Origin: Escherichia coli
Lineage (GTDB): Bacteria > Pseudomonadota > Gammaproteobacteria > Enterobacterales > Enterobacteriaceae
Strand: one strand, 5' to 3'
Assembly: GCA_011600865.1 (NCBI GenBank)
Contig: GCA_011600865.1_4890.1
DNA: 52,276 bases
Position numbers and translations under genes: made by a program
Shown here: in pieces, positions 1-52,276 of the stretch
Position numbering within the stretch: position 1 is the stretch's first letter
Layout of the letters: each line of letters begins with the position of its first letter
Notes under the pieces: model-generated
The model's database searches: none
Told to the model about the DNA's origin: nothing
The model's input: the letters and a program-made list of their open reading frames with translations, nothing else

Positions 1-77
1 TTAAGTGCACTTAATTCGAAAAACACGGTTTATTTATTCCATAACTAGTCTACCGGAGCAAAAAGAGTATATAAAAT

Positions 78-109
78 AAGGGCTTACGTATTTTACTACA
101 TAAGCCCTT
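78..109 (-). terminator. Putative intrinsic terminator after the primase/helicase gene
   Basis: 9 bp inverted repeat aagggctta (78-86) / taagccctt (101-109) right after the minus-strand stop at 114; the flanking sequence is U-rich on the minus-strand transcript. The 14 nt loop is unusually large. Confidence 0.35.
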
Positions 110-113
110 GATT

Positions 114-2648
114 TTACTTAAGTTTCTTGGCTTCGTCGTATCCCCGTTCGGTTAAACAGTAGATATTTGCCGATTTCCCTCTTGTGGGTTTGTATATTTG
201 GACTGCTAAATAGTCCTGGTCAATCATATCCTGTAGCATACCGTCAATAACCTTGTTATTTGCGGTTATGTTAAAGCCGTAATTGGACTTGAACCAACTT
301 AATGATTGCCGGATAGCATATATGCTAAGCCCGTTCATTTTCAGATGGTCTTCCCGTAAGCTTCTTACAACACCTTCAGGATAATGCTTGACTATGCCAG
401 ACCATCCTCTTTTTGTGTAAAGGGCCAAAATGTCCCTGTAGACTTTGAGGAAGCCGTCAACTACTTCGGCGTTGGTAGTCGGAGGTGCGACTATTCTGCT
501 TGTGTTGTTGACCCAGGCGGTTATACAACGAAGAACGTATTTGTAAGCCCATTCGATGTTGTCCCTGGTCATTACAGGAGCATCCCAGTTGTCGAGTAAG
601 CCAATCAGTGCTGCTATGTTGAACACATACTCACCCATTCGGCCCACAAAGGCGGATGCTACTTCGTTGTCCCTGTAATACTGGCGCATGTCATTAATAT
701 TGCACTGGTACTCGTACAGGAAGTCATCATCATCCGATTCGTCGTAAATAGGAATCGGGTCGTGCCTTAGTTTACCGTTAGGCGGGATAGCATTCACATA
801 AGCGATTGCTTCCAGCTTCTCAATCAGCTCCTTTGAAAAGGATGTACGGCGAATCTGCTGGCGTCGTCCTACTTTCTCAGGTTTGGCAAACTCCGCTCGC
901 TCATAGTTCGGAATGAACAGGAAGCGGGGCAAAAAGCCACTTGAGAAGTCTTGCTTCCGGGTGTTGTCAAGAATAAGCTCTTGAGTGGAGTCACCCAGGA
1001 TAGAGTAGCACGGTTCGCTTACTGTCCTGACATCATTGTCCGCATTAGCACGTTTGATACCTGTCAGTATACCACCAACCTTACGCTTGGTTGAAGCGTC
1101 CATCAGAGCTTTCTGGAAGTTGTCCGGGTTGTTAGGATTCATGCGTAAGCCTGAACCTAAAGCCAGACCAAACTCAGGGTAGAACAACTGGACTGAATGG
1201 TATGACGGGTTAGCCATCAGTTCAGCAAACGTCCTGGTTGCAAAAGTCTGTTCCCTTGGAATACGATTAAGGCTGATAGGCGATGTGTCAGGTAAACTTG
1301 CCTGGATTTGTGGGAACATTTCGGTATACAACGATTTACCGATTGATGAGCCACCCACAAGAATGATGTTGGTTACCAGGAAGTTAGCATGACCGCCTAC
1401 TGGACAAACATACTTGCGACCAGCGCAGTTGCTCAGGATGTTAAGAGCTGTGCCAATTGCATAGTCGTTAACCCTGTTAGCCGGAGATATGTTATCCTGT
1501 ATCTCAGCAATAAGCCGTTTAAACCCGGACGGGGCCGTCTTGACAAATACGTCAGATGGCAGAATATCATCGTTAACTTTGAACTCAACGTTCTCAGCCA
1601 GTGAGACACCTGAATTCTTGGTTAACTCTTTGTTGATGTCAAGAGCAAACTTGGTCTTAACGAATAAGCCGTCACGTTGCAGCTCTTTCAGCACAGTCTT
1701 ACCGACACGACTGAACCACTGATGATACTTGTCAACAGACAAGTTATGCCGGCTAGGACGACGACCTTCGTATGCTGCAGCTTTGCTGGCCATGAAGATG
1801 CGTTGTGTAACTTCATAGTTACGGGTTACACGAAGCAAGTCTTTTAAGATACGGCTTAAACGTTCAGAACCGTCGTTACTCACACCAACACCGTCTGGTG
1901 CGTGCTCGTTCAGATAGTGCTCTAAAGCCCAGCGAGTATTGTCGGCTAACTGTTCGTACAGCTCTTTGTCATACTCTTCGCCACGGTCTTCGTCTTGCTC
2001 AAACTCAACGTCAATATCAGGTGCGCTTGATTCAAGAAAGAACTTCTCAATTGCTGCATGCCATTCACGGGCTGAAACAGGATTAGCATTGAACTCACTC
2101 AATACATTGCCTGTCATTACCAGGAACATCTCAGCCTTCTGGATTTTGATGTCCAGCTGTTCGTCTTTCTCTTTAGATGTTGCTGCAGTCCATGGTAAAG
2201 GGATTGCAATGTGTTGCCCTTTGCCTGAGATTGACGTCTCGGCATAAGCACCACGAGTCCCTTCAATTATCGCCTTGTGGGTAGCTTCAATGTCTGGGTT
2301 ATCTTCATGGTTGTCCAGGTCAACAAAGTACCACTGGCGAGGAACAACCAAAGCCGGCACAAAGGTGATATTCCCCTGTACAGCTTTAATCTTCATTTCA
2401 CGGTTGCGAATACAACGTACCAGGGCGTCGTCGAAAGTCATCCACTCTTCAGGCACTGTTGTGCTGAAGGAACGGCCTGATGGCGCTCTTGCAGGTTTCT
2501 TCGGTTTGGATTGAACTTCAAGAGTCTCGTCTTCGTACGTCAGCTCAAAGATAGCCCAGCGCTTCATATCTTTGAAGACTTGGGGAATTCCTTCTGGCTT
2601 AAAGTATTTCAGACCGAGAATATCACTCGGCTGACTCGTCATTGTCAT
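114..2648 (-). CDS. DNA primase/helicase (primase-polymerase-like N-terminal region fused to a P-loop NTPase)
   Basis: 844 aa ORF. N-terminal part has an acidic YFVDLDNHED motif and SGKGQHIAIP (primase-like). C-terminal half has a Walker A-like GGSSIGKS P-loop. It heads the replication region. Confidence 0.7.
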   Translation of the reverse strand: MTMTSQPSDILGLKYFKPEGIPQVFKDMKRWAIFELTYEDETLEVQSKPKKPARAPSGRSFSTTVPEEWMTFDDALVRCIRNREMKIKAVQGNITFVPALVVPRQWYFVDLDNHEDNPDIEATHKAIIEGTRGAYAETSISGKGQHIAIPLPWTAATSKEKDEQLDIKIQKAEMFLVMTGNVLSEFNANPVSAREWHAAIEKFFLESSAPDIDVEFEQDEDRGEEYDKELYEQLADNTRWALEHYLNEHAPDGVGVSNDGSERLSRILKDLLRVTRNYEVTQRIFMASKAAAYEGRRPSRHNLSVDKYHQWFSRVGKTVLKELQRDGLFVKTKFALDINKELTKNSGVSLAENVEFKVNDDILPSDVFVKTAPSGFKRLIAEIQDNISPANRVNDYAIGTALNILSNCAGRKYVCPVGGHANFLVTNIILVGGSSIGKSLYTEMFPQIQASLPDTSPISLNRIPREQTFATRTFAELMANPSYHSVQLFYPEFGLALGSGLRMNPNNPDNFQKALMDASTKRKVGGILTGIKRANADNDVRTVSEPCYSILGDSTQELILDNTRKQDFSSGFLPRFLFIPNYERAEFAKPEKVGRRQQIRRTSFSKELIEKLEAIAYVNAIPPNGKLRHDPIPIYDESDDDDFLYEYQCNINDMRQYYRDNEVASAFVGRMGEYVFNIAALIGLLDNWDAPVMTRDNIEWAYKYVLRCITAWVNNTSRIVAPPTTNAEVVDGFLKVYRDILALYTKRGWSGIVKHYPEGVVRSLREDHLKMNGLSIYAIRQSLSWFKSNYGFNITANNKVIDGMLQDMIDQDYLAVQIYKPTRGKSANIYCLTERGYDEAKKLK

Positions 2649-2955
2649 TGCTGGTTACCTTAGAAGTTGGCTTGTAGTAATAAGATGATTCAGTGTGTTG
2701 ACGTATTGTCAAATAGCCTTCCTCTACAAGTCGGTCAAGACCTTCCTTGATTTTAGCCCGGGCTGCTTCGGGGTCTTTATAATACTCCGCTGCAGGTACG
2801 AGTGTTAGTGGTGATTTAGTAAAGTAGCGAGTTGGTAACTCTTTATTGAACAGGCCGACTTTTGTGATACCGCGTTGCTTGCAGGCATATTCATTGCCTT
2901 CAGCGAGTAGCTTAATACCGTTGCGAATATGCCGCAACAGTTTTGGCTTTATCAT
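2623..2955 (-). CDS. Hypothetical protein, possible small DNA-binding regulator
   Basis: 110 aa basic ORF just upstream of, and overlapping by 26 nt, the primase/helicase start; read from the divergent AT-rich promoter region near 3000. Confidence 0.45.
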   Translation of the reverse strand: MIKPKLLRHIRNGIKLLAEGNEYACKQRGITKVGLFNKELPTRYFTKSPLTLVPAAEYYKDPEAARAKIKEGLDRLVEEGYLTIRQHTESSYYYKPTSKVTSNDNDESAE

Positions 2956-3048
2956 TGAGTCTCTCCTCTTGTTTGTGGGGCTCTCATTATATACACGTTA
3001 TTAAGCCAGAGTAAATAGACTTTTATGTATTTTATACATTTATATCTA

Positions 3049-3077
3049 TTTACTTTCCCCTCCTTTATATACATAAT
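3049..3077 (+). promoter_or_regulatory. Sigma70-like promoter for the first plus-strand early gene
   Basis: TTTACT (3049-3054), 17 nt spacer, CATAAT (3072-3077), about 30 nt upstream of the ATG at 3109. Confidence 0.4.
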
Positions 3078-3108
3078 AGACGTACATTCTGCTAAGGAGA
3101 TACAACCA

Positions 3109-3546
3109 ATGTTTCACACACTCAAGACCTTTCAGGGCGTCAGTCCTAATACCGACGAACAAGTAATTGTACAGCACTTTGTTACATTCAGAACCAGCGA
3201 CATCGTTGACATCAGCGTTGTTGTGCACAATGATGTTGCTGAAACTGTGTATCTTACTTTGCGCGGCACCCAGGACGAAGACGGCGCACCACCTTGCATG
3301 ACATTCCACCGTGACGGTCATACTGAAGCTGTTGAAGCGCTGGTTGCATTGCGTGATGCACTTCATATTACACCTACTTACTTCACTGACAATGACGGTA
3401 GCTTGTTCCCGTACAGCAACGTCATGTATGTCAACATCAAAACACGGACCATGCACCTGGTGAATGGTGTTGCTATCGCACTCACCAAAGCCGAGTTTGA
3501 CCGGTTCTATGACGAGTATCGTAACTGGATGGACTTATATAAATAG
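3109..3546 (+). CDS. Hypothetical protein
   Basis: In-frame ATG at 3109 preceded by AAGGAGA (3094-3100); the ORF-track start at 3025 lies inside the promoter region and has no RBS. 145 aa. Confidence 0.6.
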   Translation: MFHTLKTFQGVSPNTDEQVIVQHFVTFRTSDIVDISVVVHNDVAETVYLTLRGTQDEDGAPPCMTFHRDGHTEAVEALVALRDALHITPTYFTDNDGSLFPYSNVMYVNIKTRTMHLVNGVAIALTKAEFDRFYDEYRNWMDLYK

Positions 3547-3556
3547 GAGTAATTAA

Positions 3557-3925
3557 GTGAGTAATCAACCAGCTATGTCGTTAGTGTACCAGGCACCAGC
3601 TAAGACTGGTGAGTTTGCCGGTACCATTCACGTAATCCACGCGGAAGAAATCATCAGCATTGCATTCGTGGAAAAAACAAAGAAAGAAAAAGCTTTACGC
3701 GTCACCACTAAAAGTGGTATAATAGACATAACGGATATTGTTGCGGGCCAAGCCCTACGTACAATGTTCAATAACTATTGCGTACTGATCGGTGCAACTA
3801 TGCACATGCAACCTGAGGAAACAACTGATGGCACTGACCCCACAAGAACTGGAATCGATGGACACGGAACAGCTGTACGACAAGCTAGCGAATCTGAACC
3901 GCTGGATGGCGCAAGCGAAAGCTGA
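3557..3925 (+). CDS. Hypothetical protein
   Basis: GTG start at 3557 preceded by AGGAG (3546-3550). The 3' end overlaps the next gene by about 98 nt, so the extent is uncertain. Confidence 0.45.
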   Translation: MSNQPAMSLVYQAPAKTGEFAGTIHVIHAEEIISIAFVEKTKKEKALRVTTKSGIIDITDIVAGQALRTMFNNYCVLIGATMHMQPEETTDGTDPTRTGIDGHGTAVRQASESEPLDGASES

Positions 3926-4268
3926 CCAGGAGACATTGCGCCGGACCATTAAAGCACGTCTTGAACGTGACATGATTATCAACCGCGGTAAAGAAGGTAC
4001 ACAAACGGTTGAGTTCAGCATGCATGGCGTACCTGGTAAACTCAAGGTTGAGCAGAAGGTTAACCGCTCACTTGCTCAGAAGCTCGTGCCTGACGTAATG
4101 AAGAAGTTACCGAAGGCTGTTGTTGCCAAGCTGTTTAAAACCAAGTATGAAATGTCAGTTACTGCATACCGTAACCTGACACCAGAACAGCTGGCTATCG
4201 TCGACCCTGTTGTGAAGACTTCACCAGGTATTCCGACTGTAACATTCACACCGGCAGATACGGAATAA
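3828..4268 (+). CDS. Hypothetical protein
   Basis: ATG at 3828 with GAGGAA RBS 8 nt upstream; 146 aa; followed by a terminator hairpin. Confidence 0.55.
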   Translation: MALTPQELESMDTEQLYDKLANLNRWMAQAKADQETLRRTIKARLERDMIINRGKEGTQTVEFSMHGVPGKLKVEQKVNRSLAQKLVPDVMKKLPKAVVAKLFKTKYEMSVTAYRNLTPEQLAIVDPVVKTSPGIPTVTFTPADTE

Positions 4269-4283
4269 GCCGAGTAATTAAAC

Positions 4284-4311
4284 GGGGCTTAGCACAAGCC
4301 CCCTGACTTTT
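4284..4311 (+). terminator. Intrinsic terminator
   Basis: Stem ggggctt / aagcccc with loop agcac, followed by ctgactttt. Confidence 0.5.
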
Positions 4312-4321
4312 GGAGACTTTC

Positions 4322-4621
4322 ATGGTAAAGCATAACGGCAAGAAGTATAATGTTGAAGACCGTTACCGTCACCACCTCGGCATTCTCAAGTCAATTATGC
4401 GTACTGCAGGAATGGACGAGATGGAACCTCTTTGCAATATCCTTCCTCGTGTACGTCATATGGTACAGGATAATGTTGTGCTGAATAAAGCTATTGAGCA
4501 GGCACAGGCTGAGGGTGTTGCATTTATTCGTGTAACCCACAAAGATAATGGTATCAGCCTGGAAGTGGTTAACAGTCGTAACGTGGAGATCAAACGTGAG
4601 GATAGCTTATCTGATTCTTGA
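4322..4621 (+). CDS. Hypothetical protein
   Basis: ATG at 4322 with GGAG 6 nt upstream; 99 aa. Confidence 0.55.
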   Translation: MVKHNGKKYNVEDRYRHHLGILKSIMRTAGMDEMEPLCNILPRVRHMVQDNVVLNKAIEQAQAEGVAFIRVTHKDNGISLEVVNSRNVEIKREDSLSDS

Positions 4622-4689
4622 TGCCATACTCGTTGGGTGTGTGGTATACGGTTTGTACCTGGCAACACAAATAACGTGGTATATCATCC

Positions 4690-4992
4690 ATGGGCAATAA
4701 GCAGATGCATGTTATGTTTATGGGCAATCCTGGTCCGCATGACAAATGGCTGTTTGACAAGTTCAAAGAAAGTCTGATAGGCAAAGAGCTGGTTATTGAC
4801 TTTACTCCTGTTGAGAAAAGAGCGGCTGAAGTCTTTGGCTGTACAGGTAGTGCCCTCAGACCAGACTTTATCGTGGCCGACGATATTGTGGATAAGCCAA
4901 CAAAGAAAGAAGTCGGTACATATGCGGCCATGTTCGGCGTACCAAAGAAAACATATACCCCTCCACACAAACGTAAAGGTAAACGTAAATGA
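4690..4992 (+). CDS. Hypothetical protein
   Basis: 100 aa ORF with a basic C-terminus (KRKGKRK); start overlaps the next gene's start region. Confidence 0.5.
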   Translation: MGNKQMHVMFMGNPGPHDKWLFDKFKESLIGKELVIDFTPVEKRAAEVFGCTGSALRPDFIVADDIVDKPTKKEVGTYAAMFGVPKKTYTPPHKRKGKRK

Positions 4993-5279
4993 GCACTCTC
5001 GATTCTCGCGCTAAGCTGGCTAAGATTTGTAATGTGACTGTGAAGGAGTCATCTCTTCCGGAGCTCAAAGGTTGTCTCCTTTGCGGGTCAGGCTTCCAGC
5101 TTATCTGGGATCCGTATAAGAACAAGGACCAGGCTATGGATGTGCTAATCCATGCGGGTATCAACTTGCAGGTTAATGATACAGAAGTAGTCGCCAATGG
5201 TGAAGTGTTCCTGTTTGAGGACTACGACCGTGCTCATTATTGTTTGTGTGATGCTATTTGCACTTCTGCCTTAAAATAA
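4989..5279 (+). CDS. Hypothetical protein
   Basis: 96 aa ORF whose start overlaps the stop of the previous gene (coupled arrangement). Confidence 0.5.
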   Translation: MSTLDSRAKLAKICNVTVKESSLPELKGCLLCGSGFQLIWDPYKNKDQAMDVLIHAGINLQVNDTEVVANGEVFLFEDYDRAHYCLCDAICTSALK

Positions 5280-5393
5280 ATGTGTACGCCACCACTCACT
5301 AATGACATAATGTCTTTAACGGTTAAGCAATAAAGCACATGTGCAGGGAATGTCTCTGGCATACAATCAAACTGGTATACAAGGAAACAAGAA

Positions 5394-6302
5394 ATGACTA
5401 CAGTATTTGACCGCAGCTGTAAAGCACACGAAGCTCTGGGTTTTGTTATCTGTGTTGACGAGGGAAACACCTCTCTGCTAACGCAGGGCAAAGTGTATGC
5501 CAACCTCGGTACTTTCGGCGGTGCGTACGATAACTTATGGGTAATTGACGACCGTGGTCTGAAGCAGAACTTCAGTGTTGACCGTTTCGCTAAGTATGAA
5601 TCTGAAAAACACAACTGGGGCATCGCCCGCCGTTCTTATGCTAACCTGAAAGAAGGTAAGCTGTATCGTGTTGAGAAGAATCGTCCGGGCGTTCGTTCGC
5701 TGGATGGCACTAATCAGATTGCATGCATGGATGAGACTGGTAACTGGCTGACGTACAATGAAGACGTCTTCCGTCTGTGCCGTCCGTCTCATTCCGAACA
5801 GTACATGGTTGCTAAGCTCAAAGCGGCTGCACCTGTCAAGAACACTGCAATCAACTTCAAAGTTGAGGAAGAAGTTATTGCTGACGACAAGCTGAAGTTT
5901 GTAGGTGTTAAGTTTGAACCGAATGGCCGTGTGTACACTTACAAGTACATCGGCAAAGTAAGTGTAGGTGACAAAGCGGTTGTTGACGTTCGCAATGTTA
6001 ATTATCCGGAGCTGAACGGTACCAAGCTCGTTGATGTTGTGTCTGTAAGTGCAGCCAATACTTCCGGCTATAACACTGCAACTCTCAAATGGCTGGTTGA
6101 TGTACCTGATTTTAACAAGTATCAGCGCCGTCAGCAGGTTGAAGACTTACTGCGTGAAGCAACAGCACGCCTAGACCTTGAAGTTGAGAAAGAGCTGGAA
6201 CGTCGTCGTCAGTCAGTTGTTGCAGACCTGGCAGCATCTAACCCTGACATCAAAGCACTGCTCGATGGTATCGCTGCGCTGAAAGCAGAACTACTGCAAT
6301 AA
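5394..6302 (+). CDS. Hypothetical protein
   Basis: 302 aa ORF with a coiled-coil-like acidic/basic C-terminus; no motif I recognise. Confidence 0.65.
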   Translation: MTTVFDRSCKAHEALGFVICVDEGNTSLLTQGKVYANLGTFGGAYDNLWVIDDRGLKQNFSVDRFAKYESEKHNWGIARRSYANLKEGKLYRVEKNRPGVRSLDGTNQIACMDETGNWLTYNEDVFRLCRPSHSEQYMVAKLKAAAPVKNTAINFKVEEEVIADDKLKFVGVKFEPNGRVYTYKYIGKVSVGDKAVVDVRNVNYPELNGTKLVDVVSVSAANTSGYNTATLKWLVDVPDFNKYQRRQQVEDLLREATARLDLEVEKELERRRQSVVADLAASNPDIKALLDGIAALKAELLQ

Positions 6303-6306
6303 CTTT

Positions 6307-6324
6307 GGCGGGTAAAAGCCCGCC
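6307..6324 (+). terminator. Terminator-like hairpin
   Basis: ggcggg / cccgcc stem with loop taaaag directly after the stop at 6302; weak U-tract. Confidence 0.3.
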
Positions 6325-6347
6325 AGTCTTCCTCCCTGGAGAGTACT

Positions 6348-6794
6348 ATGGACCTGTTCAAAACTAAATATATTGTTTATAAAGCGCCAACTACTGAAGA
6401 GCATAACGTTGTGTATGCTGTTGATGTGCTAAACGTCAATGCCTTCTTCTCTTGTCGTTTCTTTATCAGTACAAAGGCACGTGCTGACCTCAAAACAGAG
6501 CTTACAGAACGTGTCGTGCACGGTATTGTTAACAGCGACGAGTTCCGTAACTTCTGGAGTAATAACGGCGTTGAGCTTCCGTCACGCGAGGATGGTAATC
6601 TTACTGTTGTACGTGTTGACAAGGCGCACAAACAACTATTTACGTTCAACGTATACAGTGACCATATGAAAGGCGTAACCATCCCATTGTGGGTAGAAGC
6701 ATACAATGAAGAGCATGCAGGAGTATTACTTGACGGAGTTATAGCTAATCTCGGTTTGTCGCGGTTATCGTGTCAAGCTGTTCGTGTAAAATAG
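6348..6794 (+). CDS. Hypothetical protein
   Basis: 148 aa ORF with an RBS-like GGAGAG upstream. Confidence 0.6.
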   Translation: MDLFKTKYIVYKAPTTEEHNVVYAVDVLNVNAFFSCRFFISTKARADLKTELTERVVHGIVNSDEFRNFWSNNGVELPSREDGNLTVVRVDKAHKQLFTFNVYSDHMKGVTIPLWVEAYNEEHAGVLLDGVIANLGLSRLSCQAVRVK

Positions 6795-6795
6795 T

Positions 6796-6828
6796 AGTGT
6801 ACATATCACATGTAAGTGGTGTATAATA
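6796..6828 (+). promoter_or_regulatory. Extended -10 promoter (shared AGTGGT-TATAAT motif)
   Basis: taagtggtgtataatat with TATAAT at 6823-6828; the same motif recurs upstream of genes at 8077, 10090 and 13221. Confidence 0.4.
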
Positions 6829-6854
6829 TACTCATACACATGAGGAGAGAGAAT

Positions 6855-7085
6855 ATGAGCATCCAAACTATCGAACAATTTCGTTCAACACGTAAGCTTG
6901 TTGCAAAAGATAACTGCGATTTATGGACATATGGCGTTCATCATGACTGGCACATCGTCGAGTCATTTGATGAACCCACAACGTACTCCGTCTGTGGCGA
7001 GGAGTTCGACACTCTGGAAGAAGCCGAAGAAGCTCTTTACCGTATGTATTGCGATGAGGAATCACTTTACGAGGACTACCATTAA
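6855..7085 (+). CDS. Hypothetical protein
   Basis: ATG at 6855 preceded by GAGGAGAGAG; 76 aa, acidic. Confidence 0.55.
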   Translation: MSIQTIEQFRSTRKLVAKDNCDLWTYGVHHDWHIVESFDEPTTYSVCGEEFDTLEEAEEALYRMYCDEESLYEDYH

Positions 7086-7969
7086 TGGTTCAGATTGTAT
7101 CTACTAAACAAGCCGTAGAAAATAAGCGACCTAAGGTCGCTATTTACGGCGCATCAGGTGTTGGTAAAACCACCCTGGCTAAGACCTTGCCTCATGACAA
7201 GGTTCTTGTCATTAACGCCGAAGGCGGTTTGATGTCAATTGCAGACGCTGACATTGACTCTACGCCAATTAATACGTTCAACGACATTCTGGCGTTGTAC
7301 AAATGGCTTACCGAAAGTAAGGATGCGCAGAAGTATGAGCATCTGATTTTCGACTCGCTGTCAGATGTGGCTGAAGTTTGTCTGGACTATGAGAAGTCGC
7401 AGGTTAACGACAAACGACAGGCATATGGTAACACCAACGACAAGATGATGTATATCATGCGCCAGTTCCGTGACTTGCCTTTCAGCGTTGCATACCTGTG
7501 CAAGCTTGAGAAGAACAAGGACGAGGTTACTGGTGCAATGTTGTACTCACCTCTTATGCCAGGTCAGCAGCTACCTAAACAGTTGCCGTATCTTATGGAT
7601 GCGGTACTTGCTTTACGTATGACTGCACCAGACGCCAACGGCAACAGCGAACGTTATATTCAGACACAACCTGACTATCAATGGGAAGCTAAGTGTCGTA
7701 ACGCACCAGGGCGTGAACTGGATGCACGTGAGCCTGCAGATCTGGGCTGGATTTATGATAAGCTACAAGGCTATCATCCTTACCAGCTGTGGTATTACCA
7801 CCCGGAGTCAGACAGCTACCTGCTTCTGACTGGTCGAGCTGCAGAACAAATGCAGAACGACGACCCGAATGTGCAACTCACTAAAATCGGTTCAGACGAA
7901 TCGAAAGAGAAGCACCAAGCCTGGATGGCGAAGAAAGCTGCTCAAGCTGAAAAAGAATCCGGCGAATAA
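7085..7969 (+). CDS. AAA/RecA-like ATPase (Sak4-like recombination protein)
   Basis: Walker A GASGVGKTT near the N-terminus and a hydrophobic stretch ending in D (LIFDSLSD, Walker B-like); sits next to SSB-like and exonuclease genes. Confidence 0.6.
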   Translation: MVQIVSTKQAVENKRPKVAIYGASGVGKTTLAKTLPHDKVLVINAEGGLMSIADADIDSTPINTFNDILALYKWLTESKDAQKYEHLIFDSLSDVAEVCLDYEKSQVNDKRQAYGNTNDKMMYIMRQFRDLPFSVAYLCKLEKNKDEVTGAMLYSPLMPGQQLPKQLPYLMDAVLALRMTAPDANGNSERYIQTQPDYQWEAKCRNAPGRELDAREPADLGWIYDKLQGYHPYQLWYYHPESDSYLLLTGRAAEQMQNDDPNVQLTKIGSDESKEKHQAWMAKKAAQAEKESGE

Positions 7970-7974
7970 AAGTG

Positions 7975-8004
7975 TTTACGCCATGATAAAAAGTGGCGTA
8001 TAAT
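7975..8004 (+). promoter_or_regulatory. Sigma70-like promoter
   Basis: TTTACG (7975-7980), 18 nt spacer containing AAGTGGCG, TATAAT (7999-8004). Confidence 0.45.
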
Positions 8005-8076
8005 AAGCATCACGGCCGAACGCTGCCGGTAAAGCGTTAAACGAAACTAAACTAAACTTAAACAGGATACCAAACA

Positions 8077-8622
8077 ATGGCTGAATTAAACTTCAACAGC
8101 TCTACCGTCGAACCGCAACAGTCTTTTGACCCAATCCCGAAAGGCTGGTACAACTTCATGATTGAAGAGGTTGAGCTGAAGCCGACTAAAGCAGGTACCG
8201 GTTCTTATCTGTCCCTGCGTTTGAAAGTGCAGGAAGGTGAGTTCGCTAACCGTGTTGTGTTTGACATGATTACTTACTCCAACCCTAACGCACAAGCTGT
8301 TGAAATCGGTCATCGCAAACTGTCTGCATTGTGCCGTGCTCTGGGTATTGTTGAACTGACTTCTACTGGCCTGCTGGAAAACCGTATCGTAGCTGGTAAA
8401 GTAGGTATTCGCGTTGACAAGACCGGTGAGTACGACCCACAGAACGATATTCGCGAATACAAAGCGTCAACTGAAGCAACTACTGCAGTAGGTGGTCAGT
8501 CTCAAGCAACTGCATCGACGACGAAGAAAGTAGGTGCAGGTGCGGGTACTTCAACGAAGGCGAATGCTACTGCAACGGCGCCTGGTGCTGATGATGGTGA
8601 AGCAGCTCCTTGGGAAGAGTAA
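8077..8622 (+). CDS. Putative single-stranded DNA-binding protein (DUF669-like partner of Sak4)
   Basis: 181 aa with a low-complexity Ala/Thr/Gly linker and an acidic C-terminal tail (DDGEAAPWEE), as SSB tails typically are; adjacent to the Sak4-like ATPase. Confidence 0.4.
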   Translation: MAELNFNSSTVEPQQSFDPIPKGWYNFMIEEVELKPTKAGTGSYLSLRLKVQEGEFANRVVFDMITYSNPNAQAVEIGHRKLSALCRALGIVELTSTGLLENRIVAGKVGIRVDKTGEYDPQNDIREYKASTEATTAVGGQSQATASTTKKVGAGAGTSTKANATATAPGADDGEAAPWEE

Positions 8623-8644
8623 TCCCTGCCGAGTAGATATTCAA

Positions 8645-8668
8645 TAGGGGCTTCGGCCCCTATTTTCG
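8645..8668 (+). terminator. Intrinsic terminator
   Basis: taggggc / gccccta stem with a ttcg tetraloop, followed by ttttcg. Confidence 0.55.
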
Positions 8669-8683
8669 TATACGGAGACTACC

Positions 8684-9169
8684 ATGCAAAAGAAGAAGAT
8701 GGACAAGTGGGACAAGCGCTTTATGCGCATAGCTTGTGAAGTTGCAAGCTGGTCTAAGGACCCGAAACGCCAAGTTGGTAGCGTTCTTGTAGACCAGAAC
8801 AAGCGTATTATTTCCACTGGATATAACGGCTTACCTACGCAGTTAGACTCTATAAGAATAGTGCCTAATAGCCTCAAGAACGCTCTAACTATTCATAGCG
8901 AGATAAACACCTTAGCTAATATAAGGAGTGAGTTAGACACTCCTTCTTTAGGCCCGGTTACCATCTACATAACCTACCCGCCGTGCGAACATTGTGCTGA
9001 CATGCTGATAGCCAACCTTAGCCTGGTACGTGTAGTTGCATTGGCACATACAGCTTCACAGTCCAAGTGGAAAGAGAGCATGGCAAATGCCGTCGCTCAT
9101 TTGTGGGCCCATAATATTGTATACGACGAATTCAGCATTGAGGAGTTTAATAATGCCCAGTCCGTTTGA
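8684..9169 (+). CDS. Deoxycytidylate (dCMP) deaminase
   Basis: CDA-fold zinc motifs HSE (HxE) and PCEHCA (PCxxC), plus the dCMP-deaminase-type N-terminal region VGSVLVDQNKRIISTGYNGLP. Confidence 0.85.
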   Translation: MQKKKMDKWDKRFMRIACEVASWSKDPKRQVGSVLVDQNKRIISTGYNGLPTQLDSIRIVPNSLKNALTIHSEINTLANIRSELDTPSLGPVTIYITYPPCEHCADMLIANLSLVRVVALAHTASQSKWKESMANAVAHLWAHNIVYDEFSIEEFNNAQSV

Positions 9170-10031
9170 CGACCTACAGAAGCGTATTGATGTCAAGATA
9201 GTCGAAGCCCACGAAAGAGAAGAACGACGCGGGCATCTTGGAGCATCACAGATAGGACACAACTGCTATCGCTATCTTTGGCACGTACTGCACTGGTCGT
9301 ACAAGGAGAAGTTTACCGCGAAGCAACTTCGTCTGTTTGAACGTGGTAACCTTGAAGAAAGCAGAATTGTGAAGTGGCTTCGTTCCGTATGTGATGAAGT
9401 GCTGGACGTCAACCCTAAAACAGGTAAGCAGTGGCGCATACACGATTTCAATGACATCTTCTCTGGGTCTTGTGACTGTGTAATCAAATACAAAGGCGTA
9501 TGGGCACTTGCTGAATTCAAAACGCATGGTGATAAGTCGTTTAAAGAACTAATCAAGCTCAAGTCTGTTAAGGCCAGCAAGCCGGTGCATTATGCTCAGA
9601 TGCAGGTATACATGCGGAAGCTTAAGCTGAATCAAGCCGTGTACATTGCAATCAATAAGAACACCGATGAGATGTATTTTGAAGTGGTCGAGATTGACTT
9701 ACTGGAAAGTGACATACAACTAAGTAAAGCAGAGGCTGTCGTATATGCGGAATCTGGTTTGGATATGCCGAAGATTTCTGAGTCGCCTATTTGGTGGGAG
9801 TGCAAGCCCGGAATGTGCGAGTACCACCACTTGTGCCACAAAGGAGCAATGCCCGACAGGAACTGCAGAACCTGCCATTACAGTAAACCGCTTCAGGGCA
9901 AAGTGTGGTATTGTAACAAGCACCAGAAAGAGCTCGAAACAATCGAAGAGCAATTAGCAGCTTGTGATGATTATCGCCCTGCTGATGTCTTCCCGCAGGA
10001 TGAGAAGCCCGTTAAACTTTCCTTAAAATAA
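9153..10031 (+). CDS. PD-(D/E)XK recombination exonuclease (YqaJ/lambda-exo-like) with a C-terminal Cys-rich domain
   Basis: Start refined to the ATG at 9153 (GAGGAG RBS; overlaps the deaminase stop). GASQIG motif, acidic/lysine core around ALAEFKT and a QMQ motif; seven Cys and several His in the last 60 residues. Confidence 0.65.
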   Translation: MPSPFDDLQKRIDVKIVEAHEREERRGHLGASQIGHNCYRYLWHVLHWSYKEKFTAKQLRLFERGNLEESRIVKWLRSVCDEVLDVNPKTGKQWRIHDFNDIFSGSCDCVIKYKGVWALAEFKTHGDKSFKELIKLKSVKASKPVHYAQMQVYMRKLKLNQAVYIAINKNTDEMYFEVVEIDLLESDIQLSKAEAVVYAESGLDMPKISESPIWWECKPGMCEYHHLCHKGAMPDRNCRTCHYSKPLQGKVWYCNKHQKELETIEEQLAACDDYRPADVFPQDEKPVKLSLK

Positions 10032-10039
10032 AAGTATAC

Positions 10040-10063
10040 TTTACCACAAGGAAGTGGTATAAT
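10040..10063 (+). promoter_or_regulatory. Extended -10 promoter (AGTGGTATAAT)
   Basis: TGGTATAAT with TATAAT at 10058-10063; TTTACC lies upstream but with a short spacer. Confidence 0.4.
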
Positions 10064-10089
10064 ATATAAAGTTAATGAGGAGATGATAA

Positions 10090-11760
10090 ATGGCTTTTGA
10101 AGCTCGCTGGTATCAACAAGAAGCGGTCACGGCTTGGTGGTCGTACTTCAATTCTTATAGTGGTAATCCACTTATTGTCATGCCAACAGGTTCAGGTAAA
10201 TCACCTGTGCTTGGTATGTTGATGAAGGATATTCTTACCAGCTATCCCCGTCAGCGCATTCTTATATTGACACACGTCAAGGAGCTGGTAGAACAAGACG
10301 CCAGAGCGATTGTTCGCCACTGGCCACAAGCACCAGTATCAATCTACTCTTCAGGCGCAGGACACAAAGACTTTTCAGGTCGTATCGTTGTAGCGTCAGT
10401 ACAGTCGATTATTAAGAACCTGGAAGAAGCAGGTAAGTTCAATCTTATATTCATTGACGAAGCCCATCTCGTTCCTGAGAAGTCTGAAACAACATACCGT
10501 AAGGTTATTGCTCATTTCAAAGAGCTTAATCCTAAGGTAAAGGTAACAGGTCTTACAGCAACTCCGTACCGCCTGGCAGGTGGTCACTTACTTGACTGCG
10601 GTATATTTACCGACATCTGCTATGACCTTACAACACCTGACGCATTCACCAGACTGGTAAATGAAGGCTTCCTGTCTCGCCTGGTCAACAAGAAAGTGTT
10701 AACCAAGATTGACACCAGCAATGTTGGCGAAAGGATGGGTGACTACATACCGTCAGAGCTTGAGAAGGTAGCCAACCAACACAGCATAACAGTTGCGGCC
10801 ATCAGGGAGATGATGCACTACGGTAAAGACAGGAGTCACGTCCTTGTATTCGCCACAAGTGTTGAACACGCCCACAACGTGGCTGACGAGTTTAATTTAC
10901 GCGGATGGCAAACTGTTGTTGTACACGGCGGTCTTACAAAGAAAGAACGTGAAGCGACACTGGAAGAGTTTACAAGCGGACGAGCACGGGTATGTGTAAA
11001 CGTAAACGTACTTACAACAGGATTTGACTATCCTGAAATTGATATGCTCGGTATCTTGCGCCCGTCCACGTCTGTTGCTTTGTGGGTGCAGATACTCGGC
11101 CGAGGATTACGTACAGCGCCTGGTAAGCATGACTGTCTTGTCATGGACTTTACATCTAATACCATTGACCTTGGTCCTATCGACGACCCGGCAGTTCCGC
11201 CACGTCTTGGTAAGAAGAAAAAGAAACGGTCAGAGAAAACACCTGGTGGTAAAGAGTGCCCTGTCTGCCACCAGGTAAGTGGTTATGCCGCCCGTACATG
11301 TAAGCATCCGGCTAAAGGAAGTACGCCGGACGAGAATGGTGTATATCCGATGTGCGGTCATGAATTTGAGTTTACAGTTAACGGACCTGCTATTGCCTTC
11401 ACTTCATCAGAAGAAGAGGTAATGACCAACGGTCAGCTTCGTGTTGTGGATAAGGATGTTACGCTGGTAAACTATTCTTTATTCCAGAAGCAGGGACGGC
11501 CTGACAGTATAAAGGTTGTGTACTACTCAAACCTGGAAGTGTATACAACATGGGTAAATATAGAGGCCCATGGTAATGCTAAGCAAATGGCAGATGCCTG
11601 GTGGCGTAATGCTGCAGGAACCGAACCGCCTGAAACATGCGACGAGTTTATTCGCCGTAAGGGTGAGCTGGCTATTCCTAAGCGCATAAAGGTATGGATT
11701 AAACGACCTTACCCACAAATCATGAACTACGATTGGGGGAATGGCTATGGCGCTCGATGA
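10090..11760 (+). CDS. Superfamily 2 DEAH-box DNA helicase with a C-terminal zinc-ribbon-like domain
   Basis: Walker A PTGSGKS and motif II FIDEAH; C-terminal region has Cys/His pairs (CPVCHQ, CKHP, MCGHE). Confidence 0.85.
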   Translation: MAFEARWYQQEAVTAWWSYFNSYSGNPLIVMPTGSGKSPVLGMLMKDILTSYPRQRILILTHVKELVEQDARAIVRHWPQAPVSIYSSGAGHKDFSGRIVVASVQSIIKNLEEAGKFNLIFIDEAHLVPEKSETTYRKVIAHFKELNPKVKVTGLTATPYRLAGGHLLDCGIFTDICYDLTTPDAFTRLVNEGFLSRLVNKKVLTKIDTSNVGERMGDYIPSELEKVANQHSITVAAIREMMHYGKDRSHVLVFATSVEHAHNVADEFNLRGWQTVVVHGGLTKKEREATLEEFTSGRARVCVNVNVLTTGFDYPEIDMLGILRPSTSVALWVQILGRGLRTAPGKHDCLVMDFTSNTIDLGPIDDPAVPPRLGKKKKKRSEKTPGGKECPVCHQVSGYAARTCKHPAKGSTPDENGVYPMCGHEFEFTVNGPAIAFTSSEEEVMTNGQLRVVDKDVTLVNYSLFQKQGRPDSIKVVYYSNLEVYTTWVNIEAHGNAKQMADAWWRNAAGTEPPETCDEFIRRKGELAIPKRIKVWIKRPYPQIMNYDWGNGYGAR

Positions 11761-11968
11761 CAGAGAACTATTTGAACGGGTAGCAACCCAGGCTAAAGCT
11801 TTACCGCGGCATGTTCGCCGGCAGCTTATTATATACCTGCAGGATATGAGCTGTGCGAACTGCCGTAGCTTTCAGGCAGGAGGCTGTCTATTATCCGGAG
11901 GCAAAACACCACCGCCGGCAGTCCTGTCTTCCGGATGTAAACTTTTTGACTATGACGTGCCTTTCTAG
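11741..11968 (+). CDS. Hypothetical small Cys-containing protein
   Basis: 75 aa ORF overlapping the helicase 3' end; contains a CANC motif. Could be spurious. Confidence 0.35.
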   Translation: MAMALDDRELFERVATQAKALPRHVRRQLIIYLQDMSCANCRSFQAGGCLLSGGKTPPPAVLSSGCKLFDYDVPF

Positions 11969-11997
11969 ACACTAATGAAAAAAGTTTAAAAAAGGTG

Positions 11998-12026
11998 TTT
12001 ACACACTCTTTTAAATGACGTATATT
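11998..12026 (+). promoter_or_regulatory. Sigma70-like promoter
   Basis: TTTACA (11998-12003), 17 nt spacer, TATATT (12021-12026). Confidence 0.5.
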
Positions 12027-12074
12027 AACTCACGTAACGAACAAACATTAAGCCCTGTAGACGAGGAAAAAATT

Positions 12075-12542
12075 ATGAGTGAGAAACTGACTTTTGTGAC
12101 TGGTAAAGAAGAAGTTAACGGCGTACTGTACCCAGCAGCAGGTACTGGCGCACGTTACGTATGGGACCTGGCTGACAAAGCCCACGAAGAAGGCAAGTCC
12201 AGCTCTGACGTTATGGACGAAGTTGTTGCTACTACCGAAATGTCCCGTGGCACTGTTTCTTCTCAGCTGACCTACTGGCGTAAAGCCACTGGTAAGGTTC
12301 TGGCTAAGCGCGTTGATACCGCTAAAGCAGAACGCGATGCTGCTAAAGCCGCTGAAAAACAGCGTAAAGCTGAAGAGCGTGCACGCATCAAAGCTGAAAA
12401 AGCCGAAGCGAAAGCTGCTGAGCAGATTCGCAAAGCTGAAGAGAAAGCTGAAAAAGCTCGCCAGAAAGCAGAAGCTGCTAAAGCTGAAGCCGCTAAACTG
12501 GCTGGCGCGATCGAAGGCGACAACGAAGAAGTCGCTGAATAA
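12075..12542 (+). CDS. Hypothetical protein with a Lys/Ala/Glu-rich repetitive C-terminal tail
   Basis: ATG at 12075 with GAGGAAAA RBS; the C-terminal 70 residues are (AEKA/KAE)n low complexity. Confidence 0.6.
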   Translation: MSEKLTFVTGKEEVNGVLYPAAGTGARYVWDLADKAHEEGKSSSDVMDEVVATTEMSRGTVSSQLTYWRKATGKVLAKRVDTAKAERDAAKAAEKQRKAEERARIKAEKAEAKAAEQIRKAEEKAEKARQKAEAAKAEAAKLAGAIEGDNEEVAE

Positions 12543-12558
12543 TAGCGCTGAAATGAAC

Positions 12559-12576
12559 GCACCTCTACGGAGGTGC
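12559..12576 (+). terminator. Terminator-like hairpin
   Basis: gcacctc / gaggtgc stem with a tacg tetraloop after the stop at 12542; no strong U-tract. Confidence 0.35.
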
Positions 12577-12787
12577 ATTCAATGGACATCCTTACATCTC
12601 TCTTCTTATCAACAATCAATTAAGCCTGGTGTGTTGAAACAGTGAGGGTGTCCAGTGAATGCAGTTCAATTCTGCTCGCTGACCGAGATTTGGTAAAAGC
12701 CGTGATGTGTGAGGTTCGATTCCTCCGACGCTGAAAAGGGTATTGGCTCGCTACCTTGACCCCAGGCGCCTGGTGTAGACGGCGGTC

Positions 12788-13059
12788 ACAATTTTAGTTG
12801 TGGTGTTTTGGCGTATCTTTTTGACACCCGTCGGGTGCAGGTTATCCACAGTAACTCAGGTGCTAAGACACCACAACTAAGGTTGTACTCGCTGTGTGCT
12901 TTTGCCACTACAACTGTGTGATAAGTGCAACGCTATATACTTTTCATGTGGTAAGAGCACACAGCAAGTAACGCATATGTGATTGGCTACTTGACGGTAC
13001 CTCCTTTCTGACTCGTCGCGGGGATTAAGTCGGTCAGTCCTTTAGCCAATCTCATATGC
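12788..13059 (+). ncRNA. Candidate structured noncoding RNA (function unknown)
   Basis: No credible ORF on either strand across 12577-13111. Two long inverted repeats: 12788-12805 / 12869-12886 (18 bp with two positions that pair only as G-U on the plus-strand transcript) and 12973-12989 / 13043-13059 (17 bp, one mismatch). Closed by the strong terminator at 13112-13146. Confidence 0.3.
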
Positions 13060-13111
13060 GCTGCCCGGTTGCATAACTGCGATTCCTTGTATCTCCTTAC
13101 GCCACCCTGCC

Positions 13112-13146
13112 AAAAGGACCAGTTAACGCTGGTCCTTTTTATTTTA
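13112..13146 (+). terminator. Strong intrinsic terminator
   Basis: Perfect 10 bp stem aaaggaccag / ctggtccttt with loop ttaacg, followed by a T-run. Confidence 0.75.
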
Positions 13147-13166
13147 CCCGAAGCATAAAAAGTGCT

Positions 13167-13194
13167 TTACCACTAGAGAGTGATGTGGTATAAT
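13167..13194 (+). promoter_or_regulatory. Sigma70-like extended -10 promoter
   Basis: TTTACC (13167-13172), 16 nt spacer, TGGTATAAT (TATAAT at 13189-13194). Confidence 0.5.
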
Positions 13195-13220
13195 AAGTTA
13201 TCTTTTAGAGGAGAGATACA

Positions 13221-13619
13221 ATGAATCTACAACGTGTCGCTGAAGCTTATTATAGAATTTGGGTACTTCGTCTTGAAGGTCAAATTGACTACGTAAACAC
13301 TGTCGGTCGTGAAGACTACCTGCCTGCATCCTCTTTCCATGAGGTATGCAACCTTGCTCAAACACTCGAGCATGAATTTGATAAGGTTAAATTTACACGC
13401 GAAGCGCAAAATAACTTTATCAAATTTGAAACAACCATGCGTTGCAAGTTCCCGTTTATCAAGCGTATATCTCGTACCGGCCTTTTCATTGTCCCCTTTC
13501 CTGTGGGTAAAGACCGTTGGGACGTATTAGAGAAGGCCCGACATATAATCTGGTCTACTGAAACAAAACGTAAGTTTATCGAAACTGTTTGTAAGGAGTT
13601 AAGAAATGCGATTCAGTAA
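13221..13619 (+). CDS. Hypothetical protein
   Basis: 132 aa ORF with GGAGAG RBS; overlaps the start of the next gene. Confidence 0.6.
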   Translation: MNLQRVAEAYYRIWVLRLEGQIDYVNTVGREDYLPASSFHEVCNLAQTLEHEFDKVKFTREAQNNFIKFETTMRCKFPFIKRISRTGLFIVPFPVGKDRWDVLEKARHIIWSTETKRKFIETVCKELRNAIQ

Positions 13620-14199
13620 AATTGCTGCAGGTGTTACAGCTTTCCACGAGAAGTTTGACCTCAAGCCAATTAGCCAAGGTGGTAAGCCAGAGTTCAAACT
13701 TCGTTATGACCGTCTTATTGAAGAGATGGATGAAATTAAACAAGCTAAGAAGGAAGGCGATAAAGCTGGATTCTTAGACGGTATTGTAGACTTAATCTAT
13801 ATTGCTGCAGGTACGTTATACCTGTATGACCAGACAGCATGGTTCACCAACGAATTTGAGTATCCGATTCTGTTGACTACGCCCTGCGGATTTATGGACC
13901 GCTTTGACGCTGAAGGTCTTATCGTGTATGTTAAGGATACCGAAGACACTCATTGCGATCGTTTGGCGCAGTTAATTATCCACCTGATTACCTGGTGTGC
14001 AAACAACAACTGGCCACTTGACGACGCATGGGATGCGGTACAGGCCGCTAACATGGCGAAAGAACGCGCCAAGCCTGATGCAAGCAATAGTAAGCATAAG
14101 TCTGGTCAGGATATTGTTAAGCCTGAAGGATGGAAAGCACCTGATATTCAGGCAATCATCGACGCACACGTTAACCCGGCCCAAAAGGAACTGTTTTAA
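13606..14199 (+). CDS. MazG-like nucleoside triphosphate pyrophosphohydrolase
   Basis: 197 aa; acidic metal-binding type motifs EEMDE and DGIVDL typical of all-alpha MazG/HisE-like NTP pyrophosphatases; stop overlaps the start of the thymidylate-synthase-fold gene. Confidence 0.6.
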   Translation: MRFSKIAAGVTAFHEKFDLKPISQGGKPEFKLRYDRLIEEMDEIKQAKKEGDKAGFLDGIVDLIYIAAGTLYLYDQTAWFTNEFEYPILLTTPCGFMDRFDAEGLIVYVKDTEDTHCDRLAQLIIHLITWCANNNWPLDDAWDAVQAANMAKERAKPDASNSKHKSGQDIVKPEGWKAPDIQAIIDAHVNPAQKELF

Positions 14200-15083
14200 T
14201 GAAAACATACAGCACTGTCGATTCTCTTTACAGCGACATCATTTCGTTTATCCTGCGTAAGGGTGAAGATGTCGAAGACCGTACAGGTGTTGGTACACGC
14301 CGTTGTTTTGGTACAGCGTTTAAGCTGGCTTTCAAGGACAACAAACTGATGGTGCCGGTATTTAAACCTGTTAACATCAAAGCTGTTGCTGCTGAGCTTT
14401 ATTGCTTTATTAACGGCATTTCAAATGTCGATACACTCAAAGGTTTTGGCTGCAACTGGTGGGAAGGTAATCTGCAAGATGCAAACAAACGTTGGGGTAC
14501 ACCAGACAACCGTGATTTAGGGCCTGTGTACGGCGTGCAGTGGGTTAAGCCATTCTATAAGAATGGTGTTCTCACTAACCAGCTTAAAGATGTTATTGAA
14601 ACGCTGAAGGTTAAACCTACCGACCGCCGGGCATACATTACGGCATGGAACCCACAAGAGATGGACGCCATGGCCCTTCCGCCTTGCTACCATGGTTTTC
14701 AGCTGTTCATTAACAACCGTAATGAATTAGAGCTGATGTTCCATATGCGTAGCGCGGATGTTATTCTGGGTCTGCCTCATGACATTCTGCTACATCAGAT
14801 GTTGCAGATTACCATCGCAGCAGAGCTGGGTGTTGGGGTAGGGGATATGACTGTAACCTTGGGTGATTATCATATCTATAAGAACCATATCGACGCTGCC
14901 AAGATTTTCTTACAGCGCATCGTGAGCAATACAGACACCACGCTGGACACTAACTTTGAAGGCCGTCCTGACATTAACGCGATTTACGACGTGTCAGTAT
15001 TTGACTTCACTCCTGCCGCTGTTACGCCAATGGTTGAGAAGTACAAGCCAATGCCAAACATCAAACTCCAAATGGCCGTATAA
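14199..15083 (+). CDS. Thymidylate synthase family enzyme; specificity residue suggests a dCMP C5-hydroxymethylase or dCMP methylase rather than canonical ThyA
   Basis: 294 aa with ThyA hallmarks DRTGVGT, DLGPVYGVQW, YITAWNP, catalytic Cys163 in PPCYH (TGC 14685-14687) and GDYHIYKNH. The residue aligning with E. coli ThyA Asn177 (GLPFN) is Asp195 (GLPHD, GAC 14781-14783). Alignment done by eye against ThyA recalled from memory. Confidence 0.8.
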   Translation: MKTYSTVDSLYSDIISFILRKGEDVEDRTGVGTRRCFGTAFKLAFKDNKLMVPVFKPVNIKAVAAELYCFINGISNVDTLKGFGCNWWEGNLQDANKRWGTPDNRDLGPVYGVQWVKPFYKNGVLTNQLKDVIETLKVKPTDRRAYITAWNPQEMDAMALPPCYHGFQLFINNRNELELMFHMRSADVILGLPHDILLHQMLQITIAAELGVGVGDMTVTLGDYHIYKNHIDAAKIFLQRIVSNTDTTLDTNFEGRPDINAIYDVSVFDFTPAAVTPMVEKYKPMPNIKLQMAV

Positions 15084-15090
15084 GATGGAG

Positions 15091-15106
15091 CGGGGCTCCG
15101 GCCCCG
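15091..15106 (+). terminator. Terminator-like hairpin
   Basis: cggggc / gccccg stem with a tccg tetraloop between the TS-fold gene and the next gene. Confidence 0.3.
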
Positions 15107-15113
15107 TTATACT

Positions 15114-16109
15114 ATGAGCAAGTTTAACTATGACACCAAACAAATACAGACTGCCGTTCAACAAGCTCGTCCCATCAAGTATACTGATAGCGGTCTTATG
15201 GGCAAAATATGGATTGCAGACGGAACAATCCATTCATACTACAAGAACGTATTACTACGAGCACCATGTAAAGGATTCCCCGACCTGCAAGTGGATGCTG
15301 AATCGTTTCGTAAGGCCGTTAATGCGGCAAGAACTGAAGAGATTACTTTTAACATTACAGCAGCTGGAAACCTCACAGTCACAGCAGGCGTACTTAAAAC
15401 AAGAATGCAAGCGCTTAATGAACCAATACCACCGCTTGCTACAGTTAACAACTGGTATTCAGCTCATGGCGAATTACTACCGGTATTAACAGCCCTGGCC
15501 AAATGGGTACCTAACGAGGCACCGCAGGTATGGGCAACATCTTTACTTCTGCGCGATGGCTATGCTTACGCTACTAACGGCAAGTATATGATTCGTGAGA
15601 AGCTGAATGTTGATTTTGAATTTGAATGTGCCATAGCCAAGCCAATGCTTGAGGCTTTGGTTAAGCTGAAGATGGAACCCACAAGTGTAGGATACGCCCG
15701 CGGTCAGATGTTCTTCGGCTTTGCAGACGGCGTACAAATGGATGCTCCGGTACTGGCGGCTAAATGGCCAGACGTATCGAAGTTCTTCAATATGGAAATG
15801 GATATGCAGGCCATCACTCCTGAGTTCCTGGAAGTTATGGACCAGCTTACAGGTTACGATGAAGGTCAAGCCATTCTGGAGATAACTGGCGAGTCAACAG
15901 CAAAAGCAGATTTACCAGACAAGATTATTCCGAAGATGTCCGTCGACATTAAGTTCCAGTCGACTAAGTTTAGTAAACCGTTCAACTGTGTTATTAGCCA
16001 GATGAGTAAACTGGCTAAAGGCATGGAAAGAATAGGACTTGGTAGTCAGGCGCTCAAAATGGAAAACTCAACTCGTACAGTTGTAATCGCGTATGTGAGA
16101 GGGGACTGA
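15114..16109 (+). CDS. Hypothetical protein, possibly a DnaN-like sliding clamp
   Basis: 331 aa directly upstream of, and start-stop coupled with, the DNA polymerase. YAYATNGKYMI resembles the beta-clamp ATDGHRL motif and the C-terminus VVIAYV resembles the DnaN C-terminus; the product call is tentative. Confidence 0.55.
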   Translation: MSKFNYDTKQIQTAVQQARPIKYTDSGLMGKIWIADGTIHSYYKNVLLRAPCKGFPDLQVDAESFRKAVNAARTEEITFNITAAGNLTVTAGVLKTRMQALNEPIPPLATVNNWYSAHGELLPVLTALAKWVPNEAPQVWATSLLLRDGYAYATNGKYMIREKLNVDFEFECAIAKPMLEALVKLKMEPTSVGYARGQMFFGFADGVQMDAPVLAAKWPDVSKFFNMEMDMQAITPEFLEVMDQLTGYDEGQAILEITGESTAKADLPDKIIPKMSVDIKFQSTKFSKPFNCVISQMSKLAKGMERIGLGSQALKMENSTRTVVIAYVRGD

Positions 16110-18076
16110 TGAGCTTTTTATTCGATAGCTTTGAAGGTGCAAAGAATGTTAAACCTATCAGCCGTCCTATACCATACGTCAGGGATACTGGATGGCGGCC
16201 GCGCGCGCATTACCCGGATTTGTCTTCTGCGAAGATTATCGGTCTTGACTGTGAAACATACGACCCAGGGATGGATACAAATGGTAGTGGTTGGGCCAGG
16301 AGGGAAGGTCATATCGTTGGAGTTAGTATCGCTACGGACAATGGCTTCAAGGCTTACTACCCAATCAGACACGAGCTCGGCGAAGAGGATAACCTTCCAG
16401 CTGAGGAAGTACTTGGTTGGCTTCGGCGCGAACTCTCGCGACCTAACCAAGTTAAAGTCGGTGCTAACATCACATATGACTTGGGCTGGCTTGCAGCAGA
16501 AGGCGTGGAAGTCAAAGGATTGTGCATGGATGTACAATTCGCGGAAGCATTACTCGACCCAGGCGCGCGTGTTGCACTTGAAGGACTTGGACGAAAATAT
16601 GTAGGCGAAGGTAAAGACTCAGCCGAGATGTACCAATGGATTTCAGATGCTTATGGATGTAAGCCAACAGGTGAAGCCAGAAAGTACATCTACAAAACGC
16701 CTCCTCGTCTTGTGGGTTACTACGCTGAATCTGACGCCGACTTACCAATACACATTATCAAAGCCCAGTGGCCTTTGTTAAGTCGCTGGTGTTTAACAGA
16801 CGTATTCTATATGGAGTGCAAGCTCATTCCATTAATGCTTAAGATGCGTTTTGCAGGTGTGCGTGTTGACCTTGACAAAGCCAAAGAGGCTGATGATACG
16901 CTTAGCGCTGAAATAAGGAAAATGCACCAGCAGATTAAAGACCAGATTGGCTTTAATATTAACGTTAACTCAGGTCCTGATTTAGCACTTGCATTTGACC
17001 ATTTAGGTCTGGAGTACTTCAAAACAGCGGCGGGTAATCCGTCGTTTACGGCAGACTTCTTAGCAGGTTTGCACCATCCGTTCGCGGAACTGGTGTCTGA
17101 GATTAAGTCTTATGAGAAAATCCAGTCCACGTTTATTCGTGGCTATATATTGGGGATGAATACAAATGGCTTCCTTCACGGTCAATTCCATCAAATGCGC
17201 GGTGATGACGGTGGAACCGTTAGTGGTCGGTTTAGCTCATCTGACCCTAATCTGCAGAATATACCGTCTCGACACAAAATACTGGGACCACTCCTTCGTG
17301 CTTGTTTCGTACCGGACGTCGGACACAGATGGGGATCAGCAGACTACGCCCAAATTGAATATAGATTCATGGCGCATTTTGCAGTCGGCCCGGGCGCTGA
17401 TGAGTTACGAGCAATTTTCGCGGCTAACCCGGAAGCAGATTACCACAATGTTATGGTCGATATTATCAAGGAAGCATCAGGTCACGTTATAGAGCGTAAA
17501 CCGGCTAAGACCATCAACTTTGGTTTGTTATACGGCATGATGCTTAATGCTCTTGCCCGTAAGTTAGCAATGACGCCTGAAGAAGCAGAACCTGTTCTGA
17601 AGGCGTATCATCAGGGTGCGCCATTTATCGGCGCTACCATGAAGCACTACGAGGATTTATGCTATAGCCAGGGGTACGTAGAAACCTTTATGGGCCGGAA
17701 GACATGGTTCAACAAATGGGTTCCAAAGCGTGGTGGATTCGGTAAGATGCCTTTGCCATTTGAAGAAGCACGTCAGGAGTACGGTCCGAACATTAAACTG
17801 GCAGACACCCACAAGGCAATCAACCGAGTGCTGCAAGGGTCGTCAGCGGACCAGATGAAGTCTGCAATGCTGAAAGGATATGAAGACGGTTACTTCGACG
17901 TGATTGGCGTACCTCGCCTGACGGTACACGATGAGCTTAACTTCTCTCTACCAGCTGGTAAGCAAGCAGAAGATGGATTCTATGATTTCGTACGGGTCAT
18001 GGAAACTGTGCTACCGCTTCGTGTACCTGTTCTTACTGATGCTAAGATAGAAAGTAACTGGGCAGAGGCACACTAA
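16109..18076 (+). CDS. Family A DNA polymerase with 3'-5' exonuclease domain
   Basis: Exo I motif LDCETYD; polymerase motif A DYAQIEYR, motif B RKPAKTINFGLLYGM and motif C VHDE. Confidence 0.92.
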   Translation: MSFLFDSFEGAKNVKPISRPIPYVRDTGWRPRAHYPDLSSAKIIGLDCETYDPGMDTNGSGWARREGHIVGVSIATDNGFKAYYPIRHELGEEDNLPAEEVLGWLRRELSRPNQVKVGANITYDLGWLAAEGVEVKGLCMDVQFAEALLDPGARVALEGLGRKYVGEGKDSAEMYQWISDAYGCKPTGEARKYIYKTPPRLVGYYAESDADLPIHIIKAQWPLLSRWCLTDVFYMECKLIPLMLKMRFAGVRVDLDKAKEADDTLSAEIRKMHQQIKDQIGFNINVNSGPDLALAFDHLGLEYFKTAAGNPSFTADFLAGLHHPFAELVSEIKSYEKIQSTFIRGYILGMNTNGFLHGQFHQMRGDDGGTVSGRFSSSDPNLQNIPSRHKILGPLLRACFVPDVGHRWGSADYAQIEYRFMAHFAVGPGADELRAIFAANPEADYHNVMVDIIKEASGHVIERKPAKTINFGLLYGMMLNALARKLAMTPEEAEPVLKAYHQGAPFIGATMKHYEDLCYSQGYVETFMGRKTWFNKWVPKRGGFGKMPLPFEEARQEYGPNIKLADTHKAINRVLQGSSADQMKSAMLKGYEDGYFDVIGVPRLTVHDELNFSLPAGKQAEDGFYDFVRVMETVLPLRVPVLTDAKIESNWAEAH

Positions 18077-18091
18077 TTAAAGGTCTATAAT

Positions 18092-18367
18092 ATGTCTAAG
18101 ATAGGTTTAGAGTATGAGGCAGATGAAACGCTTAAGTTAAGGGCGAAGGAGATACTAGACGCCTCAGGCTGCACGTCAGGCCTGGACTGGTTTACGAAGA
18201 TATTCCAGGAAGAACCAGAAGCTGTTGCCAAAAAGATTTACAAGAGTAATACTTTACGACAGGATATTCCTGTGCTGTGCTTCCAGATACGTGGCGATGA
18301 TGATTGCTGGACGCAACAGCTATGCGATGAATTAGAAACCCTGTATTGTGAAGAAGAGGGAAAATAA
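18092..18367 (+). CDS. Hypothetical protein
   Basis: 91 aa acidic ORF after the polymerase gene. Confidence 0.55.
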   Translation: MSKIGLEYEADETLKLRAKEILDASGCTSGLDWFTKIFQEEPEAVAKKIYKSNTLRQDIPVLCFQIRGDDDCWTQQLCDELETLYCEEEGK

Positions 18368-18591
18368 TGATTGAGACTACACGCACATCAGACCTTAATG
18401 ATATGGCGGCAGAAGCTGAACAAGTGGCCCGTGACACAGCACTGTTAAACCGTGTCAGATATACAGGCGTAAGTCCGCTGATGTGTTACCAGTGTGGGGA
18501 TGATATTGAAGAAAAGCGTCGTCAGCTTTTACCTGGTACAGTATTGTGCGCGGCGTGTGCGCAGTATAACGAACTAAAAGGTAAACGTTAA
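18367..18591 (+). CDS. TraR/DksA-like C4 zinc-finger protein
   Basis: 74 aa with CYQC ... 17 aa ... CAAC spacing typical of the TraR/DksA zinc finger. Confidence 0.6.
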   Translation: MIETTRTSDLNDMAAEAEQVARDTALLNRVRYTGVSPLMCYQCGDDIEEKRRQLLPGTVLCAACAQYNELKGKR

Positions 18592-18596
18592 TAAGC

Positions 18597-18619
18597 AAGG
18601 GGCCTTCACTCGGCCCCTT
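18597..18619. terminator. Bidirectional intrinsic terminator between convergent gene blocks
   Basis: Perfect 8 bp stem aaggggcc / ggcccctt with loop ttcactc, between the plus-strand stop at 18591 and the minus-strand stop at 18606. Confidence 0.5.
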
Positions 18620-18914
18620 TGTTGCTCCAGTTAATTATGCTGTCCATCTTGTCTGCACAGTCATCAAGAGCTGTTCCGCGTTCAATAGCTAACTGGCCTA
18701 TTGCTTTCCAGGTATTACCGGTTAATTCAGGCTTATGGCATTTAACCATGTAGGCGCCAGGCGGATAAACCTTGACTATCCTGTCAACATAAACAACTTC
18801 AGGCTTATCAGCGCACGAGGTCAAGAACGGCAGAAGGAGCAACGGTATTAGCACACGAATCATCTTTTGTCGCTTCGTCATATTTACCTTTCTTATCACG
18901 CAGTTGTTGTTCAA
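18606..18914 (-). CDS. Outer-membrane spanin (o-spanin, Rz1-like lipoprotein)
   Basis: Signal peptide with lipobox-like LTSC (MIRVLIPLLLLPFLTSC); the true start is probably an internal Met (MTKRQK or MIRV). Overlaps the 3' end of the i-spanin gene. Confidence 0.6.
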   Translation of the reverse strand: MNNNCVIRKVNMTKRQKMIRVLIPLLLLPFLTSCADKPEVVYVDRIVKVYPPGAYMVKCHKPELTGNTWKAIGQLAIERGTALDDCADKMDSIINWSNKGAE

Positions 18915-19137
18915 GCTCAGCTATCTTACTGGCGCGTTTGGCTGAAGCCTCACGCTCATCCTTTACGGAGTTAATCAGCGTTTGATTAGCAGCAGATAAC
19001 TCGCCATTGGTTTTGTTAAGCTGTTTGATTGTACCGTCGCGGTCGGCAACATCACCTTTCAGCTCACGTACCCACAAAGACAAGAACATAATGGCGATGC
19101 CGAGAATAGCTGCAATTATTGCGCCGGTTTTAGACAT
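18808..19137 (-). CDS. Inner-membrane spanin (i-spanin, Rz-like)
   Basis: N-terminal transmembrane helix IIAAILGIAIMFLSLWV followed by a charged coiled-coil region; position after the endolysin. Confidence 0.6.
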   Translation of the reverse strand: MSKTGAIIAAILGIAIMFLSLWVRELKGDVADRDGTIKQLNKTNGELSAANQTLINSVKDEREASAKRASKIAELEQQLRDKKGKYDEATKDDSCANTVAPSAVLDLVR

Positions 19138-19691
19138 AAAGCTTTTTCCTTTTGCTTACGTATTGTCAAGCCCCTGTACTTGCCACCCATATCCCAGTCA
19201 GTTATGCGATTACACATTTCCGTCCAGTTTTGTTTACGAGCAGCAGTATATATTTTGGTAGGCGAGCCATCCTTGTTCTTACGGAGTCTAGTGCAGCCAT
19301 GGTTGAATACCATAGATGTCATGGCACTGAACTGATTGGTGTTCATATCTTTACCGTGGAACCAGTCATTAACACACTTTTCAGCCTCTTGAATATTCTT
19401 GACCCAGCGGTCAGCAATCTCCTGGTCTGTCAAGCCTTCGCGGCGTACAGCGGGCTCATCGTTGTAGATGCGGCTACCAATACCAACTGTTAAATAACCA
19501 GTAGGGCACACATACGGGTTGCGCATACAACCTTCTGCATTACCGATTATCTCAAGACCTTCTTTATTAGTACGGACATGCGTACTTGTCATCGACAGAA
19601 CAAGCCCGATGATAGCGAGCACGCTACAGCCTCCTTTAGTCGCTGCTGATTTCAGACTCACGCAACACCTCTTCTTTCGATGCGACTTCAT
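19116..19691 (-). CDS. SAR endolysin (T4 lysozyme family, P1 Lyz-like with cysteine regulation)
   Basis: N-terminal weakly hydrophobic SAR-like segment CSVLAIIGLVLSMTS; lysozyme core EGLEIIGNAEGC...YVCPTGYLTVGIGS with Glu, Thr and GIG of T4 lysozyme, but Cys at the position of catalytic Asp20 and an EGC cysteine. Confidence 0.85.
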   Translation of the reverse strand: MKSHRKKRCCVSLKSAATKGGCSVLAIIGLVLSMTSTHVRTNKEGLEIIGNAEGCMRNPYVCPTGYLTVGIGSRIYNDEPAVRREGLTDQEIADRWVKNIQEAEKCVNDWFHGKDMNTNQFSAMTSMVFNHGCTRLRKNKDGSPTKIYTAARKQNWTEMCNRITDWDMGGKYRGLTIRKQKEKALCLKPAQ

Positions 19692-19896
19692 CCTCTATCG
19701 GCTTCTTACGATTGTAATAATCCGACATAATTTTGGTTCGCCGTGTTTGGTTATACGTAACAACAATAAGCATCACTAACGAGCTGAGTATACCGATAAT
19801 AGTACCCCAATCACTTAGTGATAAAGTACTTACTGTTATTGTTACCCAAGCCACAAACTGGCCAATAAGGGAAGGCTTGTCGTTGTAGTCAAACAT
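19636..19896 (-). CDS. Holin (pinholin-like, two transmembrane segments)
   Basis: Start refined to the ATG at 19896 with GGAGAT RBS; two hydrophobic helices (FVAWVTITVSTLSL and GTIIGILSSLVMLIVVTY) and a charged C-terminus; directly upstream of the SAR endolysin. Confidence 0.55.
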   Translation of the reverse strand: MFDYNDKPSLIGQFVAWVTITVSTLSLSDWGTIIGILSSLVMLIVVTYNQTRRTKIMSDYYNRKKPIEDEVASKEEVLRESEISSD

Positions 19897-19998
19897 CCCA
19901 TATCTCCGGTTTATTGTACACCCAGAGTGGATTATAGCACGACTCAAGCATAAAAGAAATGCTACCAGCAACTGCACAAGCTTGCTGGTAGCAATTAG

Positions 19999-20502
19999 TT
20001 ATGGTCGTACAGGCCAGTCAATATGCGGCGCATCTGACATTACAAGCAACATCAAATCAGCACGGAATTTATGCAAAGCGATGATACGTTCTTCATCCTC
20101 TTCAGTGTCGAGTTGCTCTTCAACCCAAGCCTGTTCTTCCTGCAGGCGCTCTTCTGCAATTGCTAACTGCAGTTCCGAGTGCTTAACGAATTTGCCATTA
20201 ACGTAAGACCACTCGTAATAGCAATCCGCAAACTTATCAGCAGGCACAGAGTCAACAATATGCAAATCACAGTTAACAGGAAACAGCAACGTAGGATTGT
20301 TAGAATACGCCGCCACAGCATTGTACTTATCCACAACAATATAGTGAACCAGCTCTTTATTCTTAGCCAGCTCTTTAGCCAACTTGCGCCAGTCATTACC
20401 GTTGTTATCCTTGATGAATACAACGCCTTGCTTAATCAGCGGAAGTGTCTCCGCCGTCCTTTGTGGGTTGTATTCTGTAAAGTTGAAAAATGACAGTTGC
20501 AT
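19999..20502 (-). CDS. Tail fiber assembly protein (Tfa chaperone), paralog 2
   Basis: 167 aa; clear paralog of the adjacent 180 aa protein (FFNFTEYNPQ vs FRNFTMYHPE; NDWRKLAKEL vs RDWYNLAKEL); Tfa-like C-terminus ending DWPVRP. Confidence 0.65.
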   Translation of the reverse strand: MQLSFFNFTEYNPQRTAETLPLIKQGVVFIKDNNGNDWRKLAKELAKNKELVHYIVVDKYNAVAAYSNNPTLLFPVNCDLHIVDSVPADKFADCYYEWSYVNGKFVKHSELQLAIAEERLQEEQAWVEEQLDTEEDEERIIALHKFRADLMLLVMSDAPHIDWPVRP

Positions 20503-20505
20503 GGT

Positions 20506-21048
20506 TTACTCCGGCATAGGTGGAACAACCATAGCGGAACCAAGATTAACGTCAAGACGATTGACAGCAATCCTGTAATCACGCCATTTAGCAAACAGCT
20601 CTTTTTCTTCATCGGTAGCATTGCCACTATCAACTGTGTCGCGTAAAACACTGACCTTGGTCGAAGCGATGGACAGAGCTTGTTCTTTACGCTCACGAGC
20701 AATCTCCTTCATCATTGGTGCGTTAAGCGTAAACTCTTTACCGTCGAAAAGCCATTCGCCGACAGTCTCGAAGATATTGAAAGGCGGGTCGTATGTTACA
20801 ACCATATCACAACCCACAGGATGGAACATAGTCGGGTCGGTATGTGCAGCAATTACAACTCCGTTCTTATCTATCTGCAAGAACGTTGCGCCTTCGTATT
20901 TGATAACTAACTCTTTTGCGAGATTGTACCAGTCGCGACCTTCCTCATCCTTGAGGAAGATTGCACCAGCATTTACAATGTTCTCGTTCTCTTCTGTTAC
21001 CTCAGGATGGTACATGGTAAAATTACGGAACACCTTATGCTTAGTCAT
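20506..21048 (-). CDS. Tail fiber assembly protein (Tfa chaperone), paralog 1
   Basis: 180 aa immediately downstream of the tail fiber gene; Tfa-like C-terminal region WRDYRIAVNRLDV...PPMPE. Confidence 0.65.
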   Translation of the reverse strand: MTKHKVFRNFTMYHPEVTEENENIVNAGAIFLKDEEGRDWYNLAKELVIKYEGATFLQIDKNGVVIAAHTDPTMFHPVGCDMVVTYDPPFNIFETVGEWLFDGKEFTLNAPMMKEIARERKEQALSIASTKVSVLRDTVDSGNATDEEKELFAKWRDYRIAVNRLDVNLGSAMVVPPMPE

Positions 21049-21057
21049 AGTAAACCT

Positions 21058-22398
21058 TTACGATACGTTGCTTACGTTAATCCAAGTGCCGTTGATATAA
21101 TACTGTAACGGCGCTGACCAGTACGAGCCACCGCGCAGCTCTTTTTTATCGCCGAAGCGCCAGCCAGTCATTACATGCCCACGGTAGAACGTTGACTCGG
21201 ATACACCAGCAGCAATACGAGCGCCGAGTCGAATACCCCGAACGTTACCGGCTGAAGTATCGATAGGCTGCGGGTTGTTAGGTGAATATACTCTAACACC
21301 ATTCTCGCATAAAATAAAGCTGTTTGTGGTAGTTACTCTGCTGTTAAGGCCATCTACCTGCAAAGCTACTGTACGACGGTCGGCAATACCACCAGGGCGA
21401 CACACTGCCATGTTAATCTGGGTGGCACCACCTGCCGTAAGAATGTGCTGGATATGTGACATAGGCACAGAACCCCAGCAAGCCGCAGTGATAACGTTAC
21501 TGTTAGCCGCAACAGAAACAGAAGTCAGCAACTCCTGAACAGCAGTACCGCCTGCAATGTTACCGGAGTACTCAACAGTACCTACGCCGGCGGAGTTAGC
21601 AGCACGCAGCAAGTCGGAAGTAGTACGTGCAATATGTAACCAGCCGATAGTACCTAAGTTACCACGGATTGAGTCAGAACCATCCATAGGGATGAAGTCC
21701 TGGTTAATACCCAGCTCAGCGGCCGTAGGTTTATTGTCAGGCCCGTAAGAGTATGACCAGCCACCCCAGGTATTGTTAACCTTCTCACGCATAGCAATTA
21801 CGCGCTTACCTTTGGTTCGTGCCCACTGTGAAGCGTTATTAGCATCCCAGTTGATGTGCAGAATCTCAGTCTCAACGCCGTTAGTAGGTCCGCCAGTACC
21901 TGACGCTGGAAGCTGATAGATACCGTCATCTGTAATGCTGTTAGCATTAGTAACGACTTCAGCATTACCACCTAAGCCAAACGCTCCAACCTGGATTACG
22001 TTACCAGAGGCTTTACCTATCTGACGTGCTGCAGCAGACGCAGCGGTCAGGTCGAGTACAGGACGCCACTGCGTGGGGTTAGCCGACGGTACCATGTTAA
22101 TATTTTGCACCAGACAACGGTACAGCATATTGTCAGCATTAACTTTAACCAGTGCACCAACCGGGTAGGTCTCAGTTTCTACCCATACGTCAACACCCTG
22201 CTGTAGGATGTAGTGGATACCTTTGTCAGTACGGTTACCGATAAAGTTAAACCACTCCATCGGAGGAATACCTTCCGAGTAGCCGAGGGTTGCACCCCAG
22301 CCTCGAGCAAGGTCACCGAACGGCAGCAGTTCACCAGTACCCGCTGAGCTGGCGAAGATGTCGTTATCGGGTCTTGTTTGTACATCAGCCATATACAT
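21058..22398 (-). CDS. Tail fiber protein
   Basis: 446 aa Gly/Ala/Thr/Asn-rich protein upstream of two Tfa chaperone genes and downstream of the baseplate genes. Confidence 0.6.
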   Translation of the reverse strand: MYMADVQTRPDNDIFASSAGTGELLPFGDLARGWGATLGYSEGIPPMEWFNFIGNRTDKGIHYILQQGVDVWVETETYPVGALVKVNADNMLYRCLVQNINMVPSANPTQWRPVLDLTAASAAARQIGKASGNVIQVGAFGLGGNAEVVTNANSITDDGIYQLPASGTGGPTNGVETEILHINWDANNASQWARTKGKRVIAMREKVNNTWGGWSYSYGPDNKPTAAELGINQDFIPMDGSDSIRGNLGTIGWLHIARTTSDLLRAANSAGVGTVEYSGNIAGGTAVQELLTSVSVAANSNVITAACWGSVPMSHIQHILTAGGATQINMAVCRPGGIADRRTVALQVDGLNSRVTTTNSFILCENGVRVYSPNNPQPIDTSAGNVRGIRLGARIAAGVSESTFYRGHVMTGWRFGDKKELRGGSYWSAPLQYYINGTWINVSNVS

Positions 22399-23044
22399 TC
22401 ACCTGTGCTGGTAAGTTTACAGTAGCATAACGGTACAGGCTATCTGTAACGTCAACGCTCGTATTAAGTTCAATCTTCACCCCTGTGGGGCGCGGAAGAA
22501 TATCGTAGTTCTGAATCAACACTTGCTTAAGCGGAGTCAGAGTACTGTATATCTCCAGAGTCATTGTCATATCTTCGTTGTCAGTTATAACGAAGTTATT
22601 CATTCCGAAGAATTCAATCAGGAAGTCAATTAAATACGGCATAGTACCGTCTTGCATGTTCTTCCAGATTTTCATCTTGATGTAAGTACGCAGGTCAATA
22701 TCATCAAGAATTACCGGGTCCCATATTGATGCACCGTAACGGTAGAACGGACCGCCTTTATTACCAGACGAACCGCCGAAGCCAAGCACGTCTGGTACTT
22801 TATTGGTAAAACCGAAGAACTTACGGTCTACGCCTTTTTTAAGAACACGAGAGGCACCAACTCGGGCTGCAACATTATCAAGACCTTTACCGAAAGCTTT
22901 ATCAATATTAAGACTATCAACAACTTGTTGTGCGCCATCCCAGATGCCTTGAATAGCATCATCGAAGCCTTGAATAGTTGCAACAGCTTTTGGTTTATCA
23001 GCGTACTGCTGAATAAGTAGTTTATGATATTCAGCCATCAGCAT
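22385..23044 (-). CDS. Baseplate-associated protein (DUF2612-like)
   Basis: 219 aa between the baseplate J-like gene and the tail fiber gene; assignment by position and general resemblance to Mu-type baseplate clusters. Confidence 0.4.
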   Translation of the reverse strand: MLMAEYHKLLIQQYADKPKAVATIQGFDDAIQGIWDGAQQVVDSLNIDKAFGKGLDNVAARVGASRVLKKGVDRKFFGFTNKVPDVLGFGGSSGNKGGPFYRYGASIWDPVILDDIDLRTYIKMKIWKNMQDGTMPYLIDFLIEFFGMNNFVITDNEDMTMTLEIYSTLTPLKQVLIQNYDILPRPTGVKIELNTSVDVTDSLYRYATVNLPAQVNVYG

Positions 23045-24203
23045 TCACCACTGCAATAGTGATACGGTTCGCAGCGAATATTGCACGCTCAAGAGCAGTG
23101 ATACGCAGAATCGTGTCTGTTGACGGATTAGGTGTTTTACCCACAAAGAACGTCTTGATGTAGAAGTTCGGGCTTACACCGTTAGCTTCTTGAATCAGCT
23201 GGCCCAGTTCGTAAGTCGATACCTCTTCACCGATATTGTATACCTTGGACAGAATAGCATTCTTAATAAGGTCCTCGGAAACGTCGGTAAACAGTTCCTT
23301 ACGAGCTACAACGAGTGAAGCATACGCCTCAACATAAGTAGGCTGACTCCATTTCATTGTGCGCTGTGTACCTGATTTATCCGTAATCTGATACGACACA
23401 GTACCAATCTGCGTACAGCCATTAGTCTTACGACGGAAGATACAGTCAGCAATAGCAGCAGGCGAACCGCCATCCACAACAATCTGCATACTGTGAGGAG
23501 GTAAGCCAGTTAACGGGTCTTGTGTGCTTTCTTCGTTCTCGTAACCGTTACATGCGATAACATCAGTCATCTGACGAATCTCAGCAACAATACCATCGAC
23601 GCTGTTCGTGCCAGGTTTGCCGTAAGAAGCATATGCCCGGTCTATTGCCTCAGAGTCGAGTTCAGTGGACGCACCGCCAGACGACACTTGCATGTTTGTA
23701 ACTTTACGTACACCAGAAACAATAGTCTGTGGCTTAAGCTCGTCGTTTGCAAGTACGACAAAGCGTCCAGTCTTAACAGAGCTGAAGCTTGTTTCAACTA
23801 CACCGTTATCATCCAGCGCAACGGTGGAGTTAAGCTGGTACACGTTATTCGAGCTGTCAGTTACATAGTAAGGAGTACGTATAATAGTGTTACGGTCACC
23901 TTCAATCTTAACCCTGGTCAACAGCGTTGACATCTCGCCTTTACGCTGAAGCGCTACGTAGGCAAGGAACTGGTCTACGTACACACCAGACGCCTGGTTA
24001 GGGTCAAGCATAGAAAACAGAATTGCAACTTGCTCGTCCTGGTCTGCAAACATCTGCGCCAGAATACCAACCATTTGTCCGTCAGCAGACTTAGCTGACA
24101 AATCAATATCCGCGCCATACACACGACGGAAGAGCGTTTCGAATCTGCTGATCCAGTCGTCGAGCTTGACGGGAACATAGCCTGTGCTAGTTACAGAGCC
24201 CAT
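23031..24203 (-). CDS. Baseplate J-like protein
   Basis: 390 aa in the gp45-gp46-gp47-gp48-like order of Mu/P2-type baseplates; assignment mainly positional. Confidence 0.5.
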   Translation of the reverse strand: MGSVTSTGYVPVKLDDWISRFETLFRRVYGADIDLSAKSADGQMVGILAQMFADQDEQVAILFSMLDPNQASGVYVDQFLAYVALQRKGEMSTLLTRVKIEGDRNTIIRTPYYVTDSSNNVYQLNSTVALDDNGVVETSFSSVKTGRFVVLANDELKPQTIVSGVRKVTNMQVSSGGASTELDSEAIDRAYASYGKPGTNSVDGIVAEIRQMTDVIACNGYENEESTQDPLTGLPPHSMQIVVDGGSPAAIADCIFRRKTNGCTQIGTVSYQITDKSGTQRTMKWSQPTYVEAYASLVVARKELFTDVSEDLIKNAILSKVYNIGEEVSTYELGQLIQEANGVSPNFYIKTFFVGKTPNPSTDTILRITALERAIFAANRITIAVVNADG

Positions 24204-24574
24204 CAGTTTTCTCCGGTTAAATTAATACTTCTGTTAATAGAGGTTGTGTTGTGATAAATATCATTAACCTCAACCGAATAAACAGCGTGACGGGAGTCAG
24301 GGTCGAAGCTTAGGGTAAAGCTCTCGATAGAACTAACTCCATACTCCGCAAGTATTGCTGTCTTGATTGCAGCCTCCAGGTCAGCCCATCGAACAGGCTT
24401 CTCCATTAGTCCGAACCAGTCAATGCCATAGTCCAGGTCATGTACCCAGTCCATAGTATAACAGCGGAGTATCTGCACGATACGTTGTTCAATGGACTCA
24501 GACGTATCGGCGTAGTCAAGTCGGCCACGCCCAAAATTCCAGTCCCAGTTTGAATCGAGTCGTCTAGTTCGCAT
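24203..24574 (-). CDS. Baseplate protein (Mu gp46-like / GPW-like)
   Basis: 123 aa ORF start-stop coupled to the J-like gene. Confidence 0.4.
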   Translation of the reverse strand: MRTRRLDSNWDWNFGRGRLDYADTSESIEQRIVQILRCYTMDWVHDLDYGIDWFGLMEKPVRWADLEAAIKTAILAEYGVSSIESFTLSFDPDSRHAVYSVEVNDIYHNTTSINRSINLTGEN

Positions 24575-24584
24575 TGTGGGTTAC

Positions 24585-25232
24585 CTAGTTTTGCGGGCCA
24601 TTAGTAATACCACCACCGTCACCGTTTTCTTGGTGTCTGTGTTCGGACATCTTAACGCCGCCAATGTCAACTTCTTTAAACTTGGCTTCTGTGTTTGGTG
24701 CATTAAGTGTTGGTGTATCAAGCAAGTCCACTGCTGTAGCCTTTATCGATACCTTGCCAGCATTGTTAATATTGATATAGTGGCTACCATCAACCTTACG
24801 GATAGTTACACCTTCCATCCAGTTTGTTATCTTCAGAGGTTTAGGTCTGAAGCCCACAAGACAGAAGCAGTCTGACATGTCGTTCTGTCGGAAGTCACCT
24901 GGTATAGCGTTTTCAGCCAGCTCATACCATACGTCAATACACCTGTCAGCAACAAGAAGTAAGCACGGGTCGCCTTTCTTCGGTTCGAGCGTTATAACAA
25001 AATCACCGCCGCCTAGCTGGAATAAAGGAACATCAGCTGCTGGCGGTAACTGCCTCATTGAACCATCTTCGTTTTCGGCGCTAACCATAGGCTCAACAAC
25101 AACAGTCTGTAGGTCACTGTTAAACGATACTATACGACCGGGTAAACAGTGGCGCTTACCAATCATTGCAGCAAACAGTGCGGCCTCAATGGCCTCGTCA
25201 AGTGTTGCTGTGTTATAGTCAATAGCTGACAT
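24585..25232 (-). CDS. Baseplate assembly protein (gpV / central spike-like)
   Basis: 215 aa, Gly-rich C-terminus, position upstream of the gp46/J-like genes. Confidence 0.4.
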   Translation of the reverse strand: MSAIDYNTATLDEAIEAALFAAMIGKRHCLPGRIVSFNSDLQTVVVEPMVSAENEDGSMRQLPPAADVPLFQLGGGDFVITLEPKKGDPCLLLVADRCIDVWYELAENAIPGDFRQNDMSDCFCLVGFRPKPLKITNWMEGVTIRKVDGSHYININNAGKVSIKATAVDLLDTPTLNAPNTEAKFKEVDIGGVKMSEHRHQENGDGGGITNGPQN

Positions 25233-26212
25233 CAGCTACCTCCGCCTACTGTATGGTCAACACCGGGTTCAGTAACATAGTCGTACTCAATCTTAGACAG
25301 TTTGCGTGGCTTCTTGAGTCTACGAACTTTCTTCGCGAACTGTCCACCAAGAACCGTCAAGTCAGCACGCCACGGTCCTTTCGGTTTATTGTCACCCCGA
25401 AATCTTATAGTGTCGATTTTATACTGTCCGTTGTACTGTGTAAACATAGAATTTACTTGTACGAGACCACCAATGGCCAGAGTAGGATTCAGGTTACAAG
25501 TAACCTCAAGACCTTTGTCTGTGCCGCGAGGAGCACCAATCATACCAGACGATTCTGACAGCACAACAACGTCATAGTCAGTAGCAGAGTCGTTAGGAAT
25601 GATATTGAGTTTATTGTCTTGTATAGACCAGGTAGCCTTGTTGGCAGCAGCAACCTGGTCGAGTACACTGTGCGTTTGTCCGAACAGAGTACGTGCCCGT
25701 AGGAAAGCTGGTTTGTTGTTATCAAGGCAGACATACCCTTCTTCAACGTTTGGCATACTAGCCAGGCAAACGTCAACAACACTGTCATACGTAGAGCCAG
25801 CGGCCAGCGTCGTATTAACAAAGCCATCGTTGTAAGACTTACGGGCATCGCCACATTCGAGAACAGTCTGAATATCAAGGCCGTTTCGTTGGTCATTAGC
25901 ACGAGTAATATCACCTTCGAATATCAAGCGATAAACTATGTTGTCAAGACCGTAACCCACAGAGAGGCGGACGTAATCCCAGGTACCTGACGCCAACTTA
26001 TAACGGTTGGATTCAGTCAAGTTGAACACTGTGATTGTCGCTTTATTTGGATGCTTCGTGTTACCCTTTTGAATGTCAAAGGTAACACGAAGATTTGAGA
26101 TGATTATACCTTCATCTTTACCGTTGCTGACCTCAAGCTTTAACGCGCGGCCAAACTGACGGGTAGGCTGTTTTGTCGACGATGTAGACACTGCAACGTC
26201 CTCCCATGTCAT
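25232..26212 (-). CDS. Tail/baseplate protein
   Basis: 326 aa in the tail morphogenesis block; its 5' end overlaps the upstream ORF by about 80 nt, so the true start may be an alternative codon further downstream. Confidence 0.4.
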   Translation of the reverse strand: MTWEDVAVSTSSTKQPTRQFGRALKLEVSNGKDEGIIISNLRVTFDIQKGNTKHPNKATITVFNLTESNRYKLASGTWDYVRLSVGYGLDNIVYRLIFEGDITRANDQRNGLDIQTVLECGDARKSYNDGFVNTTLAAGSTYDSVVDVCLASMPNVEEGYVCLDNNKPAFLRARTLFGQTHSVLDQVAAANKATWSIQDNKLNIIPNDSATDYDVVVLSESSGMIGAPRGTDKGLEVTCNLNPTLAIGGLVQVNSMFTQYNGQYKIDTIRFRGDNKPKGPWRADLTVLGGQFAKKVRRLKKPRKLSKIEYDYVTEPGVDHTVGGGS

Positions 26213-26525
26213 CTGTAGTCATAGGACCGATGCGGCTGGAGGATTTGTCACTTACCAGCAACGCTATACGCGTGTCCCAGTTACCAAAAGCAATACGCCC
26301 ATATTGTAAAGCATAACTGGAACAAAGTACAGCATTACTTGATACGTCAGTCACTGTAGCCTGCCAGAGCTGACCTACCGTGTTATAGTACAACTCAATG
26401 TTATACGTATATCCAGCGATAGAAATTGATATTGATTGCTTACCTTCGGAGGTAGGTTCCAAGTCGTAAATACCAGAACCATCATTACCTATAATGTCAA
26501 GGAAAGCAGTTGTGGTAAATATCAT
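26133..26525 (-). CDS. Small tail protein
   Basis: 130 aa ORF in the tail block; coupled to the upstream gene. Confidence 0.4.
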   Translation of the reverse strand: MIFTTTAFLDIIGNDGSGIYDLEPTSEGKQSISISIAGYTYNIELYYNTVGQLWQATVTDVSSNAVLCSSYALQYGRIAFGNWDTRIALLVSDKSSSRIGPMTTDDMGGRCSVYIVDKTAYPSVWPRVKA

Positions 26526-27421
26526 CAGAAAATACCCCGTAGGTTAAAGCCGAACATGTCACCAAGCGTTACACCGAATCCGCGGTTATCGTTTACACGT
26601 TTCTCGCTAATCGACGTAGTTGTGTTTATGTCCTTCTTACTGACGGCATCGCCCTGACCTTGTGCCCGTCCGCTCTTCTTGGTACCATTGTTAGCCGGGC
26701 GACCTGTCGACTTAGCAGCTACAGCGTTTGTAACTACGATAGGCACTTCGATGACTTCACGGAACGTAAGGGTAAACGTCGCTGAACCATCTTTCTCCTG
26801 TACAACACGAACAGACTTCAAAAGCATATTCGTATACTTGAAAATACCAGTGTCAACGTCACAGTAGATAACGTTTTTCTGTAAATCCAGCAAGGTACGG
26901 TATACCTGTTCAATCCTCATATTATCCGAAGACTTAAGCTGTTCAGCTATACTAAAGTCAGGAAGCCATGGAACTAAAGAGCGTGAAATGGTAGCGTCTA
27001 AACCGCCCCAGTCTATGAATGAGGCTAGCTTGTTAACAGCAAAGTCCCTTGTTCCTTCTAGAGCAGTAGACACTACCTGTGGAAGCTGAATATCATCCAA
27101 GAAATCCATAGACCGTAGACCGGTTACATCCTTAATTGTTGACTCTTGAATTGACTCGTCGATATAACCAACTACCACGCCAGTGACTGTAATAACTTTC
27201 GGTTGTACAGCGGCATGGTCCGAAGCCTTAGCCCCGGACTCAAGTTCGTTGTCAGCGATGTCAAGGTCAGACTGATGTTCTTCGTTAGTGACAGCATCCA
27301 TCTTAATGCCTCCGCAGTTGCGGAAGCGTAAGGTGGTTGTACCGTCGCCCATGAGTCTGTCACGGGCATCTTGGTACAAGTCGTTGGCAGCATCAGTAAT
27401 TCCAGCAAAGATGTCACTCAT
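26525..27421 (-). CDS. Tail protein (DNA-circulation / baseplate hub-like)
   Basis: 298 aa immediately downstream of the tape measure gene. Confidence 0.4.
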   Translation of the reverse strand: MSDIFAGITDAANDLYQDARDRLMGDGTTTLRFRNCGGIKMDAVTNEEHQSDLDIADNELESGAKASDHAAVQPKVITVTGVVVGYIDESIQESTIKDVTGLRSMDFLDDIQLPQVVSTALEGTRDFAVNKLASFIDWGGLDATISRSLVPWLPDFSIAEQLKSSDNMRIEQVYRTLLDLQKNVIYCDVDTGIFKYTNMLLKSVRVVQEKDGSATFTLTFREVIEVPIVVTNAVAAKSTGRPANNGTKKSGRAQGQGDAVSKKDINTTTSISEKRVNDNRGFGVTLGDMFGFNLRGIF

Positions 27422-29079
27422 TGTGTTACCGCCGTTTTGTTGTTGGCCCTTACAGTAGCGTTCTCTTTCTGCGCCTGTTTGACCTGGTCGTTGACCTCAC
27501 GACCTACTTCTTGTGGGTTCTGTACACCGGTAATAGTAGCATCAACTTTAACGCTATTATCCTGATGGATAACAGTTGCGTTCTGTTGTTGGTTTTGCTT
27601 AGCAGTATTTATCGCCGACTGCATAGCCTGGCCGCCAGCTGTCATCTCCCCTGTAATAGGGTTGAAGTTACGCATAGACCAGTTGAGTACCCTACTCCAG
27701 AAGCTTCCGCCCTGGTCAGTGGTAGGCGACACAGCATTGACAGTAGCCTCCGCCCCTGTCACAAGTTTGTTACCAGCAAAGCCCAGGGTAGAATCGAGCT
27801 TACCAAATAACGCCATCAAGAACTTACCACCAGGCAGCTGGTAAAGCGCTTCAGACAACCACAGTTTTATTTGCTCTATGCCTTGCTTAACTTCACCAAG
27901 GAAACCTTGCCACCAGTTACCGAGTCGGTTCCATAAGCGGCCGTCAAATATTGACAGAATAAAGTCTGCAATAACTACGATGTACTGTTTAACAAGCCCC
28001 CATGCAGCAACAACGTCTTTTGACCACTTAACAACTGTCTCACGTCCTGCCAGAGCATCATCGAGGTCGGCGAGTACAGCAATAACTGCGCCGATAGCAA
28101 GTACAATCCACGTGAGCGGGTTCATAAGTATTTTGGCAGCTAAACCCACAAAGGCGTTGCCGACCTTAGTCAGCACGGGAATAAGTGCCAGCAGTGCGTA
28201 AGAGGTTATTGCAACCATTAACGGGAAGTTATCCCCGATAACGTAGATAAGTCGTTTTATATTTTCAATTGTATTGAATACAATTTCGTCGAACTTTTTA
28301 AATGCTGCAGTAAGCGTGGTATCGTTAAGCACTGCGGTAAGTGACTTAACCATATTTATCGCGCCTTTGGTTACCTCGTCCCATACTCGGGTCTGGGTAA
28401 TCTTAGAACGAGCAGCATACCAAATTGTACTCAGGTTAGTTAACTGCGCTTTGAGTGTCTGCGACACTTCGTGGGCAATTGGTTTTAAACGTTCGGCTTC
28501 TTGTTTCAGCGCGCTAGTCAGTATGTCGGCAGTAATTTTCTTCTGCCGCATCATATCCTGAAGCTCGCCGAGTTGCTTACCAGTGTAACGGGACAATGCG
28601 CCCCAGATGTCAACACCGGCGTTAATGAACTGGTTCTTTTCCTGGCCCTGCAATGAACCCATCGCAGTCGCCTGGCCGTACGCAACAATGGTACGTGCCA
28701 AATCACCGCCTGTTGCAGCAGTGATTGTTTTGAGCATTTGTAGCGAACCGTTTAACGGGTCAACGCCATACGATTTAAGTTTAGTAAAGCCGTCGAGTGC
28801 CTCCTGGAATGGTGTACCCATTTGCAGAGACATGTCCATCAGCGTTTTCCACGTCGATTCGACGTCGTAGCCGAAGCCTTTAATCTTGGCGGCGAGTACG
28901 TCAGCCTCTAACGCAGGCGCAAACATCCTACCGAGCGCACCAGCGGCACGCTCAGCAAGATTGATTACATCGCCGAGGGTAATCACAAAACGGCGGGACA
29001 GCTGGTCGAAGAGGTCAAAGCCAGAACTATCAGCTTTACTCTCAAGCGTTACCAGAAAGCTATCGATTATGGTCGCCAT
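27418..29079 (-). CDS. Tail tape measure protein
   Basis: 553 aa, largely helical, with hydrophobic membrane-like segments (LMVAITSYALLALIPVL, WIVLAIGAVIAVL); sits between the chaperone and baseplate genes. Confidence 0.6.
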   Translation of the reverse strand: MATIIDSFLVTLESKADSSGFDLFDQLSRRFVITLGDVINLAERAAGALGRMFAPALEADVLAAKIKGFGYDVESTWKTLMDMSLQMGTPFQEALDGFTKLKSYGVDPLNGSLQMLKTITAATGGDLARTIVAYGQATAMGSLQGQEKNQFINAGVDIWGALSRYTGKQLGELQDMMRQKKITADILTSALKQEAERLKPIAHEVSQTLKAQLTNLSTIWYAARSKITQTRVWDEVTKGAINMVKSLTAVLNDTTLTAAFKKFDEIVFNTIENIKRLIYVIGDNFPLMVAITSYALLALIPVLTKVGNAFVGLAAKILMNPLTWIVLAIGAVIAVLADLDDALAGRETVVKWSKDVVAAWGLVKQYIVVIADFILSIFDGRLWNRLGNWWQGFLGEVKQGIEQIKLWLSEALYQLPGGKFLMALFGKLDSTLGFAGNKLVTGAEATVNAVSPTTDQGGSFWSRVLNWSMRNFNPITGEMTAGGQAMQSAINTAKQNQQQNATVIHQDNSVKVDATITGVQNPQEVGREVNDQVKQAQKENATVRANNKTAVTQ

Positions 29080-29241
29080 GGATTTCCTCTAACTCGGCAT
29101 AGTCCAGAATAGCAATATGCAGGTCGCACAAATCACACAAGCTGTAAGACGACTTTAATTCTGCAAGGGTCACATGACCCTTGAGAATAGGAAGCCAAAC
29201 GAACCAGTCAGTTTCTTGCGTCCCTGACTGTTGCTTGCGTT

Positions 29242-29670
29242 TTATTTCGTCAAGGGCGTGGCTAGACCCGCTAGACCTGACAGGCCATTCCCTTTGAAAA
29301 AATCCGCGAACTGATATACCAATCCCTCCTTGAGCACACCGAAGATGTGGCTACGATATGCGTTGAAGTGCTGGTCTTTACAGTCAGACAGCTTACGCGG
29401 TTTGCCATCAACTACAACAACAGTATTGCGGAAGATTAATTCCTCAATAGCTGTCATCTCGTCAGAACCTGCGTTCTCCAGAACAGCGTCCAACAGGACT
29501 AGCATTGCTTTCTTACCGTCCACTTTGCCGTCTTTACCCACAATGTCCGCGTTACCAATGCCTTTGAACAGCTTACCTGCTTTTTTCAGGACTGTCCAGG
29601 CTTGCAGCGCGTTTGCGAGTGTCATGTTGTACGTTACGTCGTCGATGTCAAATGATTTGGGCTCAGTCAT
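29242..29670 (-). CDS. Tail assembly chaperone
   Basis: 142 aa ORF between the tube and tape measure genes, the usual chaperone position. Confidence 0.4.
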   Translation of the reverse strand: MTEPKSFDIDDVTYNMTLANALQAWTVLKKAGKLFKGIGNADIVGKDGKVDGKKAMLVLLDAVLENAGSDEMTAIEELIFRNTVVVVDGKPRKLSDCKDQHFNAYRSHIFGVLKEGLVYQFADFFKGNGLSGLAGLATPLTK

Positions 29671-29688
29671 TTGTGCTTTCCTTTATTG

Positions 29689-30120
29689 TTACTGGTCAAA
29701 GCCTTCAGTCAACTGCATGCCACCTTGGTGGAACACAATAGAGAAGGTAGTCGGGTTATGGCCGTTACCACGAGTCCACGGGGAACCGTCGGTAAAGTAA
29801 CCTTTTTTACCCCATGCCAAATCCTGGTTTAGCAGGTCTTTAGCTTGCAGCACAAACGGGACGAATCCACGAATGTTGTTACGCTGCAGGTTGTACTGGT
29901 CGTTAAGCCATTTGGCGTCCGGACCACTTTGCTTAACTTTGATAGTCAGCTTAATGGCTTTGGACGGGTTCATAATCTGGATACCACCGCCATCAGCGCC
30001 TGCAAGATAGGTGGAAGCTGGGTCCACCCATTGCACGTCAATGACATCGGCACCGTCTGCCCAGTCGGACAGCTGAACACCATTCAGGCTCAACACGCAT
30101 TCAGAAGAATCGATGATCAT
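29689..30120 (-). CDS. Tail tube protein
   Basis: 143 aa directly downstream of the sheath-like gene. Confidence 0.5.
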   Translation of the reverse strand: MIIDSSECVLSLNGVQLSDWADGADVIDVQWVDPASTYLAGADGGGIQIMNPSKAIKLTIKVKQSGPDAKWLNDQYNLQRNNIRGFVPFVLQAKDLLNQDLAWGKKGYFTDGSPWTRGNGHNPTTFSIVFHQGGMQLTEGFDQ

Positions 30121-30131
30121 TGATCTGCTCC

Positions 30132-31271
30132 TTAGCGAGTGAAGTTAATCAGGATGTCACTGGAATGGATTGCACCCGCCAGCTTAATCGCGATTTGCAT
30201 TACAACGGCCTGACGAGCTTCACGCTCATCCAGAGGCTGATCATCTACGTCAGGGATGTAGATGTAGAAACCTGTTTCTAGTCGGTCACCATAAGACAGT
30301 GTACCAAACTCATCACCGTACCAGATACCAGGCGCAACCAAGCCGTTGTCGACAGCCTGCTGACAAGCAACAGCTGCAGCACCGGTAAGGCGCTCGTGAC
30401 CTTTGTTCGTCTGCGGCACCTTCGTGGGTGACGTAGCAATTGAGTTGAAGACGTAAGTCTGAACTGCATTGCAGAACCAGTCTAGACCGTGTACTTCATC
30501 CCAGAAGCGAGGCGGGTTGGATGTACCGAGAACAGTGCCCTCCGCAAGCATAGCAAAGGTGCTGTAGTAGGTGTACCAGTTAATACCCAGCGCTTTACAC
30601 TTGTTAGCTTCAGTAAGCGTTAAAGTGTTGTTCGGTGTAATACCAGGCTCTTGTTTGAACTTCATGGTAATCGTGGTGCGGTTACCAGAGAAGTTAACGG
30701 ACAGAGCACGAGCCATAGCAGAGATGTCTGCGTAGTATTGGTTGTTCTTATCGTACTGAAGCCACATATTGTTGTAGCCTTTACCCGCCAGAACTTTAAT
30801 CGGGTTGGAGTCGCTGTTTTCAATATGAGTTGCTTTAGTGGTAGTATAGCTGCAACGCTTTTTATCGTAAGCAGCAACAGTTGACGCCAGCAAATCGATG
30901 TCAGCGTCAGATAGCTCACCAGTAGGTGGAAGCGGACGCAGAACATACCAGTCAGGGTACACATCGTTGAATGCACTAATAGCCGCATCCAGAGTAGAGG
31001 TGCTGTCCCATGAGGCGATAACTACTGAGCGAGGACGCGGAGATTGTGCAAAGAAAATCTTCAACGCGCCAAGCACAACTGAACCTGTACCCCAATAAGA
31101 CTCGGCGTCAGCGTAGCTGCCGATTTCAACATAGTGTCCGTTGTCGCTGTCAGGAAAAGCAGTGCCAGGGTCCTGAGTTAAAAGAGCCAGCTTACCGAAG
31201 CCACCTTTGCTGATACCAGTTGGAGTGTTGTTCAGTTGAACGTTTACAATCTGGTTTACATTCAACGGCAT
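30132..31271 (-). CDS. Tail sheath protein (short sheath type)
   Basis: 379 aa immediately upstream of the tube gene, with an intergenic gap before the Ig-like genes. Confidence 0.5.
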   Translation of the reverse strand: MPLNVNQIVNVQLNNTPTGISKGGFGKLALLTQDPGTAFPDSDNGHYVEIGSYADAESYWGTGSVVLGALKIFFAQSPRPRSVVIASWDSTSTLDAAISAFNDVYPDWYVLRPLPPTGELSDADIDLLASTVAAYDKKRCSYTTTKATHIENSDSNPIKVLAGKGYNNMWLQYDKNNQYYADISAMARALSVNFSGNRTTITMKFKQEPGITPNNTLTLTEANKCKALGINWYTYYSTFAMLAEGTVLGTSNPPRFWDEVHGLDWFCNAVQTYVFNSIATSPTKVPQTNKGHERLTGAAAVACQQAVDNGLVAPGIWYGDEFGTLSYGDRLETGFYIYIPDVDDQPLDEREARQAVVMQIAIKLAGAIHSSDILINFTR

Positions 31272-31357
31272 TTTTGTTTACCTCTTGGGTGGACTTTCCG
31301 GCCATTATACTCAGTAAGTTTAACCAAGTAAATGGCCGAGGCAAAGTTAATTAATTT

Positions 31358-33490
31358 TTATGCTGCATCGACGGACTGATAAGAGCTGTCCGACGCTGTA
31401 GCGTTTCTCACAGTTACTGTGGCACCAATACGACATCCACCGTCACCAACGCCAGTAATAACACCAGTATTACTTACAGTAGCGACAGTATCGTCTGTAG
31501 TTGTATACTGAATGTTATAGCCCGGGTCTGTCTTAGCGTATTCAGGACTAACAGTTACAACGAGCTGCTGAGTGTTACCAACAGTAAGTGCAGGCAGCGA
31601 ATCAGTAGTAACAGAAAGCTCAGACACGTAAGGAGATGTTGTATCAGAAGCAGCAACACCATTCATTACAACGTTAGCAGTAATAGCTGCTGAACCTTCA
31701 GAGTTAGCAGTCATCAAGCCATTTGCATCTATGCTAATGATAGAGTCATCTGACGAGCTATAAGTAACAGTAACGCTCTTAGAGTCCGACGGATAAATCT
31801 CAACACCAAGTTGTTTGGTGTTACCCACAAGCCATTCATCGTACTGCAGGTATACCTGTACCCTCTCAGAAATTTGTGCCCAAGCAGCTGAGCTAATGTC
31901 AGCGCCATTACTAGTTGCGTAAATCCAGATATTACATCCGCCCTCAGCAACACCAGTTACAACGCCAGACGAATCAACAGTCGCAATAGCTGGGTCAGCA
32001 GATTCATAACGAATATCAGTTAGATCCGCATCAGACGGGCTAACAGTATAAGTGAACTGCTGAGTACCACCAATTGGAATACCACCAAGACCATCTGGTG
32101 TAATAACAGCCACCTCCGTGCAAGTCGCTACAAATGAAGCCTCAAGCCCACCGTCGTCTGTTGTAACTGTAATAGTCGAAGTTCCAGGAGATTGACCGTA
32201 TATAACTCCGTTAGTGTCAACAGTAACAGCGCTTGGGTTTGAGCTGTTATAACTGACTTCTTTATTGGTTGCGTTGTCAGGTGTTATAACAATTTTAGTT
32301 TGCACCTGATGACCAGCACTCACTTTAGTCGGAGAATCAGGAGCCCATGCAACGCCTGTAACTGCGATGCTAGGGTCTGTAACGTTAACCTCAATGCTAT
32401 CGGTAAAGCCCCCGTCATTAGTCATAACAGTAACGTCAATTAAGCCTGCAGCGTTAGCAGTTACCAAACCAGCTTCAGTCACAGACGCAACTTCTGACAC
32501 AGGAGCACTCCATACAACAGATGGGTCAGTAGCATTTTCAGGAGTCACGGTGGCATGCAGCTGAAGAGTGTCTCCAACTTCCATGGAGGCTGTAGCGCCT
32601 TCATCAATACTTACACCGGTAACATTTACAGCAGGCACCCTGACTATAATATCAAGAGTGTCAGTCTTATCGCCGTCATTCGTCTTAACAGTAACAGTGG
32701 CATTACCAGCTACAATACCAGTAACATTTCCGTCAGTATCCACAGTTGCTACATCAGGCTCACTGCTTTCGTACGTCACTGTTTTGTCAGTGGCGTCTTC
32801 TGGCGATATACGAATACTCGTCTCAGCTGTGCTTCCGATATTAACGTTAAGAGGTGACTGAGTAAGAAACTCAACTCCTGTAACGTGCACAACAGGAGGA
32901 ATAACAGTTACTGTACAGCTATCGAATATAGAGCTGTCAACACCGTACTGTACGTTTACAGTTGTTTCGCCATCTCCAATTGCAGTGACGAGCCCGCTGT
33001 CGCTAACGACAGCAACAGACTCATCATCTGAAATCCAGTAGAAATCAGTATTATCTGCATTAACAGGTAAATAGGTGTATGTCAGACGTTGAGTCTCACC
33101 CTCTTCAAGCGTCACGCTTGTGGGAGACACTGTAACAGATTCAACAAGGATAGGTGCTTGAGCAACATTGAACTTTGCTCGTACAGTATAACCGCCATCA
33201 ACAGACGTACCAGTCACGTATGCAACACCTTCCGCCAGCGGCTTTGCAAATCCGAGCTCATCAACGGTGATAACGTCTGAGTCGCTAGATTCCCATACCA
33301 TACCACGCTCAGTAGCGTTGGTTGGAATGTAGAGCACAGCTAGCTGAACAGGGTCATCATCCGCAACGATTGAGTACTCGTAGTTGTAAAGCATTATGCC
33401 TTCCAGCGGAACATTGGGGGTAAAACCTTTACCCCCGTTGCTCTTACTGAACTGGACGTCGACAACCTCATCAAGTGGAAGCGACATCAA
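31358..33490 (-). CDS. Virion protein with tandem bacterial Ig-like (Big_2-type) domains
   Basis: 710 aa with at least six roughly 80-90 aa repeats following the pattern VTGV...L.VG.T.QL...V.P..AT...V.W.S.....ATV...G.VT....G...I. Confidence 0.75.
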   Translation of the reverse strand: MMSLPLDEVVDVQFSKSNGGKGFTPNVPLEGIMLYNYEYSIVADDDPVQLAVLYIPTNATERGMVWESSDSDVITVDELGFAKPLAEGVAYVTGTSVDGGYTVRAKFNVAQAPILVESVTVSPTSVTLEEGETQRLTYTYLPVNADNTDFYWISDDESVAVVSDSGLVTAIGDGETTVNVQYGVDSSIFDSCTVTVIPPVVHVTGVEFLTQSPLNVNIGSTAETSIRISPEDATDKTVTYESSEPDVATVDTDGNVTGIVAGNATVTVKTNDGDKTDTLDIIVRVPAVNVTGVSIDEGATASMEVGDTLQLHATVTPENATDPSVVWSAPVSEVASVTEAGLVTANAAGLIDVTVMTNDGGFTDSIEVNVTDPSIAVTGVAWAPDSPTKVSAGHQVQTKIVITPDNATNKEVSYNSSNPSAVTVDTNGVIYGQSPGTSTITVTTDDGGLEASFVATCTEVAVITPDGLGGIPIGGTQQFTYTVSPSDADLTDIRYESADPAIATVDSSGVVTGVAEGGCNIWIYATSNGADISSAAWAQISERVQVYLQYDEWLVGNTKQLGVEIYPSDSKSVTVTYSSSDDSIISIDANGLMTANSEGSAAITANVVMNGVAASDTTSPYVSELSVTTDSLPALTVGNTQQLVVTVSPEYAKTDPGYNIQYTTTDDTVATVSNTGVITGVGDGGCRIGATVTVRNATASDSSYQSVDAA

Positions 33491-33498
33491 TCAGCTCC

Positions 33499-34137
33499 TT
33501 ACTCGTCAGTAACAGTTACTGACGCGGTGTCAGTGAAGCTGCCATCAGCTGTTTTGACAGTGATGGTGACGTCGCCAGCTGCGATACCAGTCACCAGACC
33601 AGTTTCGCTAACTGTAGCTTTATCCTGGTCGCTTGATTCGTAGGTAACAGCTTTGTTAGTAGCGTCAGCAGGCAGCACAGTTGCAGTCAGTTGTACAGTA
33701 GATTCTACTACAACGCTGGTCGACTTAGGCTCTAACGTAACACCAGTAACAGCTACAGGCGGAACAGTTACTGTAATTGCTACGGTATCGGCTTTAGTAG
33801 GGTCAAGCTTGGATTTAGCAGTAATAGTTGCTGAACCTTCATTGATACCTTGAACACGACCTGCACCATCAACAGTGGCATTAGCAGGTGTATCACTTTC
33901 CCACAACACGGTGACGTCATCTGCGTCTGCCGGGGCCACTACTGCTGTCAGAGTAGTAAACTCACCAACAACAATTGTCTTAGTTTTAGGGGTGACAGTT
34001 ACACTGGTAACTGGAGTTGGAATGAACTTTCCGTCCTCGTCAAGCTTGGTAGGCTTGGATAATGGGAACTGAGTAACCGACTCTTGACGCAGGTCTGCGT
34101 CTTCAATAGGACGGTTGGCTGTAGTACGTTTTGCCAT
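33499..34137 (-). CDS. Virion protein with Ig-like (Big_2-type) domains
   Basis: 212 aa with two Ig-like repeats similar to those in the 710 aa protein. Confidence 0.7.
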   Translation of the reverse strand: MAKRTTANRPIEDADLRQESVTQFPLSKPTKLDEDGKFIPTPVTSVTVTPKTKTIVVGEFTTLTAVVAPADADDVTVLWESDTPANATVDGAGRVQGINEGSATITAKSKLDPTKADTVAITVTVPPVAVTGVTLEPKSTSVVVESTVQLTATVLPADATNKAVTYESSDQDKATVSETGLVTGIAAGDVTITVKTADGSFTDTASVTVTDE

Positions 34138-34204
34138 CTGGAGAATCCTCTTATTGGGTGCGCCAGCTTATTATAGGCTGGCGCCTCGGTTAAGTAAATA
34201 GTGG

Positions 34205-37162
34205 CTACGGGCCTAAATCATAAATATCTGCTTTAGTCCCTTTGTTTTTGTACAGTAAGTATAACCCCAGCCCTCGTAATATTTCACCAGAGTAAAAGCC
34301 AAAGTACATGGCATTGCTTTCAGGTCCGCTACCAGTACTCAGGCGCAGAGCAGGTGACCAACCACCATCCATTACATGACCAGGAATACCTGTTATGTCG
34401 TAATGGTCTTCTAGCTCGTTGACAAGCATATCCATCAGCTTATCAAGGCCTGAAACTGTCGACCCACAAAGGGCTGACATAGATGCGCCTGCCAGCCATA
34501 AGCCACACATGTGACCAGTGAAGTCTGTCGGGTCTGGCAGAGCAACACCTTCTTGCGGGAAGTTAGTAGGCGATACACCACCTGACCTTTCCATAAAGTC
34601 CAGCAACCATCTCGACCAGTTATCCACGTAAGCGATAAGCTTACTAGGAACTGGCTTACCACGGTTTACTAACTCATACCAACCACGTGCTGCGGCGAAG
34701 TAAGCACGAGGCTGGTAACCTGACCATGCACTACCATTACCCCAGTGATACATAGTGAACGTGTCAGGTACACCGTACTTAAAGTTATCCCAACGGTTCC
34801 AGATATAAGCAGACGCACCAGGACCGAGCTGACCAAGCTTCTTAAAGTACCATTGCTGAGAATCGTATAAGAAGTCAACCATGTTGTTAAGCCTGGTCGT
34901 ACCAGCTGCAGTATCATCATGCGTAAATATAAACGGATACTGATAGCCAGGGTAAGGTAGACCATGCCAGCCGTCAAACTGCTGAGAGTCAGTGTTATAA
35001 ATGTTGGAGAACGGAATAACACCAGGCGTATATGCAAGGTTATCATTCTCATAGTCCAGCACAGTACAGTCACCTAGCTTAGCTGTGTACGGGTTATCAG
35101 CCGATAAAGTAAGACGGTACTTAATCGTATAACCAATCGGCCAGTTATAGCGAGGCGGAACGTCATTTACACAGTACCAGCTGATACTTGTCGGCGTATT
35201 AACACCATCGGGCAGTACAAGCGAGAACTGCTTAATCTCGCCGAATCGTGGGCTTGTAGGCGGTGTACCTGGGTTTTCCTGGTATGACGCCAGCCTGAAC
35301 TCGCTGGTGCGAATCTGCTGAGTTACCCATCCTGGTGCGGCAGGTAAGTCACGTACCCAACTCCAGCCCTGTGCGTCAGTTACTTTGATGAGCAACGGAC
35401 CTGTAGAAGTATACGTTAGCGAGTTTAAAGGTGCCTGGGAAGATTCCAGTAACCAAAAGCCTATAATAGCACCTGACGAACTATCCGGTATTGTCATACG
35501 AACAGTGTTGCCACGTCTGCCGTCAAGTATGTCAGTACGGTAAGACACCGCAATAGTGGCATTGCCATAATCAGTGGATGAACGAATATCAGCTAAGATA
35601 TACTCAGAACCGTCCGGCTTAGTACCTGCAACAAAGTCGCTTAACGGAATATCGTAGTTAGCAGGTGAAGCGCCAAGTGCAGGTAGCTGCGCGACAAAAC
35701 GATAGATGTTTTGCTCAACATCAACCTTTTCACGGTTCATGTACATTTCCACCTTGACACTGATGTTCTGACCAGCATCATCTTTGCCACCTACCTCTGT
35801 ACGTATCTTAGCTGTTGGCTTACACTTAAACCATACAGCCTGCTGCTCCAGAGATGATTGAGCTTTTTCGTTCTGACGTAGAACTATATAACCATTTTCA
35901 TCACGTGAATATATAGCTTGTGCCAGTTCAGGATAAGACCAATCATAAGAGATGCCATCAGTAAACGGAGACGACGCGTGAGTGTCTTGTCGGAAGAACT
36001 GGTCTTGTCTATCAATGTCAATATACTCCTCCAGTGTAAACAGGACAGCTTGCCAAGCGTTGTAATACTTTTGCTCGTTAGTAATTCGCCACAGCATATA
36101 GCAGCAGTCACAGAACCACAGCTCAGCATCAGCAGCATTACCGCGCTGAAGCTCGCCGTGCAGTGGAACGTTCACAGGTCTGTTGTGCCATACTTCATTT
36201 CGCTTGAGCAAATAACCACCGTGTTCAACAGGAAGCTTAACAGCATAGTTAAGCAGGTACACACCATTGACAGTATGGTCACGAAGCTGAATCTCACCTT
36301 TACGTGAACTGGGTAAACCAGTTTCCAGAATCTCACCACCCCATAGCTCGTCGTTCTTACCTGGCAGTACACCAATTCTGTTACCAGTCCATGCAACGAT
36401 ATATTCTATTAGCTGCAACGGAGGCTCAGGAGAAGACCAGTCAACTGTGTACGACGGTTTACCAAGATAGCGTGGCCAATCAATCCAGGCTAACTGATTC
36501 CATGGGTCAGCTGGCATGGTAGTGATGCGATAATTGTTGTAAATATCATCCCAGTTAACGTTATCTTTAATAACACGGACCCCACCGTTAATAGCAGGCC
36601 ATGCCATGTGTCCCCTGTGGGCCCAAGTAGCAACATCCAGGTACTCGCCCCAGAAAGGAGAACCATGAGGGATTTGTGCTTTGCCGTTAACAAATTTAAC
36701 TGGCACATTTTTATATCCACCCTGTGTTGGTGAATCAGGGTTGATCGGGAAGCTGGCTAGCACAGGCTCTTTGCCATTACAAAGCCAGTTAGCGATCCAG
36801 CGACGAGGAGTATCAGGGATTGGGTCACCTTCGTAATAGTATTCGACGTAAGCATTGAAGTACTCAATTGCTTTGTCCAGATACCGCTGTTCCTTAGTAG
36901 CAAGGTAGGCGTGAATTTCGCCGAGTATCAGCAGCGACTGACTTTCAGACGGAGCATCACCGTTAGGTTGGTACTCCATCATAGTGTGCGCAATAAAATG
37001 GCGGTTGTTCGACACTACTCCTTCTGGGTTGAAGATATAGTGCTGACGCGTAGCGTCGTCAGTTCTACCAGTATTGCGCTCAAGAAAGTGGTGGTGACCT
37101 TCGATAAGGCTTTCGACATTAGCTCGATGGTCTGATCCGTCTTTAAGCAACATCGTGTGCAT
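34205..37162 (-). CDS. Large virion-associated protein, possibly a carbohydrate-active enzyme (depolymerase-like)
   Basis: 985 aa and very rich in Trp/Tyr/Gly; the C-terminal third (WYFKKLG...YIWNRWDNFKYG...GHMCGLWLAGASMSALCG...YFGFYSGE) resembles alpha/alpha-barrel glycoside hydrolase or lyase folds. The ORF is secure; the function is speculative. Confidence 0.45.
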   Translation of the reverse strand: MHTMLLKDGSDHRANVESLIEGHHHFLERNTGRTDDATRQHYIFNPEGVVSNNRHFIAHTMMEYQPNGDAPSESQSLLILGEIHAYLATKEQRYLDKAIEYFNAYVEYYYEGDPIPDTPRRWIANWLCNGKEPVLASFPINPDSPTQGGYKNVPVKFVNGKAQIPHGSPFWGEYLDVATWAHRGHMAWPAINGGVRVIKDNVNWDDIYNNYRITTMPADPWNQLAWIDWPRYLGKPSYTVDWSSPEPPLQLIEYIVAWTGNRIGVLPGKNDELWGGEILETGLPSSRKGEIQLRDHTVNGVYLLNYAVKLPVEHGGYLLKRNEVWHNRPVNVPLHGELQRGNAADAELWFCDCCYMLWRITNEQKYYNAWQAVLFTLEEYIDIDRQDQFFRQDTHASSPFTDGISYDWSYPELAQAIYSRDENGYIVLRQNEKAQSSLEQQAVWFKCKPTAKIRTEVGGKDDAGQNISVKVEMYMNREKVDVEQNIYRFVAQLPALGASPANYDIPLSDFVAGTKPDGSEYILADIRSSTDYGNATIAVSYRTDILDGRRGNTVRMTIPDSSSGAIIGFWLLESSQAPLNSLTYTSTGPLLIKVTDAQGWSWVRDLPAAPGWVTQQIRTSEFRLASYQENPGTPPTSPRFGEIKQFSLVLPDGVNTPTSISWYCVNDVPPRYNWPIGYTIKYRLTLSADNPYTAKLGDCTVLDYENDNLAYTPGVIPFSNIYNTDSQQFDGWHGLPYPGYQYPFIFTHDDTAAGTTRLNNMVDFLYDSQQWYFKKLGQLGPGASAYIWNRWDNFKYGVPDTFTMYHWGNGSAWSGYQPRAYFAAARGWYELVNRGKPVPSKLIAYVDNWSRWLLDFMERSGGVSPTNFPQEGVALPDPTDFTGHMCGLWLAGASMSALCGSTVSGLDKLMDMLVNELEDHYDITGIPGHVMDGGWSPALRLSTGSGPESNAMYFGFYSGEILRGLGLYLLYKNKGTKADIYDLGP

Positions 37163-37785
37163 TATTCAATCCATCCACCGTTAAAGAAACCCATCCAAGT
37201 TGCTCCTGAGTCAAAGGTAAGCAACGTAACAACATCTGTGTAACCCACAAGGAATGACAGAACGGGCTTTCTGTTGTTTGCCCATTTTATTCTGGGGTCC
37301 CAAGTGGTCACCTTGTTAGAACCAGTACCTTGCTTAATAGCAATAGTAATCTGACGCGCAACAGTAGACGGGTCAGACACATCACCGATATTAATTACGG
37401 TGTTTGGCTGGTTAAGAGTAAGACTGACAATTGTTTTAGATGCAGCTGGTATAGTCACTGTAGCTGCACTTGCAACGTTGCCGTACTCATAGATTGCTGA
37501 CGTCGAAGATACTGTAGCCTGTTCAGCTGCAGTTTCTGCAGCATTCTTGGCTTCTATAGCAGCATCACGAGCAGCACGAGCCTGTATAGCAGCTTCGTTA
37601 GCACTTTCAAAGTTTGGTATAGCTTCATTGATTGCAGCGTTAATGCCTTCGAGTGTGCGTATGACACCACCTTCCGGGTTAGGGATGTTTGGGTCGTCTG
37701 ACATACCGAAGTCATGAATGAGCTGGACAGCAGTTGTTAGCTTATCCAGCTGCGCTTGCAGTTCCGGGTCTACTTCAGTTGCCAT
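37162..37785 (-). CDS. Hypothetical virion protein
   Basis: 207 aa, Ala-rich helical N-terminal half; coupled to flanking structural genes. Confidence 0.5.
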   Translation of the reverse strand: MATEVDPELQAQLDKLTTAVQLIHDFGMSDDPNIPNPEGGVIRTLEGINAAINEAIPNFESANEAAIQARAARDAAIEAKNAAETAAEQATVSSTSAIYEYGNVASAATVTIPAASKTIVSLTLNQPNTVINIGDVSDPSTVARQITIAIKQGTGSNKVTTWDPRIKWANNRKPVLSFLVGYTDVVTLLTFDSGATWMGFFNGGWIE

Positions 37786-38312
37786 TACGGTTCCTCTACT
37801 GTACCAGTCGCTTCGTTACCGTTATCATCCATACAAGTGATGTCAACCTTATAGATGTACGGTTGCTCAATCTTAACTTTATGCACATAGCTAATGTCAA
37901 CAGTCAGCATTGACTTCTGAGCATAGCCTGCACCGATAGCACCACCGACATTATCAATCTTCGATATTTTGGTTATTGCATAATGTCGTAAACGGTTAAA
38001 CTGCTTAGCTGGTGAACTACCAAGTGCTATGTGTAGCTTACGCATTAGCTCAGCAGCATTCTTACCAACGGCTGTAATGCGTACAGCCGTCATCATTGGC
38101 TTGCTGACGTACTCAAAGCCATCAGAGCCTTGTCTGGTTCTAGGAGGTCCGAAGTCATATGCGTCGCCAGGGCGCAGATAAACATACGGTGTACCATCAA
38201 CTGTACCAGACTCTTCACCAATAATACATGAACCGTCAGGTAATGTTAAAAGCTTCTGAACGAGCTCCCTGAGGTCCTTTATGGAGAATTGCTGTAACGT
38301 AGTAGTGGCCAT
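37785..38312 (-). CDS. Hypothetical structural protein
   Basis: Start placed at the internal Met (MATTTLQQF) to reduce overlap with the upstream gene; the ORF-track start is 38342. Confidence 0.45.
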   Translation of the reverse strand: MATTTLQQFSIKDLRELVQKLLTLPDGSCIIGEESGTVDGTPYVYLRPGDAYDFGPPRTRQGSDGFEYVSKPMMTAVRITAVGKNAAELMRKLHIALGSSPAKQFNRLRHYAITKISKIDNVGGAIGAGYAQKSMLTVDISYVHKVKIEQPYIYKVDITCMDDNGNEATGTVEEP

Positions 38313-38613
38313 GACGACTCCATGGGTCGATACGGAATACACGGTATGGCTGGTCTTCGTATATAACGAAGTCTCCGAGCTTCAGCTCTTGTCCACAGTA
38401 TATCGCAATACGTGGGAACTCATGCTCGCCATCGTCTTTAGTCAACAGGTTAGGCTGGTTGGTAGCTGCACCAGGTTGAATGTTACACAGATACTTTGCA
38501 GCTGTATATTCGTCTTCGAAGTCACCGTTTGGTAAGCGCGAATCATTTCGGAGAAGAACATCTGTTAATGCCACAAAGGACTTATCCTTCATTAGCGAAG
38601 TTATCTTGAGCAT
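38236..38613 (-). CDS. Hypothetical structural protein
   Basis: 125 aa ORF in the head completion/connector block. Confidence 0.45.
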   Translation of the reverse strand: MLKITSLMKDKSFVALTDVLLRNDSRLPNGDFEDEYTAAKYLCNIQPGAATNQPNLLTKDDGEHEFPRIAIYCGQELKLGDFVIYEDQPYRVFRIDPWSRHGHYYVTAILHKGPQGARSEAFNIT

Positions 38614-39101
38614 TATAGCCTCCAGTTTCTGCCAACTTTGTACCCTATCGAATCATACAACTGCATAGATTCTCTAAGTGTACCTGGCCCGCTTTTGCGT
38701 TCTTCTGTCAGCTCGGTGTTAGGGGGCGGCACGTCACTGTCCATTCTGTCGTGAACAGCATCAACAAGCATACGACCTATTCTGTCATTAAGCTCATGCG
38801 CAGTCATGCTTCCTCTGAGAACCGCAGGTACATTATCGCGGAAAACTTTGTTTATTGCCTGTCGGCCTTTACCCCTGCCACCAACAGCACTACGAAGAAA
38901 GCTTCGTTCTGGCAGACCGTTGAGACCGTATTCATGCACCATTGCTAGCTCTGCGTTTGTTATACGGTCCCTTGGATTTATACGTCTGTTGTGTTCTGGG
39001 TGAACACCTACTGATACGCCTTGACCTTCAAACGACTTAAAGGCACGGTAGGTGAACTCGAACTTTTGTTTGTCGCGCCGTTCAAGGCGTATGCGAATCA
39101 T
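38613..39101 (-). CDS. Head-tail joining / neck protein (tentative)
   Basis: Start refined to the ATG at 39101, which overlaps the upstream stop in a TAATG arrangement; 162 aa. Confidence 0.45.
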   Translation of the reverse strand: MIRIRLERRDKQKFEFTYRAFKSFEGQGVSVGVHPEHNRRINPRDRITNAELAMVHEYGLNGLPERSFLRSAVGGRGKGRQAINKVFRDNVPAVLRGSMTAHELNDRIGRMLVDAVHDRMDSDVPPPNTELTEERKSGPGTLRESMQLYDSIGYKVGRNWRL

Positions 39102-39601
39102 TATACTCTCCGCGTTCTCAGTGATGCACCCACAAGGTGCTTGAGCATGACCTTGGCGCCTGAAGTCCAAAGGTCAGTTGCGCCGGTAACGCCTGACTTG
39201 GAGTCGAAGTATTCAATCTCCAGGTTACCAACCTTCTTACGGCGCAAAGCCTGGTCACCGCGTACACCTTCCTCGCCGGCGTAGCTCAATACGCTAGCCA
39301 GCATATAAAGCTGTGCCAGCTTAACTTCTCGCGGAATTACAGATTCCGCTATATCAACATTACACGCACCGAGGCCTGTACGCGGCCAGGCCATGTTCTG
39401 TGTTTTGCTGACCTTACGACCTAACCAGTTAAATTGGTTATCCAGTCGAATAGCTACTTTAGCAGCCTGGTAGTATGGGTCAGTTCCTGGCTGAATGAGA
39501 ATACCTTCGTTAGTGATAAACTCATCTACTTCTGTAGCGCTAACATACGAGTTAGCCCCCGGAACGATTGAACCGTCTTCCACAACAAGTGTGTATGCCA
39601 T
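39101..39601 (-). CDS. Head-tail adaptor protein (tentative)
   Basis: 166 aa ORF immediately downstream of the major capsid gene. Confidence 0.45.
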   Translation of the reverse strand: MAYTLVVEDGSIVPGANSYVSATEVDEFITNEGILIQPGTDPYYQAAKVAIRLDNQFNWLGRKVSKTQNMAWPRTGLGACNVDIAESVIPREVKLAQLYMLASVLSYAGEEGVRGDQALRRKKVGNLEIEYFDSKSGVTGATDLWTSGAKVMLKHLVGASLRTRRV

Positions 39602-39705
39602 ACAAAGCCTCCAGCAAGTTTAGTCCGATTATATACCAGAACTTTATACGTGTAAATAAAAAAGGCGAGCTCGTCAGCTCGCCTTTTGTTAGTCCCGTTT
39701 GTGGG

Positions 39706-40683
39706 TTAGATTGCAGACTTAGCCAGCAGCATAACACCAGCGGTGTCTTTGTTGGAAGTCGCAACTTTAGACCAGGACTCCTGAGCAGCCAGGTCTTCAT
39801 CAGTCGGAGACTGACCAGCTTTGTGACCGACCCAGCTGTAGCCTTTCAGCGACACGTTGAAGTCGTATTCACCCTGCATCTGACGCAGGATGTTTTCACC
39901 ACCGGTTTGCTCGGAGGTAACCATATCGTACAGGCCGCCGACCTGAACGATTGCAGCAGACGGGGTCAGACCCAGAGTGCGGTAATTAGCGGAAGCACCG
40001 GCGCCATCAACCAGAGCCGGGATGTCGGAAACAACATAGCGACGACCCAGGAAGTCTTTGTATACGTTCAGGTCACCAATCTGGAACAGGTGTTCTGTGT
40101 TGTTGATGGCCTGGTCGATGAGGGAGTGGAACGCAGTAGAGTGCATGATGTACGCACGAATCTGCTGAGAACGGTCACCCATCTTCGCGTTGACTTTGTT
40201 CAGGTTCTGCATAGTGATGTTTGCAGCAGCACCGGAGCCTGAAGTTACATCCAGAACAACATCACTGTTTGCGCCGATAGCAGCTACCAGACATGCAGCA
40301 GTGGTGTTCAGGTAGTCCTGGAACATCGCAGCAGAAGCCTGTGCAGCGACAACAGCTGCTGGTTCAGTATCACCTGCACCGATGCGACGCATCATAGTAC
40401 CGGTAATGTTCAGCGGACCAACACGGCCGTCGATCTTAACAGAACGGTCCAGAATCTGGCCCAGAGTCTGCGCATCAACTTTGGTGGTGCCTGCGTAAGC
40501 GTTACGACGAGTAGCGATACCGTCAACCAGCTGCCACATTGCCTGCTCAACGTAGTCCCCGATTACGTACTGGTTACCCAGAATAAGGGTACCTGCAGAA
40601 GCTTCGTTAAACTTCTGTACGTCCTGGTCGACCAGTTCGGTGGCGGTAGAACGTACTTGTTCGTTAAAAATATACAGTGACAT
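39706..40683 (-). CDS. Major capsid protein
   Basis: 325 aa Ala/Gly-rich protein right after the scaffold gene and downstream of the portal, the usual capsid position and size. Confidence 0.75.
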   Translation of the reverse strand: MSLYIFNEQVRSTATELVDQDVQKFNEASAGTLILGNQYVIGDYVEQAMWQLVDGIATRRNAYAGTTKVDAQTLGQILDRSVKIDGRVGPLNITGTMMRRIGAGDTEPAAVVAAQASAAMFQDYLNTTAACLVAAIGANSDVVLDVTSGSGAAANITMQNLNKVNAKMGDRSQQIRAYIMHSTAFHSLIDQAINNTEHLFQIGDLNVYKDFLGRRYVVSDIPALVDGAGASANYRTLGLTPSAAIVQVGGLYDMVTSEQTGGENILRQMQGEYDFNVSLKGYSWVGHKAGQSPTDEDLAAQESWSKVATSNKDTAGVMLLAKSAI

Positions 40684-40686
40684 AAA

Positions 40687-41400
40687 TTATTTGCCCCATT
40701 GTGTGTTTTGGATTTTAGCACGAGCACGTGCTATGCGGTCATCCCCGCCTCCGAAAGTGTGCTGTTCGCCACCGCCGTTCCCACCAGGATTAGCTCCGCC
40801 GCCGTTGGCACCGCCACCGCCAGCCTTGGTTCCACGCACAAGAGGTGCAAACTGCTTATCAGCGCGCATATGTTCCACTAGCTCATCTGGCGTTGTAGCA
40901 GTCGGGTTACCCATAACATCCACGACAGTAGTACGCCACTTACCATCAATTTCCTGAGCGCGCAGTCGGGCCTTGATGTGTGGCATAATAAGTGCCGGGG
41001 TGTCAGAGAGTTGGTTAGCCAGGTTCAGCGCCAGGTTATCAACCATTTGCGCTTCCAGCTGAGCTTGCAGCTGTGCCTGACGATTAGTATACTGTTCCAG
41101 TTCAGCCTGATGCTTCTCTTTGATAGAACGCTCAAGAGATTCAACATCACGCTCACGACGTGCGCGTTCTTCTTCAGCCAGGCGAGCACGTTCAGCTTCT
41201 TTTTTCTTTTCTTCGAGAAGCTTTTTGGTGTGCTGTTCCATACGCTGTTTTTCTTTGCGCAGGTCTTCTAATTCTTTCAGCGTTTTTTCGTCTGGTTCAA
41301 CGTCCAGACGGAATGCGCCAGATGCTTCGTCTTTGATATACAGGCCACGGAAGCCTTCATCAACTTCGGTAAGGTCAGTTACAACTGTTTTAAGTGCCAT
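40687..41400 (-). CDS. Scaffolding protein
   Basis: 237 aa highly charged coiled-coil protein (EEKKKEAERARLAEEERARRERD...) between the portal and capsid genes, with a Gly-rich C-terminus. Confidence 0.6.
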   Translation of the reverse strand: MALKTVVTDLTEVDEGFRGLYIKDEASGAFRLDVEPDEKTLKELEDLRKEKQRMEQHTKKLLEEKKKEAERARLAEEERARRERDVESLERSIKEKHQAELEQYTNRQAQLQAQLEAQMVDNLALNLANQLSDTPALIMPHIKARLRAQEIDGKWRTTVVDVMGNPTATTPDELVEHMRADKQFAPLVRGTKAGGGGANGGGANPGGNGGGEQHTFGGGDDRIARARAKIQNTQWGK

Positions 41401-41577
41401 AATTTTACAATCCTATATGAGAGGGGCTCAATCCACTCAAGTGGGCTCTGAACAGGTTTGGGTCAAACCGCGCAGCCAGCCATCCGAAATCCACTGAGCC
41501 CTGCAGACTCTCGTGGCCGGCTGTTGCGCGGTTGACATGAAGGATTATATAGCCAGGTAAACCGAAAGTAAATAGCT

Positions 41578-43140
41578 TTATTCAGTTTTTTCTGGATTAT
41601 TTTCCTGCCCATCGCTGTTCTTAGCTGCTTGAGCATTCTTTTCTGCTTCTTTTGCTACCTCACGCGCATCACGTTCAGCCAGCTCTTCATCAATTAGCTT
41701 CTTGGCTTCTTCGTCAGTGAGTTTAGCAATGCCAGCCTGTTTGAGATTACTACGCATCTCACTGAACGTGATAGCACCAGCAATCCATTCGTTAACCAGC
41801 TGTTGGCGTTCTTGGTACGTCAACTGGCTATAGATGAAGTTGTAGCTGAGGTTAATCGTAATCTCTTCTTTAGGGTGTCCGTAGAACAGGCCACACCACT
41901 CGATTGCTTTACGATAAGCAGCTTCAACGTTCTGCGCAACAGTTACGATAAGCGAAGCTTCAGATGCAGCTTCATTCTTAATCTCAACTTCGCGTCGTTC
42001 TACCTTACCGTTCTCACGAATCAGTCGAGCACCGATTGCAATCATCTGCGCTTCTTTTTGCTTCATCGCTTCAAACGGCTGGGTGTTAGGATTGGTCTGG
42101 ATAATACCTACAGCTGCGTTAGCCGGCAGCGGAATACCACCAAACGAACCGAGTCGCAGTTCACCCTTCAGAACGTCTTCAACCCATGCTTCAGTAAGTC
42201 CAGACGCCCATACTGTGGGTTGACCTGTTACGAAGCATGATTCTTCGTAGTCAGCAGAGTTACGGTAGTGTGCGATATTAAGCACAGCTAAGTCGTACAT
42301 CGGCGGCGGGTCAATCTCAGCGCTGTTTGTTTCAGAACCAATAAACTGGAACGGAATAAACTTCAGCGGTAAGCCATTGGAGTCGCGTAGGACAACATTC
42401 TCTTGCGTGACATACAACGCACCACCGGAGACGTTCTGTGCATTCTTGTCGCCCTTGTTAACCCACAAAGACTGGTTGCAATTGCCTTCTTCATCCAGGT
42501 AAAGGTGACGCCACACGGGTGTGTAGTCTTGCTGAAAGCCATCAGTAACCCCCGGTATCTGTTCGCAAATGACAACTTGAGTTAGCATCACTTTACCGTT
42601 GCGATACTCTTCTCGCCAGTTTATAATTTGCCATGGCATGTACAGCGTTACTGTCGGCTGTACTTCTCCATCCATCAGTTCTTTACGGGTAAAACCAATG
42701 GATTCACCAAACTCACCGATACGTGCTTTTGGAAAGTCAGTCAGCAATCCTGCTCGTCCAAACGCAAGCACTGATTTAAAGCACTTACGCATTTGCTGAA
42801 TAGCACCGATACCTGCACCGTCGATATTTACTTTCAGCACTTCCATATCGTCAGGCATCAGCATTTCAGGTTGCTGCTGGAATACCAGGCCAGTCATACC
42901 CGAAAGAGTTCGCTGCAGTACGTTATAGAACACAGCGCGACGCAGGTACGAATTGTACCGCATCAGGTTTTCTTCTGTGCAGTTCGTAGGGTCAGGACGA
43001 GGCAGATAAAAATCACCGCGTGCTTTAATAGCTTCCTGACCCTCGATGCAGTCCTTAATCATTCGGTACTTACCAGCGTTCTTAGTCAGCTCAGGACGCT
43101 GGTATCCGACGTTAGGCGTGCTGCTTGGGGTTATCGACAT
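41578..43140 (-). CDS. Portal protein
   Basis: 520 aa directly downstream of, and coupled to, the large terminase; acidic helical C-terminus. Confidence 0.75.
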   Translation of the reverse strand: MSITPSSTPNVGYQRPELTKNAGKYRMIKDCIEGQEAIKARGDFYLPRPDPTNCTEENLMRYNSYLRRAVFYNVLQRTLSGMTGLVFQQQPEMLMPDDMEVLKVNIDGAGIGAIQQMRKCFKSVLAFGRAGLLTDFPKARIGEFGESIGFTRKELMDGEVQPTVTLYMPWQIINWREEYRNGKVMLTQVVICEQIPGVTDGFQQDYTPVWRHLYLDEEGNCNQSLWVNKGDKNAQNVSGGALYVTQENVVLRDSNGLPLKFIPFQFIGSETNSAEIDPPPMYDLAVLNIAHYRNSADYEESCFVTGQPTVWASGLTEAWVEDVLKGELRLGSFGGIPLPANAAVGIIQTNPNTQPFEAMKQKEAQMIAIGARLIRENGKVERREVEIKNEAASEASLIVTVAQNVEAAYRKAIEWCGLFYGHPKEEITINLSYNFIYSQLTYQERQQLVNEWIAGAITFSEMRSNLKQAGIAKLTDEEAKKLIDEELAERDAREVAKEAEKNAQAAKNSDGQENNPEKTE

Positions 43141-43141
43141 T

Positions 43142-44590
43142 TTACCGTCCCATATTTATTTTGAGCTTGGTAGTATAACGGTTGATGCCACGCAACACCA
43201 TGTAACGACAATCATCGTATACGTGGTCTTCAGAGTTCGTGTCGACATCTTCCGTGTTGTTCTTGTCACGCGGCAGAACCGGCAACGTGTTTATGGCTGC
43301 TGGACAGTTTTCCATGAAATAAATGCCCGGCTTTTCCGTTTCGTCCATCTTAACATTTTTCAGAAGCTGACGGAATAGCTCTAAGCCATTTATTCTCGAA
43401 CCTTGTGACTTGTCGGCCTTGACCCAGGTTACGCCTTCGTCTTCCATTTTCTTCGCGATAGTCTCAACGTCTTTTTCCTTGCACGCATAAATTTGACTAT
43501 CAGCCGGACCAGGATTAACGTTGCTTTGAATCCAGCCACCAGCTTGCAGATTTTCCTGTAAGCGGAGAATGCCTTGAGCAACTTCGGCAGCAGAAAGTTT
43601 AATACCTCTGTTAGCTTCTTTTTCAGAGCACCCATACCATTCAGCTATACGTATAATGGAACCACGCGGAATAAAGTACTCATTGCCTTCGTCGTCTGTA
43701 AGCGAAGCGCCATTTGCAATAGCCCAGATACCAACAGAGAACGGGTGGGTAGAGCCCCAGTCAAGAGAGCGTTCAATGGTCCAACCTTTCGGAATACGCA
43801 TACGCGGCAGAATGCACTTGGTTGACCATACATCGTCGAGTGCACCACCTGCAACAATATCCCAGTCGCCTTCTTTCATCGCGGCAACAAGCGCCGGGTC
43901 ACCAAGACCTTCAAGACGGTCGCCGTAGTCAGGGTCGTTTTCCATCAACGTAGGGTTATCAGTCATCTTAGCTGGTATGTACTGACGCGCCATACCGCCT
44001 TCGCGTTTTTCCTGCTTAACTATTTTCATCGGAGGAGCAGCAGTTACGAAAGTACGCTTAACCCAGTTGTGACCAACACCGCCGGGGTTTGACCCACAAA
44101 AGATGAGTGGCAGTGGCCGGAAAAAGTTCTCAGGGACTTTGAGAGCACCGAGTCGGACACGGTTACGCAAGAAGCGGTACATCGTTTCTGTGAAGTGAGT
44201 AAGCTCATCCATCAGCAGAACGTGAATTTCCGCACCCTGGTAGGTATAAATATCTTTTTCGTACTGGAGGTGACAAAGCTTGATGTTCGCGCCGTTCCAG
44301 AATTTAATCGTGTTGCTCGAGTAGTTAATCTTGCACTTGCCAGCTTTGCACATACCATCCAGCAGAGCAGGATAACTTGTGGGACCAACCATGTGGTTAG
44401 CCGTAAGGTCGTTATAGTTTCGGCGGAAAAGGTAAATCTGCAAGTCAGGTATCATGCAGCACATGATAATCGACATTACACGCATAAGGTGAGACTTACC
44501 ACCACCAGCGGCACCACCGTACAGAATCTCAGTTGCCTGAGACTGTAGAGCTGCACCTTGTCTGTCATGCAGGTGAAAGTCAAGGTTCAT
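43142..44590 (-). CDS. Terminase large subunit
   Basis: Walker A YGGAAGGGKS near the N-terminus and a hydrophobic stretch ending in DE (VLLMDE, Walker B-like); 482 aa. Confidence 0.9.
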   Translation of the reverse strand: MNLDFHLHDRQGAALQSQATEILYGGAAGGGKSHLMRVMSIIMCCMIPDLQIYLFRRNYNDLTANHMVGPTSYPALLDGMCKAGKCKINYSSNTIKFWNGANIKLCHLQYEKDIYTYQGAEIHVLLMDELTHFTETMYRFLRNRVRLGALKVPENFFRPLPLIFCGSNPGGVGHNWVKRTFVTAAPPMKIVKQEKREGGMARQYIPAKMTDNPTLMENDPDYGDRLEGLGDPALVAAMKEGDWDIVAGGALDDVWSTKCILPRMRIPKGWTIERSLDWGSTHPFSVGIWAIANGASLTDDEGNEYFIPRGSIIRIAEWYGCSEKEANRGIKLSAAEVAQGILRLQENLQAGGWIQSNVNPGPADSQIYACKEKDVETIAKKMEDEGVTWVKADKSQGSRINGLELFRQLLKNVKMDETEKPGIYFMENCPAAINTLPVLPRDKNNTEDVDTNSEDHVYDDCRYMVLRGINRYTTKLKINMGR

Positions 44591-44593
44591 TTA

Positions 44594-44884
44594 TTACTCT
44601 TCCTCAGTAACGTCTACCACTTTCTGGTCACCGATTGTAATATTCAGGTTAACGCCGTTACCAGACAAGTTCTGGTCGATGTCAGCTTTAACAACGGATT
44701 CTTTCAGCTTAGGATACATGTACGGCATAACGCCCAGTGCACCATCCATCATCGCTTTGTAGTCGTCTTCACGTTCAGCAAGTATGATAGCTCGTTGCAT
44801 AACTTCCAACGGGTCCAGCTGGATACGTCGCATCGTGGCCAACAGCTCTTCTGTTGCCTCACGGGTTTTTTTCGGTTTTGCCAT
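44594..44884 (-). CDS. Putative terminase small subunit / DNA-binding protein
   Basis: 96 aa ORF immediately upstream of, and coupled to, the large terminase gene; the call is positional only. Confidence 0.35.
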   Translation of the reverse strand: MAKPKKTREATEELLATMRRIQLDPLEVMQRAIILAEREDDYKAMMDGALGVMPYMYPKLKESVVKADIDQNLSGNGVNLNITIGDQKVVDVTEEE

Positions 44885-45061
44885 GGGTATCGTCCTCGTT
44901 AATCCGGATAGTCGGGATTATAACGAGTTACGCGGAGTAAGTAAACAGAATATAAAAATGGAGTGTCTAGAGAGATGATGAGAAAGTCTACAGTAGAAAG
45001 GCGAATAAGTAGCTTATATAGATGAAGAACTAGCTTAGACGCCTTTATATTTATCCGGTTT

Positions 45062-45352
45062 TTAGGCCATTTCTACCAGAAACGGGAACCATTTACCTTC
45101 GAAGTAACCGCGCTCATCTACAAGAAAAGGCATTACATCTTTTCCGTATTTAATAACGTTCTCGTCGGCTATGGTTGTGATAGCGTTGTACAGGTGAGTG
45201 CACATCGGATGTTCGCTATGGCCTCCATAATATGCAATCTGCCCATTGTGGGTTACAGCAGGTTTGCCTGCTACGAATTCATCCCAGTTAAATGGCTTAG
45301 CTTCAGCCAAGCCATTTACTTCAGGATGTTCGACCATATCGAACAAGTCCAT
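45062..45352 (-). CDS. Hypothetical protein
   Basis: 96 aa ORF start-stop coupled to the upstream gene. Confidence 0.5.
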   Translation of the reverse strand: MDLFDMVEHPEVNGLAEAKPFNWDEFVAGKPAVTHNGQIAYYGGHSEHPMCTHLYNAITTIADENVIKYGKDVMPFLVDERGYFEGKWFPFLVEMA

Positions 45353-46053
45353 CAGATTACTCCATCCATATGCTTACGGATAATTTTAAGACGATTTGCC
45401 AGGTCGTCTGCACGACGTTTTTCAGCGTCACGCTGGGCAATAAGCGCTTTACGCTCTTCACTGAAAGCACGGTTGTTAGCAACAGCTGTACCGTTAAGAC
45501 TACGAATCTCAGCCTCATATTCTTCAGCGCGTTTGCCCATCAGTTGCTGCAGGTCGTTAATCTGTCGCTTATAGGCAGTAATAAGCTCAGACGCGTCTTT
45601 ATTGCAGCTTTCCAGCTTGCAGATATGCTCCTGCAGCATCTGCACATGCGCCCAGCCTTTAGCAATTTCGCGAGCTGACATATCAGCTAACATACGGTCT
45701 GGCATAGGAGCGCCAGCGTAGTTTGAAGCCTTGCACAAGTACCAGTTTAGCGCACTGCTGAACATCTCACCGGTACGATATTCCAGCTCGTCGTTGAACT
45801 TTAGTTGTTCACTAATTTCATCGTCAGAAGTAGTAATGCTGATGCTTTCGTCATAACCCTCGATGTTAATCTCAATGCTGACGCCTTCAGTACCAGTCAC
45901 TTCGTTGTCTTCAAGCGCACGTTTAGCCAGACGTAACAGGTCGTCACCTGACAGGTTCGGGTTAGTTGAACCCACAGTAACGGTCTTGTTGACTTCTCCT
46001 ACAGTTGCGGACAGGGTGATTGTGCTATTGTGTACAGGGCTCATTTGTTCCAC
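45352..46053 (-). CDS. Hypothetical protein (coiled-coil C-terminus)
   Basis: 233 aa; the C-terminal half is charged and helical. Confidence 0.5.
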   Translation of the reverse strand: MEQMSPVHNSTITLSATVGEVNKTVTVGSTNPNLSGDDLLRLAKRALEDNEVTGTEGVSIEINIEGYDESISITTSDDEISEQLKFNDELEYRTGEMFSSALNWYLCKASNYAGAPMPDRMLADMSAREIAKGWAHVQMLQEHICKLESCNKDASELITAYKRQINDLQQLMGKRAEEYEAEIRSLNGTAVANNRAFSEERKALIAQRDAEKRRADDLANRLKIIRKHMDGVI

Positions 46054-46547
46054 TCCTTATTAATACGTTCGTTGATGTATTCAAGAGCTGCTTCAGGACC
46101 GTCTTCTTCAACAGTCCAGTCATAGATGAAGAACTGCTTGCTCATCAGAACCAGTTCGTCAATGAGGTTGTCATACTGGTTGTATAACGCCTCAAGATTT
46201 TCCACAACGCCAGGCATCTCGTCTTTTGTAGTTGCCAGTACCTTTTCAACAGGTGGCATACAAAAGATAACGATGGCGTTGTCACACATATCTGCTACAT
46301 GTGATACATTAATATTGATGACAGGCGTACGTTGAAGAACCAGACAATAGATATACTCAGATATAACAGCGCTGCGGTCATAAATACAATCGCCTTCCAA
46401 CGCGTTTTCTTTGGCCTGTTTAGCCATGACCGATTCGGGATCTTTGTCAACAGTATTATGAATAACACTGCGGCCAGTACGAGATTTAAGGAACTCAATA
46501 AGTGTACTTTTACCAGCATTGTCCGGGCCCTCGATTATGATGTTCAT
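46041..46547 (-). CDS. Thymidylate-kinase-like (deoxy)nucleoside monophosphate kinase
   Basis: P-loop IEGPDNAGKST at the N-terminus and a DR motif (YDRSAV) about 50 residues later, as in TMP kinases; 168 aa. Confidence 0.65.
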   Translation of the reverse strand: MNIIIEGPDNAGKSTLIEFLKSRTGRSVIHNTVDKDPESVMAKQAKENALEGDCIYDRSAVISEYIYCLVLQRTPVININVSHVADMCDNAIVIFCMPPVEKVLATTKDEMPGVVENLEALYNQYDNLIDELVLMSKQFFIYDWTVEEDGPEAALEYINERINKEWNK

Positions 46548-47218
46548 TTGTGTAAACTCCTGTACCGTTGTATCAGAACTTGTTTGTTATCAACATATTC
46601 ATCATTATATGTAAAGTCGCTATCAATGTACATCATTAATTTGTTACAATCCATTAAAATATCACTTGGACCTGAATGCTTAATTGTACTGATAAACATG
46701 TTGTCGATACGGAGCAAGTCTTTTGCATGTTCTTCAAGGGCCGAAAGTATCAATTCGGCACCACCTACAATCCAGACGTCAGTACCTCTGGATTCAAGGT
46801 CTGCTGCCATCTCACCCAAATTATTGTAGCCTTCTGAAGCCATAATCTGACGAGATACCGGCAGCAGTATTCTGTGGGCTGACATAGGCAGACTCATAGT
46901 CATATACGTGTTACGACCGGCTAACAATACACTATGCCCTACCATTTTTACCGTTACGTCTGCTATCATGTTTCGCAACTGGTCATTTGAGAACTGTCCA
47001 CGTAGTTGCTGATACGCATTATAGCCTGGTTCTGTCGCAATTGAATTAGTCATAGTCCTGAAAAAGAGCATGTCTGACGGACATTTCCAGGGGAGACCCG
47101 ATTTAGGAAGCGCACGGACCTCTTCCATGGTCTTGCACGAGTCCACCTGATGCTTCATGAACTCCGGGGACAACCCGAATTCCCCATTTTGGCCCATTGC
47201 AAAGATAATATTAATCAC
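46544..47218 (-). CDS. Dihydrofolate reductase-like protein
   Basis: N-terminal MINIIFAMGQNGEFG, a GLPW motif and a later IVGG motif resemble DHFR (compared from memory with T4 Frd), with insertions; 224 aa. Confidence 0.55.
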   Translation of the reverse strand: MINIIFAMGQNGEFGLSPEFMKHQVDSCKTMEEVRALPKSGLPWKCPSDMLFFRTMTNSIATEPGYNAYQQLRGQFSNDQLRNMIADVTVKMVGHSVLLAGRNTYMTMSLPMSAHRILLPVSRQIMASEGYNNLGEMAADLESRGTDVWIVGGAELILSALEEHAKDLLRIDNMFISTIKHSGPSDILMDCNKLMMYIDSDFTYNDEYVDNKQVLIQRYRSLHK

Positions 47219-47711
47219 CTAAAAAGTCCCCGTTGTCAGATAAAAGCGAATCCATAACGTCTTCAGACTGTGGTAGTATTACAGGATGATTGCCTGTTTC
47301 GATTTTTGGCTTATGTTTTGGCGCTTTTTTGCGCTCCAGGTACTCATCATGGGCCTTACAAATGGCATTTACGACGAAATCATGCTGATATGCGTACCAT
47401 TCGTCGTTTTCTGTGTCGTATTTAAGCCCTACATAGTTCATCAGCGACGACATTACGTGAATGCCTTCGTGGGAAATTGTGCTGTACTTAAGGTCGTCCG
47501 GGTGGTACAGTTCTACGACGATTAACAGGTACGGATAGTTAACGCGAGAGAACGTAAAAGTAGATGCATTACGCGTTTCCCGGTCATTCCAGTTGCCAAA
47601 ATCAGGCAAATCCATCAGTTTTTGAAGCTCTTCGTGCTCTTTTTCACTGCAAACGATAGCCAATTGAGGCGGATATGGCTCTAATTGAACAATTTTCATA
47701 ATGTTACCCAC
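47211..47711 (-). CDS. Hypothetical protein with an HExxH motif
   Basis: 166 aa; HEGIH could be a minimal zinc-hydrolase motif, but no other zincin features are evident. Confidence 0.45.
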   Translation of the reverse strand: MGNIMKIVQLEPYPPQLAIVCSEKEHEELQKLMDLPDFGNWNDRETRNASTFTFSRVNYPYLLIVVELYHPDDLKYSTISHEGIHVMSSLMNYVGLKYDTENDEWYAYQHDFVVNAICKAHDEYLERKKAPKHKPKIETGNHPVILPQSEDVMDSLLSDNGDFLGD

Positions 47712-47942
47712 AAGTAGGAGACCGTGAGGCCGTTTGATGATTCACATTAATGATAGCGCGTGGAGGAGAGAAAGTACACCACTTTTTAGTGAGTGTCTAC
47801 ACAATTTCCGAAAAATATAAAAAAATTTTAGAGGGGCCTCGTTTAGTATTGTGTTAAGCAAAAGGTTAGCTCCTGTCGTATCAATCTGATGATGATTGGT
47901 CCTGATAAGGAGAAAATAGAGAAAAAAATAAAAAATTTTGCT

Positions 47943-48184
47943 GGCTCCTGGCAGGTAGCACCCCTGCGAAATTACCCCCCGCCGCACCTATTTCGATTGA
48001 AATGATTACTCTGGTAACTATTGCGATTGATACAATTACCGGGTGAACTACTTCGGCCGTTATAGTACAAAGCGTCTATAATTCAGATTGAAATTATATT
48101 TTTATAAATAATTTCGCCGGCTCCGTTGAGTAGCACCCCTACGTTACTATAACCCCCGCCGACCATTTTGGATTGAGTAATTAC
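47943..48184. repeat. Two copies of an approximately 68 bp direct repeat in the large noncoding region
   Basis: Copy A 47943-48010 and copy B 48119-48184 share the blocks GGCTCC, GTAGCACCCCT, ACCCCCGCCG and GATTGA..ATTAC in the same order. Confidence 0.5.
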
Positions 48185-48240
48185 ATGTGAAACTATATCA
48201 ATTGCATATGAGAACCACTCTCAATCGCAAGTGATTATCA
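47993..48240. promoter_or_regulatory. Iteron-like array of GATTGA-N3-5-ATTA(C) motifs (candidate origin or operator sites)
   Basis: Direct copies starting at 47995, 48025, 48086 and 48171 and an inverted copy at 48222-48240, in AT-rich noncoding DNA between divergent gene blocks. Confidence 0.4.
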
Positions 48241-48251
48241 TTTCTAAAAAC

Positions 48252-48283
48252 TTGCATAAACTTACAAATAAAAGGTGTACAAT
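48252..48283 (+). promoter_or_regulatory. Candidate extended -10 promoter for the plus-strand early block
   Basis: AAGGTGTACAAT (TG + TACAAT at 48276-48283), related to the AGTGGTATAAT motif at the other plus-strand promoters; weak -35. Confidence 0.3.
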
Positions 48284-48547
48284 CAATAGGGATTGGACTA
48301 TTATATATTTATTGAATGTGATGACTGATTGACCAGTCAACTGGTCTGGAGGGTATTGGTATGGTTTAATTTGGGTAGGTAGTACTTAACCAGTCAACAG
48401 GTACATCTGGTAGATGTCAATGGTACCTTATGCTCTTTAACAATCTGGTGACATGTTTCTTGTTGATAGTAACACTAGTAATAGTTTCAACCAGTGACTA
48501 TTGGTAACAGTAGTCACAACTGGAAACTAATACAAGAGGTGACTATT

Positions 48548-48697
48548 ATGAAGGACAACTATACACTTTGGTATGATACCAATGAAGGGCTTTGGTGTGT
48601 CAATATCAATAATGGTCCAGTTCCAGACTTTGAGTCAATGGATGTGGAAGATTGTGTTGACTTTATCCAATCCCAAGTTGTTAAATATCAGGAGTAG
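48548..48697 (+). CDS. Hypothetical small acidic early protein
   Basis: ATG at 48548 with AGAGGTGA RBS; 49 aa. Confidence 0.5.
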   Translation: MKDNYTLWYDTNEGLWCVNINNGPVPDFESMDVEDCVDFIQSQVVKYQE

Positions 48698-48701
48698 TAA
48701 G

Positions 48702-48875
48702 ATGAAAGTTTTAGAATTGTCCCAAGAAGAACTGGAATTATTGGTTGACCAATTGGACACCACTTTATTTATGGAAAGTGACCTGTTGGAATATGACAGG
48801 GAGAGTGGAAGGGATGTCAAAGACCAGGAAGTGAGGGTCAAGTTACTCCAATCAATTCTGGATAAGTTGAAGTAA
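48702..48875 (+). CDS. Hypothetical small acidic helical protein (paralog family member)
   Basis: ATG at 48702 with AGGAG RBS; 57 aa; N-terminus MKVLELSQEELELLVDQL resembles the products of 49602-49760 and 50020-50193. Confidence 0.5.
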   Translation: MKVLELSQEELELLVDQLDTTLFMESDLLEYDRESGRDVKDQEVRVKLLQSILDKLK

Positions 48876-48879
48876 TTTC

Positions 48880-48915
48880 CAACAATGGGGACTTGGTAAA
48901 AGTCCTCATGATTGG
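48880..48915 (+). promoter_or_regulatory. Conserved intergenic hairpin element R1 (CAACAATG - 8 bp stem-loop - ATGATTG)
   Basis: CAACAATG at 48880-48887; stem 48887-48894 pairs with 48900-48907 (one G-U), loop ggtaa; followed by ATGATTGG at 48908. Confidence 0.5.
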
Positions 48916-48970
48916 ACTTACTTGTCAAGGATTGACACTTATCAAAAATTCTATCAATGAGGATACATCA

Positions 48971-49537
48971 ATGACTACTATCAACTATGTTTACCTGACT
49001 TCCGCCTTTTCTGTTGAGTCTGTAAAATCTGGTCTGACTACTGAAAGTCTTGGGACTATTGTAGTGCAGATGGATAGTCTTCAGTACTTTGCCAATAACC
49101 AAATCATTAAGATGATCAAGTCCCTTAATGATGAAAGTTCTGTAAGTGTCAAAGACTCAAAAGAAGTGCTGGTGAAAGCCCTGTTTGATGAGCTTAACCA
49201 ACTGGAAGTTGAAGAGGTCAAAGTTGTGGCATCAAGATCTTCCAATGGCGGTGCCCGGAAATCTTCATCTGGTCCATCAACAAAAGATACTTGTTATCTG
49301 GTGTTCAAAGATTACAACTTGATGGATAAAGAAGACTCAAAATTGGCACTTGTTGATGCCATGAAAGCCTGTGGGATGGAAGCGGATGACATCAAAGCCA
49401 AAAGAGTTATCCAGTCATATATGTCATACTACCGGAATGATGTAAAATCTGGTAAAGTGACTGAGGGCAAGTCAGTAACTGGTGAAAAACCTGAAACTGA
49501 AGAAAAACCTGAAACCCAAGAAACTACTGAAGAGTAA
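48971..49537 (+). CDS. Hypothetical protein with an acidic C-terminal tail
   Basis: ATG at 48971 with GAGGA RBS; 188 aa; C-terminus GEKPETEEKPETQETTEE. An in-frame ATG at 48908, right after hairpin R1, is an alternative start. Confidence 0.55.
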   Translation: MTTINYVYLTSAFSVESVKSGLTTESLGTIVVQMDSLQYFANNQIIKMIKSLNDESSVSVKDSKEVLVKALFDELNQLEVEEVKVVASRSSNGGARKSSSGPSTKDTCYLVFKDYNLMDKEDSKLALVDAMKACGMEADDIKAKRVIQSYMSYYRNDVKSGKVTEGKSVTGEKPETEEKPETQETTEE

Positions 49538-49544
49538 TTTTTGA

Positions 49545-49586
49545 GATGGCACTCAAGTAGTGCCATCAATTGAAATTATTCACAAT
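49545..49586 (+). promoter_or_regulatory. Intergenic hairpin element R4 (8 bp stem-loop followed by AATTGAAATTATTCACAA)
   Basis: Perfect stem atggcact / agtgccat (49545-49552 / 49558-49565), then the same 17-mer TTGAAATTATTCACAA that follows hairpin R3. Confidence 0.45.
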
Positions 49587-49601
49587 CAACAGGAGAGAAA
49601 C

Positions 49602-49760
49602 ATGCTTAAAATCAAACTGACCAAAGACCAGGCGATGGCTTTGCGGGATATGATGATCGAGTTAGAGAAGATGGGCACTTTTTCTGATAGTTCTCACGCT
49701 TCAACTCTTGACTATATTGTTGAAGCCATTGACGACAAATTTTCAGGTTCTGAGGAGTAA
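49602..49760 (+). CDS. Hypothetical small acidic helical protein (paralog family member)
   Basis: ATG at 49602 with AGGAGAG RBS; 52 aa; MLKIKLTKDQAMALRDMMIELE. Confidence 0.5.
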   Translation: MLKIKLTKDQAMALRDMMIELEKMGTFSDSSHASTLDYIVEAIDDKFSGSEE

Positions 49761-49765
49761 TCAAA

Positions 49766-50023
49766 ATGACTGATATTGAGATGAAAAAAGAACTGGACTT
49801 TTATGCCGAACAGTATTGGGCTGAATGGGATGAAGGTTCGCAGGAATTTGCGGAACTGGTGATAGATTCAGGAATTGATGAAGTGCGGGAACATTCCTAC
49901 ATCATCAACATGAATCTGGCGTCAATTATGGGAATAATCGCCAGCGAATTTTCTGATGGCGAGCGGGACCATGAAGACGTTGTAAGACTGGCAAAAGTTA
50001 TGGTTTGGGTGGATACATTATGA
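49766..50023 (+). CDS. Hypothetical acidic protein
   Basis: 85 aa; stop overlaps the next start in an ATGA arrangement. Confidence 0.5.
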   Translation: MTDIEMKKELDFYAEQYWAEWDEGSQEFAELVIDSGIDEVREHSYIINMNLASIMGIIASEFSDGERDHEDVVRLAKVMVWVDTL

Positions 50024-50193
50024 AAGACCTGAAATTGACTGAAGACGAATTGGCGCACCTGATTGAATTACTGGAATCAAATGCCCAAATCGTGAAAGAT
50101 CAAATATCTGACGCTGTTGGCGGTTCCAAAGAGTTTGACGACTTGATGGAAGACTTCAGGCTGACAATTCAGATCGCAACAAAGCTCGCATAG
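50020..50193 (+). CDS. Hypothetical small acidic helical protein (paralog family member)
   Basis: ATG at 50020 overlapping the upstream stop (ATGA); 57 aa; MKDLKLTEDELAHLIELLE. Confidence 0.5.
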   Translation: MKDLKLTEDELAHLIELLESNAQIVKDQISDAVGGSKEFDDLMEDFRLTIQIATKLA

Positions 50194-50196
50194 TTT

Positions 50197-50254
50197 CAAC
50201 AATGAACTATCCAAAATTGTGATAGTTCATGATTGAAATTATTCACAACAAGAG
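50197..50254 (+). promoter_or_regulatory. Conserved intergenic hairpin element R3 (CAACAATG - 8 bp stem-loop - ATGATTGAAATTATTCACAA)
   Basis: CAACAATG at 50197-50204; perfect stem gaactatc / gatagttc (50204-50211 / 50221-50228) with a 9 nt loop; same architecture as R1 and R2 but a different stem sequence. Confidence 0.5.
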
Positions 50255-50264
50255 AGAGAGAAAC

Positions 50265-50654
50265 ATGTACAGTGCAAAATGCGAAGATGGCACCTATACC
50301 GTATACTGTGATGGTGAAGTCCTCAAAGTTCTGCCAAACGCCTTCAAGTTTGAGCAATTCATGACGGTGTTGTGGGAGAACCAGGAGATTAGTCGGGAAG
50401 ACATTATTGACCTGATGAATCCTTTGATGGGGTACCATCCAATCCGCGAGTTTGACAGTCGTCCAACTTGGTATAAGCTGGAAGATGGTAAAGTCTGGGA
50501 ACAAGCCTGGGACAAATTTGAAGGTGGTTACGGCCACTGGACAGTTTATGTCGATGGCGATGATGCCCAACGTTACTGGGAGGCAATCAAAAATTGTGCG
50601 ACCCGGGACGTGACTGATCCGGAATATGACGAGTCAAAATTTGAGGTTAAGTGA
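50265..50654 (+). CDS. Hypothetical acidic protein
   Basis: ATG at 50265 with GAGAGAGAGA RBS; 129 aa. The ORF-track start at 50229 is the ATG right after hairpin R3 and would add a MIEIIHNKRERN leader. Confidence 0.55.
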   Translation: MYSAKCEDGTYTVYCDGEVLKVLPNAFKFEQFMTVLWENQEISREDIIDLMNPLMGYHPIREFDSRPTWYKLEDGKVWEQAWDKFEGGYGHWTVYVDGDDAQRYWEAIKNCATRDVTDPEYDESKFEVK

Positions 50655-50854
50655 TGCCGCTGGTCAAATTTACTACGGTAGACCTTGCCAATGGACTACC
50701 ACCCAAAGCTGAGCAAAAATTCTTGACAGTTGAGGAATGGAATGTCTGGTGCCAGTCAGCTCTAAAATCTGGGGCTAAACGCACAAATGGAGGAAAGGTG
50801 TTTACCCGCTTCAATAAAGAGTGTATAATAGTAGTACAGATAATGATTGAGTGA
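50654..50854 (+). CDS. Hypothetical small protein
   Basis: ATG at 50654 overlapping the upstream TGA (TGATG coupling); 66 aa, basic. Confidence 0.45.
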   Translation: MPLVKFTTVDLANGLPPKAEQKFLTVEEWNVWCQSALKSGAKRTNGGKVFTRFNKECIIVVQIMIE

Positions 50855-50856
50855 TT

Positions 50857-50892
50857 CAACAATGAGGATTTGCCAAAAGTCCTCATGATTGA
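50857..50892 (+). promoter_or_regulatory. Conserved intergenic hairpin element R2 (CAACAATG - 8 bp stem-loop - ATGATTGA)
   Basis: CAACAATG at 50857-50864; stem 50864-50871 pairs with 50877-50884 (one G-U), loop gccaa; followed by ATGATTGA at 50885. Confidence 0.5.
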
Positions 50893-51030
50893 ATTAACCC
50901 ACAAGTGGAGGCCTTATGTACCGCCGTAAACATGTTGTTGAGTATTCTGTTGTGAATCCTGCATATGCTGAAGGTCGGGCTATGAGGAAGCTGGTAGTGG
51001 TTTTTATGATAATTCTTATGGTATTGGCTT

Positions 51031-51276
51031 ATGTTTTCTAAGGATGACTTATATGACATTGCTCGACGTGTTAATCAACGCGATTTATCTGGTGTTACCG
51101 ATCTTTTTTCTGCCGGCACTTCTGACGATGCGGTATTACGCGAAGCGGAGCGGCGCCAAGCAGAAATACAAAGAACTGCAAGCTGCTGGAATTATCAACC
51201 CCCGAAAACTGTACCGTTAACCTGGGTTGACATGACAGTGTGGCTATTGAATAAACTTGGAATAAGGAGCAAATAA
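51031..51276 (+). CDS. Hypothetical protein
   Basis: 81 aa ORF with an ATG at 51031. Confidence 0.5.
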   Translation: MFSKDDLYDIARRVNQRDLSGVTDLFSAGTSDDAVLREAERRQAEIQRTASCWNYQPPKTVPLTWVDMTVWLLNKLGIRSK

Positions 51277-51455
51277 TGTTTAAATTCTTACAACGTAACC
51301 CTGTCAAAGGTGGCATGCAATACTGGGTGGACATCCATGGCGGTGAGTATATGATGATCGTCCGCGACGGTAAACCTGCTGAAAGCTCTTTCGCTAAAGG
51401 TTGCAACGTTTACAACCAATTGTTTGAGTTCCTGGTTGAAGGCGATTACTTGTGA
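51276..51455 (+). CDS. Hypothetical small protein (59 aa, below the ORF-track length cut-off)
   Basis: ATG at 51276 overlapping the upstream TAA (TAATG), strong RBS AAGGAG 7 nt upstream; reads MFKFLQRNPVKGGMQYWVDIHGGEYMMIVRDGKPAESSFAKGCNVYNQLFEFLVEGDYL. Confidence 0.5.
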   Translation: MFKFLQRNPVKGGMQYWVDIHGGEYMMIVRDGKPAESSFAKGCNVYNQLFEFLVEGDYL

Positions 51456-51637
51456 TTGGCTTAATCCTGGCAACATGCGTGGCTACTCATGATTGTAGTT
51501 ACAAAATTGTTGAATCCAAACCTGAATGGACTACCGTTGAACAATGTGCTACCGATAGTCCATACACCTTGCTAAATCTTGGTATTATCCCCGCCAAAAA
51601 TCAGCGTGTTATTTGTGACGAGCTGAAACAAGATTAA
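51452..51637 (+). CDS. Hypothetical small Cys-containing protein, possibly membrane or lipoprotein-like
   Basis: GTG start overlapping the upstream TGA; N-terminus MIGLILATCVATHDC is hydrophobic with a lipobox-like LATC; 61 aa. Confidence 0.4.
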   Translation: MIGLILATCVATHDCSYKIVESKPEWTTVEQCATDSPYTLLNLGIIPAKNQRVICDELKQD

Positions 51638-52065
51638 TTGACGTGATACTGAGTGCCGGGCGCAACGTAATAGTTGTAGACCCGGCAAAATTGTTCCCAT
51701 GTTAATTCTACTAGACCCACAAAGAGGCGATTCGATGCCTCGTTAAAAGTCGTGCCACTTGGAAAGCAGTCAATCACATCAGCCTTATTCATCACCACGG
51801 TAGGCTGTTTTCTTGGTAGTTCGTATATCAGTACCGGCATCTTGTTCTGAGCCTTTGCTGATGCCGCACACTGTCTCCACCATGTTCCGATAGACTTGGT
51901 ATTGTGCTTCTTCAGTTCAACACTGAAAAACGGCACACCCAACAAGTCATCCCCGCCATTAATAGACTGTTGAAGATTGCGCTCAACAGTTAATCCGAAC
52001 GAGCTATTGAACTTCTTAGCCATTTTGCGCTCAAAGTTCTGTCCTTTCTGCCTTATATTAACCAT
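51634..52065 (-). CDS. Putative PD-(D/E)XK-type nuclease (possible resolvase-like endonuclease)
   Basis: 143 aa; GGDDLLGVPFFSVELKK gives a D-x11-E-x-K arrangement; convergent with the plus-strand early genes. Confidence 0.4.
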   Translation of the reverse strand: MVNIRQKGQNFERKMAKKFNSSFGLTVERNLQQSINGGDDLLGVPFFSVELKKHNTKSIGTWWRQCAASAKAQNKMPVLIYELPRKQPTVVMNKADVIDCFPSGTTFNEASNRLFVGLVELTWEQFCRVYNYYVAPGTQYHVN

Positions 52066-52276
52066 TTATTCAGCCTCGTATACAATTCAAAGTTTTGGTA
52101 ATCAGCAACATTGATAAATATTGTAGCACATCTATTTTATAGTGTAAACGTCTACAGATTTATTTATCAATCCGGTTTTTTATTATTTTTCGCCGGCGTA
52201 AATTTTTTTCATCCGGTTCTGATATTAATAAAGAGATAAACCGGATCATACATATAGACGCCTCTAAGTAGCTGTT

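Follow-up and report, generated by a model that had tools for sequence, protein, structure and literature searches.

The window, that is, the whole stretch of 52,276 nucleotides that was analysed, is essentially a complete Rosemountvirus (BP63-like) genome; in relatives the sequence runs on across its joined ends, bar about 170 bp at a repeat region, and for this reason it is regarded as the whole genome. The locus of interest consists of a tail fiber gene followed by two genes for tail fiber assembly (Tfa) proteins, Tfa1 and Tfa2, all on the minus strand and separated by gaps of 9 nt and 3 nt (Table 1). The original prediction of two paralogous chaperone-like genes at this place was confirmed, the open reading frames being exact and on the minus strand and the relationship being recovered by BLASTP, PHROG and hhalign. 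The fiber protein is 96% identical to BP63 gp44, and relatives start it two codons downstream, at the ATG at 22392, which gives 444 aa as in the BP63 annotation. All proteins of the fiber/Tfa module of BP63 are 95–97% identical to those of the window, and the Loughboroughvirus orthologs are 43–71% identical.

Table 1 Features of the fiber/Tfa locus and of other tail genes in the window
Feature	Position	Strand	Basis or remark
Hairpin and U-run directly 3' of the Tfa2 stop	19957..19996	-	Inverted repeat I7
Tfa2, diverged Tfa paralog, 167 aa	19999..20502	-	phrog_136
Tfa2 shortened acidic helical hairpin	19999-20178	-	
Tfa2 Mu-Tfa-like N-domain	20179-20502	-	
Tfa1/Tfa2 junction CCGGAGTAAaccATG	20500..20512	-	Shine-Dalgarno GGAG within last Tfa1 codons; stop-start gap 3 nt
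Tfa1, canonical Mu-gpU-type tail fiber assembly protein, 180 aa	20506..21048	-	Pfam Caudo_TAP (PF02413), phrog_136
Tfa1 helical C-domain	20506-20724	-	
Tfa1 N-domain, aa 1-108	20725-21048	-	
Apparent horizontally exchanged cassette: fiber tip, intergenic region and Tfa1 N-domain	20650..21270 (approximate)	-	Sliding DNA identity, window vs L021
Fiber tip module, type A	21058..21276	-	After conserved SPNNPQP(I/V)D motif
Tail fiber / receptor-binding protein	21058..22398	-	446 aa from first ATG; phrog_30316 'tail fiber protein', full length, E = 0
DUF2612 / Phage_Wedge1 baseplate protein	22385..23044	-	Pfam DUF2612, E 3.9e-39
710-aa Ig-repeat protein	31358-33490		Big_2 repeats
985-aa tail protein	34205-37162		PHROG label
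207-aa 'tail fiber protein'	37162-37785		PHROG label

Directly upstream of the fiber gene, and overlapping its start, lies a DUF2612 gene, the counterpart of which in the metagenomic sister lineage L021 (found on seven contigs longer than 50 kb) matches PF11041 Phage_Wedge1. Since this baseplate gene adjoins and overlaps the fiber start, the fiber is considered to be attached to the baseplate. At the other end of the module, the hairpin that follows the Tfa2 stop folds as RNA with -23.7 kcal/mol (z -4.4), is followed by UUUCUUUUAU and is 92% identical in L021 over the region; it is likely an intrinsic terminator closing the tail/fiber operon. A simple terminator scan overlooked it because the loop is above the 8-nt limit of the scan, and the region was folded directly instead. 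At the junction of the two tfa genes, the pattern CCGGAGTAA(n2-3)ATG is kept in L021 and in ZCSE2, and the arrangement suggests that Tfa2 is probably translationally coupled to Tfa1. As part of the overall explanation to which we give a slight preference, the locus would make up the distal part of the late tail operon, in the order fiber, Tfa1, Tfa2 and then terminator.

Tfa1 and Tfa2 share 36% identity over aa 7–124 in BLASTP (E 4e-23), and hhalign pairs their family profiles from end to end (probability 99.7%, E 1e-26). The two have diverged along their whole length, as had been predicted, with identities of 34% in the N-domain and 18% in the C-domain. Tfa1 is a regular member of its family; it scores 51.3 bits with Caudo_TAP (E 1.7e-13), above the gathering score of 22.1, matches phrog_136 'tail fiber assembly protein' with E 3.8e-42 and aligns by sequence over its full length with Mu Tfa U (PDB 5yvq_B, E 7e-11). 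Tfa2 also matches phrog_136 (E 1.5e-30), and its Caudo_TAP score of 18.9 bits is below the gathering score of 22.1. AlphaFold2 models of Tfa1 and Tfa2 (pLDDT 90.4 and 90.3, respectively) have their secondary-structure elements in the same order, and both show a two-domain fold made of an alpha/beta N-domain and a C-terminal helical hairpin. When the Tfa2 model, and this model only, was compared with the PDB by Foldseek, the sole significant match was again 5yvq_B (E 3.4e-7, probability 1.00, TM 0.76).

The C-domains differ in the turn between the two helices. A conserved turn motif (consensus ..LQDAVDxGxAT[DE]EE..) is present in Tfa1 (VLRDTVDSGNATDEE); Tfa2 lacks these 11 residues between L131 and D132, and the same deletion is found in the Tfa2 of L021 and of Loughboroughvirus. 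Among the aligned homologs, the 11-residue deletion is unique to the Tfa2 lineage, two others having a partial, 7-residue gap. Because this conserved turn is deleted, Tfa2 is regarded as an atypical member of the Caudo_TAP/gpU family. The C-domain is also more acidic in Tfa2 than in Tfa1 (-11 vs -1, -6 vs +2 and -3 vs 0), which gives a weak hint of complementary pairing with Tfa1. The closest outgroup, both to the Tfa1 N-domain (38%) and to full-length Tfa2 (31–35%), is the Tfa of the phi92-like phage alia. Matched over its full length, Tfa2 scores better with phi92-like Tfa proteins (E 5e-27 to 1e-34) than with Tfa1 (1e-20), and its C-terminal 'AP.I.WP.RP' ending resembles that of phi92-like Tfa more than that of Tfa1; the Tfa1 C-domain groups with the single Tfa of the one-tfa sister clade. 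At domain identities of 18–38%, which are too low for a reliable tree, the origin of Tfa2 may be sought in duplication in situ or in acquisition.

The exchangeable tip corresponds to the last ~72 aa of the fiber. The window carries tip type A, which is common to the fibers of phi92-like Justusliebigvirus, and its tip is 71–74% identical to that of alia vs 32–38% to those of ZCSE2, KE25 and L021, the fiber body being 79–87% identical. The last ~60 aa of the fiber are 74–79% identical to the phi92-like fiber, and at the DNA level positions 21058–21235 match Justusliebigvirus at 72%. The fiber homolog of phage S144 was modelled on the Mu gpS tip (PMC7432712), and the SD286 homolog gp66 has served as a positive control for receptor-binding proteins (PMC12946066). 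A phmmer search of the fiber against the PDB gave no significant match to Mu gpS, so the Mu-like nature of the tip rests on the published modelling of the S144 protein, a 71%-identical homolog. The literature examined on these phages names no receptor for Rosemountvirus.

Comparison across related phages, which had been proposed as a check for cassette exchange or inversion, revealed exchange at the locus. Between the window and L021, sliding DNA identity is 75–90% upstream, falls to 22–53% inside the cassette and recovers to 60–67% in the Tfa1 C-domain and 80–84% at the start of Tfa2, with breakpoints at ~21270 and ~20650. The protein identities follow the same course: the baseline is 88–94% and the fiber body 87%, and the values are 38% for the tip, 29% for Tfa1-N, 51% for Tfa1-C, 74% for Tfa2-N and 61% for Tfa2-C. 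In a further pair, SE4 and ZCSE2, identities are 88% (tip), 74% (Tfa1-N), 88% (Tfa1-C), 95% (Tfa2-N) and 76% (Tfa2-C). Taken over three comparisons, the N- and C-domain identities are 29/51, 30/59 and 74/88% for Tfa1 and 74/61, 42/48 and 95/76% for Tfa2. According to the modular Tfa model of North et al. (2019), as far as it is set out in PMC9608196, the variable N-domain binds the tip and the conserved helical C-domain drives trimerisation. Judged from these sequence comparisons, the exchanged unit is the fiber tip together with the Tfa1 N-domain, and Tfa2 lies outside the unit and appears to be inherited vertically; this covariation argument rests on few events because just three independent two-tfa lineages are available. 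The co-exchange of tip and Tfa1 N-domain and the deletion in the Tfa2 hairpin are new relative to the S144 publication.

Rosemountvirus (about 45 records), Loughboroughvirus and L021 all carry both tfa genes, and every two-tfa genome examined has an intact, syntenic Tfa2. In an exhaustive phmmer search the Tfa2 lineage proved narrow, comprising two clusters (50% identity) at E ≤ 1e-30; word-indexed protein searches for it gave 2 and 7 matches, a metagenome scan one fragment, and IMG/VR scans for further members the known isolates only. The expectation that a fiber usually has one cognate chaperone holds for the nearest outgroups, with one tfa gene each in KE25, fHy-Eco03, SOI901 and the phi92-like alia. 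The one-tfa sister clade and the phi92-like phages build homologous fibers, tip types B and A among them, with a single Tfa, and hence Tfa2 is not universally needed for fibers of this kind. Purifying selection on Tfa2 is as strong as on Tfa1 (dN/dS 0.07–0.12): the values for Tfa1 and Tfa2 are 0.107 and 0.082 in Rosemountvirus and 0.119 and 0.070 in Loughboroughvirus, and Tfa2 of the window gives 0.089 against L021. At the same time, the identity of Tfa2 is below the genome baseline, at 69% vs ~90% with L021 and 44% vs ~80% with ZCSE2. Strict conservation and synteny of both paralogs, named beforehand as the finding that would speak against the original prediction, is essentially what is seen within the two-tfa clade. 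A 'third tfa' in LPSEYT and a repeat in rivia were considered as signs of plasticity at the locus and rejected: the two are exact tandem duplications (127 and 207 bp), which most likely arose in assembly or very recently and do not represent variants of the cassette.

What Tfa2 does has to be weighed against this background. It had been suggested that the second copy is a remnant of a host-range switching cassette or serves a second fiber encoded outside the window, and it had been noted that no inverted partner fiber or recombinase is present nearby. The latter observation was borne out: tblastn over the whole window with tip types A–D and four Tfa proteins returned just the fiber and the two tfa genes, an approximate Gin-type invertase probe had no match in the whole window at E ≤ 5, no recombinase is annotated in BP63, ZCSE2 or KE25, and no flanking inverted crossover sites were found, the repeats in 17500–25500 being 14–24 nt long, imperfect and no better than chance. 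That the two genes are what is left, in degenerate form, of a Mu/P1-type invertible S-U / U'-S' switch, as might be read from both proteins being gpU homologs and from the names 'U' and "U'" given to homologs by the depositors of phage S1, is extremely improbable in a complete genome with co-oriented genes, no S' tip fragment or invertase, inverted repeats at chance level and purifying selection on both proteins. The suggested cassette remnant does not fit Tfa2 itself either, which is on the same strand, intact and outside the exchanged unit, with no alternative tip or invertase at hand. A second fiber outside the window is contradicted by the window being the whole genome, inside which no second Mu-S-type tip exists. 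It is quite unlikely, too, that Tfa2 chaperones another virion protein encoded in the window, namely the 207-aa 'tail fiber protein', the 985-aa tail protein or the 710-aa Ig-repeat protein. Such a client would explain why Tfa2 does not track the tip of the 446-aa fiber; the candidates bear PHROG 'tail fiber' or 'tail protein' labels, and the 710-aa protein diverges between genera about as fast as the Tfa proteins (48%). However, no candidate resembles the fiber or its tip, the 710-aa protein is built of Big_2 repeats, a further 'tail fiber' of 298 aa turned out to be a Dit-like baseplate protein, and none was accepted as a second Tfa-dependent fiber. The 207-aa and 985-aa proteins are 78–84% conserved between genera vs 44% for Tfa2, the one-tfa sister clade retains homologs of all candidates (53–79% identity) without Tfa2, and Tfa2 lies in the fiber operon, apparently coupled to Tfa1.

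The demonstrable replacement of a cassette at the locus would also suit a scenario in which a new tip-plus-tfa cassette was inserted upstream of a resident tfa gene, leaving Tfa2 as a spare chaperone with little present function. The affinity of Tfa2 to phi92-like Tfa proteins over its full length and in its C-terminal ending, the grouping of the Tfa1 C-domain with the single Tfa of the sister clade, and the one-tfa relatives, in which a fiber of this type does without a second copy, all agree with it. This scenario is nevertheless decidedly unlikely, as Tfa2 shows a dN/dS (0.07–0.09 within two genera and across lineages) no higher than that of Tfa1, its reading frame and the Shine-Dalgarno/coupling junction are intact in all genomes seen, and it persists in compact virulent genomes across divergence down to 44% identity. 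Moreover, the N-domain is the more conserved half of Tfa2 (74–95%), unlike in a decaying gene; a pseudogene or decaying remnant in the strict sense is ruled out by dN/dS and the intact reading frames. Alternatively, Tfa2 might have been re-purposed beyond folding, as a transient cap shielding the tips from lysis debris or as some other factor built on the Tfa fold that contacts the host or has a regulatory task. In favour of this are the absence from Tfa2 of the motif that is best conserved among Tfa C-domains and supposedly serves trimerisation, a pattern of domain conservation opposite to that of canonical Tfa proteins, and published proposals that other fiber chaperones cap tips transiently or touch the receptor (PMC10579305; PMC9608196). 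This, too, is unlikely: a tip-binding cap should covary with the tip, which Tfa2 does not, Tfa2 was not detected in S144 virions (PMC7432712), and Pfam and PHROG return Tfa families alone, with no independent sign of an alternative activity.

The evidence leans towards Tfa2 assisting the assembly of the same fiber as an auxiliary factor that does not depend on the tip. One baseplate-attached, Mu-gpS-like fiber would be served by two Mu-gpU-type Tfa proteins, which would presumably both act as chaperones. Tfa1 would be the canonical cognate chaperone, its variable N-domain recognising the tip and travelling horizontally with it, and its conserved helical C-domain supplying the general trimerisation function. 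Tfa2 would be an old paralog, older than the split of Rosemountvirus, Loughboroughvirus and the third, metagenomic lineage, probably translated via coupling to Tfa1 and retained by purifying selection; having lost the conserved turn of its C-terminal hairpin, it would stay in place when the tip changes. Should it serve as a co-chaperone of general scope or form hetero-oligomers with Tfa1, a change of host range would need a swap of the tip and the Tfa1 N-domain only. The rapid divergence of Tfa2 counts against this explanation, since a fully conserved partner would not obviously predict Tfa2 outpacing the baseline. A more specific version, put forward tentatively, is that Tfa2 is subfunctionalised, having given up both tip recognition and the canonical trimerisation turn to become a constant partner, possibly pairing through its acidic hairpin with the Tfa1 C-domain. 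If true, this would describe a 'plug-and-play' fiber in which host range is changed via a ~600-bp cassette (tip plus Tfa1 N-domain), and a previously undescribed way for paralogous fiber chaperones to share the work. Which hosts a phage can infect is set by its tail fibers and their chaperones, the parts swapped when phages or tailocins are retargeted, and both Rosemountvirus and Loughboroughvirus are widely isolated as biocontrol candidates for Salmonella and E. coli. As a guide for fiber engineering, the natural exchange unit would comprise the last ~72 fiber residues and the first ~110–130 residues of Tfa1, the second Tfa being kept constant.

The same module, with the same gene order and homologous proteins, is known from ORF31–ORF33 of the Loughboroughvirus S144, a fiber with two gpU-like chaperones (Gambino et al. 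2020; PMC7432712), and from gp44–gp46 of Rosemountvirus BP63 (RefSeq), where the annotation already calls the two chaperones tail fiber assembly proteins. Compared with these, the window is another isolate with nothing different in kind, and the finding as originally stated is ordinary because the two-Tfa arrangement has been annotated and published. Neither chaperone was detected in S144 virions and the authors left their roles open, not separating the two and expecting similar ones (PMC7432712). No other related tandem or dual Tfa system was found in the literature searched, the search being partly unspecific. The phi92-like Justusliebigvirus (alia gp028/gp029; phi92 gp148) shares the tip type and has a related Tfa; however, there is a single Tfa and an unrelated fiber body, and the phage is a myovirus of 145 kb from another subfamily. 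In relation to gpS/gpU of phage Mu (PDB 5YVQ; North et al. 2019), Tfa1 resembles gpU by sequence and Tfa2 resembles the gpU N-domain by fold, and the variable N-domain of Tfa1 follows the fiber tip as in the Mu model. Mu has one Tfa per tip, with U' tied to the alternative tip on an invertible segment, whereas the window has two Tfa genes on the same strand and one tip; in addition, Mu gpU stays on the fiber, whereas the S144 chaperones were not detected in virions, and Tfa2, unlike gpU, lacks the conserved C-domain turn. The switches of the Mu G-segment and the P1 C-segment likewise have two gpU-family genes beside a fiber gene with a host-range tip, but they work by Gin or Cin inversion, whereas the window has no inversion architecture and change appears to occur by horizontal replacement of tip and Tfa1 N-domain between genomes. 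A possible functional analogy is offered by T4, where gp57A (general) and gp38 (specific) are two factors for one fiber, a comparison already raised for S144 (PMC7432712). The T4 proteins are unrelated to each other and to Caudo_TAP, whereas the pair in the window are paralogs, and Pfam and PHROG scans gave Tfa1 and Tfa2 families of the Tfa/Caudo_TAP type only, with no homology to gp57A or gp38. By analogy, the pattern of a tip-specific Tfa1 and a tip-independent Tfa2 would be compatible with a dual-chaperone scheme of one general and one fiber-specific factor.

The three genes, a tail fiber gene and the two small genes Tfa1 and Tfa2 behind it, lie as originally predicted, with an exact match to the minus-strand ORF calls. 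The two small genes are indeed paralogs, on the combined evidence of BLASTP (36% identity over residues 7-124, E 4e-23), of their common match to phrog_136 'tail fiber assembly protein', and of hhalign, in which the alignments of the two families matched over their full length (99.7%, E 1e-26). Tfa1 passes the threshold of Pfam Caudo_TAP and matches the sequence of Mu gpU (5yvq_B, E 7e-11); Tfa2 falls just below that threshold and its gpU match is weak. The AF2 model of Tfa2 is confident (pLDDT 90.3) and its sole significant PDB neighbour is the Mu Tfa (Foldseek, E 3.4e-7, probability 1.00, TM 0.76); in the Tfa1 model (pLDDT 90.4) the secondary-structure elements come in an identical order, but the C-terminal helices are longer. 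One fiber is accompanied by two expressed-looking, selected paralogs of the Tfa fold, of which Tfa2 is structurally atypical. The arrangement is already an annotated and published property of the phage group: in RefSeq, BP63, SE13, yarpen and further genomes have the pair labelled as tail fiber assembly proteins, this fiber with a pair of tfa genes recurs in the sister genus Loughboroughvirus, and the fiber homolog of another Rosemountvirus was used as an RBP positive control in a 2026 paper (PMC12946066). Only the asymmetry in how Tfa1 and Tfa2 evolve is new.

Coordinates of the fiber locus and of other features in the window
Feature	Position	Strand	Description
Fiber	21058-22398	-	ORF call, 446 aa
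Tfa1	20506-21048	-	ORF call, 180 aa
Tfa2	19999-20502	-	ORF call, 167 aa
Tfa1 C-domain	20506-20724		used for net charge
Tfa2 C-domain	19999-20178		used for net charge
Shared fiber tip	21058-21235		last ~60 codons
Second variable fiber patch	21750-21960		~aa 145-215
Hairpin and U-run	19957-19996	-	-23.7 kcal/mol, z -4.4
Extended -10 element	19931-19939	-	TGCTATAAT
Ig-repeat protein	31358-33490		710 aa, Big_2, 'major tail protein'

The asymmetry was seen on comparing the window with L021, a metagenomic sister lineage reached by way of a Tfa2 homolog of 69% identity and present on seven contigs above 50 kb. Baseline proteins of the two are 88-94% identical (the holin, at 79%, left out) and the fiber body 87%, with 38% for the fiber tip, 29% and 51% for the N- and C-domains of Tfa1, and 74% and 61% for those of Tfa2. 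DNA identity is 75-90% down to ~21270, drops to 22-53% across the tip and Tfa1 N-domain, and climbs again to 60-67% over the Tfa1 C-domain, with 80-84% where Tfa2 begins. Between SE4 and ZCSE2, both Loughboroughvirus, the N/C values are 74/88 for Tfa1 and 95/76 for Tfa2; between genera they are 30/59 and 42/48. Discrete tip types, A (window and alia), B (ZCSE2 and KE25), C (SOI901) and D (L021), are found despite fiber bodies that are 64-87% identical. The natural unit of exchange is the fiber tip together with the Tfa1 N-domain, which is moved horizontally; Tfa2 lies outside this unit, does not track the tip and is vertically inherited. Cassette exchange among relatives, raised in the original prediction, is therefore real at the locus but does not involve Tfa2.

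A more distant sister clade of KE25, fHy-Eco03 and SOI901 carries a homologous fiber (~61% identity) and a single Tfa, nearer to Tfa1. KE25 (PP856724.1), although filed as Rosemountvirus, is probably a member of another genus: it has only ~67% DNA identity at the locus and one tfa gene, and it groups with fHy-Eco03 and SOI901, an Erwinia phage. The shared tip of the window is 72% identical in DNA and 74-79% in protein to the short-fiber tip of the 145-kb Justusliebigvirus (alia, with a single Tfa, PHB05 and phi92 relatives). The remainder of the fibers is unrelated and the adjoining Tfa N-domains are only 38% identical, which suggests that tips have passed between unrelated groups of myoviruses. 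Two records labelled 'Campylobacter phage', A150 and A110a (MG065639.1, MG065689.1), are 146-kb phi92-like coliphage genomes, and PP583539.1, entered as 'Listeria phage 220426122051', shares 94% identity with the Salmonella/E. coli Rosemountvirus locus; these host labels look doubtful, perhaps through contamination or mislabelling. Apart from the tip, a second variable patch of the fiber has 52-60% DNA identity to ZCSE2, against 75-90% in its flanks.

In every Tfa2 ortholog, 11 residues are missing from the turn that links the two C-terminal helices; with them goes the family's best-conserved motif (…LQDAVDxGx…), and this loss accounts for the sub-threshold Pfam score. Among homologs aligned after 1.84 billion representative proteins had been searched exhaustively, full loss of this motif was found only in the Tfa2 lineage; two other homologs had 7-residue gaps there. 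The Tfa2 lineage is a narrow one and falls into two 50%-identity clusters at E<=1e-30. In all three lineages the C-domain is more acidic in Tfa2 than in the co-encoded Tfa1 (net charge -11 versus -1, -6 versus +2 and -3 versus 0), a weak hint that the helical domains of the two proteins could pair.

The fiber follows the baseplate genes, directly downstream of a DUF2612/Wedge1 protein gene, and is separated from Tfa1 by 9 nt and Tfa1 from Tfa2 by 3 nt. The Shine-Dalgarno GGAG of Tfa2 lies within the final codons of Tfa1 (CCGGAGTAAaccATG) and this junction is kept in two further lineages, so that translational coupling appears likely. Directly after the Tfa2 stop come a hairpin with a U-run, an extended -10 element and a holin, endolysin and spanin cassette; hence, Tfa2 is the final gene of the tail operon, and the lysis cassette seems to have its own promoter just past the terminator. 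A 113-aa 'holin' ORF listed from GTG 19977 begins within this terminator; ATG 19896 (86 aa), the start used in the BP63 annotation, is probably the true one.

Over 19000-24000 the window is 94-95% identical in DNA to ~45 deposited Salmonella/Escherichia Rosemountvirus genomes, including BP63, SE13, yarpen and SPLA2, and its 52,276 bp compare with 51.7-53.4 kb. When its last 700 and first 700 bases were fused and matched to these relatives, they ran contiguously across the join except for ~170 bp where a repeat region is annotated. The window is thus essentially a complete phage genome, and a fiber 'outside the window', as once suggested for the second chaperone, cannot exist. The ~170 bp absent at junction 1/52276, which the relatives carry in a repeat_region flanked by the primase and RusA-like genes, might be a repeat copy, terminal or direct, that the assembly collapsed.

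It is scarcely credible that the pair is the relic of an inversion switch for host range. Tblastn of the whole genome gave no second tip, third tfa or invertase-like ORF, bearing out the noted lack of a partner segment or recombinase nearby; inverted repeats are short and imperfect, and both paralogs are under purifying selection. The dN/dS values (NG86) of Tfa1 and Tfa2 are 0.107 and 0.082 in Rosemountvirus (n=10 sequences) and 0.119 and 0.070 in Loughboroughvirus (n=5); for Tfa2 of the window against L021 the value is 0.089, with dS near saturation. Two apparent variants were set aside as tandem duplications, probably assembly artefacts or very recent: a perfect 127-bp copy over the Tfa1/Tfa2 junction of LPSEYT (L002, 2018-2271), giving an annotated third 'tfa' ORF, and a 207-bp, 99.5%-identical copy in the rivia fiber (L003, 3666-4078), an annotated repeat_region that truncates the annotated fiber. 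In the 47-kb SPHG1 (MW413353.1), only 88% identical, the ORFs of all three genes differ in length (461, 191 and 160 aa), a pattern that fits indel errors in sequencing rather than true variation.

We infer that Tfa1 is the tip-specific chaperone, and we lean towards Tfa2 being an auxiliary factor, independent of the tip, in the assembly of that one fiber, perhaps in concert with Tfa1. The main evidence against this reading of Tfa2 comes from one-tfa relatives, which manage without it to build fibers of this kind, with the same tip types among them. A role outside folding, for instance as a transient cap, is rather unlikely, and service to a different client protein appears slightly less probable; the other genes labelled 'tail fiber' encode a Dit-like baseplate protein, an Ig-repeat protein and proteins of 207 and 985 aa, and no similarity of the latter two to the fiber was found. 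Least favoured of these, a spare copy retained after an earlier replacement is improbable. As a separate observation, among the structural proteins only the two Tfa proteins differ more between genera than the 710-aa Ig-repeat protein (48% to ZCSE2, 38% to KE25), which may be under diversifying pressure as a further host-interaction or decoration protein.

The asymmetric evolution of the auxiliary-factor candidate Tfa2 and of Tfa1 gives a testable hypothesis of division of labour. For the Loughboroughvirus phage S144, a fiber resembling Mu gpS and two chaperones resembling gpU were described; neither chaperone was detected in virions, their roles were left open, and the pair was likened to T4 gp57A/gp38 (Gambino et al. 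2020; PMC7432712). In the modular model of Mu Tfa, as summarised in PMC9608196, a variable N-domain binds the tip and the helical C-domain is conserved (North et al. 2019); Tfa1, with an N-domain that varies with the tip and a conserved C-domain, conforms to this model.

Follow-up and report, generated by a model that had tools for sequence, protein, structure and literature searches.

The closest described counterparts of the locus analysed here are found in the phages phi92, rV5 and S144. Phi92 gp141 has been listed as a 'glycosidase' (PMC5380687), and homologs were earlier labelled 'glycosidase' or 'possible hydrolase' from HHpred. Both rV5 gp42 and gp43 are virion proteins by mass spectrometry (PMC3606486). 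In S144, gp16, gp17 and gp18 were detected in the virion by ESI-MS/MS, gp17 with 25 peptides and gp18, a homolog of the 212-aa protein described below, with 80% coverage, the highest; gp19, the homolog of the Big_2 array protein, is absent from the list of detected virion proteins (PMC7432712). We found no family member in the literature with a demonstrated activity, substrate or place in the virion; a 2026 cryo-EM study of phi92 did not locate gp141, and neither gp141 nor gp142 is mentioned there. A paper on a 'gp38' receptor-binding protein was considered as relevant and set aside, since it concerns a 123-aa gpW-like baseplate protein from another region.

The window, that is, the whole stretch of 52,276 nucleotides that was analysed, is a Rosemountvirus (Salmonella/E. 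coli), and its DNA is 93% identical to that of phages yarpen, BP63 and SPLA2. The three open reading frames of the first-pass annotation, all on the minus strand, agree with ours in coordinates and size, and they do lie between the neck/head-completion genes and the sheath, with Ad1, Neck1 and the terminator upstream and a DUF3383 sheath downstream. A further gene of 207 codons at 37162-37785, which belongs to the module of the 985-aa gene, had been overlooked. The features of the region are as follows:

39101-39601: Ad1, upstream of the module
38613-39170: Neck1, upstream of the module
37785-38342: tail terminator, directly upstream of the 207-aa gene
37162..37785, minus strand: 207-aa adaptor mini-fibre (PHROG 27998 / VOG5264), counterpart of phi92 gp140 and rV5 gp43
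34205..37162, minus strand: 985-aa phi92 gp141-type tail protein (PHROG 2871 / VOG1347), with a split (alpha/alpha)6 GH8-like barrel and beta-sandwich insertions
34170..34198, minus strand: promoter-like site TTTACT-17-TATAAT in the 67-nt gap ahead of the 212-aa gene, a consensus match only
33499..34137, minus strand: 212-aa protein, a non-Ig N-terminal part of about 44 aa followed by two Big_2 domains
31358..33490, minus strand: 709/710-aa Big_2 array protein with eight Big_2 domains
31304-31332: second TTTACT-17-TATAAT site, upstream of the sheath gene
30132..31271, minus strand: tail sheath, DUF3383 / E217 gp31-type, downstream of the Big_2 array
21058-22398: Mu-type tail fibre

The 207-aa gene shares one base with the stop of the terminator gene and one with the start of the 985-aa gene. 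Translation of the array from TTG gives 710 aa, and from the ATG at 33487, the start used in the annotation of phage yarpen, 709 aa. Phage S144 has an annotated promoter at the position equivalent to the site at 34170..34198. Extended to 37785, the region is in our judgement probably an accessory glycan-handling tail appendage composed of the adaptor, the GH8-like protein and the two Big_2 proteins. The module is of a known appendage type, which most likely handles host surface sugars and sits on the tail, not on the capsid.

The 985-aa protein matches the full-length profile of PHROG 2871 (E = 0, 1427.7 bits, residues 3-981), and its homologs in yarpen and in the phi92-like phage alia (gp021) are both annotated as VOG1347. 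A tblastn search of INPHARED revealed homologs in 533 phage records, among them phi92-like, rV5-like, SPN3US, 121Q and phiEa21-4 phages and Vibrio podophages; identity over the full length is 84% to S144, 44% to alia and 33% to rV5. Pfam returned nothing for the full protein, no lyase-type or CAZy family HMM was matched, and PDB sequences, searched with the protein as well as a 51-sequence profile, gave only a 23-residue GH76 match (E 0.034). The AF2 model (pLDDT 88.9, pTM 0.85) contains an (alpha/alpha)6 barrel, and its Foldseek matches are GH48 cellulases, CBM11 and CBM4. The chain is divided as follows:

36827..37162, minus strand: barrel segment 1, aa 1-112, with helices 13-29, 72-89 and 92-109 (secondary structure of the model)
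36143..36826, minus strand: insertion A, aa 113-340, a beta-rich domain flanked by barrel helices 3/4 (DSSP of the model)
35993..36142, minus strand: barrel segment 2, aa 341-390, with helices 344-361 and 364-381
34943..35992, minus strand: insertion B, aa 391-740, beta-sandwich domains similar to carbohydrate-binding modules
34208..34942, minus strand: barrel segment 3, aa 741-985, with helices 752-776, 816-833, 840-859, 883-899, 906-919 and 955-974

The first-pass annotation had seen the signature of an alpha/alpha-barrel glycoside hydrolase or lyase in the C-terminal third. The barrel itself is borne out by the AF2 model and by Foldseek, but it is not confined to that third, being assembled from residues ~1-112, 341-390 and 741-985. 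The aromatic-rich composition and the Trp/Tyr/Gly-rich C-terminal third were noted correctly: W+Y+F amount to 13.1% of the protein as compared to 7.6% in 18 other virion/packaging proteins, and the last 245 residues contain 15.5% aromatics and 12.2% Gly. Insertion A is partly missing from the phi92-, rV5- and podophage-type homologs in our alignment. Insertion B resembles CBM11 (6r31, target-normalised TM-score 0.55) and CBM4-2 in Foldseek and matches PHROG 23426 at residues 520-697; residues ~517-700 recur in other tail proteins, where they form a module by themselves (stand-alone matches to 517-686). A beta-helix tailspike depolymerase was also considered and rejected, as the model consists of an alpha/alpha barrel and beta-sandwiches and no beta-helix enzyme was found among the top structural matches.

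In GH8 enzymes a Glu where the second helix begins is the catalytic acid, and in GH8a the catalytic base is an Asp where helix 8 begins. In the 985-aa family, none of E73, Q75, D345 and E347 varies among 51 homologs, nor in a set of 10 sequences that reaches the 33%-identical rV5 protein. Segment 1 holds the invariants D69, E73 and Q75 at the start of helix 72-89 (consensus 'TTEGQS', 'APSESQS' in the window protein), segment 2 the invariant motif N342-A-[AS]-D345-[AG]-E347-x-W349-F at the N-terminus of helix 344-361, and segment 3, among others, W788, R790, D792, Y816, R819, H884 and E960; nearly all remaining invariant residues gather at the N-termini of alternate helices. The E. coli enzyme BcsZ has counterparts in matching order, 'TTSEGQSYGMF' and 'SASDGDVWMAW', and E73 in its TEGQS-like motif resembles BcsZ E55. 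In our reading the core is an (alpha/alpha)6 barrel of GH8/GH48 type with inserted CBM-like jelly-rolls; the role of general acid would fall to Glu73, and the sugar at subsite -1 would be held by Asp345 and Glu347.

The same comparison bears on a different explanation, namely that the 985-aa protein serves, without catalysis, as a scaffold or branched-fibre arm, whose barrel is a relic used as a platform or lectin for variable distal modules. The HMM and signature tests of GH8 membership failed. Five constructs reduced to the barrel had no Pfam match to the GH8 HMM (PF01270) with E values up to 10 allowed. When the family profile was aligned to E. coli BcsZ by hhalign, whether the insertions were kept or removed, the probability was 0.1-0.2, which is not significant, and the register was shifted. 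The GH8 signature, which we take to be A-[ST]-D-[AG]-D-x(2)-[IM]-A-x-[SA]-[LIVM]-[LIVMG]-x-A-x(3)-[FW] (PROSITE), was matched by the BcsZ positive control and by none of the 51 family members, which read N-A-[AS]-D-[AG]-E-x-W-F at that place. The presumed GH8a base position reads Y816-Q817-P-R819, apparently a Gln, in a motif alignment to BcsZ that is not significant by hhalign; D792 and E960 are invariant candidates for an alternative base. A scaffold would also suit the 45-50% identity across phages of very different hosts, which is unusually high for a receptor-binding protein, and the variety of modules that are fused to the C-terminus of the large protein or encoded directly behind it: Big_2 arrays, in phi92-like phages a TIM-barrel protein of the 'non-contractile tail sheath' type (NCTSP), and a Gp77 fibre-tail adaptor. 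In addition, phi92 fibre I has been described as an L-shaped arm with the endosialidase at its tip, the arm protein being without assignment. However, E73, D345 and E347, together with a Trp/Tyr/Arg belt at the inner-helix N-termini, stay invariant down to 33% identity, which is hard to explain in a pure scaffold, and the pair of Vibrio podophage G1, alone at the tail-fibre position, must itself meet the host. We consider the scaffold unlikely and favour a protein for which binding to a conserved beta-linked surface polysaccharide is most likely and cleavage of it probable.

The large protein and the adaptor are paired across phages. In eight phage contexts, the gene just ahead of the large one is small and encodes a VOG5264-type C-terminal domain; this domain is 36-41% identical in two pairwise tests, and its columns Q, G, N, K, W, W, P, L, D, W, G are invariant in all eight. 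In the window, this conserved beta domain of ~110 aa follows an N-terminal part of ~95 aa, which is helical/coiled-coil, lineage-specific and has no counterpart elsewhere. Among the homologs the N-terminus is swapped by virion type, for example for a T7-fibre N-domain or a tailspike N-domain; some P2-like prophages have gpI (Tail_P2_I) joined straight onto the large protein. Both the swaps and the gpI fusion argue for a tail or baseplate appendage and against a capsid appendage. The adaptor is portable, its N-terminus predicted to set the docking and its C-terminus going with the enzyme-like protein. The 207-aa protein is predicted to be a short adaptor fibre, probably trimeric, fixed to the virion by its lineage-specific N-terminus and paired with the large protein by its C-terminal beta domain. 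Phage phiTE was rejected as a carrier of the cassette: its genome is without it, and only the C-terminal domain of the fibre phiTE_241 is weakly adaptor-like.

The genomic contexts of the pair are consistent with a tail location. It lies inside the baseplate module in phi92- and rV5-like phages, after Baseplate_J and gpI in a P2/HP1-like prophage, after a J-type tail tip in a siphophage, and at the T7 gp17 position in Vibrio podophage G1, where it is the sole gene pair at the tail-fibre site; in another prophage the large protein is fused to Tail_P2_I. Every one of these contexts is a distal-tail receptor-binding position, which speaks against the capsid or neck location first proposed for the enzyme-like protein. 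In that earlier model the whole set would form whisker-like adhesion and depolymerase structures at the neck/collar or capsid. It would account for the order terminator, adaptor, large protein, Ig, Ig, sheath, which is kept in diverged Rosemount-like phages, for the adaptor coiled coil unique to this lineage, and for the coverage of S144 gp18, which is as expected of a multi-copy decoration protein (PMC7432712); the sheath-type arm of the Big_2 array could dock on the terminal sheath ring. Apart from the distal-tail contexts, this model is opposed by phi92, in which the handshake of the last sheath ring is already completed by a beta-hairpin of the terminator, and by our literature search, which met no description of a collar or whiskers for Rosemountvirus, S144 included. 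We hold it to be decidedly improbable for the set as a whole; neck or sheath attachment is possible only for the Big_2 array protein, via its sheath-like N-terminal arm. The tail position that we infer for the Rosemountvirus cassette is drawn entirely from relatives, the cassette here being encoded beside neck genes.

Both downstream proteins consist of tandem Ig-like domains, as the first-pass annotation had stated. Pfam Big_2 (PF02368, gathering cut-off 22.8 bits) occurs twice in the 212-aa protein (E 5.7e-35, 119.6 bits) and eight times in the 710-aa protein (E 3.2e-92, 303 bits). The N-terminus of the 212-aa protein is more conserved than its Ig domains, and the protein is the most diverged virion protein relative to SPLA2 and SPLA11 (85.8% identity). 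The first 25 and last 10 residues of the Big_2 array are identical in Rosemountvirus and Loughboroughvirus, and among relatives whole domains have been lost in frame (yarpen, SPLA2, SPLA11 with 622 aa and S144 with 624 aa were aligned); a DNA-level tandem-repeat search of the Ig genes found nothing. The array opens with a sheath-like stretch:

33446..33487, minus strand: sheath-like arm, first 14 codons of the Big_2 array, MSLPLDEVVDVQFS against sheath MPLNVNQIVNVQLN, gapless

In an ungapped 14-mer ranking of all six-frame ORF starts in four genomes, the array 14-mer was the top non-self match to the sheath N-terminus; the N-terminus of the array is too short for BLASTP against the sheath to register. 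That these 14 residues copy the sheath arm in four genomes suggests an anchoring of the array in the sheath. The arm strand predicted for the handshake sheet of the sheath is SLPLDEVVDVQF.

The two Big_2 proteins could also be independent of the large protein, as Hoc-like decoration of the capsid or sheath whose adjacency is mere gene order. They have their own promoter-like site, with hexamers identical to those of the site before the sheath gene, and the array has conserved termini around Ig domains that vary and are lost whole. The large-protein homologs of phi92-like, rV5-like phages and podophages lack Big_2 partners, and because the downstream genes differ in other phages, the Big_2 proteins and the large protein may not be partners. 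PHROG 215 falls in the head category under the label 'structural protein with Ig domain'. However, at least five homolog clusters (P0041, P0057, P0083, P0085 and P0096; the contig examined, that of P0085, is a siphophage) have Big_2 arrays joined covalently to the large protein, siphophage homologs of 1687-1694 aa and 37% identity carry them at the C-terminus, and the four-gene order is preserved in relatives with an adaptor only ~50% identical. Independent decoration is a possibility that we take seriously but lean against. Within the appendage, the Big_2 proteins would be weakly binding adhesion/decoration proteins, for whose transcription a separate promoter-like site is present; a sheath-type N-terminal strand probably anchors the larger of the two.

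A candidate substrate comes from a transposon screen, in which the cellulose synthesis genes yhjL/N/Q/R/S/U (bcs) were susceptibility genes for Rosemountvirus SPLA2 (PMC10949491). The large protein of SPLA2 is 95.8% identical to that of the window. SPLA2 (cellulose-dependent) and SPLA11 (LPS-dependent) share 97% identity in the large protein, 97.7% in the fibre and 93.4% in the 212-aa protein, and their Big_2 arrays are one whole domain apart; this comparison of virion proteins gave no attributable cause for the receptor difference. A GH8-like glycanase may be directed at an exopolysaccharide that is conserved across Gammaproteobacteria, for which phosphoethanolamine-cellulose is a concrete candidate. 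Glycan handling would ease access of the phage to the receptor of the Mu-type tail fibre. Taken together, the adaptor and large protein might be a portable virion-borne GH8-like glycanase accompanied by a Big_2 array fixed by a 14-residue mimic of the sheath arm, which would slot into the sheath 'handshake' beta-sheet at the terminal ring and yield six Ig-like whiskers; as a joint proposal this is speculative and, taken as a whole, rather unlikely.

The wide occurrence of the family includes therapy-relevant phages of phi92, rV5 and SPN3US type. The invariant acid triad Glu73, Asp345 and Glu347 offers direct targets for mutagenesis, and the swappable adaptor rule a route to re-targeting. If the cellulose link is true, the virion would carry an enzyme against a biofilm matrix polymer; if the sheath-arm mimic is real, it would be a simple means of hanging accessory proteins on a contractile tail.

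As compared to known systems, the cassette resembles phi92 gp141+gp140 (Justusliebigvirus), rV5 gp42+gp43 and S144 gp17+gp16 in pairing a small upstream adaptor with a large protein. In phi92 and rV5 the pair lies in the baseplate module, with a TIM-barrel protein or a long fibre encoded next, whereas here it lies between tail terminator and sheath, two Big_2 proteins come after it, and the N-terminus of the adaptor is of another, coiled-coil kind. The large protein has two motifs in common with GH8 enzymes (BcsZ, CelA; clan GH-M with GH48), and their order is that of BcsZ: T-E-G-Q-S with its invariant Glu, where the second helix begins, and A-x-D-x-[DE], where the fourth begins. It differs in that its barrel is split by two large beta-domain insertions, that it is a virion protein while GH8 enzymes are secreted or periplasmic, and that it appears from the motif alignment to have Gln at the GH8a base position. 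The T7-fibre or TSP N-terminal domains of adaptor homologs recall branched tailspike assemblies with adaptor domains (CBA120 TSP4-N with T4 gp10-like XD domains; K1-5/SP6 adaptors); the likeness to CBA120 TSP4-N / T4 gp10-like domains is structural and modest, the interaction is a predicted one, and the cargo here is an (alpha/alpha)6 protein instead of a trimeric beta-helix tailspike. Like T4 Hoc, T5 pb10 and the Big_2 C-termini of siphophage tube proteins, the two Big_2 proteins combine tandem Ig-like domains with short non-Ig anchors, and their domain number differs between close relatives. We know of no description of a sheath-arm copy as anchor in those proteins, whereas the anchor of the larger Big_2 protein here appears to copy the N-terminal arm of the sheath.

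The window is essentially a Rosemountvirus genome, and its DNA at 31358-37785 is 93-94% identical to that of the Salmonella phages emhyr, yarpen, BP63, UPF_BP2, and SPLA2, as well as several Escherichia phages. A record labelled "Listeria phage" (PP583539) shares 93% identity with this Salmonella/E. coli phage, and its host label looks wrong, as do those of several "Campylobacter phage" records of 87-143 kb with rV5-type genes. The late genes of this stretch all lie on the minus strand, and their order confirms the reading frames and positions in the first-pass annotation, which had missed only the 207-aa adaptor gene among those between the terminator and the sheath:

upstream, minus strand: portal, scaffold, Gp13-like capsid protein, Ad1, Neck1, a 125-aa ORF, and the tail terminator (37785-38342)
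37162-37785, minus strand: 207-aa adaptor
34205-37162, minus strand: 985-aa large protein
33499-34137, minus strand: 212-aa Big_2 (Ig-like) protein
31358-33490, minus strand: 709/710-aa Big_2 array protein
30132-31271, minus strand: DUF3383-type sheath, followed by tube, chaperone, and tape measure, all minus strand

Within 37785-38613 (minus strand), the ORF-finder GTG start of the terminator at 38342 gives an overlap of about 100 nt with the 125-aa ORF (38236-38613); since the annotated terminators of relatives are shorter (S144, 158 aa; yarpen and SPLA2, 175 aa), the true start probably lies downstream of 38342. A 123-aa gpW-like baseplate protein (24203-24574, minus strand) shares 99-100% identity with its counterparts in SPLA2 and SPLA11 and looks like a conserved baseplate wedge component; a 2026 paper proposed this protein, "gp38" of Rosemountvirus SD286, as a receptor-binding protein via adsorption inhibition. 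Two paralogous tail-fibre assembly chaperones (19999-20502 and 20506-21048, minus strand; mutual identity about 38% in SPLA2) come after a Mu gpS-like fibre gene (21058-22398), and paired chaperones were noted for S144 as well.

The composition of the 985-aa protein bears out its description as aromatic-rich with a Trp/Tyr/Gly-rich C-terminal part: W+Y+F amounts to 13.1% versus 7.6% in other virion proteins, and the last 245 residues contain 15.5% aromatics and 12.2% Gly. A Pfam search gave no match and a PDB sequence search no homolog, while PHROG 2871 ("tail protein") was matched with 1427.7 bits. Homologs were found by tblastn in 533 phage records, including Rosemount- and Loughboroughviruses, phi92-like Justusliebigvirus, rV5-like Vequintavirus, SPN3US, 121Q, phiEa21-4, 7-11, and podophages of Vibrio, Aeromonas, Serratia, and Klebsiella; an exhaustive profile search of 1.84 billion proteins yielded 373 clusters at 50% identity. 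The S144 database record equates ORF17 with phi92 gp141, and phi92 gp141 and gp142 both carry the label "glycosidase" in a review that cites Schwarzer 2012. According to the S144 paper, HHpred hints at hydrolase activity and MS detects gp16, gp17, and gp18 in virions; rV5 gp42 and gp43 are virion proteins too, and a 2026 phi92 cryo-EM study leaves gp141 unplaced. The 985-aa protein is a further member of a known, widespread, biochemically uncharacterised family.

The adaptor gene overlaps each neighbour by one base. The last ~110 residues of its product are conserved in the small gene directly upstream of the large gene in all contexts examined (36-41% identity in two pairwise tests), whereas the N-terminus differs in each. 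The pair occurs in Rosemountvirus and S144; in a P2/HP1-like prophage of Pseudomonas, between Baseplate_J and gpI on one side and the tail fibre on the other; in a lambda-like siphophage, where it follows the J-type tip protein; in phi92-like alia and rV5, within the baseplate module; in SPN3US; in a Vibrio T7-like podophage, at the gp17 fibre position; and in an SU10-like podophage. The podophage adaptor begins with a T7 tail-fibre N-domain and that of rV5 with a tailspike N-domain, and other prophages encode a direct fusion of Tail_P2_I with the large protein. Judged by these contexts, adaptor and large protein form a portable distal-tail cassette of the "adaptor plus cargo" kind, which does not support the capsid or neck location proposed earlier for the enzyme-like protein; that location is probably wrong. 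The Rosemountvirus adaptor N-terminus is helical and lineage-specific and gives no direct clue to the docking site. The SU10-like podophage (L016 10001-13680), where the pair directly follows the head-to-tail adaptor gene and precedes a Gp10_C protein, is another context with the cassette near neck genes, in a short-tailed phage.

The Ig-like repeat nature of the next two proteins was confirmed, with two Big_2 domains in the 212-aa protein and eight in the array protein. The only sizeable intergenic gaps of the stretch are occupied by promoter-like sites with identical hexamers (TTTACT-17-TATAAT), and S144 has promoters annotated at both corresponding places; overall, such sites are no more numerous than shuffling predicts:

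34170-34198, minus strand: promoter-like site in the gap before the 212-aa gene
31304-31332, minus strand: promoter-like site before the sheath gene

The two Big_2 proteins are the most variable virion proteins. Identity between the 212-aa protein and its counterparts in SPLA2 and SPLA11 is 85.8%, compared with 92.8-100% for the other virion proteins, array protein excepted. The array protein shows clean in-frame loss of whole Ig domains between close relatives (709 aa in the window, SPLA2, and yarpen, 622 aa in SPLA11, 624 aa in S144; loci compared: window 31358-33490, L013 1888-3756, L007 7208-9082), and no DNA-level tandem repeats were detectable in its gene. Unlike the rest, the termini of both proteins are strictly conserved. 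Siphophage homologs of 1687-1694 aa carry Big_2 arrays fused to the large protein C-terminus, and these fusions are the only evidence for joint working of the Big_2 and large proteins. In phi92-like phages, in contrast, the downstream partner is not Big_2 but a Calx-beta/NCTSP TIM-barrel protein, such as alia gp022 (L006 11871-14030; Calx-beta, NCTSP_N, and TIM barrel), encoded after the gp141 homolog; the Pfam families of this module take their definition from the Ralstonia podophage GP4 "non-contractile tail sheath". Protein P0119, in which this module is fused to a gp141-type protein, points to a single gp141-gp142 complex in phi92.

Residues 1-14 of the array protein and residues 1-14 of the sheath form an ungapped alignment in four genomes:

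window: array protein MSLPLDEVVDVQFS (33446-33487, minus strand); sheath MPLNVNQIVNVQLN (31230-31271, minus strand)
S144: array protein MSLPLNEVVDVQFS; sheath MPLNVNQIVNVQLN
L014, diverged metagenomic relative: array protein MALPLKDIVNVQLG; sheath MTLSVNSVVNVQLN
L015, diverged metagenomic relative: array protein MALLISEVVNAQLG; sheath MPLNVNEVVNTQLN

When all six-frame ORF starts of a genome (225-1005) were ranked by their match to the sheath N-terminus, the array N-terminus came first after the sheath itself in 4/4 genomes, with a BLOSUM62 score of 23-32 versus 9-17 for the next candidate. The sheath N-arm in contractile tails contributes one strand to the "handshake" sheet between rings (phi92 paper), so the array protein, given this likeness, may be anchored in the sheath at a terminal ring. 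Against such anchoring, the phi92 terminator hairpin already fills the handshake site (phi92 paper), and S144 gp19 is absent from the MS-detected protein list (S144 paper). Sheath anchoring would partly rescue the "neck-displayed" idea for the array protein alone, not for the enzyme-like protein, and its confirmation would raise the interest of the feature.

In the predicted structure of the 985-aa protein, long barrel helices at residues 13-109, 344-381, and 752-974 indicate a barrel interrupted by a beta domain (~113-340) and beta-sandwich domains (~391-740); Foldseek matches include GH48 cellulases and the jelly-roll modules CBM11 and CBM4. The carbohydrate-active-type fold expected for the C-terminal third is thus present, but that third is only the last part of a barrel whose helices start at residue 13. 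Cellulose is a concrete candidate substrate, because the predicted GH8-like fold is combined with jelly-roll domains resembling beta-glucan-binding CBMs. In a transposon screen, susceptibility genes were those of cellulose synthesis for Rosemountvirus SPLA2 and of LPS for SPLA11 (PMC10949491). The large proteins of these phages are 97% identical, so the screen does not tie the phenotype to the large-protein gene. Confirmed cellulose targeting would likewise make the feature more interesting.

Four residues are invariant both in 51 homologs and in a set reaching the 33%-identical rV5 protein: E73 and Q75 (consensus G-T-T-E-G-Q-S), at the N-terminal end of helix 72-89, and D345 and E347 (N-A-[AS]-D-[AG]-E-x-W-F), at that of helix 344-361. 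Most remaining invariant residues (W788, R790, D792, Y816, R819, H884, and E960) are found where alternate helices begin, the arrangement expected around an (alpha/alpha)6 cleft. Catalysis by this putative enzyme is likely. Several results speak against GH8 membership: the GH8 HMM gave no match, barrel-only constructs included, hhalign against E. coli BcsZ was not significant, 0/51 family members match the GH8 signature, and Gln817 appears to occupy the GH8a base position. BcsZ, a GH8 enzyme, has the motifs TTSEGQSYGMF, in which Glu55 is the acid, and SASDGDVWMAW, in the same order and placement as the E73/Q75 and D345/E347 motifs. Compared with this known system, the 985-aa protein is classed here as GH8-like in fold and acid motifs and not as a GH8 member.

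Follow-up and report, generated by a model that had tools for sequence, protein, structure and literature searches.

The largest intergenic gap of a Rosemountvirus genome as a predicted packaging terminus and early control region

The largest intergenic gap of a Rosemountvirus genome is best read, on its sequence and those of related phages, as a packaging terminus joined to an early control region. It very likely holds the inner boundary of a long terminal repeat (DTR), which would be one physical end of the packaged chromosome; the first of two repeat copies in the gap is predicted to form the first ~70 bp of that end, and we infer that the remaining 360 bp comprise an early-gene promoter and a structured 5' leader. 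A DTR or physical end in this gap is already known, having been published for three relatives (fHy-Eco03, AEV23, and S144), and what is added here is a modestly interesting detail, the anatomy of three related sites termed A, A', and B (Table 1). The papers on these three phages give only DTR lengths or approximate positions, and no description of a common core at both boundaries, of the composite site A', or of a 176-bp spacing was found in them.

Table 1. Features of the gap and of the predicted terminal repeat, in window coordinates (a caret marks the cut position)
Feature	Coordinates	Strand	Basis or remark
Leftward block: TAATGATAGCG, AAAGTACACCACTTTTTA, TGTCTA, A/T tract; unique region just outside the DTR	47748-47835	-	Invariant in 16 phages
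Site A core, AAAAATTTTGCT^GGC; predicted cut and physical end 47942^47943	47931-47945	+	Ends of relatives align exactly here
Terminal unit A (repeat copy 1): blocks GTAGCACCCCT, TTACCCCCCGCCG, GATTGA-N3-GATTAC; first ~70 bp of the predicted DTR	47943-48014	+	Conserved repeat
Predicted DTR, 4,252 bp; small early genes and a RusA/PDDEXK-like nuclease gene	47943-52194	+	Boundaries homologous to ends of relatives
Extra GATTGA-N4-ATTAC copy, in the spacer separating units A and A'	48025-48039	+	
Site A' left half: GTCTATA, AT-rich 33 nt, TTCGCC	48074-48118	+	45-nt spacing as in the site B left half
Site A' core, AATAATTTCGCC^GGC; cut-type core	48107-48121	+	Core pattern; no end there in three mapped relatives
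Terminal-type unit A' (repeat copy 2)	48119-48190	+	Similarity to unit A
Probable early promoter, TGTACA-N17-TATTAT	48276-48304	+	Promoter scan and conservation
Palindrome or hairpin GACCAGT-CA-ACTGGTC, with first ACCAGTCAAC	48331-48346	+	Fold weak, z = -1.7
Leader hairpin 2, AGGTAC...GTACCT	48399-48428	+	Two compensatory pairs (AU/GC, UA/CG)
Leader hairpin 3: lower stem, internal loop, 10-bp upper stem	48478-48533	+	-24.7 kcal/mol, z = -6.75; three compensatory pairs
Site B: GTCTACA-N33-TTCGCC and core GCC^GGC; predicted cut 52194^52195	52150-52197	+	Ends of relatives

The window, by which we mean the whole 52,276-nt stretch analyzed, is a BP63-like Rosemountvirus genome, and the gap region with its surrounding 22 kb is 94-98% identical to Salmonella and E. 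coli myophages, the Rosemountvirus relatives at this level of identity including SPLA12, emhyr, and vB_SalM_Sz. Loughboroughvirus members (ZCSE2, S144, and AEV23) are ~77% identical to the region. Farther relatives, namely Erwinia phage SOI901, Salmonella phages KE25 and SE1_KM, and E. coli phage fHy-Eco03, were recovered via a flanking protein at 34-40% identity (34% for fHy-Eco03); although this neighboring protein is so divergent, the noncoding DNA of the gap is 65-68% identical in the same distant phages. An 18-mer scan of IMG/VR gained one contig (L014), an unrelated chance match that was left out.

Described as the largest intergenic region in the initial annotation, the gap measures ~848 bp in the window, from a minus-strand gene (ATG at 47699) to the first plus-strand early gene (ATG at 48548), and its 820-bp homolog tops the genome of the annotated relative BP63, where the runner-up has 486 bp. 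Its AT-richness was borne out as well (36.7% G+C in 48001-49000 vs. ~46% genome-wide), and the two direct repeats of ~68 bp are real: 47943-48017 and 48119-48193 are 76% identical with gaps (z = 8.5 against shuffles), with the exact blocks GTAGCACCCCT (two exact matches in the window) and ACCCCCGCCG confined to the two copies. GATTGA motifs are locally enriched as claimed, with seven copies within 452 bp (47881-48332), where the density elsewhere in the window predicts ~0.33. The count of four direct and one inverted GATTGA/ATTAC copies did not hold; the strict pattern GATTGA-N2-5-ATTAC has three exact copies only (at 47995, 48025, and 48171; 0.12 expected), and 48086 and 48221 are looser variants. 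That earlier reading missed the A/T run and GC(C/T)GGC core preceding each repeat, and a third core at 52183-52197.

An 81-amino-acid open reading frame (ORF) on the minus strand (47742-47987) and smaller ORFs in the gap were rejected as conserved genes because the multi-phage alignment contains 7-, 19-, and 20-nt indels there; KE24, KE25, SE1_KM, and SPHG1 have small coding sequences annotated in this gap, probably spuriously. A tRNA scan found none, Rfam gave no match at the gathering score across the whole window or at E ≤ 1 in 47650-48600, and no intrinsic terminators were found in the gap.

The evidence for a packaging terminus comes from phages with determined chromosome ends: cores A and B align to the exact base with the ends of vB_SalM_Sz, fHy-Eco03, and AEV23, which represent three clades. 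The fHy-Eco03 record annotates a left terminal repeat of 3,699 bp, a length obtained with PhageTerm and backed by restriction digests in the corresponding paper, and its inner boundary falls within the homologous gap. In window orientation the two fHy-Eco03 boundaries read AAAAAATTTGCC^GGGGCTT (TTTGCC^GGGG) and CTTTTTGCGCC^GGCAAT (TTGCGCC^GGCA), and therefore the core is cut at an identical position, and faces the same way, at both boundaries. For vB_SalM_Sz, whose ends were taken from the sequence record and not from a paper, an exact 4,263-bp repeat is present at both ends, with ...TTCCGCT^GGCTCCTGGCAGG at A and ...TTTCGCC^AGCG at B, homologous to window positions 47942^47943 and 52194^52195. 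In AEV23, core A and core B are 3,915 bp apart, which reproduces to the base the PhageTerm-based DTR length published for that phage. In S144, restriction mapping puts one phage end in this same gap, with fragments that showed no cohesive-end behavior. These DTRs, together with the S144 end, agree with the window in their gap, their cut cores, and their repeat gene content, and the DTRs of relatives range from 3.7 to 4.3 kb and contain small early genes and a RusA/PDDEXK-like nuclease.

For the window phage, whose ends were transferred by homology from these relatives, we predict a DTR of 4,252 bp at both ends of a virion DNA of ~56.5 kb. This prediction was made because cores A and B are homologous to the determined ends and because the pattern (A/T)6-TTYGCYGGC has three perfect matches in the window, at 47931 (A), 48107 (A'), and 52183 (B); with up to one mismatch allowed, five matches were found vs. 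0.75 expected by chance. The window record itself contains one repeat copy only and is not arranged by its ends. A break in the PEA2-3 record, 11 nt before the site B cut, was also considered as end evidence; it is suggestive of a coverage break but inexact, and was therefore set aside.

Boundaries A and B have the same core in the same direction, GC(C/T)^GGC after an A/T run, and in the five phages compared they have nothing in common beyond it. Each resembles A' on one flank: 75 nt to the right of the cut are common to A and A' (z = 5.5-8.9 in five phages), and 60 nt to the left of the cut are common to A' and B (z = 3.7-4.9 in five phages). A' is a composite, its left flank like B and its right flank like A, and the motif GTCTAYA stands exactly 45 nt before the cut in the A' and B sites of the window and 44 nt before it at site B of SOI901. 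It follows from this pattern of half-site sharing that each true boundary keeps an element only on its DTR-internal, packaged side, while A' has both. A possible fourth site at 47834 (GTCTACA...GAGG^GGCC) was rejected; its left half is unlike A' or B (z ≤ 0.9), and its right half is marginal (z = 2.8-3.9).

Across the relatives, unit A was orthologous in seven phages by pairwise comparison and was also found in an uncultivated viral genome (UViG L031), and the distance from A to A' is 175-177 bp in eight phages, a metagenomic relative included. The repeat copies cluster by position (A with A, A' with A') and not by genome, which indicates an ancient duplication with retention of both copies; among distant phages, A' copies are 78-92% identical. 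Folding of the terminal units and of the site B left half, on either strand, gave no single-strand hairpins (z = -0.5 to +1.3), and because of this the terminal units most likely act as duplex protein-binding DNA. Just outside site B, 52195-52262 contains an inverted repeat (GGCGTAAATTTTTTTCATCCGGTT / AACCGGATCATACATATAGACGCC; 24 nt, 75% complementary), and copies of ATCCGG/CCGGAT flank the site B cut on both sides; such copies also occur in fHy-Eco03.

In the mechanism that we propose, terminase or an associated nuclease would cut concatemers at A and B. As recognition elements, A would have the ~70-nt unit on its right and B the GTCTAYA-N33 element on its left, in each case only on the packaged side; these would parallel cosB and cosQ, respectively, beside cosN in lambda. 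Site A', with both halves and at a fixed distance of ~176 bp from A, is most likely an auxiliary site, acting as duplex DNA, at which terminase (its small subunit) would assemble, and may be a high-affinity loading site. A' has the core and both halves, yet no end maps there in vB_SalM_Sz, fHy-Eco03, or AEV23; were a core and one half-site sufficient for cutting, A' should therefore be cut, and this counts against the model. A more specific version, tentative and in our view possible, is a "split cos," in which A' would be the ancestral full packaging site, itself uncut, with cutting delegated to the half-sites A and B 4.25 kb apart. If true, this division would be the source of the long terminal repeat, A' loading terminase and licensing cuts 176 bp away and at the distant site B, and it would supply a concrete sequence logic for the definition of both ends in long-DTR phages, which is poorly understood outside T7. 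It is highly improbable that A' is a functionless relic of an old chromosome-end duplication: such a relic would explain why no mapped end uses A', but not why its halves, core, and 175- to 177-bp distance have been kept though the flanking protein is only 34-40% identical, nor the close similarity among the A' copies of distant phages.

The terminase large subunit is encoded on the minus strand at 43145-44590, matching phrog_979 (1e-38) and phrog_2 (1e-24), with a weak Pfam Terminase_6N match below the cut-off. Comparison of the window genes with phrog and Pfam recognized no small terminase subunit; two 96-amino-acid ORFs, at 44597-44884 and 45065-45352, are candidates for one. The S144 paper places the terminase of this group near that of phage 9g. 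We also observed that the RusA-like resolvase gene within the DTR (51637-52065, minus strand; phrog_244), which matches the Pfam phage PDDEXK endonuclease family PF24608 (5e-18), is separated from the predicted cut at site B by 130 bp. Its protein is virion associated in fHy-Eco03, and a role in end formation is conceivable.

In lambda, cosQ, cosN, and cosB form one site, at which staggered nicks are made, and the chromosome has no terminal redundancy. The proposed sites are like lambda cos in that cutting would involve two distinct recognition elements, one needed on either side of the cut, and each packaged end keeps the packaged-side element; they are unlike it in having two cut sites 4.25 kb apart, a cut at the center of a GCC^GGC-type core that looks blunt, and a full site with left and right elements that lies uncut between them. 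The 3.7- to 4.3-kb redundancy of the relatives and the behavior of the S144 fragments also differ from those of a lambda-like cos. Terminal repeats carry pre-early or host-takeover genes in T5 and SPO1, and in T7 the ends are made from concatemers whose junctions contain one repeat copy each. As in T5, early genes lie inside the repeat, which makes up ~8% of the chromosome, but there is no homology to T5, SPO1, or T7, and the size is another. Twort-like phages (Kayvirus) have long terminal repeats bracketed by 12-bp inverted repeats (PMC7596081); their kilobase-scale DTRs and short conserved boundary sequences are similar to those here, whereas our core is direct, has differing flanks, and is present in a third, internal copy.

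With the core motif, sequence alone would suffice to predict true ends and the 4.25-kb repeat, a point that bears on annotation; the deposited Rosemountvirus and Loughboroughvirus records are mostly permuted and without the repeat. Moreover, A, A', and B would constitute a defined three-site substrate for studying how long-DTR phage terminases choose their cuts, and the early control region and hairpin family described below are relevant to the engineering of these therapeutic-candidate phages.

The initial annotation took the 68-bp repeats and GATTGA motifs for origin iterons or operators, a reading at odds with the exact start of copy 1 at the physical chromosome end of relatives. If the gap were a replication origin, the units and motifs would be iterons for a phage initiator, set in AT-rich DNA between divergent operons. 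The base composition of the gap agrees with this, as do the local repetition of short motifs (GATTGA is ~20-fold over background) and the strong conservation of the noncoding DNA, and replication near a genome end has precedent, since some linear-genome phages, T7 for example, start replication near an end. An origin does not, however, predict that units start exactly at mapped chromosome ends, and half of the element is found again 4.25 kb off, at the opposite DTR boundary. The GATTGA hexamer is not conserved beyond Rosemountvirus and Loughboroughvirus, DnaA boxes are neither enriched nor clustered in the gap, and no initiator gene is adjacent to it; an iteron origin would have several direct repeats of one length for an initiator, beside an AT-rich unwinding element and host-factor sites, and the gap has two long units only. 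The minimum of GC skew coincides with the switch in gene orientation and hence is not independent evidence. We consider it quite improbable that the repeats are explained by an origin; one could coexist with the DTR boundary in the same DNA.

A multi-operator switch, in which the units and the GATTGA/ATTAC motifs would bind an early repressor or activator of divergent promoters and their coincidence with the DTR would be secondary, is likewise unlikely. Divergent promoters are probably present in the gap, the paired GATTGA-N3-GATTAC motifs resemble dimer sites, and the fixed 176-bp spacing (~17 helical turns) is compatible with looping. However, the units do not overlap either element, being 130-330 bp upstream of the rightward promoter and 100-400 bp away from the leftward block; three phages are cut at their common core; site B, at which these operons have no promoter, has its own copy of the left half of A'; and no DNA-binding regulator was recognized among the neighboring genes. 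The broader suggestion of a control region between divergent transcription units is reasonable, with a conserved rightward sigma-70-like promoter and a leftward block both in the gap.

Beyond the packaging terminus, the rightward element is a probable sigma-70-like early promoter, backed by its conservation: among relatives, the -35 hexamer is invariant and the -10 hexamer is only TATTAT, TATAAT, or CATAAT. As a 9/12 consensus match it is, by count, at chance level (three found vs. 4.0 expected). The 237-nt leader that would follow folds better than shuffles (z = -3.7), and five compensatory pairs were observed over two of its hairpins. Hairpin 2, for which the fold energy alone is not significant, stands between two invariant sequences, CAGTCAACAG upstream, which contains the second ACCAGTCAAC motif, and GCTCTTTAACAAT downstream; at the position of the upstream palindrome, relatives have a different palindrome. 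Hairpin 3 is directly upstream of the ribosome-binding site (RBS; 48534-48539) and ATG of the first early gene. Three "ACCAGT" motifs had been listed here, two of which are exact ACCAGTCAAC copies (48332 and 48389, with one more elsewhere in the window at 36436); ACCAGTGAC at 48491, listed as the third, forms the 5' arm of hairpin 3 and does not repeat that site. The "ACCAGT..." motifs are arms of predicted RNA-type hairpins.

Hairpin 3 belongs to a family of four (48478-48533, 48878-48916, 50190-50242, and 50854-50894; z = -5.6 to -7.0), each built from a lower stem (UUCAAC.../...GAUUGAA), an internal loop, an upper stem of ~10 bp, and a 4- to 5-nt loop, and each placed in a short gap just upstream of a small early gene within the terminal repeat. 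The early mRNA of T7 has hairpins that are processed by RNase III, and the four hairpins look like T7-type processing sites in their lower stem, internal loop, and ~10-bp upper stem; no Rfam family matched. Two copies of the hairpin family were also observed in UViG L031.

On the other side of site A, the 240 bp to its left hold the leftward block, which is probably a promoter or operator of the operon that reaches the terminase gene; no consensus sigma-70 match was found in the block at the scan threshold. The gene left of the gap (47214-47699, minus strand) is labeled "putative Ku protein" in the S144 annotation, and its product was detected in fHy-Eco03 virions by mass spectrometry. The Ku-like label was not confirmed and appears doubtful: the gene has no Pfam match, and what is invariant among five divergent homologs is instead an HEGxH motif of the metalloprotease-like HExxH type.

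Several observations concern the records of relatives. In the 47-kb record of Salmonella phage SPHG1 (MW413353), ~250 bp are inverted relative to all other relatives, corresponding to window ~48141-48392 (the second half of unit A', the early promoter, and the first hairpin); this inversion is either real or a misassembly. The AEV23 record (OR810919) gives a total length that counts the DTR, yet it contains the repeat region once only. In its tail (54195-55305) are an IS5 transposase and a methyltransferase labeled "similar to Escherichia coli"; this stretch probably derives from the host or from the assembly. The DNA of fHy-Eco03 proved resistant to every tested restriction enzyme except one, and the authors of that work suspected that it has an unknown modification (PMC8145870). 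DHFR-like and thymidylate-kinase-like genes are present in the window, as are, by the BP63 annotation, genes for a thymidylate synthase and a dCMP deaminase.

Follow-up and report, generated by a model that had tools for sequence, protein, structure and literature searches.

A hairpin-divided block of small acidic genes in the predicted terminal repeat of a Rosemountvirus

Introduction

The closest described counterparts of the locus studied here are genes g11 to g03 of phage fHy-Eco03 (Kasurinen et al. 2021, PMC8145870) and 'cluster E' of phage S144 (PMC7432712), both of which consist of small genes of unknown function. The direct terminal repeat of fHy-Eco03 is 3699 bp long and contains the orthologous block, and the DNA of this phage is modified and resists most restriction enzymes (PMC8145870). 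A physical genome end of S144 lies in the gap adjoining cluster E, and the GC content of that cluster is low (38.6%) (PMC7432712). Hyperplastic regions with PeSL cassettes have been described in phages of the T4 type (Arbiol 2010, PMC2839356; Comeau 2014, PMC4122927).

The stretch of DNA analysed in this work (the window, 52,276 bp) belongs to a Rosemountvirus that is similar to Salmonella phage BP63/emhyr (96% identity). The early regions of T7 and T5 are also used for comparison. The class I early operon of T7 contains gene 0.3 (Ocr) and RNase III sites R0.3 to R1.3. The pre-early genes of T5 are located in its long terminal repeat, which is the first-step-transfer region. This pre-early region is associated with host takeover and anti-restriction, and A1 of T5 leads to host DNA degradation.

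Results

Location and components of the block

The block in the window and those of fHy-Eco03 and S144 are orthologous, being located in the same place between the DHFR-side divergent region and the convergent RusA gene. Genes C, F, H, I, J2, K, and L and the hairpin elements are common to the window and the fHy-Eco03/S144 block. By homology with fHy-Eco03, the gene block would lie inside a direct terminal repeat of about 3.7 kb that adjoins a physical DNA end. The inner repeat boundary, mapped from fHy-Eco03, falls near window position 47950. The region is present twice in the 57,020-bp record PP236111, and the window carries the repeat collapsed to one copy, its terminal-repeat location being assigned by homology only. 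Genes inside such a long direct terminal repeat would therefore be present in two copies per genome. The GC content of the window dips as it does in cluster E of S144 (0.37-0.41 at 48-50 kb and 0.44 at 50-52 kb).

The seven genes A to G are the proximal part of a 12-gene plus-strand operon of about 3.1 kb. The components of the operon and the elements that accompany it are as follows.

48276..48304, plus strand, candidate sigma-70 promoter from a consensus scan (TGTACA-17 nt-TATTAT)
48484..48532, plus strand, hairpin 1, located in the 5' leader and ending about 15 nt before the A ribosome-binding site (-24.5 kcal/mol, z=-5.0; covariance model 43.8 bits)
48548..48697, plus strand, gene A (49 aa, pI 4.05)
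48702..48875, plus strand, gene B (57 aa, pI 4.34), paralog of F
48876..48922, plus strand, hairpin 2 directly after the stop codon of B (-20.9 kcal/mol, z=-5.0; covariance model 53.8 bits)
48971..49537, plus strand, gene C (188 aa, pI 4.89), conserved core gene of the block with an acidic EKPET-repeat tail
49538..49584, plus strand, hairpin 3 after the stop codon of C (-16.7 kcal/mol, z=-4.4; covariance model 43.7 bits)
49602..49760, plus strand, gene D (52 aa, pI 4.59), sharing only the N-terminal module of B and F
49766..50023, plus strand, gene E (85 aa, pI 4.08, net charge -15), the most acidic of the set
50020..50193, plus strand, gene F (57 aa, pI 4.32), paralog of B, conserved in both genera
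50193..50247, plus strand, hairpin 4, beginning at the last base of the stop codon of F (-22.7 kcal/mol, z=-6.1; covariance model 54.1 bits)
50265..50654, plus strand, gene G (129 aa, pI 4.43), made up of an N-terminal domain (residues 1-53) and a C-terminal domain (54-129)
50651..50854, plus strand, gene H (66-67 aa, basic, pI 9.1), in the cassette of G and the same transcription unit
50853..50903, plus strand, hairpin 5, overlapping the last two bases of the stop codon of H (-20.6 kcal/mol, z=-7.4; covariance model 60.4 bits)
50916..51637, plus strand, remainder of the operon (I, the overlapping J/J2 frames, K, and L)

I is a membrane protein of 41 aa and J is a membrane-like protein of 55 aa. 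J2 (81 aa, ORF 51031-51276) is the orthologue of Gp05 of fHy-Eco03.

The candidate promoter was also identified in seven diverged relatives, where the -35 hexamer is invariant and the -10 hexamer is TATAAT, TATTAT, or CATAAT. This conserved sigma-70-like promoter would drive the operon. The operon is probably expressed early, as judged from its position and the consensus promoter. The initial annotation had called these genes early, and their position agrees with this, inside the long terminal repeat near the genome end and behind the conserved promoter.

Coding status and acidity of genes A to G

All seven short acidic ORFs that had been called between 48548 and 50654 were found at their coordinates and are real genes. 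They coincide with GenBank CDS emhyr_9 to emhyr_15, are preceded by Shine-Dalgarno sequences, and stay open in diverged relatives at 35-70% protein identity. All seven are under purifying selection, with dN/dS of 0.02-0.32 against relatives and substitutions concentrated at third codon positions. The value of A is 0.02 against ZCSE2 at dS 1.27.

The seven proteins have pI of 4.05-4.89 and net charges of -5 to -15 (-13 in the 129 aa of G). Asp and Glu make up 20-26% of A, B, D, E, F, and G and 16% of C, and the typical content genome-wide is about 13%. Only 36% of the crude ORFs in the window have pI below 5. Acidic tails had also been described among these proteins. This holds for C (...EKPETEEKPETQETTEE), and D and G have tails of only mild acidity.

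Database and structure searches

The initial annotation could name no family for these proteins, and searches of Pfam, NCBIfam, PADLOC, and PHROGs gave the same outcome for all seven. Pfam and NCBIfam returned nothing informative for A to G, with no membership of the Ocr or ArdA families. None of the PADLOC defence profiles matched any of the seven proteins at E<=0.1. The PHROGs matches of A to G are to families of unknown function only, such as phrog_5461 for A (E=4.6e-11) and phrog_35350 for D, and B matched no PHROGs family. Sequence and profile searches of the PDB returned only noise for B, C, D, E, F, and G.

Every family of A to G is confined to the Rosemountvirus/Loughboroughvirus clade. 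A word-index search of 5.8 billion proteins with F, C, and G returned matches from this clade only, and a related-locus search with C found only five close loci. Thirty-two homologues of F at 70% identity or more were found, all within the clade. E has only six small relatives at 34-89% identity (phmmer, 1.84 billion representatives), and the contigs of two of them were examined, both of which carry the same syntenic block from the same clade. Large multi-repeat matches of E (P0072, P0074, P0075, and P0077) were taken as low-complexity artefacts with their sequences uninspected. The predicted model of G is confident (pLDDT 92). The models of G and C have no structural relative among solved structures, many anti-defence proteins included.

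The orthologue of C has been listed as 'particle-associated' by mass spectrometry. A virion-associated role for C was rejected, as this orthologue is the weakest of 48 such matches with two peptides.

Paralogy of B, D, and F

A three-member paralog family had been proposed for B, D, and F. The relationship between B and F stands, and that of D extends to the N-terminal module and not to the whole protein. B and F are both 57 aa long and align without gaps (Smith-Waterman p=0.017, 5000 shuffles). Their family alignments match over 56 columns with an hhalign probability of 92% (P=5.9e-7), and B-F is the sole outlier among 91 family pairs. The B alleles of BP63 and of a sewage contig start with MKDLKLT and MKELKLTEDE, as F does. 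The paralogy is detectable only with profiles that include divergent alleles, and BLASTP among B, D, and F gave no significant match (E=0.14-0.97).

In whole-protein comparisons by hhalign, D gave no significant match to either F (0.7%) or B (0.9%). When a matrix derived solely from B and F was applied, the N-terminus of D scored 21.5 and ranked first of 561 Met-initiated open stretches other than B and F, with the runner-up at 10.2 (background -14.2 +/- 8.0, z about +4.5). Across all six reading frames, the motif MK.L.L(S/T).(E/D)(E/Q)(L/A), which was defined post hoc, was confined to the N-termini of B, D, and F, and none of 200 codon shuffles contained it. D has the N-terminal module of B and F (about 18 residues), to judge from these scores, but is no demonstrable paralog.

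The DNA of B and F is 60-68% identical over the first 63 nt with many synonymous differences. This level of identity points to an old duplication, and a recent gene conversion between B and F was rejected.

Variation of the block among relatives

The gene content is mosaic among relatives, which is typical of accessory host-interaction regions. fHy-Eco03 has neither B, D, nor E, retains of G only the C-terminal domain, and carries C after H. In the Loughboroughviruses, B, D, and G are missing and two further genes (x6 and x16) are present. B is patchy among Rosemountviruses, being absent from yarpen and SE13 as well as from fHy-Eco03 and the Loughboroughviruses. A has a second allele class that is only 39-45% identical, and D has a 40%-identical allele in phage KE26. 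Residues 9-25 and 27-29 of F, reported as a 21-residue core, are invariant across the two genera.

The variation of the block is one of presence or absence and allele replacement, not of fast evolution. The earlier proposal that diversified paralogs adapt to variable host targets is not supported, given the purifying selection on all of these genes and the invariant core of F.

Hairpin elements

The window has five copies of the hairpin element, all in the block and all on the coding strand, and antisense matches are weak. The hairpins consist of about 17-22 bp, with an inner stem of 9-10 bp and an outer stem of 5-10 bp separated by an internal loop, which is 2x2 in three copies. Each relative has two to seven sense-strand hairpins, and nearly all are intergenic just past stop codons or in the leader of the first gene. 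The stems covary: pairing extends to 88.5% of cells (72.7% in shuffles), both sides changed in 10 of the 12 pairs, and G-U pairs occur. The search of Rfam gave only a spurious sub-threshold microRNA match over hairpin 2. The hairpins are located at the boundaries of gene cassettes (A-B / C / D-E-F / G-H / I-L).

The hairpins were rejected as intrinsic terminators because they have no U-tract and the scan did not flag them, with no plus-strand terminator-like site coinciding with any. They were also rejected as promoters of the PeSL kind, as they have no -10 hexamer. By inspection, no usable -35/-10 pair is present within the elements, and all promoter-like sites scanned on the plus strand are outside them. 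TTGAAA occurs in the 3' flank of the hairpins with no -10 at 16-18 nt and with a start codon within about 30 nt.

Toxicity of orthologous products

The products of fHy-Eco03 have been screened for toxicity in E. coli (PMC8145870). Neither the A-like g11 (36% identity) nor the product resembling the C-terminal domain of G was toxic in either assay (PMC8145870). The F-like g10 (71% identity) was non-toxic by its NGS ratio of 1.50 and borderline by its plating ratio of 0.46, and the H-, I-, K-, and L-like genes were non-toxic (PMC8145870). The only clearly toxic product of the screen was Gp05, the orthologue of J2, which was strongly toxic (PMC8145870). These results concern orthologues of 36-71% identity in E. 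coli DH10B only, in an assay that its authors describe as noisy. The screen took in no orthologue of B, C, D, or E, and B, D, and E are those that fHy-Eco03 does not carry.

Discussion

Comparison with known systems

Two published accounts of the orthologous block (PMC8145870 and PMC7432712) report neither the paralogy of B and F, the hairpin elements, nor the acidity of the products. The block is similar to the T7 early operon in its location at the leading end of a terminally redundant genome, in its small acidic products, and in its transcription by host RNA polymerase, which we infer here. Both also have interrupted stem-loops of about 20 bp without a U-tract, which are sense-strand specific and located in the leader and between cistron groups. 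The block differs from T7 in that its products have no sequence homology to T7 early proteins and the models of C and G have no fold homology. The repeat of about 3.7 kb would hold the whole operon, whereas that of T7 is 160 bp.

The block is similar to the T5 pre-early region in that its long direct terminal repeat would contain numerous small ORFs with no assigned role. It differs from T5 in that no homology was found, the Rosemountviruses are contractile-tailed and not known for two-step DNA transfer, and the orthologues tested were mostly non-toxic. As with PeSL cassettes, the conserved stem-loops occupy the gaps between stop codons and the ribosome-binding sites that follow. They border orphan genes that are non-essential, and the places where modules are shuffled among relatives fall at these stem-loops. 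PeSLs have a strong sigma-70 promoter inside, whereas the Rosemountvirus hairpins have no usable -35/-10 pair.

Proposed explanation

We give about even chances to the explanation that the block is an early terminal-repeat operon, divided by hairpins, whose products bind non-essential host proteins. The block would be read by host sigma-70 RNA polymerase from the conserved promoter soon after DNA entry. The five hairpins would split the polycistronic RNA into segments A-B, C, D-E-F, G-H, and I-L. By analogy with the T7 early operon, they are most likely RNase III-type processing sites or 3'-stabilising sites. At the DNA level, comparison of the relatives shows that the hairpins coincide with the sites of cassette exchange. 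Attenuation, or recombination purely at the level of DNA, would be an alternative role for them.

No match of the products A to G to any catalytic domain was found. They are most likely stoichiometric binders of non-essential host proteins (defence, nuclease, and stress systems) and not agents of host shut-off. B and F derive from an old duplication, and D carries their N-terminal module, which would be a strand plus a helix. The binding of non-essential host targets, anti-defence included, would be the likeliest role of A to G. An anti-defence function as such is a reasonable but unsupported guess.

Other explanations

Several of A to G may mimic DNA or specifically inhibit host immune systems (such as restriction-modification, RecBCD, CBASS, and Thoeris), with B, D, and F diversified against variable targets. 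We consider this unlikely. The high acidity (above all that of E, -15 in 85 aa, and of G), the early-compatible position, and the presence/absence mosaicism among close relatives are consistent with it, and so is the finding that orthologues are not clearly toxic, as expected of proteins with non-essential targets. The size of 49-129 aa, low pI, and charge also resemble those of Ocr, ArdA, T7 Gp5.9, Ugi, and AcrIIA4. However, sequence searches matched none of the products to these inhibitors (Pfam and NCBIfam for A to G, PDB for B to G), and the models of G and C matched none in fold and had no solved structural relative. The dN/dS values and the invariant core of F show nothing in the sequences that would suggest an arms race. 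Acidity is also common in this genome, where about 36% of ORFs are acidic anyway. Modification already shields the phage DNA from restriction, and a Ku/Gam-like protein for end protection is encoded elsewhere in genomes of the clade; both features would reduce the need for classical anti-restriction proteins or RecBCD inhibitors. A RecBCD inhibitor among A to G was downgraded on account of the Ku/Gam-like gene.

It is also doubtful that A to G are phage-directed regulators of an early-to-middle switch or accessory factors of DNA ends or replication. In our own reading, the N-termini of B, D, and F (a short strand, a Ser/Thr cap, and an amphipathic helix) and the 52 aa of D recall ribbon-helix-helix proteins. 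The strong conservation of A, C, and F across two genera would fit roles internal to the phage, and the block lies in the predicted terminal repeat beside RusA with palindromes in its leader. These points are set against the searches, in which no ribbon-helix-helix or helix-turn-helix match was found in Pfam even at E=10, and the PDB gave no sequence match and no ribbon-helix-helix by profile for D, B, and F. Acidic proteins are also unusual DNA binders, and B, D, E, and G are dispensable because they are missing in relatives.

Host takeover had been proposed for these genes. We regard it as very improbable that A to G are shut-off genes that inhibit essential machinery such as RNA polymerase, replication, or cell division. 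Their early-compatible position and small size would suit such a role, and one product of the operon, from ORF 51031-51276, has a strongly toxic orthologue in E. coli. However, this toxic gene is outside the seven. The orthologues of A, the C-terminal domain of G, H, I, K, and L were non-toxic, and that of F was borderline in one assay only. The proposal of host takeover is weakened by these results, which argue against host shut-off and leave the binding of non-essential host targets.

The explanation that some of the ORFs are non-genes, with acidity as a by-product of purine-rich sequence, draws on the strong positive GC and AT skew of the region and the shortness of the ORFs, but it is effectively refuted already by the third-position excess with dN/dS of at most 0.32 in all seven, the ORFs kept open in diverged relatives, the Shine-Dalgarno sequences, and the detection of the orthologue of C by mass spectrometry.

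Conclusions

The block is of an ordinary phage-region type, and it would be a routine orphan-gene early region if screens yield nothing. Rosemountviruses are widely isolated as candidates for biocontrol and therapy directed at Salmonella and E. coli, and roughly half of their genes lack a functional assignment. The block is the most variable part of the genome and the likeliest site of determinants of host range and counter-defence. It offers seven compact candidates for screens of anti-defence and host factors, one of which (G) has a confident predicted fold with no known relative. The conserved hairpins are a testable handle on operon expression and cassette exchange.

A more far-reaching claim, which we hold to be quite unlikely, is that the block is a battery of novel host-interaction or anti-defence proteins in exchangeable cassettes bounded by hairpins, including at least one new fold (G) and a duplicated helical binder (B/F). 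The same claim includes a double role of the hairpins, in the processing or stabilising of early transcripts and as recombination points. If it is true, a PeSL-like shuffling system would be present outside T4-like phages, in a terminal repeat and in two copies per genome.

Gene content and phage identity

The 3.6-kb stretch around the block (47700-51300) is matched by 62 phage records. The best matches are the Salmonella phages emhyr (96.2%), brunost, birk, and BP63, which all belong to Rosemountvirus, a genus of contractile-tailed phages of ~52 kb. A record named 'Listeria phage 220426122051' (PP583539.1) shares 96% identity with these Rosemountviruses of Salmonella and Escherichia, and it is probably mislabelled for host or a contaminant.

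The seven ORFs listed in the initial annotation (A-G) have correct coordinates and correspond to the GenBank CDSs emhyr_9 to emhyr_15. They are followed by five further genes in the same strand block.

Genes of the block (A-G are each supported by an ORF and a GenBank CDS within emhyr_9 to emhyr_15)
A: 48548-48697, plus strand
B: 48702-48875, plus strand
C: 48971-49537, plus strand
D: 49602-49760, plus strand
E: 49766-50023, plus strand
F: 50020-50193, plus strand
G: 50265-50654, plus strand
H, I, J/J2, K, and L: 50651-51637, plus strand, next five genes

A plausible Shine-Dalgarno sequence precedes each of the seven genes. Substitutions between A-G and their relatives cluster at third codon positions (dN/dS 0.02-0.32), which indicates that all seven are genuine genes. 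Their products are acidic, with pI of 4.05-4.89 and with Asp plus Glu making up 16% of C and 20-26% of each of the other six. Acidity by itself is nothing exceptional in this phage. In a crude gene set covering the full window, pI is under 5 for 36% of ORFs and Asp plus Glu is typically ~13%, so seven acidic ORFs in a row represent an enrichment. H, I, J/J2, K, and L are basic or neutral, unlike A-G. The A protein is 96% identical to the copy in Loughboroughvirus ZCSE2 although synonymous sites are saturated (dS 1.27, dN/dS 0.02), and a second allele class in other relatives shares only 39-45% identity. Gene A thus combines extreme constraint with allele replacement.

Terminal repeat and candidate promoter

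The Rosemountvirus fHy-Eco03 has direct terminal repeats of 3699 bp that carry g01-g11 (Kasurinen et al., PMC8145870). Using BLASTP, g11 corresponds to A (36%), g10 to F (71%), g09 to the C-terminal half of G (65%), g08 to H, g07 to C (66%), g06 to I, g05 to the ORF at 51031-51276 (69%), g04 to K (100%), g03 to L, and g02 to RusA. The inner repeat boundary of fHy-Eco03 maps to ~47950 in the window, within an 830-bp divergent intergenic region, and another record, 57,020 bp long, contains the region twice. In the related phage S144, restriction mapping placed a physical genome end in the gap adjoining 'cluster E', whose ten small genes are described as having no known function and a low GC content of 38.6% (PMC7432712). 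GC content dips likewise in the window.

Sequence elements upstream of A
47936-48009 and 48112-48184, plus strand: two copies of a direct repeat of ~74 nt
48276-48304, plus strand: sigma-70-like promoter candidate, TGTACA-17-TATTAT
48329-48345 and 48386-48402, plus strand: palindromic motif TTGACCAGTCAAC / TTAACCAGTCAAC, in the leader between the promoter candidate and A

The promoter candidate is kept in seven diverged relatives. Early expression of the block is a reasonable inference from this conserved promoter candidate and the position of the block. The direct repeat (GCYGGCTCC...GTAGCACCCCT...CCCCCGCCG...GATTGA..ATTAC; alignment score 64 vs 16 +/- 3 in shuffles) coincides with the mapped inner repeat boundary, so it may have to do with the repeat junction or with how the terminus is recognised. 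The TTGACCAGTCAAC / TTAACCAGTCAAC palindromes lie 57 nt apart, the second copy and a flanking ACATCTGGTAGATGT palindrome are kept in most relatives, and they could act as an operator or fold into an RNA structure. Gene content also varies between RusA and the primase gene (52066-52276 and 1-113), at the outer end of the terminal repeat or close to it. This gap spans just ~320 bp in the window; in emhyr and birk it contains a gene of 507 nt, which the birk annotation calls 'anti-repressor Ant', and in fHy-Eco03 the 65-aa g01.

Intergenic hairpins

Five coding-strand copies of a hairpin element were identified in this block using a covariance model, and none elsewhere in the 52 kb.

Hairpin copies
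48484-48532, plus strand
48876-48922, plus strand
49538-49584, plus strand
50193-50247, plus strand
50853-50903, plus strand

Wherever the block has an intergenic gap of more than 60 nt, the layout is the same, namely a stop codon, TTTCAACAAT, an inner stem, ATGATTGAAATTA(TTCACAA), a ribosome-binding site, and ATG. Each hairpin is an interrupted stem of ~17-22 bp (fold z-scores -4.4 to -7.4), with an inner stem of 9-10 bp that varies in sequence from copy to copy. In ten relatives, the covariance model detected 2-7 copies apiece on the sense strand, nearly all of them intergenic just 3' of stop codons or in the leader before the first gene. Pairing is kept in 88.5% of cells, compared with 72.7% in shuffles and 27-49% in slid controls; both sides have changed in 10 of 12 pairs, and G-U pairs are present. 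This pairing excess, covariation, and use of G-U pairs point to a structure formed by the sense-strand RNA.

The hairpins have no U-tract, no plus-strand terminator-like site from the scan overlaps any of them, and the element is absent from Rfam. The block is arranged as a promoter, a leader hairpin, and then groups of cistrons split by interrupted hairpins of ~20 bp. The early operon of T7 and its RNase III sites follow this order, and by analogy the element is a candidate site of RNase III-type processing.

Mosaic structure

The gene order is A B, C, D E F, G H, and I J K L in the window, where commas separate the units. In fHy-Eco03, KE26, and KM, it is A'' with F, D' or E', then x6, G' H, and C (x6 and x16 are two other genes). 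In Loughboroughviruses, it is A, C E F, x16 H x6, and I onwards. The moved or replaced units are mostly flanked by hairpin elements in the relatives compared, and the hairpins mark cassette boundaries. This resembles T4-type hyperplastic regions, where units bounded by stem-loops are shuffled through PeSLs (PMC2839356, PMC4122927). However, T4-type PeSLs are defined by a sigma-70 promoter, which the hairpin elements here do not contain.

B occurs in only ~23 of the 62 related records and D in ~45, none of them a Loughboroughvirus. G has two domains and its N-domain is absent in some relatives; fHy-Eco03, KM, and KE26 encode the C-terminal domain only (75 aa, start ...IREFDSRPT; noted alongside loci L003, L010, and L014). 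In a metagenomic relative, P0066, this domain is fused to a different C-terminal extension. The x6 family (ends ...DISNYTADDE or similar) takes differing positions in the block of relatives and is missing from the window.

Loci of the x6 family (acidic, ~100 aa) in relatives
L004: 4476-4781
L006: 6943-7242
L010: 3053-3352
L014: 3732-4049

Paralogy of B and F, and the N-terminus of D

B, D, and F had been proposed as a three-member paralog family. The B-F pair stands, whereas D shares only the N-terminal ~18 residues. Pairwise BLASTP among the three gave nothing significant. B and F, of 57 aa each, align end to end without gaps, with a score above 98% of 5000 shuffles. Two divergent B alleles, BP63_12 and a 59-aa sewage-contig protein, start with MKDLKLT / MKELKLTEDE as F does. 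With both alleles in the profile, hhalign related B to F with a probability of 92% (P=5.9e-7, 56 columns). Among 91 pairs from 14 families of this block across relatives, B-F is the sole outlier (next P 0.01). In their first 63 nt, the B and F genes are 60-68% identical and differ at synonymous sites too, which speaks for an old duplication and against recent gene conversion.

D as a whole protein has no significant relation to B or F (probabilities of 0.7% and 0.9%). Its N-terminus, however, does bear the same module as B and F. Scored with a position matrix derived from B and F alone, D came top when compared with 561 other open stretches that start with Met in the six-frame translation (21.5 vs 10.2 for the next best; background -14.2 +/- 8.0).

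Function of the acidic products

A-G match no named family, as previously noted. PHROGs returned only families of unknown function, with no match for B; Pfam, NCBIfam, and PADLOC gave nothing for A-G, and PDB sequence and profile searches of B-G gave only noise. Searches of F, C, and G against 5.8 billion proteins and of E against 1.84 billion representatives found relatives from this phage clade only, and both traced divergent relatives of E occupy the same syntenic position.

That A-G are anti-defence proteins or DNA mimics has no positive evidence in its favour, and we regard it as possible but unlikely. That they are regulators directed at the phage itself is about equally likely. The DNA of fHy-Eco03 is resistant to 9 of 10 restriction enzymes, and S144 encodes a Ku/Gam-like protein elsewhere in its genome. 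DHFR-like (46544-47218, minus strand) and thymidylate-kinase-like genes lie just beyond the divergent intergenic region; taken with reports that restriction enzymes fail to cut much of the DNA of fHy-Eco03 and S144, these genes suggest a DNA modification pathway in the clade.

Host shut-off by A-G, and with it the host-takeover role proposed in the initial annotation, is disfavoured by the toxicity data of the fHy-Eco03 orthologues in E. coli DH10B. In that screen, g11 (A-like), g09 (like the C-terminus of G), g08, g06, g04, and g03 were non-toxic; for the F-like g10, NGS gave a non-toxic ratio of 1.50 and plating a borderline 0.46. The C-like g07 was left out of the screen on account of two peptides detected in virion preparations. 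The sole clearly toxic product, Gp05, corresponds to the ORF at 51031-51276, downstream of A-G (48548-50654).

Overlapping frames at the Gp05 locus
J2: 51031-51276, plus strand, 81 aa, frame annotated in fHy-Eco03 as toxic Gp05
J: 51053-51220, plus strand, 55 aa, membrane-like, with a good Shine-Dalgarno sequence, frame annotated in emhyr

Both frames are open in all relatives examined. Substitutions in the overlap fall at third positions of J (92 vs 49 and 44), and the 3' tail of J2 has a third-position excess of its own. The published 'Gp05' toxicity may therefore be due to the embedded membrane peptide, or J and J2 may be linked by overlap or frameshifting.

Regions of this kind are well known from the T7 early genes, the T5 pre-early genes, and the T4 hyperplastic regions; the gene members of this one are new and uncharacterised. 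The reading that we favour, with middling confidence, is that the block is an accessory operon in the terminal repeat, probably expressed early, whose small acidic products would bind non-essential host targets and whose transcript would be segmented by the conserved hairpins that also mark the cassette boundaries.

Follow-up and report, generated by a model that had tools for sequence, protein, structure and literature searches.

Organisation of the early gene block

The window, meaning the whole stretch of 52,276 nucleotides that was analysed, is the complete genome of a Rosemountvirus (BP63-like), a Salmonella/E. coli phage. Its small early genes fall into groups bounded by hairpins: genes 1 and 2 precede the hairpin R1, gene 3 lies between R1 and H4, genes 4 to 6 between H4 and R3, genes 7 and 8 between R3 and R2, and gene 9 and its successors follow R2. 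Within each group the genes are small and translationally coupled. A consensus scan finds a possible early promoter of the sigma-70 type (TGTACA and TATTAT, spaced by 17 nt) at 48276-48304 on the + strand, about 190 nt upstream of a further hairpin, E0. We regard it as a candidate early promoter on the basis of the consensus match and its conservation, as hexamers and spacing are retained in 9/9 relatives examined, 160-190 nt before E0. The gene arrangement and this conserved promoter-like site suggest that the early block is probably transcribed as a single unit. Neither an RNA polymerase nor an RNase gene is found among the phage annotations (our own annotation check and PMC7432712). Many early proteins have no known function, and one early gene of a relative is toxic to E. 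coli (PMC8145870).

Five hairpins of a common design

The five hairpins of the early block (E0, R1, H4, R3 and R2) are all on the + strand and share one design: an AU-rich lower stem, a small internal loop (mostly 5' CA / 3' GA) and an upper stem of 9-11 bp whose sequence is free, followed downstream by a short leader, a Shine-Dalgarno sequence and an ATG. E0 is located in a leader and the other four between co-directional genes, with the stop codon of the upstream gene inside the lower stem. Lower stem, 2x2 CA/GA internal loop and upper stem together form interrupted hairpins of 20-26 bp (dG -22 to -27 kcal/mol; z -4.6 to -5.4 against shuffles), and in a folding comparison the + strand of the elements folds better than the - strand.

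R1 (48871-48925) holds the TAA stop of gene 2 (48873-48875) in its lower stem, followed by the CA/GA loop and an upper stem at 48885-48909. The same arrangement is seen in R3 (50188-50246; TAG stop of gene 6 at 50191-50193, upper stem 50202-50230) and R2 (50848-50902; TGA stop of gene 8 at 50852-50854, upper stem 50862-50886), both of which are inverted repeats. These three elements score 71.6, 35.2 and 78.4 bits, respectively, with a covariance model of the R type. H4 (49532-49581) has the TAA stop of gene 3 (49535-49537) in its lower stem, an asymmetric internal loop and an upper stem at 49545-49567. E0 (48475-48536), an inverted repeat that precedes the first early gene (ATG 48548) within its 5' leader, has an upper stem at 48494-48517, a 5x5 internal loop and a lower stem of at least 7 bp (dG -31.3, z -6.2); it matches the R-type model weakly (17.4 bits, E 0.05).

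An AU-rich single-stranded tract (UGAAAUUAUU) lies 3' of each hairpin, and the Shine-Dalgarno sequence is 10-20 nt outside the structure. After H4 and R3 the leaders form a direct repeat (83% identical): the one at 49569-49604 consists of the 3' strand of the lower stem (ATTGAAATTATTCACAA), a Shine-Dalgarno sequence and the ATG of gene 4 (49602), and the one at 50232-50267 carries the identical 17-mer, a Shine-Dalgarno sequence and the ATG of gene 7 (50265).

The initial annotation of this region had described three intergenic sites with common flanks, and the motif CAACAATG-N(15-40)-CATGATTG indeed occurs exactly three times (48880-48914, 50197-50235 and 50857-50891, all +; 0 expected from 100 shuffles). 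It had also rightly noted that R1 and R2 have a common stem, that the unrelated stem of R3 still pairs perfectly, and that an identical 17-mer follows R3 and a fourth hairpin (49569-49585 and 50232-50248). The fourth hairpin is real and lies at 49545-49567, and the family proposed there was incomplete, as E0 is a fifth member. The stems were given as 8 bp and are actually 10 bp, because the ATG/CAT belongs to the helix. Each element had been placed just after a stop codon; the adjacency holds, and the stop actually lies inside the lower stem instead of just before the hairpin.

Conservation and covariation among related phages

Relatives from at least four genera possess 4-7 such elements each, with pairing maintained. 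The counts below come from a gapless alignment with the loops excised; a separate gapless alignment was the seed of the R-type model. A MAFFT alignment of whole elements was set aside as it misaligned the variable stems, and the model-fitted alignment was left out of the counts because it mixed matches from the + and - strands.

There is strong support for the suggestion in the initial annotation that it is structure, and not sequence, that has been conserved. Among 25 distinct elements 95.1% of the stem cells are paired, compared with 67.4% in shuffled and 29-49% in slid alignments, 16/18 pairs show two-sided change, and the covariation (0.75 vs 0.20) is at a level reached in 0/500 shuffles. 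Among 29 distinct elements there are 20 different upper stems, while the CA/GA loop and the lower stem are conserved. The stem cells contain 45 G.U against 1 A.C, and therefore the mRNA (+) strand is the one that folds. The internal loop is found consistently about 10 bp below the apical loop; some copies have it closed by pairing (TC/GA in AV127 and yarpen), and H4 and E0 have a larger one. The apical loops show no conservation.

Single elements illustrate the same tendency. The R1 stem GGGAC/GTCCT is replaced by the compensatory ACAAC/GTTGT in S144 and SE13; the upper stem of H4 is entirely replaced in S144 and its lower stem covaries in fHy-Eco03; and E0 shows a compensatory A-U to G-C change in BP63 and other changes in fHy-Eco03. 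The ATG/CAT of R3 is changed to TTG/CAA in the Erwinia phage SOI901, and other copies have AAG/CTT, so it is the pairing and not the ATG that is conserved. For R1 and R3 the ATG after the hairpin shares the reading frame of the gene that follows, as had been stated; for R2 it is out of frame. The role in start-codon choice once considered for these sites is contradicted: the 'ATG' of the hairpin is a stem component and not a start codon.

No Rfam family matches at gathering score across the whole 52-kb window. The sole match on any element in E-value mode, mir-1002 on R1, is taken as a chance match (27 bits, E 0.06, where the gathering score is 85). The GenBank repeat_region features were also considered as hairpins and proved to be something else, namely a tandem repeat in coding sequence and a site unrelated to the elements.

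Agreement with RNase III substrates

Published rules for RNase III (PMC1540722) ask for a double helix of some two turns, or for stacked helices, with at least 11 bp from the scissile bond to the loop, for G-C at proximal-box position pb1, A-U or U-A at pb2, A-U at pb3 and a weak pair other than G-C at pb4, and for U-A followed by U.G in the distal box (db). The helix length agrees with this, since the 10-bp upper stem and the loop-adjacent A.G make 11, or 20-26 bp with the lower stem included; upper stems of the N, X and H4 types are 9 bp. Across 29 distinct elements of the R, N, X, Y and Z types, pb1 (position 3) is G-C in 27, pb2 (position 2) is U-A or A-U in 27, pb3 (position 1) is A-U in 24 and db1 (position 9) is U-A in 21, while positions 4-8 and 10 vary freely; the elements are kin by descent and gene conversion, and the box match therefore has no clean probability. 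The db2 pair (position 8) is U.G in 8/29, including every R2 copy, where this wobble is conserved. In R3 the corresponding pair is A-U, which is reportedly disfavoured in the minimal substrate (PMC1540722). The A.G mismatch of the internal loop takes the place of pb4, where native T7 R1.1 has C.U. In the simplest register the Y, Z, H4 and E0 types are off the proximal-box consensus (e.g. G-C at pb3 or pb2).

Placement points in the same direction. In vivo, E. coli RNase III sites are enriched in intergenic regions within transcripts and in 5' UTRs (PMC6212723), and all five elements are located in such positions if the block is, as it seems, one transcript. Internal loops are moreover known to lead to RNase III cuts in one strand and to stabilising 3' hairpins (PMC3867540). 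Thus a two-tier hairpin on the + strand is conserved in the leader and at four gene junctions, and its anatomy, its placement and its few invariant pairs are in line with what is known of RNase III substrates in E. coli.

We also searched with a covariance model built from seven T7 RNase III sites alone (R0.3, R0.5, R1, R1.1, R1.3 and the late R4.7 and R18.5). With both strands of the 52 kb searched, H4 ranks first (26.1 bits, E 1.9e-4), and an H4-type element is top-ranked in 14/14 related loci (21.6-28 bits); unrelated viral contigs totalling 0.9 Mb score no higher than 18.1 bits. The other elements fall below significance with this model (R3 11.8 bits, E 3; R1, R2 and N 12-15 bits in relatives), and E0 is not found by it on either strand of the 52 kb. 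The case for the R type consequently rests on anatomy and the box rules. Applied to the R type, the box rule predicts the same cut position, counted from the shared UUGAAAUUAUU, as does the alignment of H4 to the T7 model.

When folded, the early sites in the T7 record (R0.3, R0.5, R1, R1.1 and R1.3) show the plan seen here, with a lower stem and an internal loop topped by an upper stem of 9-10 bp that ends in a small loop. With T7 cut coordinates that reportedly go back to Dunn and Studier (1983), the distance from cut to next start is 27-35 nt (120 nt for R1.1), similar to the 26-58 nt predicted here. Of these coordinates, only that of R1.1 was cross-checked, against the numbering in PMC1540722. 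The likeness thus includes a two-tier hairpin in an intercistronic or leader position on polycistronic early mRNA made by the host polymerase, proximal-box pairs that match and, in many copies, at least part of the distal box, and an upstream stop codon in the lower stem, as for the gene 0.4 stop in R0.5; H4 is in addition recognised by the T7-built model. There are also differences. T7 keeps the upper-stem sequence (AAGGUC...GGCCUU) and has an asymmetric loop, whereas here the lower stem and flanks are conserved, the upper stem is free and the loop is a symmetric 2x2 CA/GA in most copies. Unlike T7, the phage is an unrelated myovirus without its own RNA polymerase, in which the sites are putative, and in the reciprocal search the R-type model gives no significant match in the T7 early region (best E 1.9). 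The likeness between CAUGAUUG here and UAUGAUUG in T7 is treated as a coincidence because the two are out of step by 3 nt once the structures are superposed.

Proposed processing of the early mRNA

Altogether, we infer that the hairpins probably serve as processing signals for RNase III, the double-strand-specific endonuclease of the host, the early mRNA being polycistronic and transcribed by the host RNA polymerase. Because they look and score like T7 RNase III signals, the early transcript is most likely cut into separately stable messages. RNase III would bind the helix of about 11 bp above the internal loop and, since the loop breaks that helix, would sever a single strand, as it does in the early region of T7. 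Cleavage is predicted immediately 5' of UGAAAUUAUU, at 48912/48913, 49570/49571, 50233/50234 and 50889/50890. This would leave the upstream message with a protective hairpin at its 3' end, and the downstream message would begin with an unstructured leader of 26-58 nt carrying the Shine-Dalgarno sequence, so that each gene group would gain its own stability and yield.

If confirmed, the punctuation of early polycistronic mRNA by RNase III would cease to look like a speciality of the T7 group and would extend to unrelated myoviruses that are therapeutic candidates and wholly dependent on the host polymerase (Rosemountvirus, Loughboroughvirus and allies). This reading yields exact, testable cut sites and would account for the discrete grouping of the small early genes.

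Alternative explanations

Four roles had been left open by the initial annotation, and among them RNA processing is favoured. That the hairpins are terminators, attenuators or antitermination targets grading expression of the early operon is hardly credible. Stable hairpins after stop codons would suit such a role, but there is no U-run after the upper stem or the whole structure (the tails read GATTGAAA and then CACAAC), and lacking a U-tract the elements are not intrinsic terminators. A terminator scan recovers 0/5 of them, while canonical U-run terminators are present elsewhere in the genome (78-109, 13112-13139 and 39660-39687), and the apical loops are unconserved, unlike nut boxB. A hairpin-type promoter of the N4 kind, which calls for a hairpin on the template strand and a virion RNA polymerase gene, is rejected as well: the wobble pairs belong to the non-template strand, and the phage annotations include no RNA polymerase gene (PMC7432712). 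Stable, intercistronic hairpins on the mRNA strand, with an AU-rich single-stranded tract after each, could also be passive barriers of mRNA stability, RNase E cutting the AU-rich leader (UGAAAUUAUU) and the hairpins blocking 3'-to-5' exonucleases with no cleavage of double-stranded RNA. REP/BIME elements, which are enterobacterial imperfect palindromes located after stops within operons and acting on mRNA, offer a parallel for position and level of action; REPs are host-chromosomal, have a conserved stem sequence and serve as exonuclease barriers rather than endonuclease sites. The stem sequence here is instead free, with no sequence similarity to REP/BIME and no Rfam match. We consider this explanation unlikely, as it leaves unexplained why the invariant pairs are exactly the RNase III box pairs, why the internal loop is always about 10 bp below the apical loop and why H4 is singled out by the T7-site model.

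It is very unlikely that a phage or host RNA-binding protein recognises the CA/GA loop and lower stem and so controls translation or decay of the early-gene mRNA. Conservation of exactly these parts, with a free upper stem, and the many early proteins without known function speak for it. However, the Shine-Dalgarno sequence lies 10-20 nt outside the structure, which makes simple occlusion unlikely, the loop is closed in some copies (TC/GA, AV127 and yarpen) and enlarged in H4 and E0, and no candidate protein was identified. Still more doubtful is the notion that the elements are primarily recombination modules, like the joints of promoter-early stem-loop (PeSL) cassettes in T4-like phages (PMC4122927), with hairpins as by-products of palindromic joints and without RNA function. 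Genes 4-6 and R3 are absent from AV127 and emiel, with the deletion junction inside the shared leader; AV127, emiel and yarpen have two tandem hairpins where SE13 and S144 have an intervening gene; and the genes between hairpins differ among relatives, hairpin types being re-paired with other downstream genes. Recombination requires identity and not pairing, however, and fails to predict the 16/18 compensated pairs, the predominance of G.U over A.C (45:1) on the sense strand and the fixed helix length; it is more plausible as a side effect than as the actual function.

Exchange of early-gene cassettes

As a secondary, evolutionary effect beside RNase III processing, it is better supported that the repeated flanks are homologous recombination sites at which early-gene cassettes are added, removed and reshuffled. 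The PeSL cassettes of T4-like phages are a precedent (PMC2839356, PMC4122927): there, too, short repeated intergenic stem-loop motifs flank small variable early genes, and junctions of indels and gene swaps between relatives fall within the motifs, as in the AV127/emiel deletion and the tandem hairpins. Unlike the PeSLs, which are described as composite terminator/promoter motifs, the elements have no U-tract and leave no room for a promoter between hairpin and next start (24-35 nt for R2, R3 and H4). No promoter-like site with conserved spacing was detected in or after the hairpins. The two candidates were a TTGACA with a 14-nt spacer after R1, whose spacing is changed in S144, and TTCAAC-17-TGTGATAGT at R3, which neither R1 nor R2 shares. 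The annotated promoters of S144 and AEV23 are software predictions.

More tentatively, and with a small chance of being right, each element might be a portable expression cassette made of a hairpin, a fixed cut site and a standard leader with Shine-Dalgarno sequence. Newly captured host-takeover genes could then be plugged in with ready signals for processing, stability and translation, and the same repeats would serve as joints. This would amount, in a phage, to gene capture of the integron kind that needs no integrase. In a variant of this reading, the CA/GA loop may be read by a factor other than RNase III. The repeated joints appear to be where these phages gain and lose host-takeover genes, which is relevant to phage annotation and engineering.

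Pattern scans of IMG/VR and metagenomes gave matches that are nearly all due to chance. After a stem filter, the relatives among the matches listed were L004, L060-L062 and L151 only, and the last of these, an IMG/VR contig, carries an E0-like upper stem within R-type flanks.

Anatomy of the early-block hairpins

The initial annotation described three intergenic hairpins with conserved flanks, and the pattern CAACAATG...CATGATTG indeed has exactly three occurrences at the places it reported, all on the + strand and none expected by chance; they fall one each within the elements R1 (48871-48925), R3 (50188-50246) and R2 (50848-50902). The shared 17-mer was likewise confirmed at 49569 and 50232. 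The hairpins are real, but only the tops of the structures had been described, as folding extends the stems downward. In R1, R2 and R3, a 10-bp upper stem including ATG/CAT stands on a 2x2 internal loop made of CA and GA, and the lower stem beneath it includes CAA/TTG and further bases; as a whole these are interrupted hairpins of 20-26 bp (dG -22 to -27 kcal/mol, z about -4.6 to -5.4). The fourth hairpin, H4 (49532-49581, +), is built alike, except that its internal loop is larger and asymmetric, and the first early gene has a fifth element, E0 (48475-48536, +; dG -31, z -6.2), in its leader.

On the + strand, the lower stem has the preceding gene's stop codon within its 5' strand in R1 (TAA, 48873), H4 (TAA, 49535), R3 (TAG, 50191) and R2 (TGA, 50852). 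The ATG after the hairpin is not a start codon: the Erwinia phage SOI901 has TTG...CAA in place of ATG...CAT, and other hairpin types have AAG...CTT, indicating that this ATG is paired as part of the stem. Gene 3 is preceded by a small second hairpin, TGTCAA gga TTGACA (48925-48941; kept in S144), which separates its start from R1 and explains the longer, 58-nt leader after R1. Another hairpin, GTGGCTAC / GTAGTTAC with CTCATGATTG in its loop, occupies 51479-51502, within the first part of the last early gene (51452-51637). Emhyr and birk also have this hairpin, which may be a degenerate member of the family or a chance occurrence.

Distribution and conservation among related phages

Early blocks were taken from GenBank for 15 relatives (emhyr, birk, S144, AEV23, fHy-Eco03, BP63, SE13, AV127, emiel, yarpen, KE25, SOI901, vB_SE1_KM, PK3 and SE4), together with one IMG/VR contig, L151. 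Every one of these early blocks carries 4-7 intergenic hairpins of this design. The upper stems are wholly different between types (ATGGGGACTT, ATGACAACTT, ATGAACTATC, GTGACAATTA, AGTGATTATC, ATGCGGTAT, AAGTCTCGG, GATGGCACT and CAGACCTCT), and the flanks are conserved among types as [stop]TTTCAACA ... GATTGAAATTATT. When a covariance model of the R-type elements (those like R1, R2 and R3) was run over the whole window with filters off, it matched R2 (78 bits), R1 (72 bits), R3 (35 bits) and E0 (17 bits, E 0.05) and no others, the next + strand match having E 0.87; hence the family is confined to the early block. No Rfam family was matched by the elements.

The claim that structure rather than sequence is conserved is borne out by aligning 25 distinct elements without gaps, their apical loops excised: standard pairs make up 95.1% of cells, vs 67.4% in shuffles and 29-49% with the partner strand slid. 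Double-sided changes occur in 16 of 18 pairs, the covariation score is 0.75 vs 0.20, and none of 500 shuffles reaches any observed measure. Compensatory changes are also seen in single elements, for instance G-C to C-G and G-C to A-U in R1 (the window vs S144), A-U to U-A in R3 of SOI901, A-U to G-C in E0 of BP63, and U-A to A-U and U.G to C-G in the H4 lower stem of fHy-Eco03. Among 29 distinct elements, the upper stem cells comprise 256 Watson-Crick pairs, 26 G.U, one A.C and seven others, and the lower stem cells 197, 19, none and 16, respectively. Since a G.U on the + strand is an A.C mismatch on the opposite strand, this 45:1 excess indicates that the sense strand, i.e. the mRNA, folds.

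Comparison with RNase III sites

This kind of element has long been known from T7. The intergenic regions folded from the T7 record, early R0.3, R0.5, R1, R1.1 and R1.3 and late R4.7 and R18.5, each show a lower stem, an internal loop, an upper stem of 9-10 bp and a small loop, and in T7 R0.5 the gene 0.4 stop codon is inside the lower stem. The T7 cuts presumably lie 27-35 nt before the next start codon, with the exception of R1.1 (120 nt). We take their coordinates to be those of Dunn and Studier 1983, with R1.1 checked against the numbering of PMC1540722.

In the minimal R1.1 substrate, E. coli RNase III reads an 11-bp helix from the scissile bond to the loop, a proximal box (pb1 G-C; pb2 A-U or U-A; pb3 A-U; pb4 a weak pair, in native R1.1 a C.U mismatch) and, next to the loop-closing pair, a distal box (U-A, then U.G) (PMC1540722). 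With pairs numbered from the internal loop towards the apex, the 29 distinct elements have A-U at position 1 (pb3) in 24 cases, U-A or A-U at position 2 (pb2) in 27 and G-C at position 3 (pb1) in 27; pb4 is an A.G mismatch belonging to the CA/GA loop. Position 9 (db1) is U-A in 21 of 29, and position 8 (db2) is U.G in eight, among them all copies of R2, where the wobble is kept across genera. Positions 4-8 and 10 vary freely. The conserved flanks first noticed are thus the lower stem, the internal loop and the proximal box, and the conservation pattern, with the upper stem free and the lower stem and loop fixed, is unusual.

A covariance model built from the seven T7 sites only was used, unfiltered, to search both strands of the entire window. 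Its best match is H4 (49532-49581, +, full length; 26.1 bits, E 1.9e-4), followed at 15.2 bits by a canonical terminator. An H4-type element also ranks first in 14 of 14 related loci (21.6-28 bits), including S144, PK3 and SE4, whose upper stem is unrelated, and the maximum in 0.9 Mb of unrelated viral contigs is 18.1 bits. The same model gives R1, R2, R3 and the N type of relatives only 12-15 bits and does not find E0, and in the opposite direction the R-type model gave nothing significant in T7. On these scores, H4 belongs with the T7 sites in both sequence and structure, and R1, R2 and R3 do not. These three fit the functional RNase III rules, not the T7 sequence family.

Alternative roles and proposed processing

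Other roles had been considered for the hairpins. Intrinsic termination is contradicted by the lack of a U-run after the upper stem or the whole structure, and a terminator scan reports none of the elements. That scan does find strong canonical terminators with 12-13 bp stems and a U-run at 78-109 (-), 13112-13139 and 39660-39687 (-), which the early-block hairpins do not resemble; A-run/U-run symmetry in two of the three suggests bidirectional action. Sigma-70 promoters are rejected for R2, R3 and H4, with just 24-35 nt to the next start codon, and after R1, where the sole TTGACA is wrongly spaced and the spacing variable. Hairpin promoters of the N4 type require template-strand pairing and a virion polymerase, both of which are absent.

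We regard the hairpins as putative RNase III signals, a role to which we give somewhat better than even chances. The folded mRNA is the last observed step, and the later steps of the mechanism are proposals. A transcript started at a sigma-70-like site (48276-48304) would run through E0 and the co-directional genes, and host RNase III may cut it at the internal loops. The cut is predicted on the 3' side, two nucleotides past pb4, between CAUGAU and UGAAAUU in R1, R2 and R3; this choice of side follows from analogy with T7 and from the statement that loops and mismatches allow just one strand to be cleaved and leave stabilising hairpins at the 3' end (PMC3867540). When H4 is aligned to the T7-only model, the T7 cut falls between CAAU and UGAAAUU, so that two independent routes predict one and the same position with respect to the shared 17-mer. 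After processing, the downstream message would begin with this 17-mer. Intergenic regions within transcripts and 5' UTRs are enriched for RNase III sites in E. coli in vivo (PMC6212723). Our literature search found no paper linking RNase III or intergenic hairpins to these phages.

Genomic setting and gene shuffling

The window represents one complete myovirus genome, BP63-like and of the genus Rosemountvirus. Its region 48200-51700 has matches in 62 GenBank phage records, of which 40 have a query coverage of 80% or more, mostly with 90-97% identity, and 10 match at 60-80%; most are phages of Salmonella and Escherichia, and a few are of Klebsiella and Erwinia. No phage RNA polymerase or RNase is found among the annotations of relatives, and the S144 paper, where the hairpins go unmentioned, concludes that the host polymerase is used (PMC7432712). 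The sigma-70-like site (TGTACA, 17 nt, TATTAT) is kept 160-190 nt upstream of E0 in 9 of 9 relatives examined. In fHy-Eco03 the homologous small-gene block lies inside a 3,699-bp direct terminal repeat, by homology with which about 47950-52276 of the window is probably a collapsed terminal repeat; if so, the window was opened close to where the genome physically ends, and virion DNA would contain the early block twice.

Within the groups between hairpins, genes abut or overlap, and translational coupling inside the groups is suggested by the sequence. Gene content between hairpins varies among relatives. For instance, AV127 and emiel lack genes 4-6 and R3, and the H4 hairpin with its own 3' flank is joined straight to gene 7, the junction falling within the shared GGAGAGAGAAACATG leader. 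Two hairpins stand in tandem in AV127, emiel and yarpen, where SE13 and S144 have a gene between. Hairpin types also precede different genes in different phages: a membrane-protein gene follows R2 in the window and an H4-type hairpin in fHy-Eco03, KE25, SOI901 and vB_SE1_KM. The elements have a clear role in gene shuffling. PeSL motifs act likewise in T4-like phages (PMC4122927), but are defined by promoter and terminator parts, both of which are missing here.

Several further features were observed in and beside the early block. The divergent intergenic region holds an AT-rich hairpin, TGAAATTAT / ATAATTTCG, followed by CCGGC (48089-48116) and kept in every relative examined, SOI901 included; an origin, an operator and a signal acting in both directions are candidate roles. 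At 48330-48420, in the long leader that separates E0 from the candidate early promoter, palindromic motifs of the form ACCAGTCAAC(T/A)GG recur and a GGTAC...GTACC hairpin is present; nearby, relatives have another palindrome, TGTGTTGAAcaaTTCAACACA. An 18-nt tandem repeat (49476-49522) encodes EKPET-like units at the C-terminus of gene 3 and is a repeat_region in several GenBank relatives. At 51031-51276 and 51044-51220, ORFs of 81 aa and of 58 aa (membrane-like) overlap in different frames, and annotators have picked either one depending on the relative. The fHy-Eco03 homologue of the 81-aa ORF, g05, ranked as the most toxic gene for E. coli in PMC8145870.
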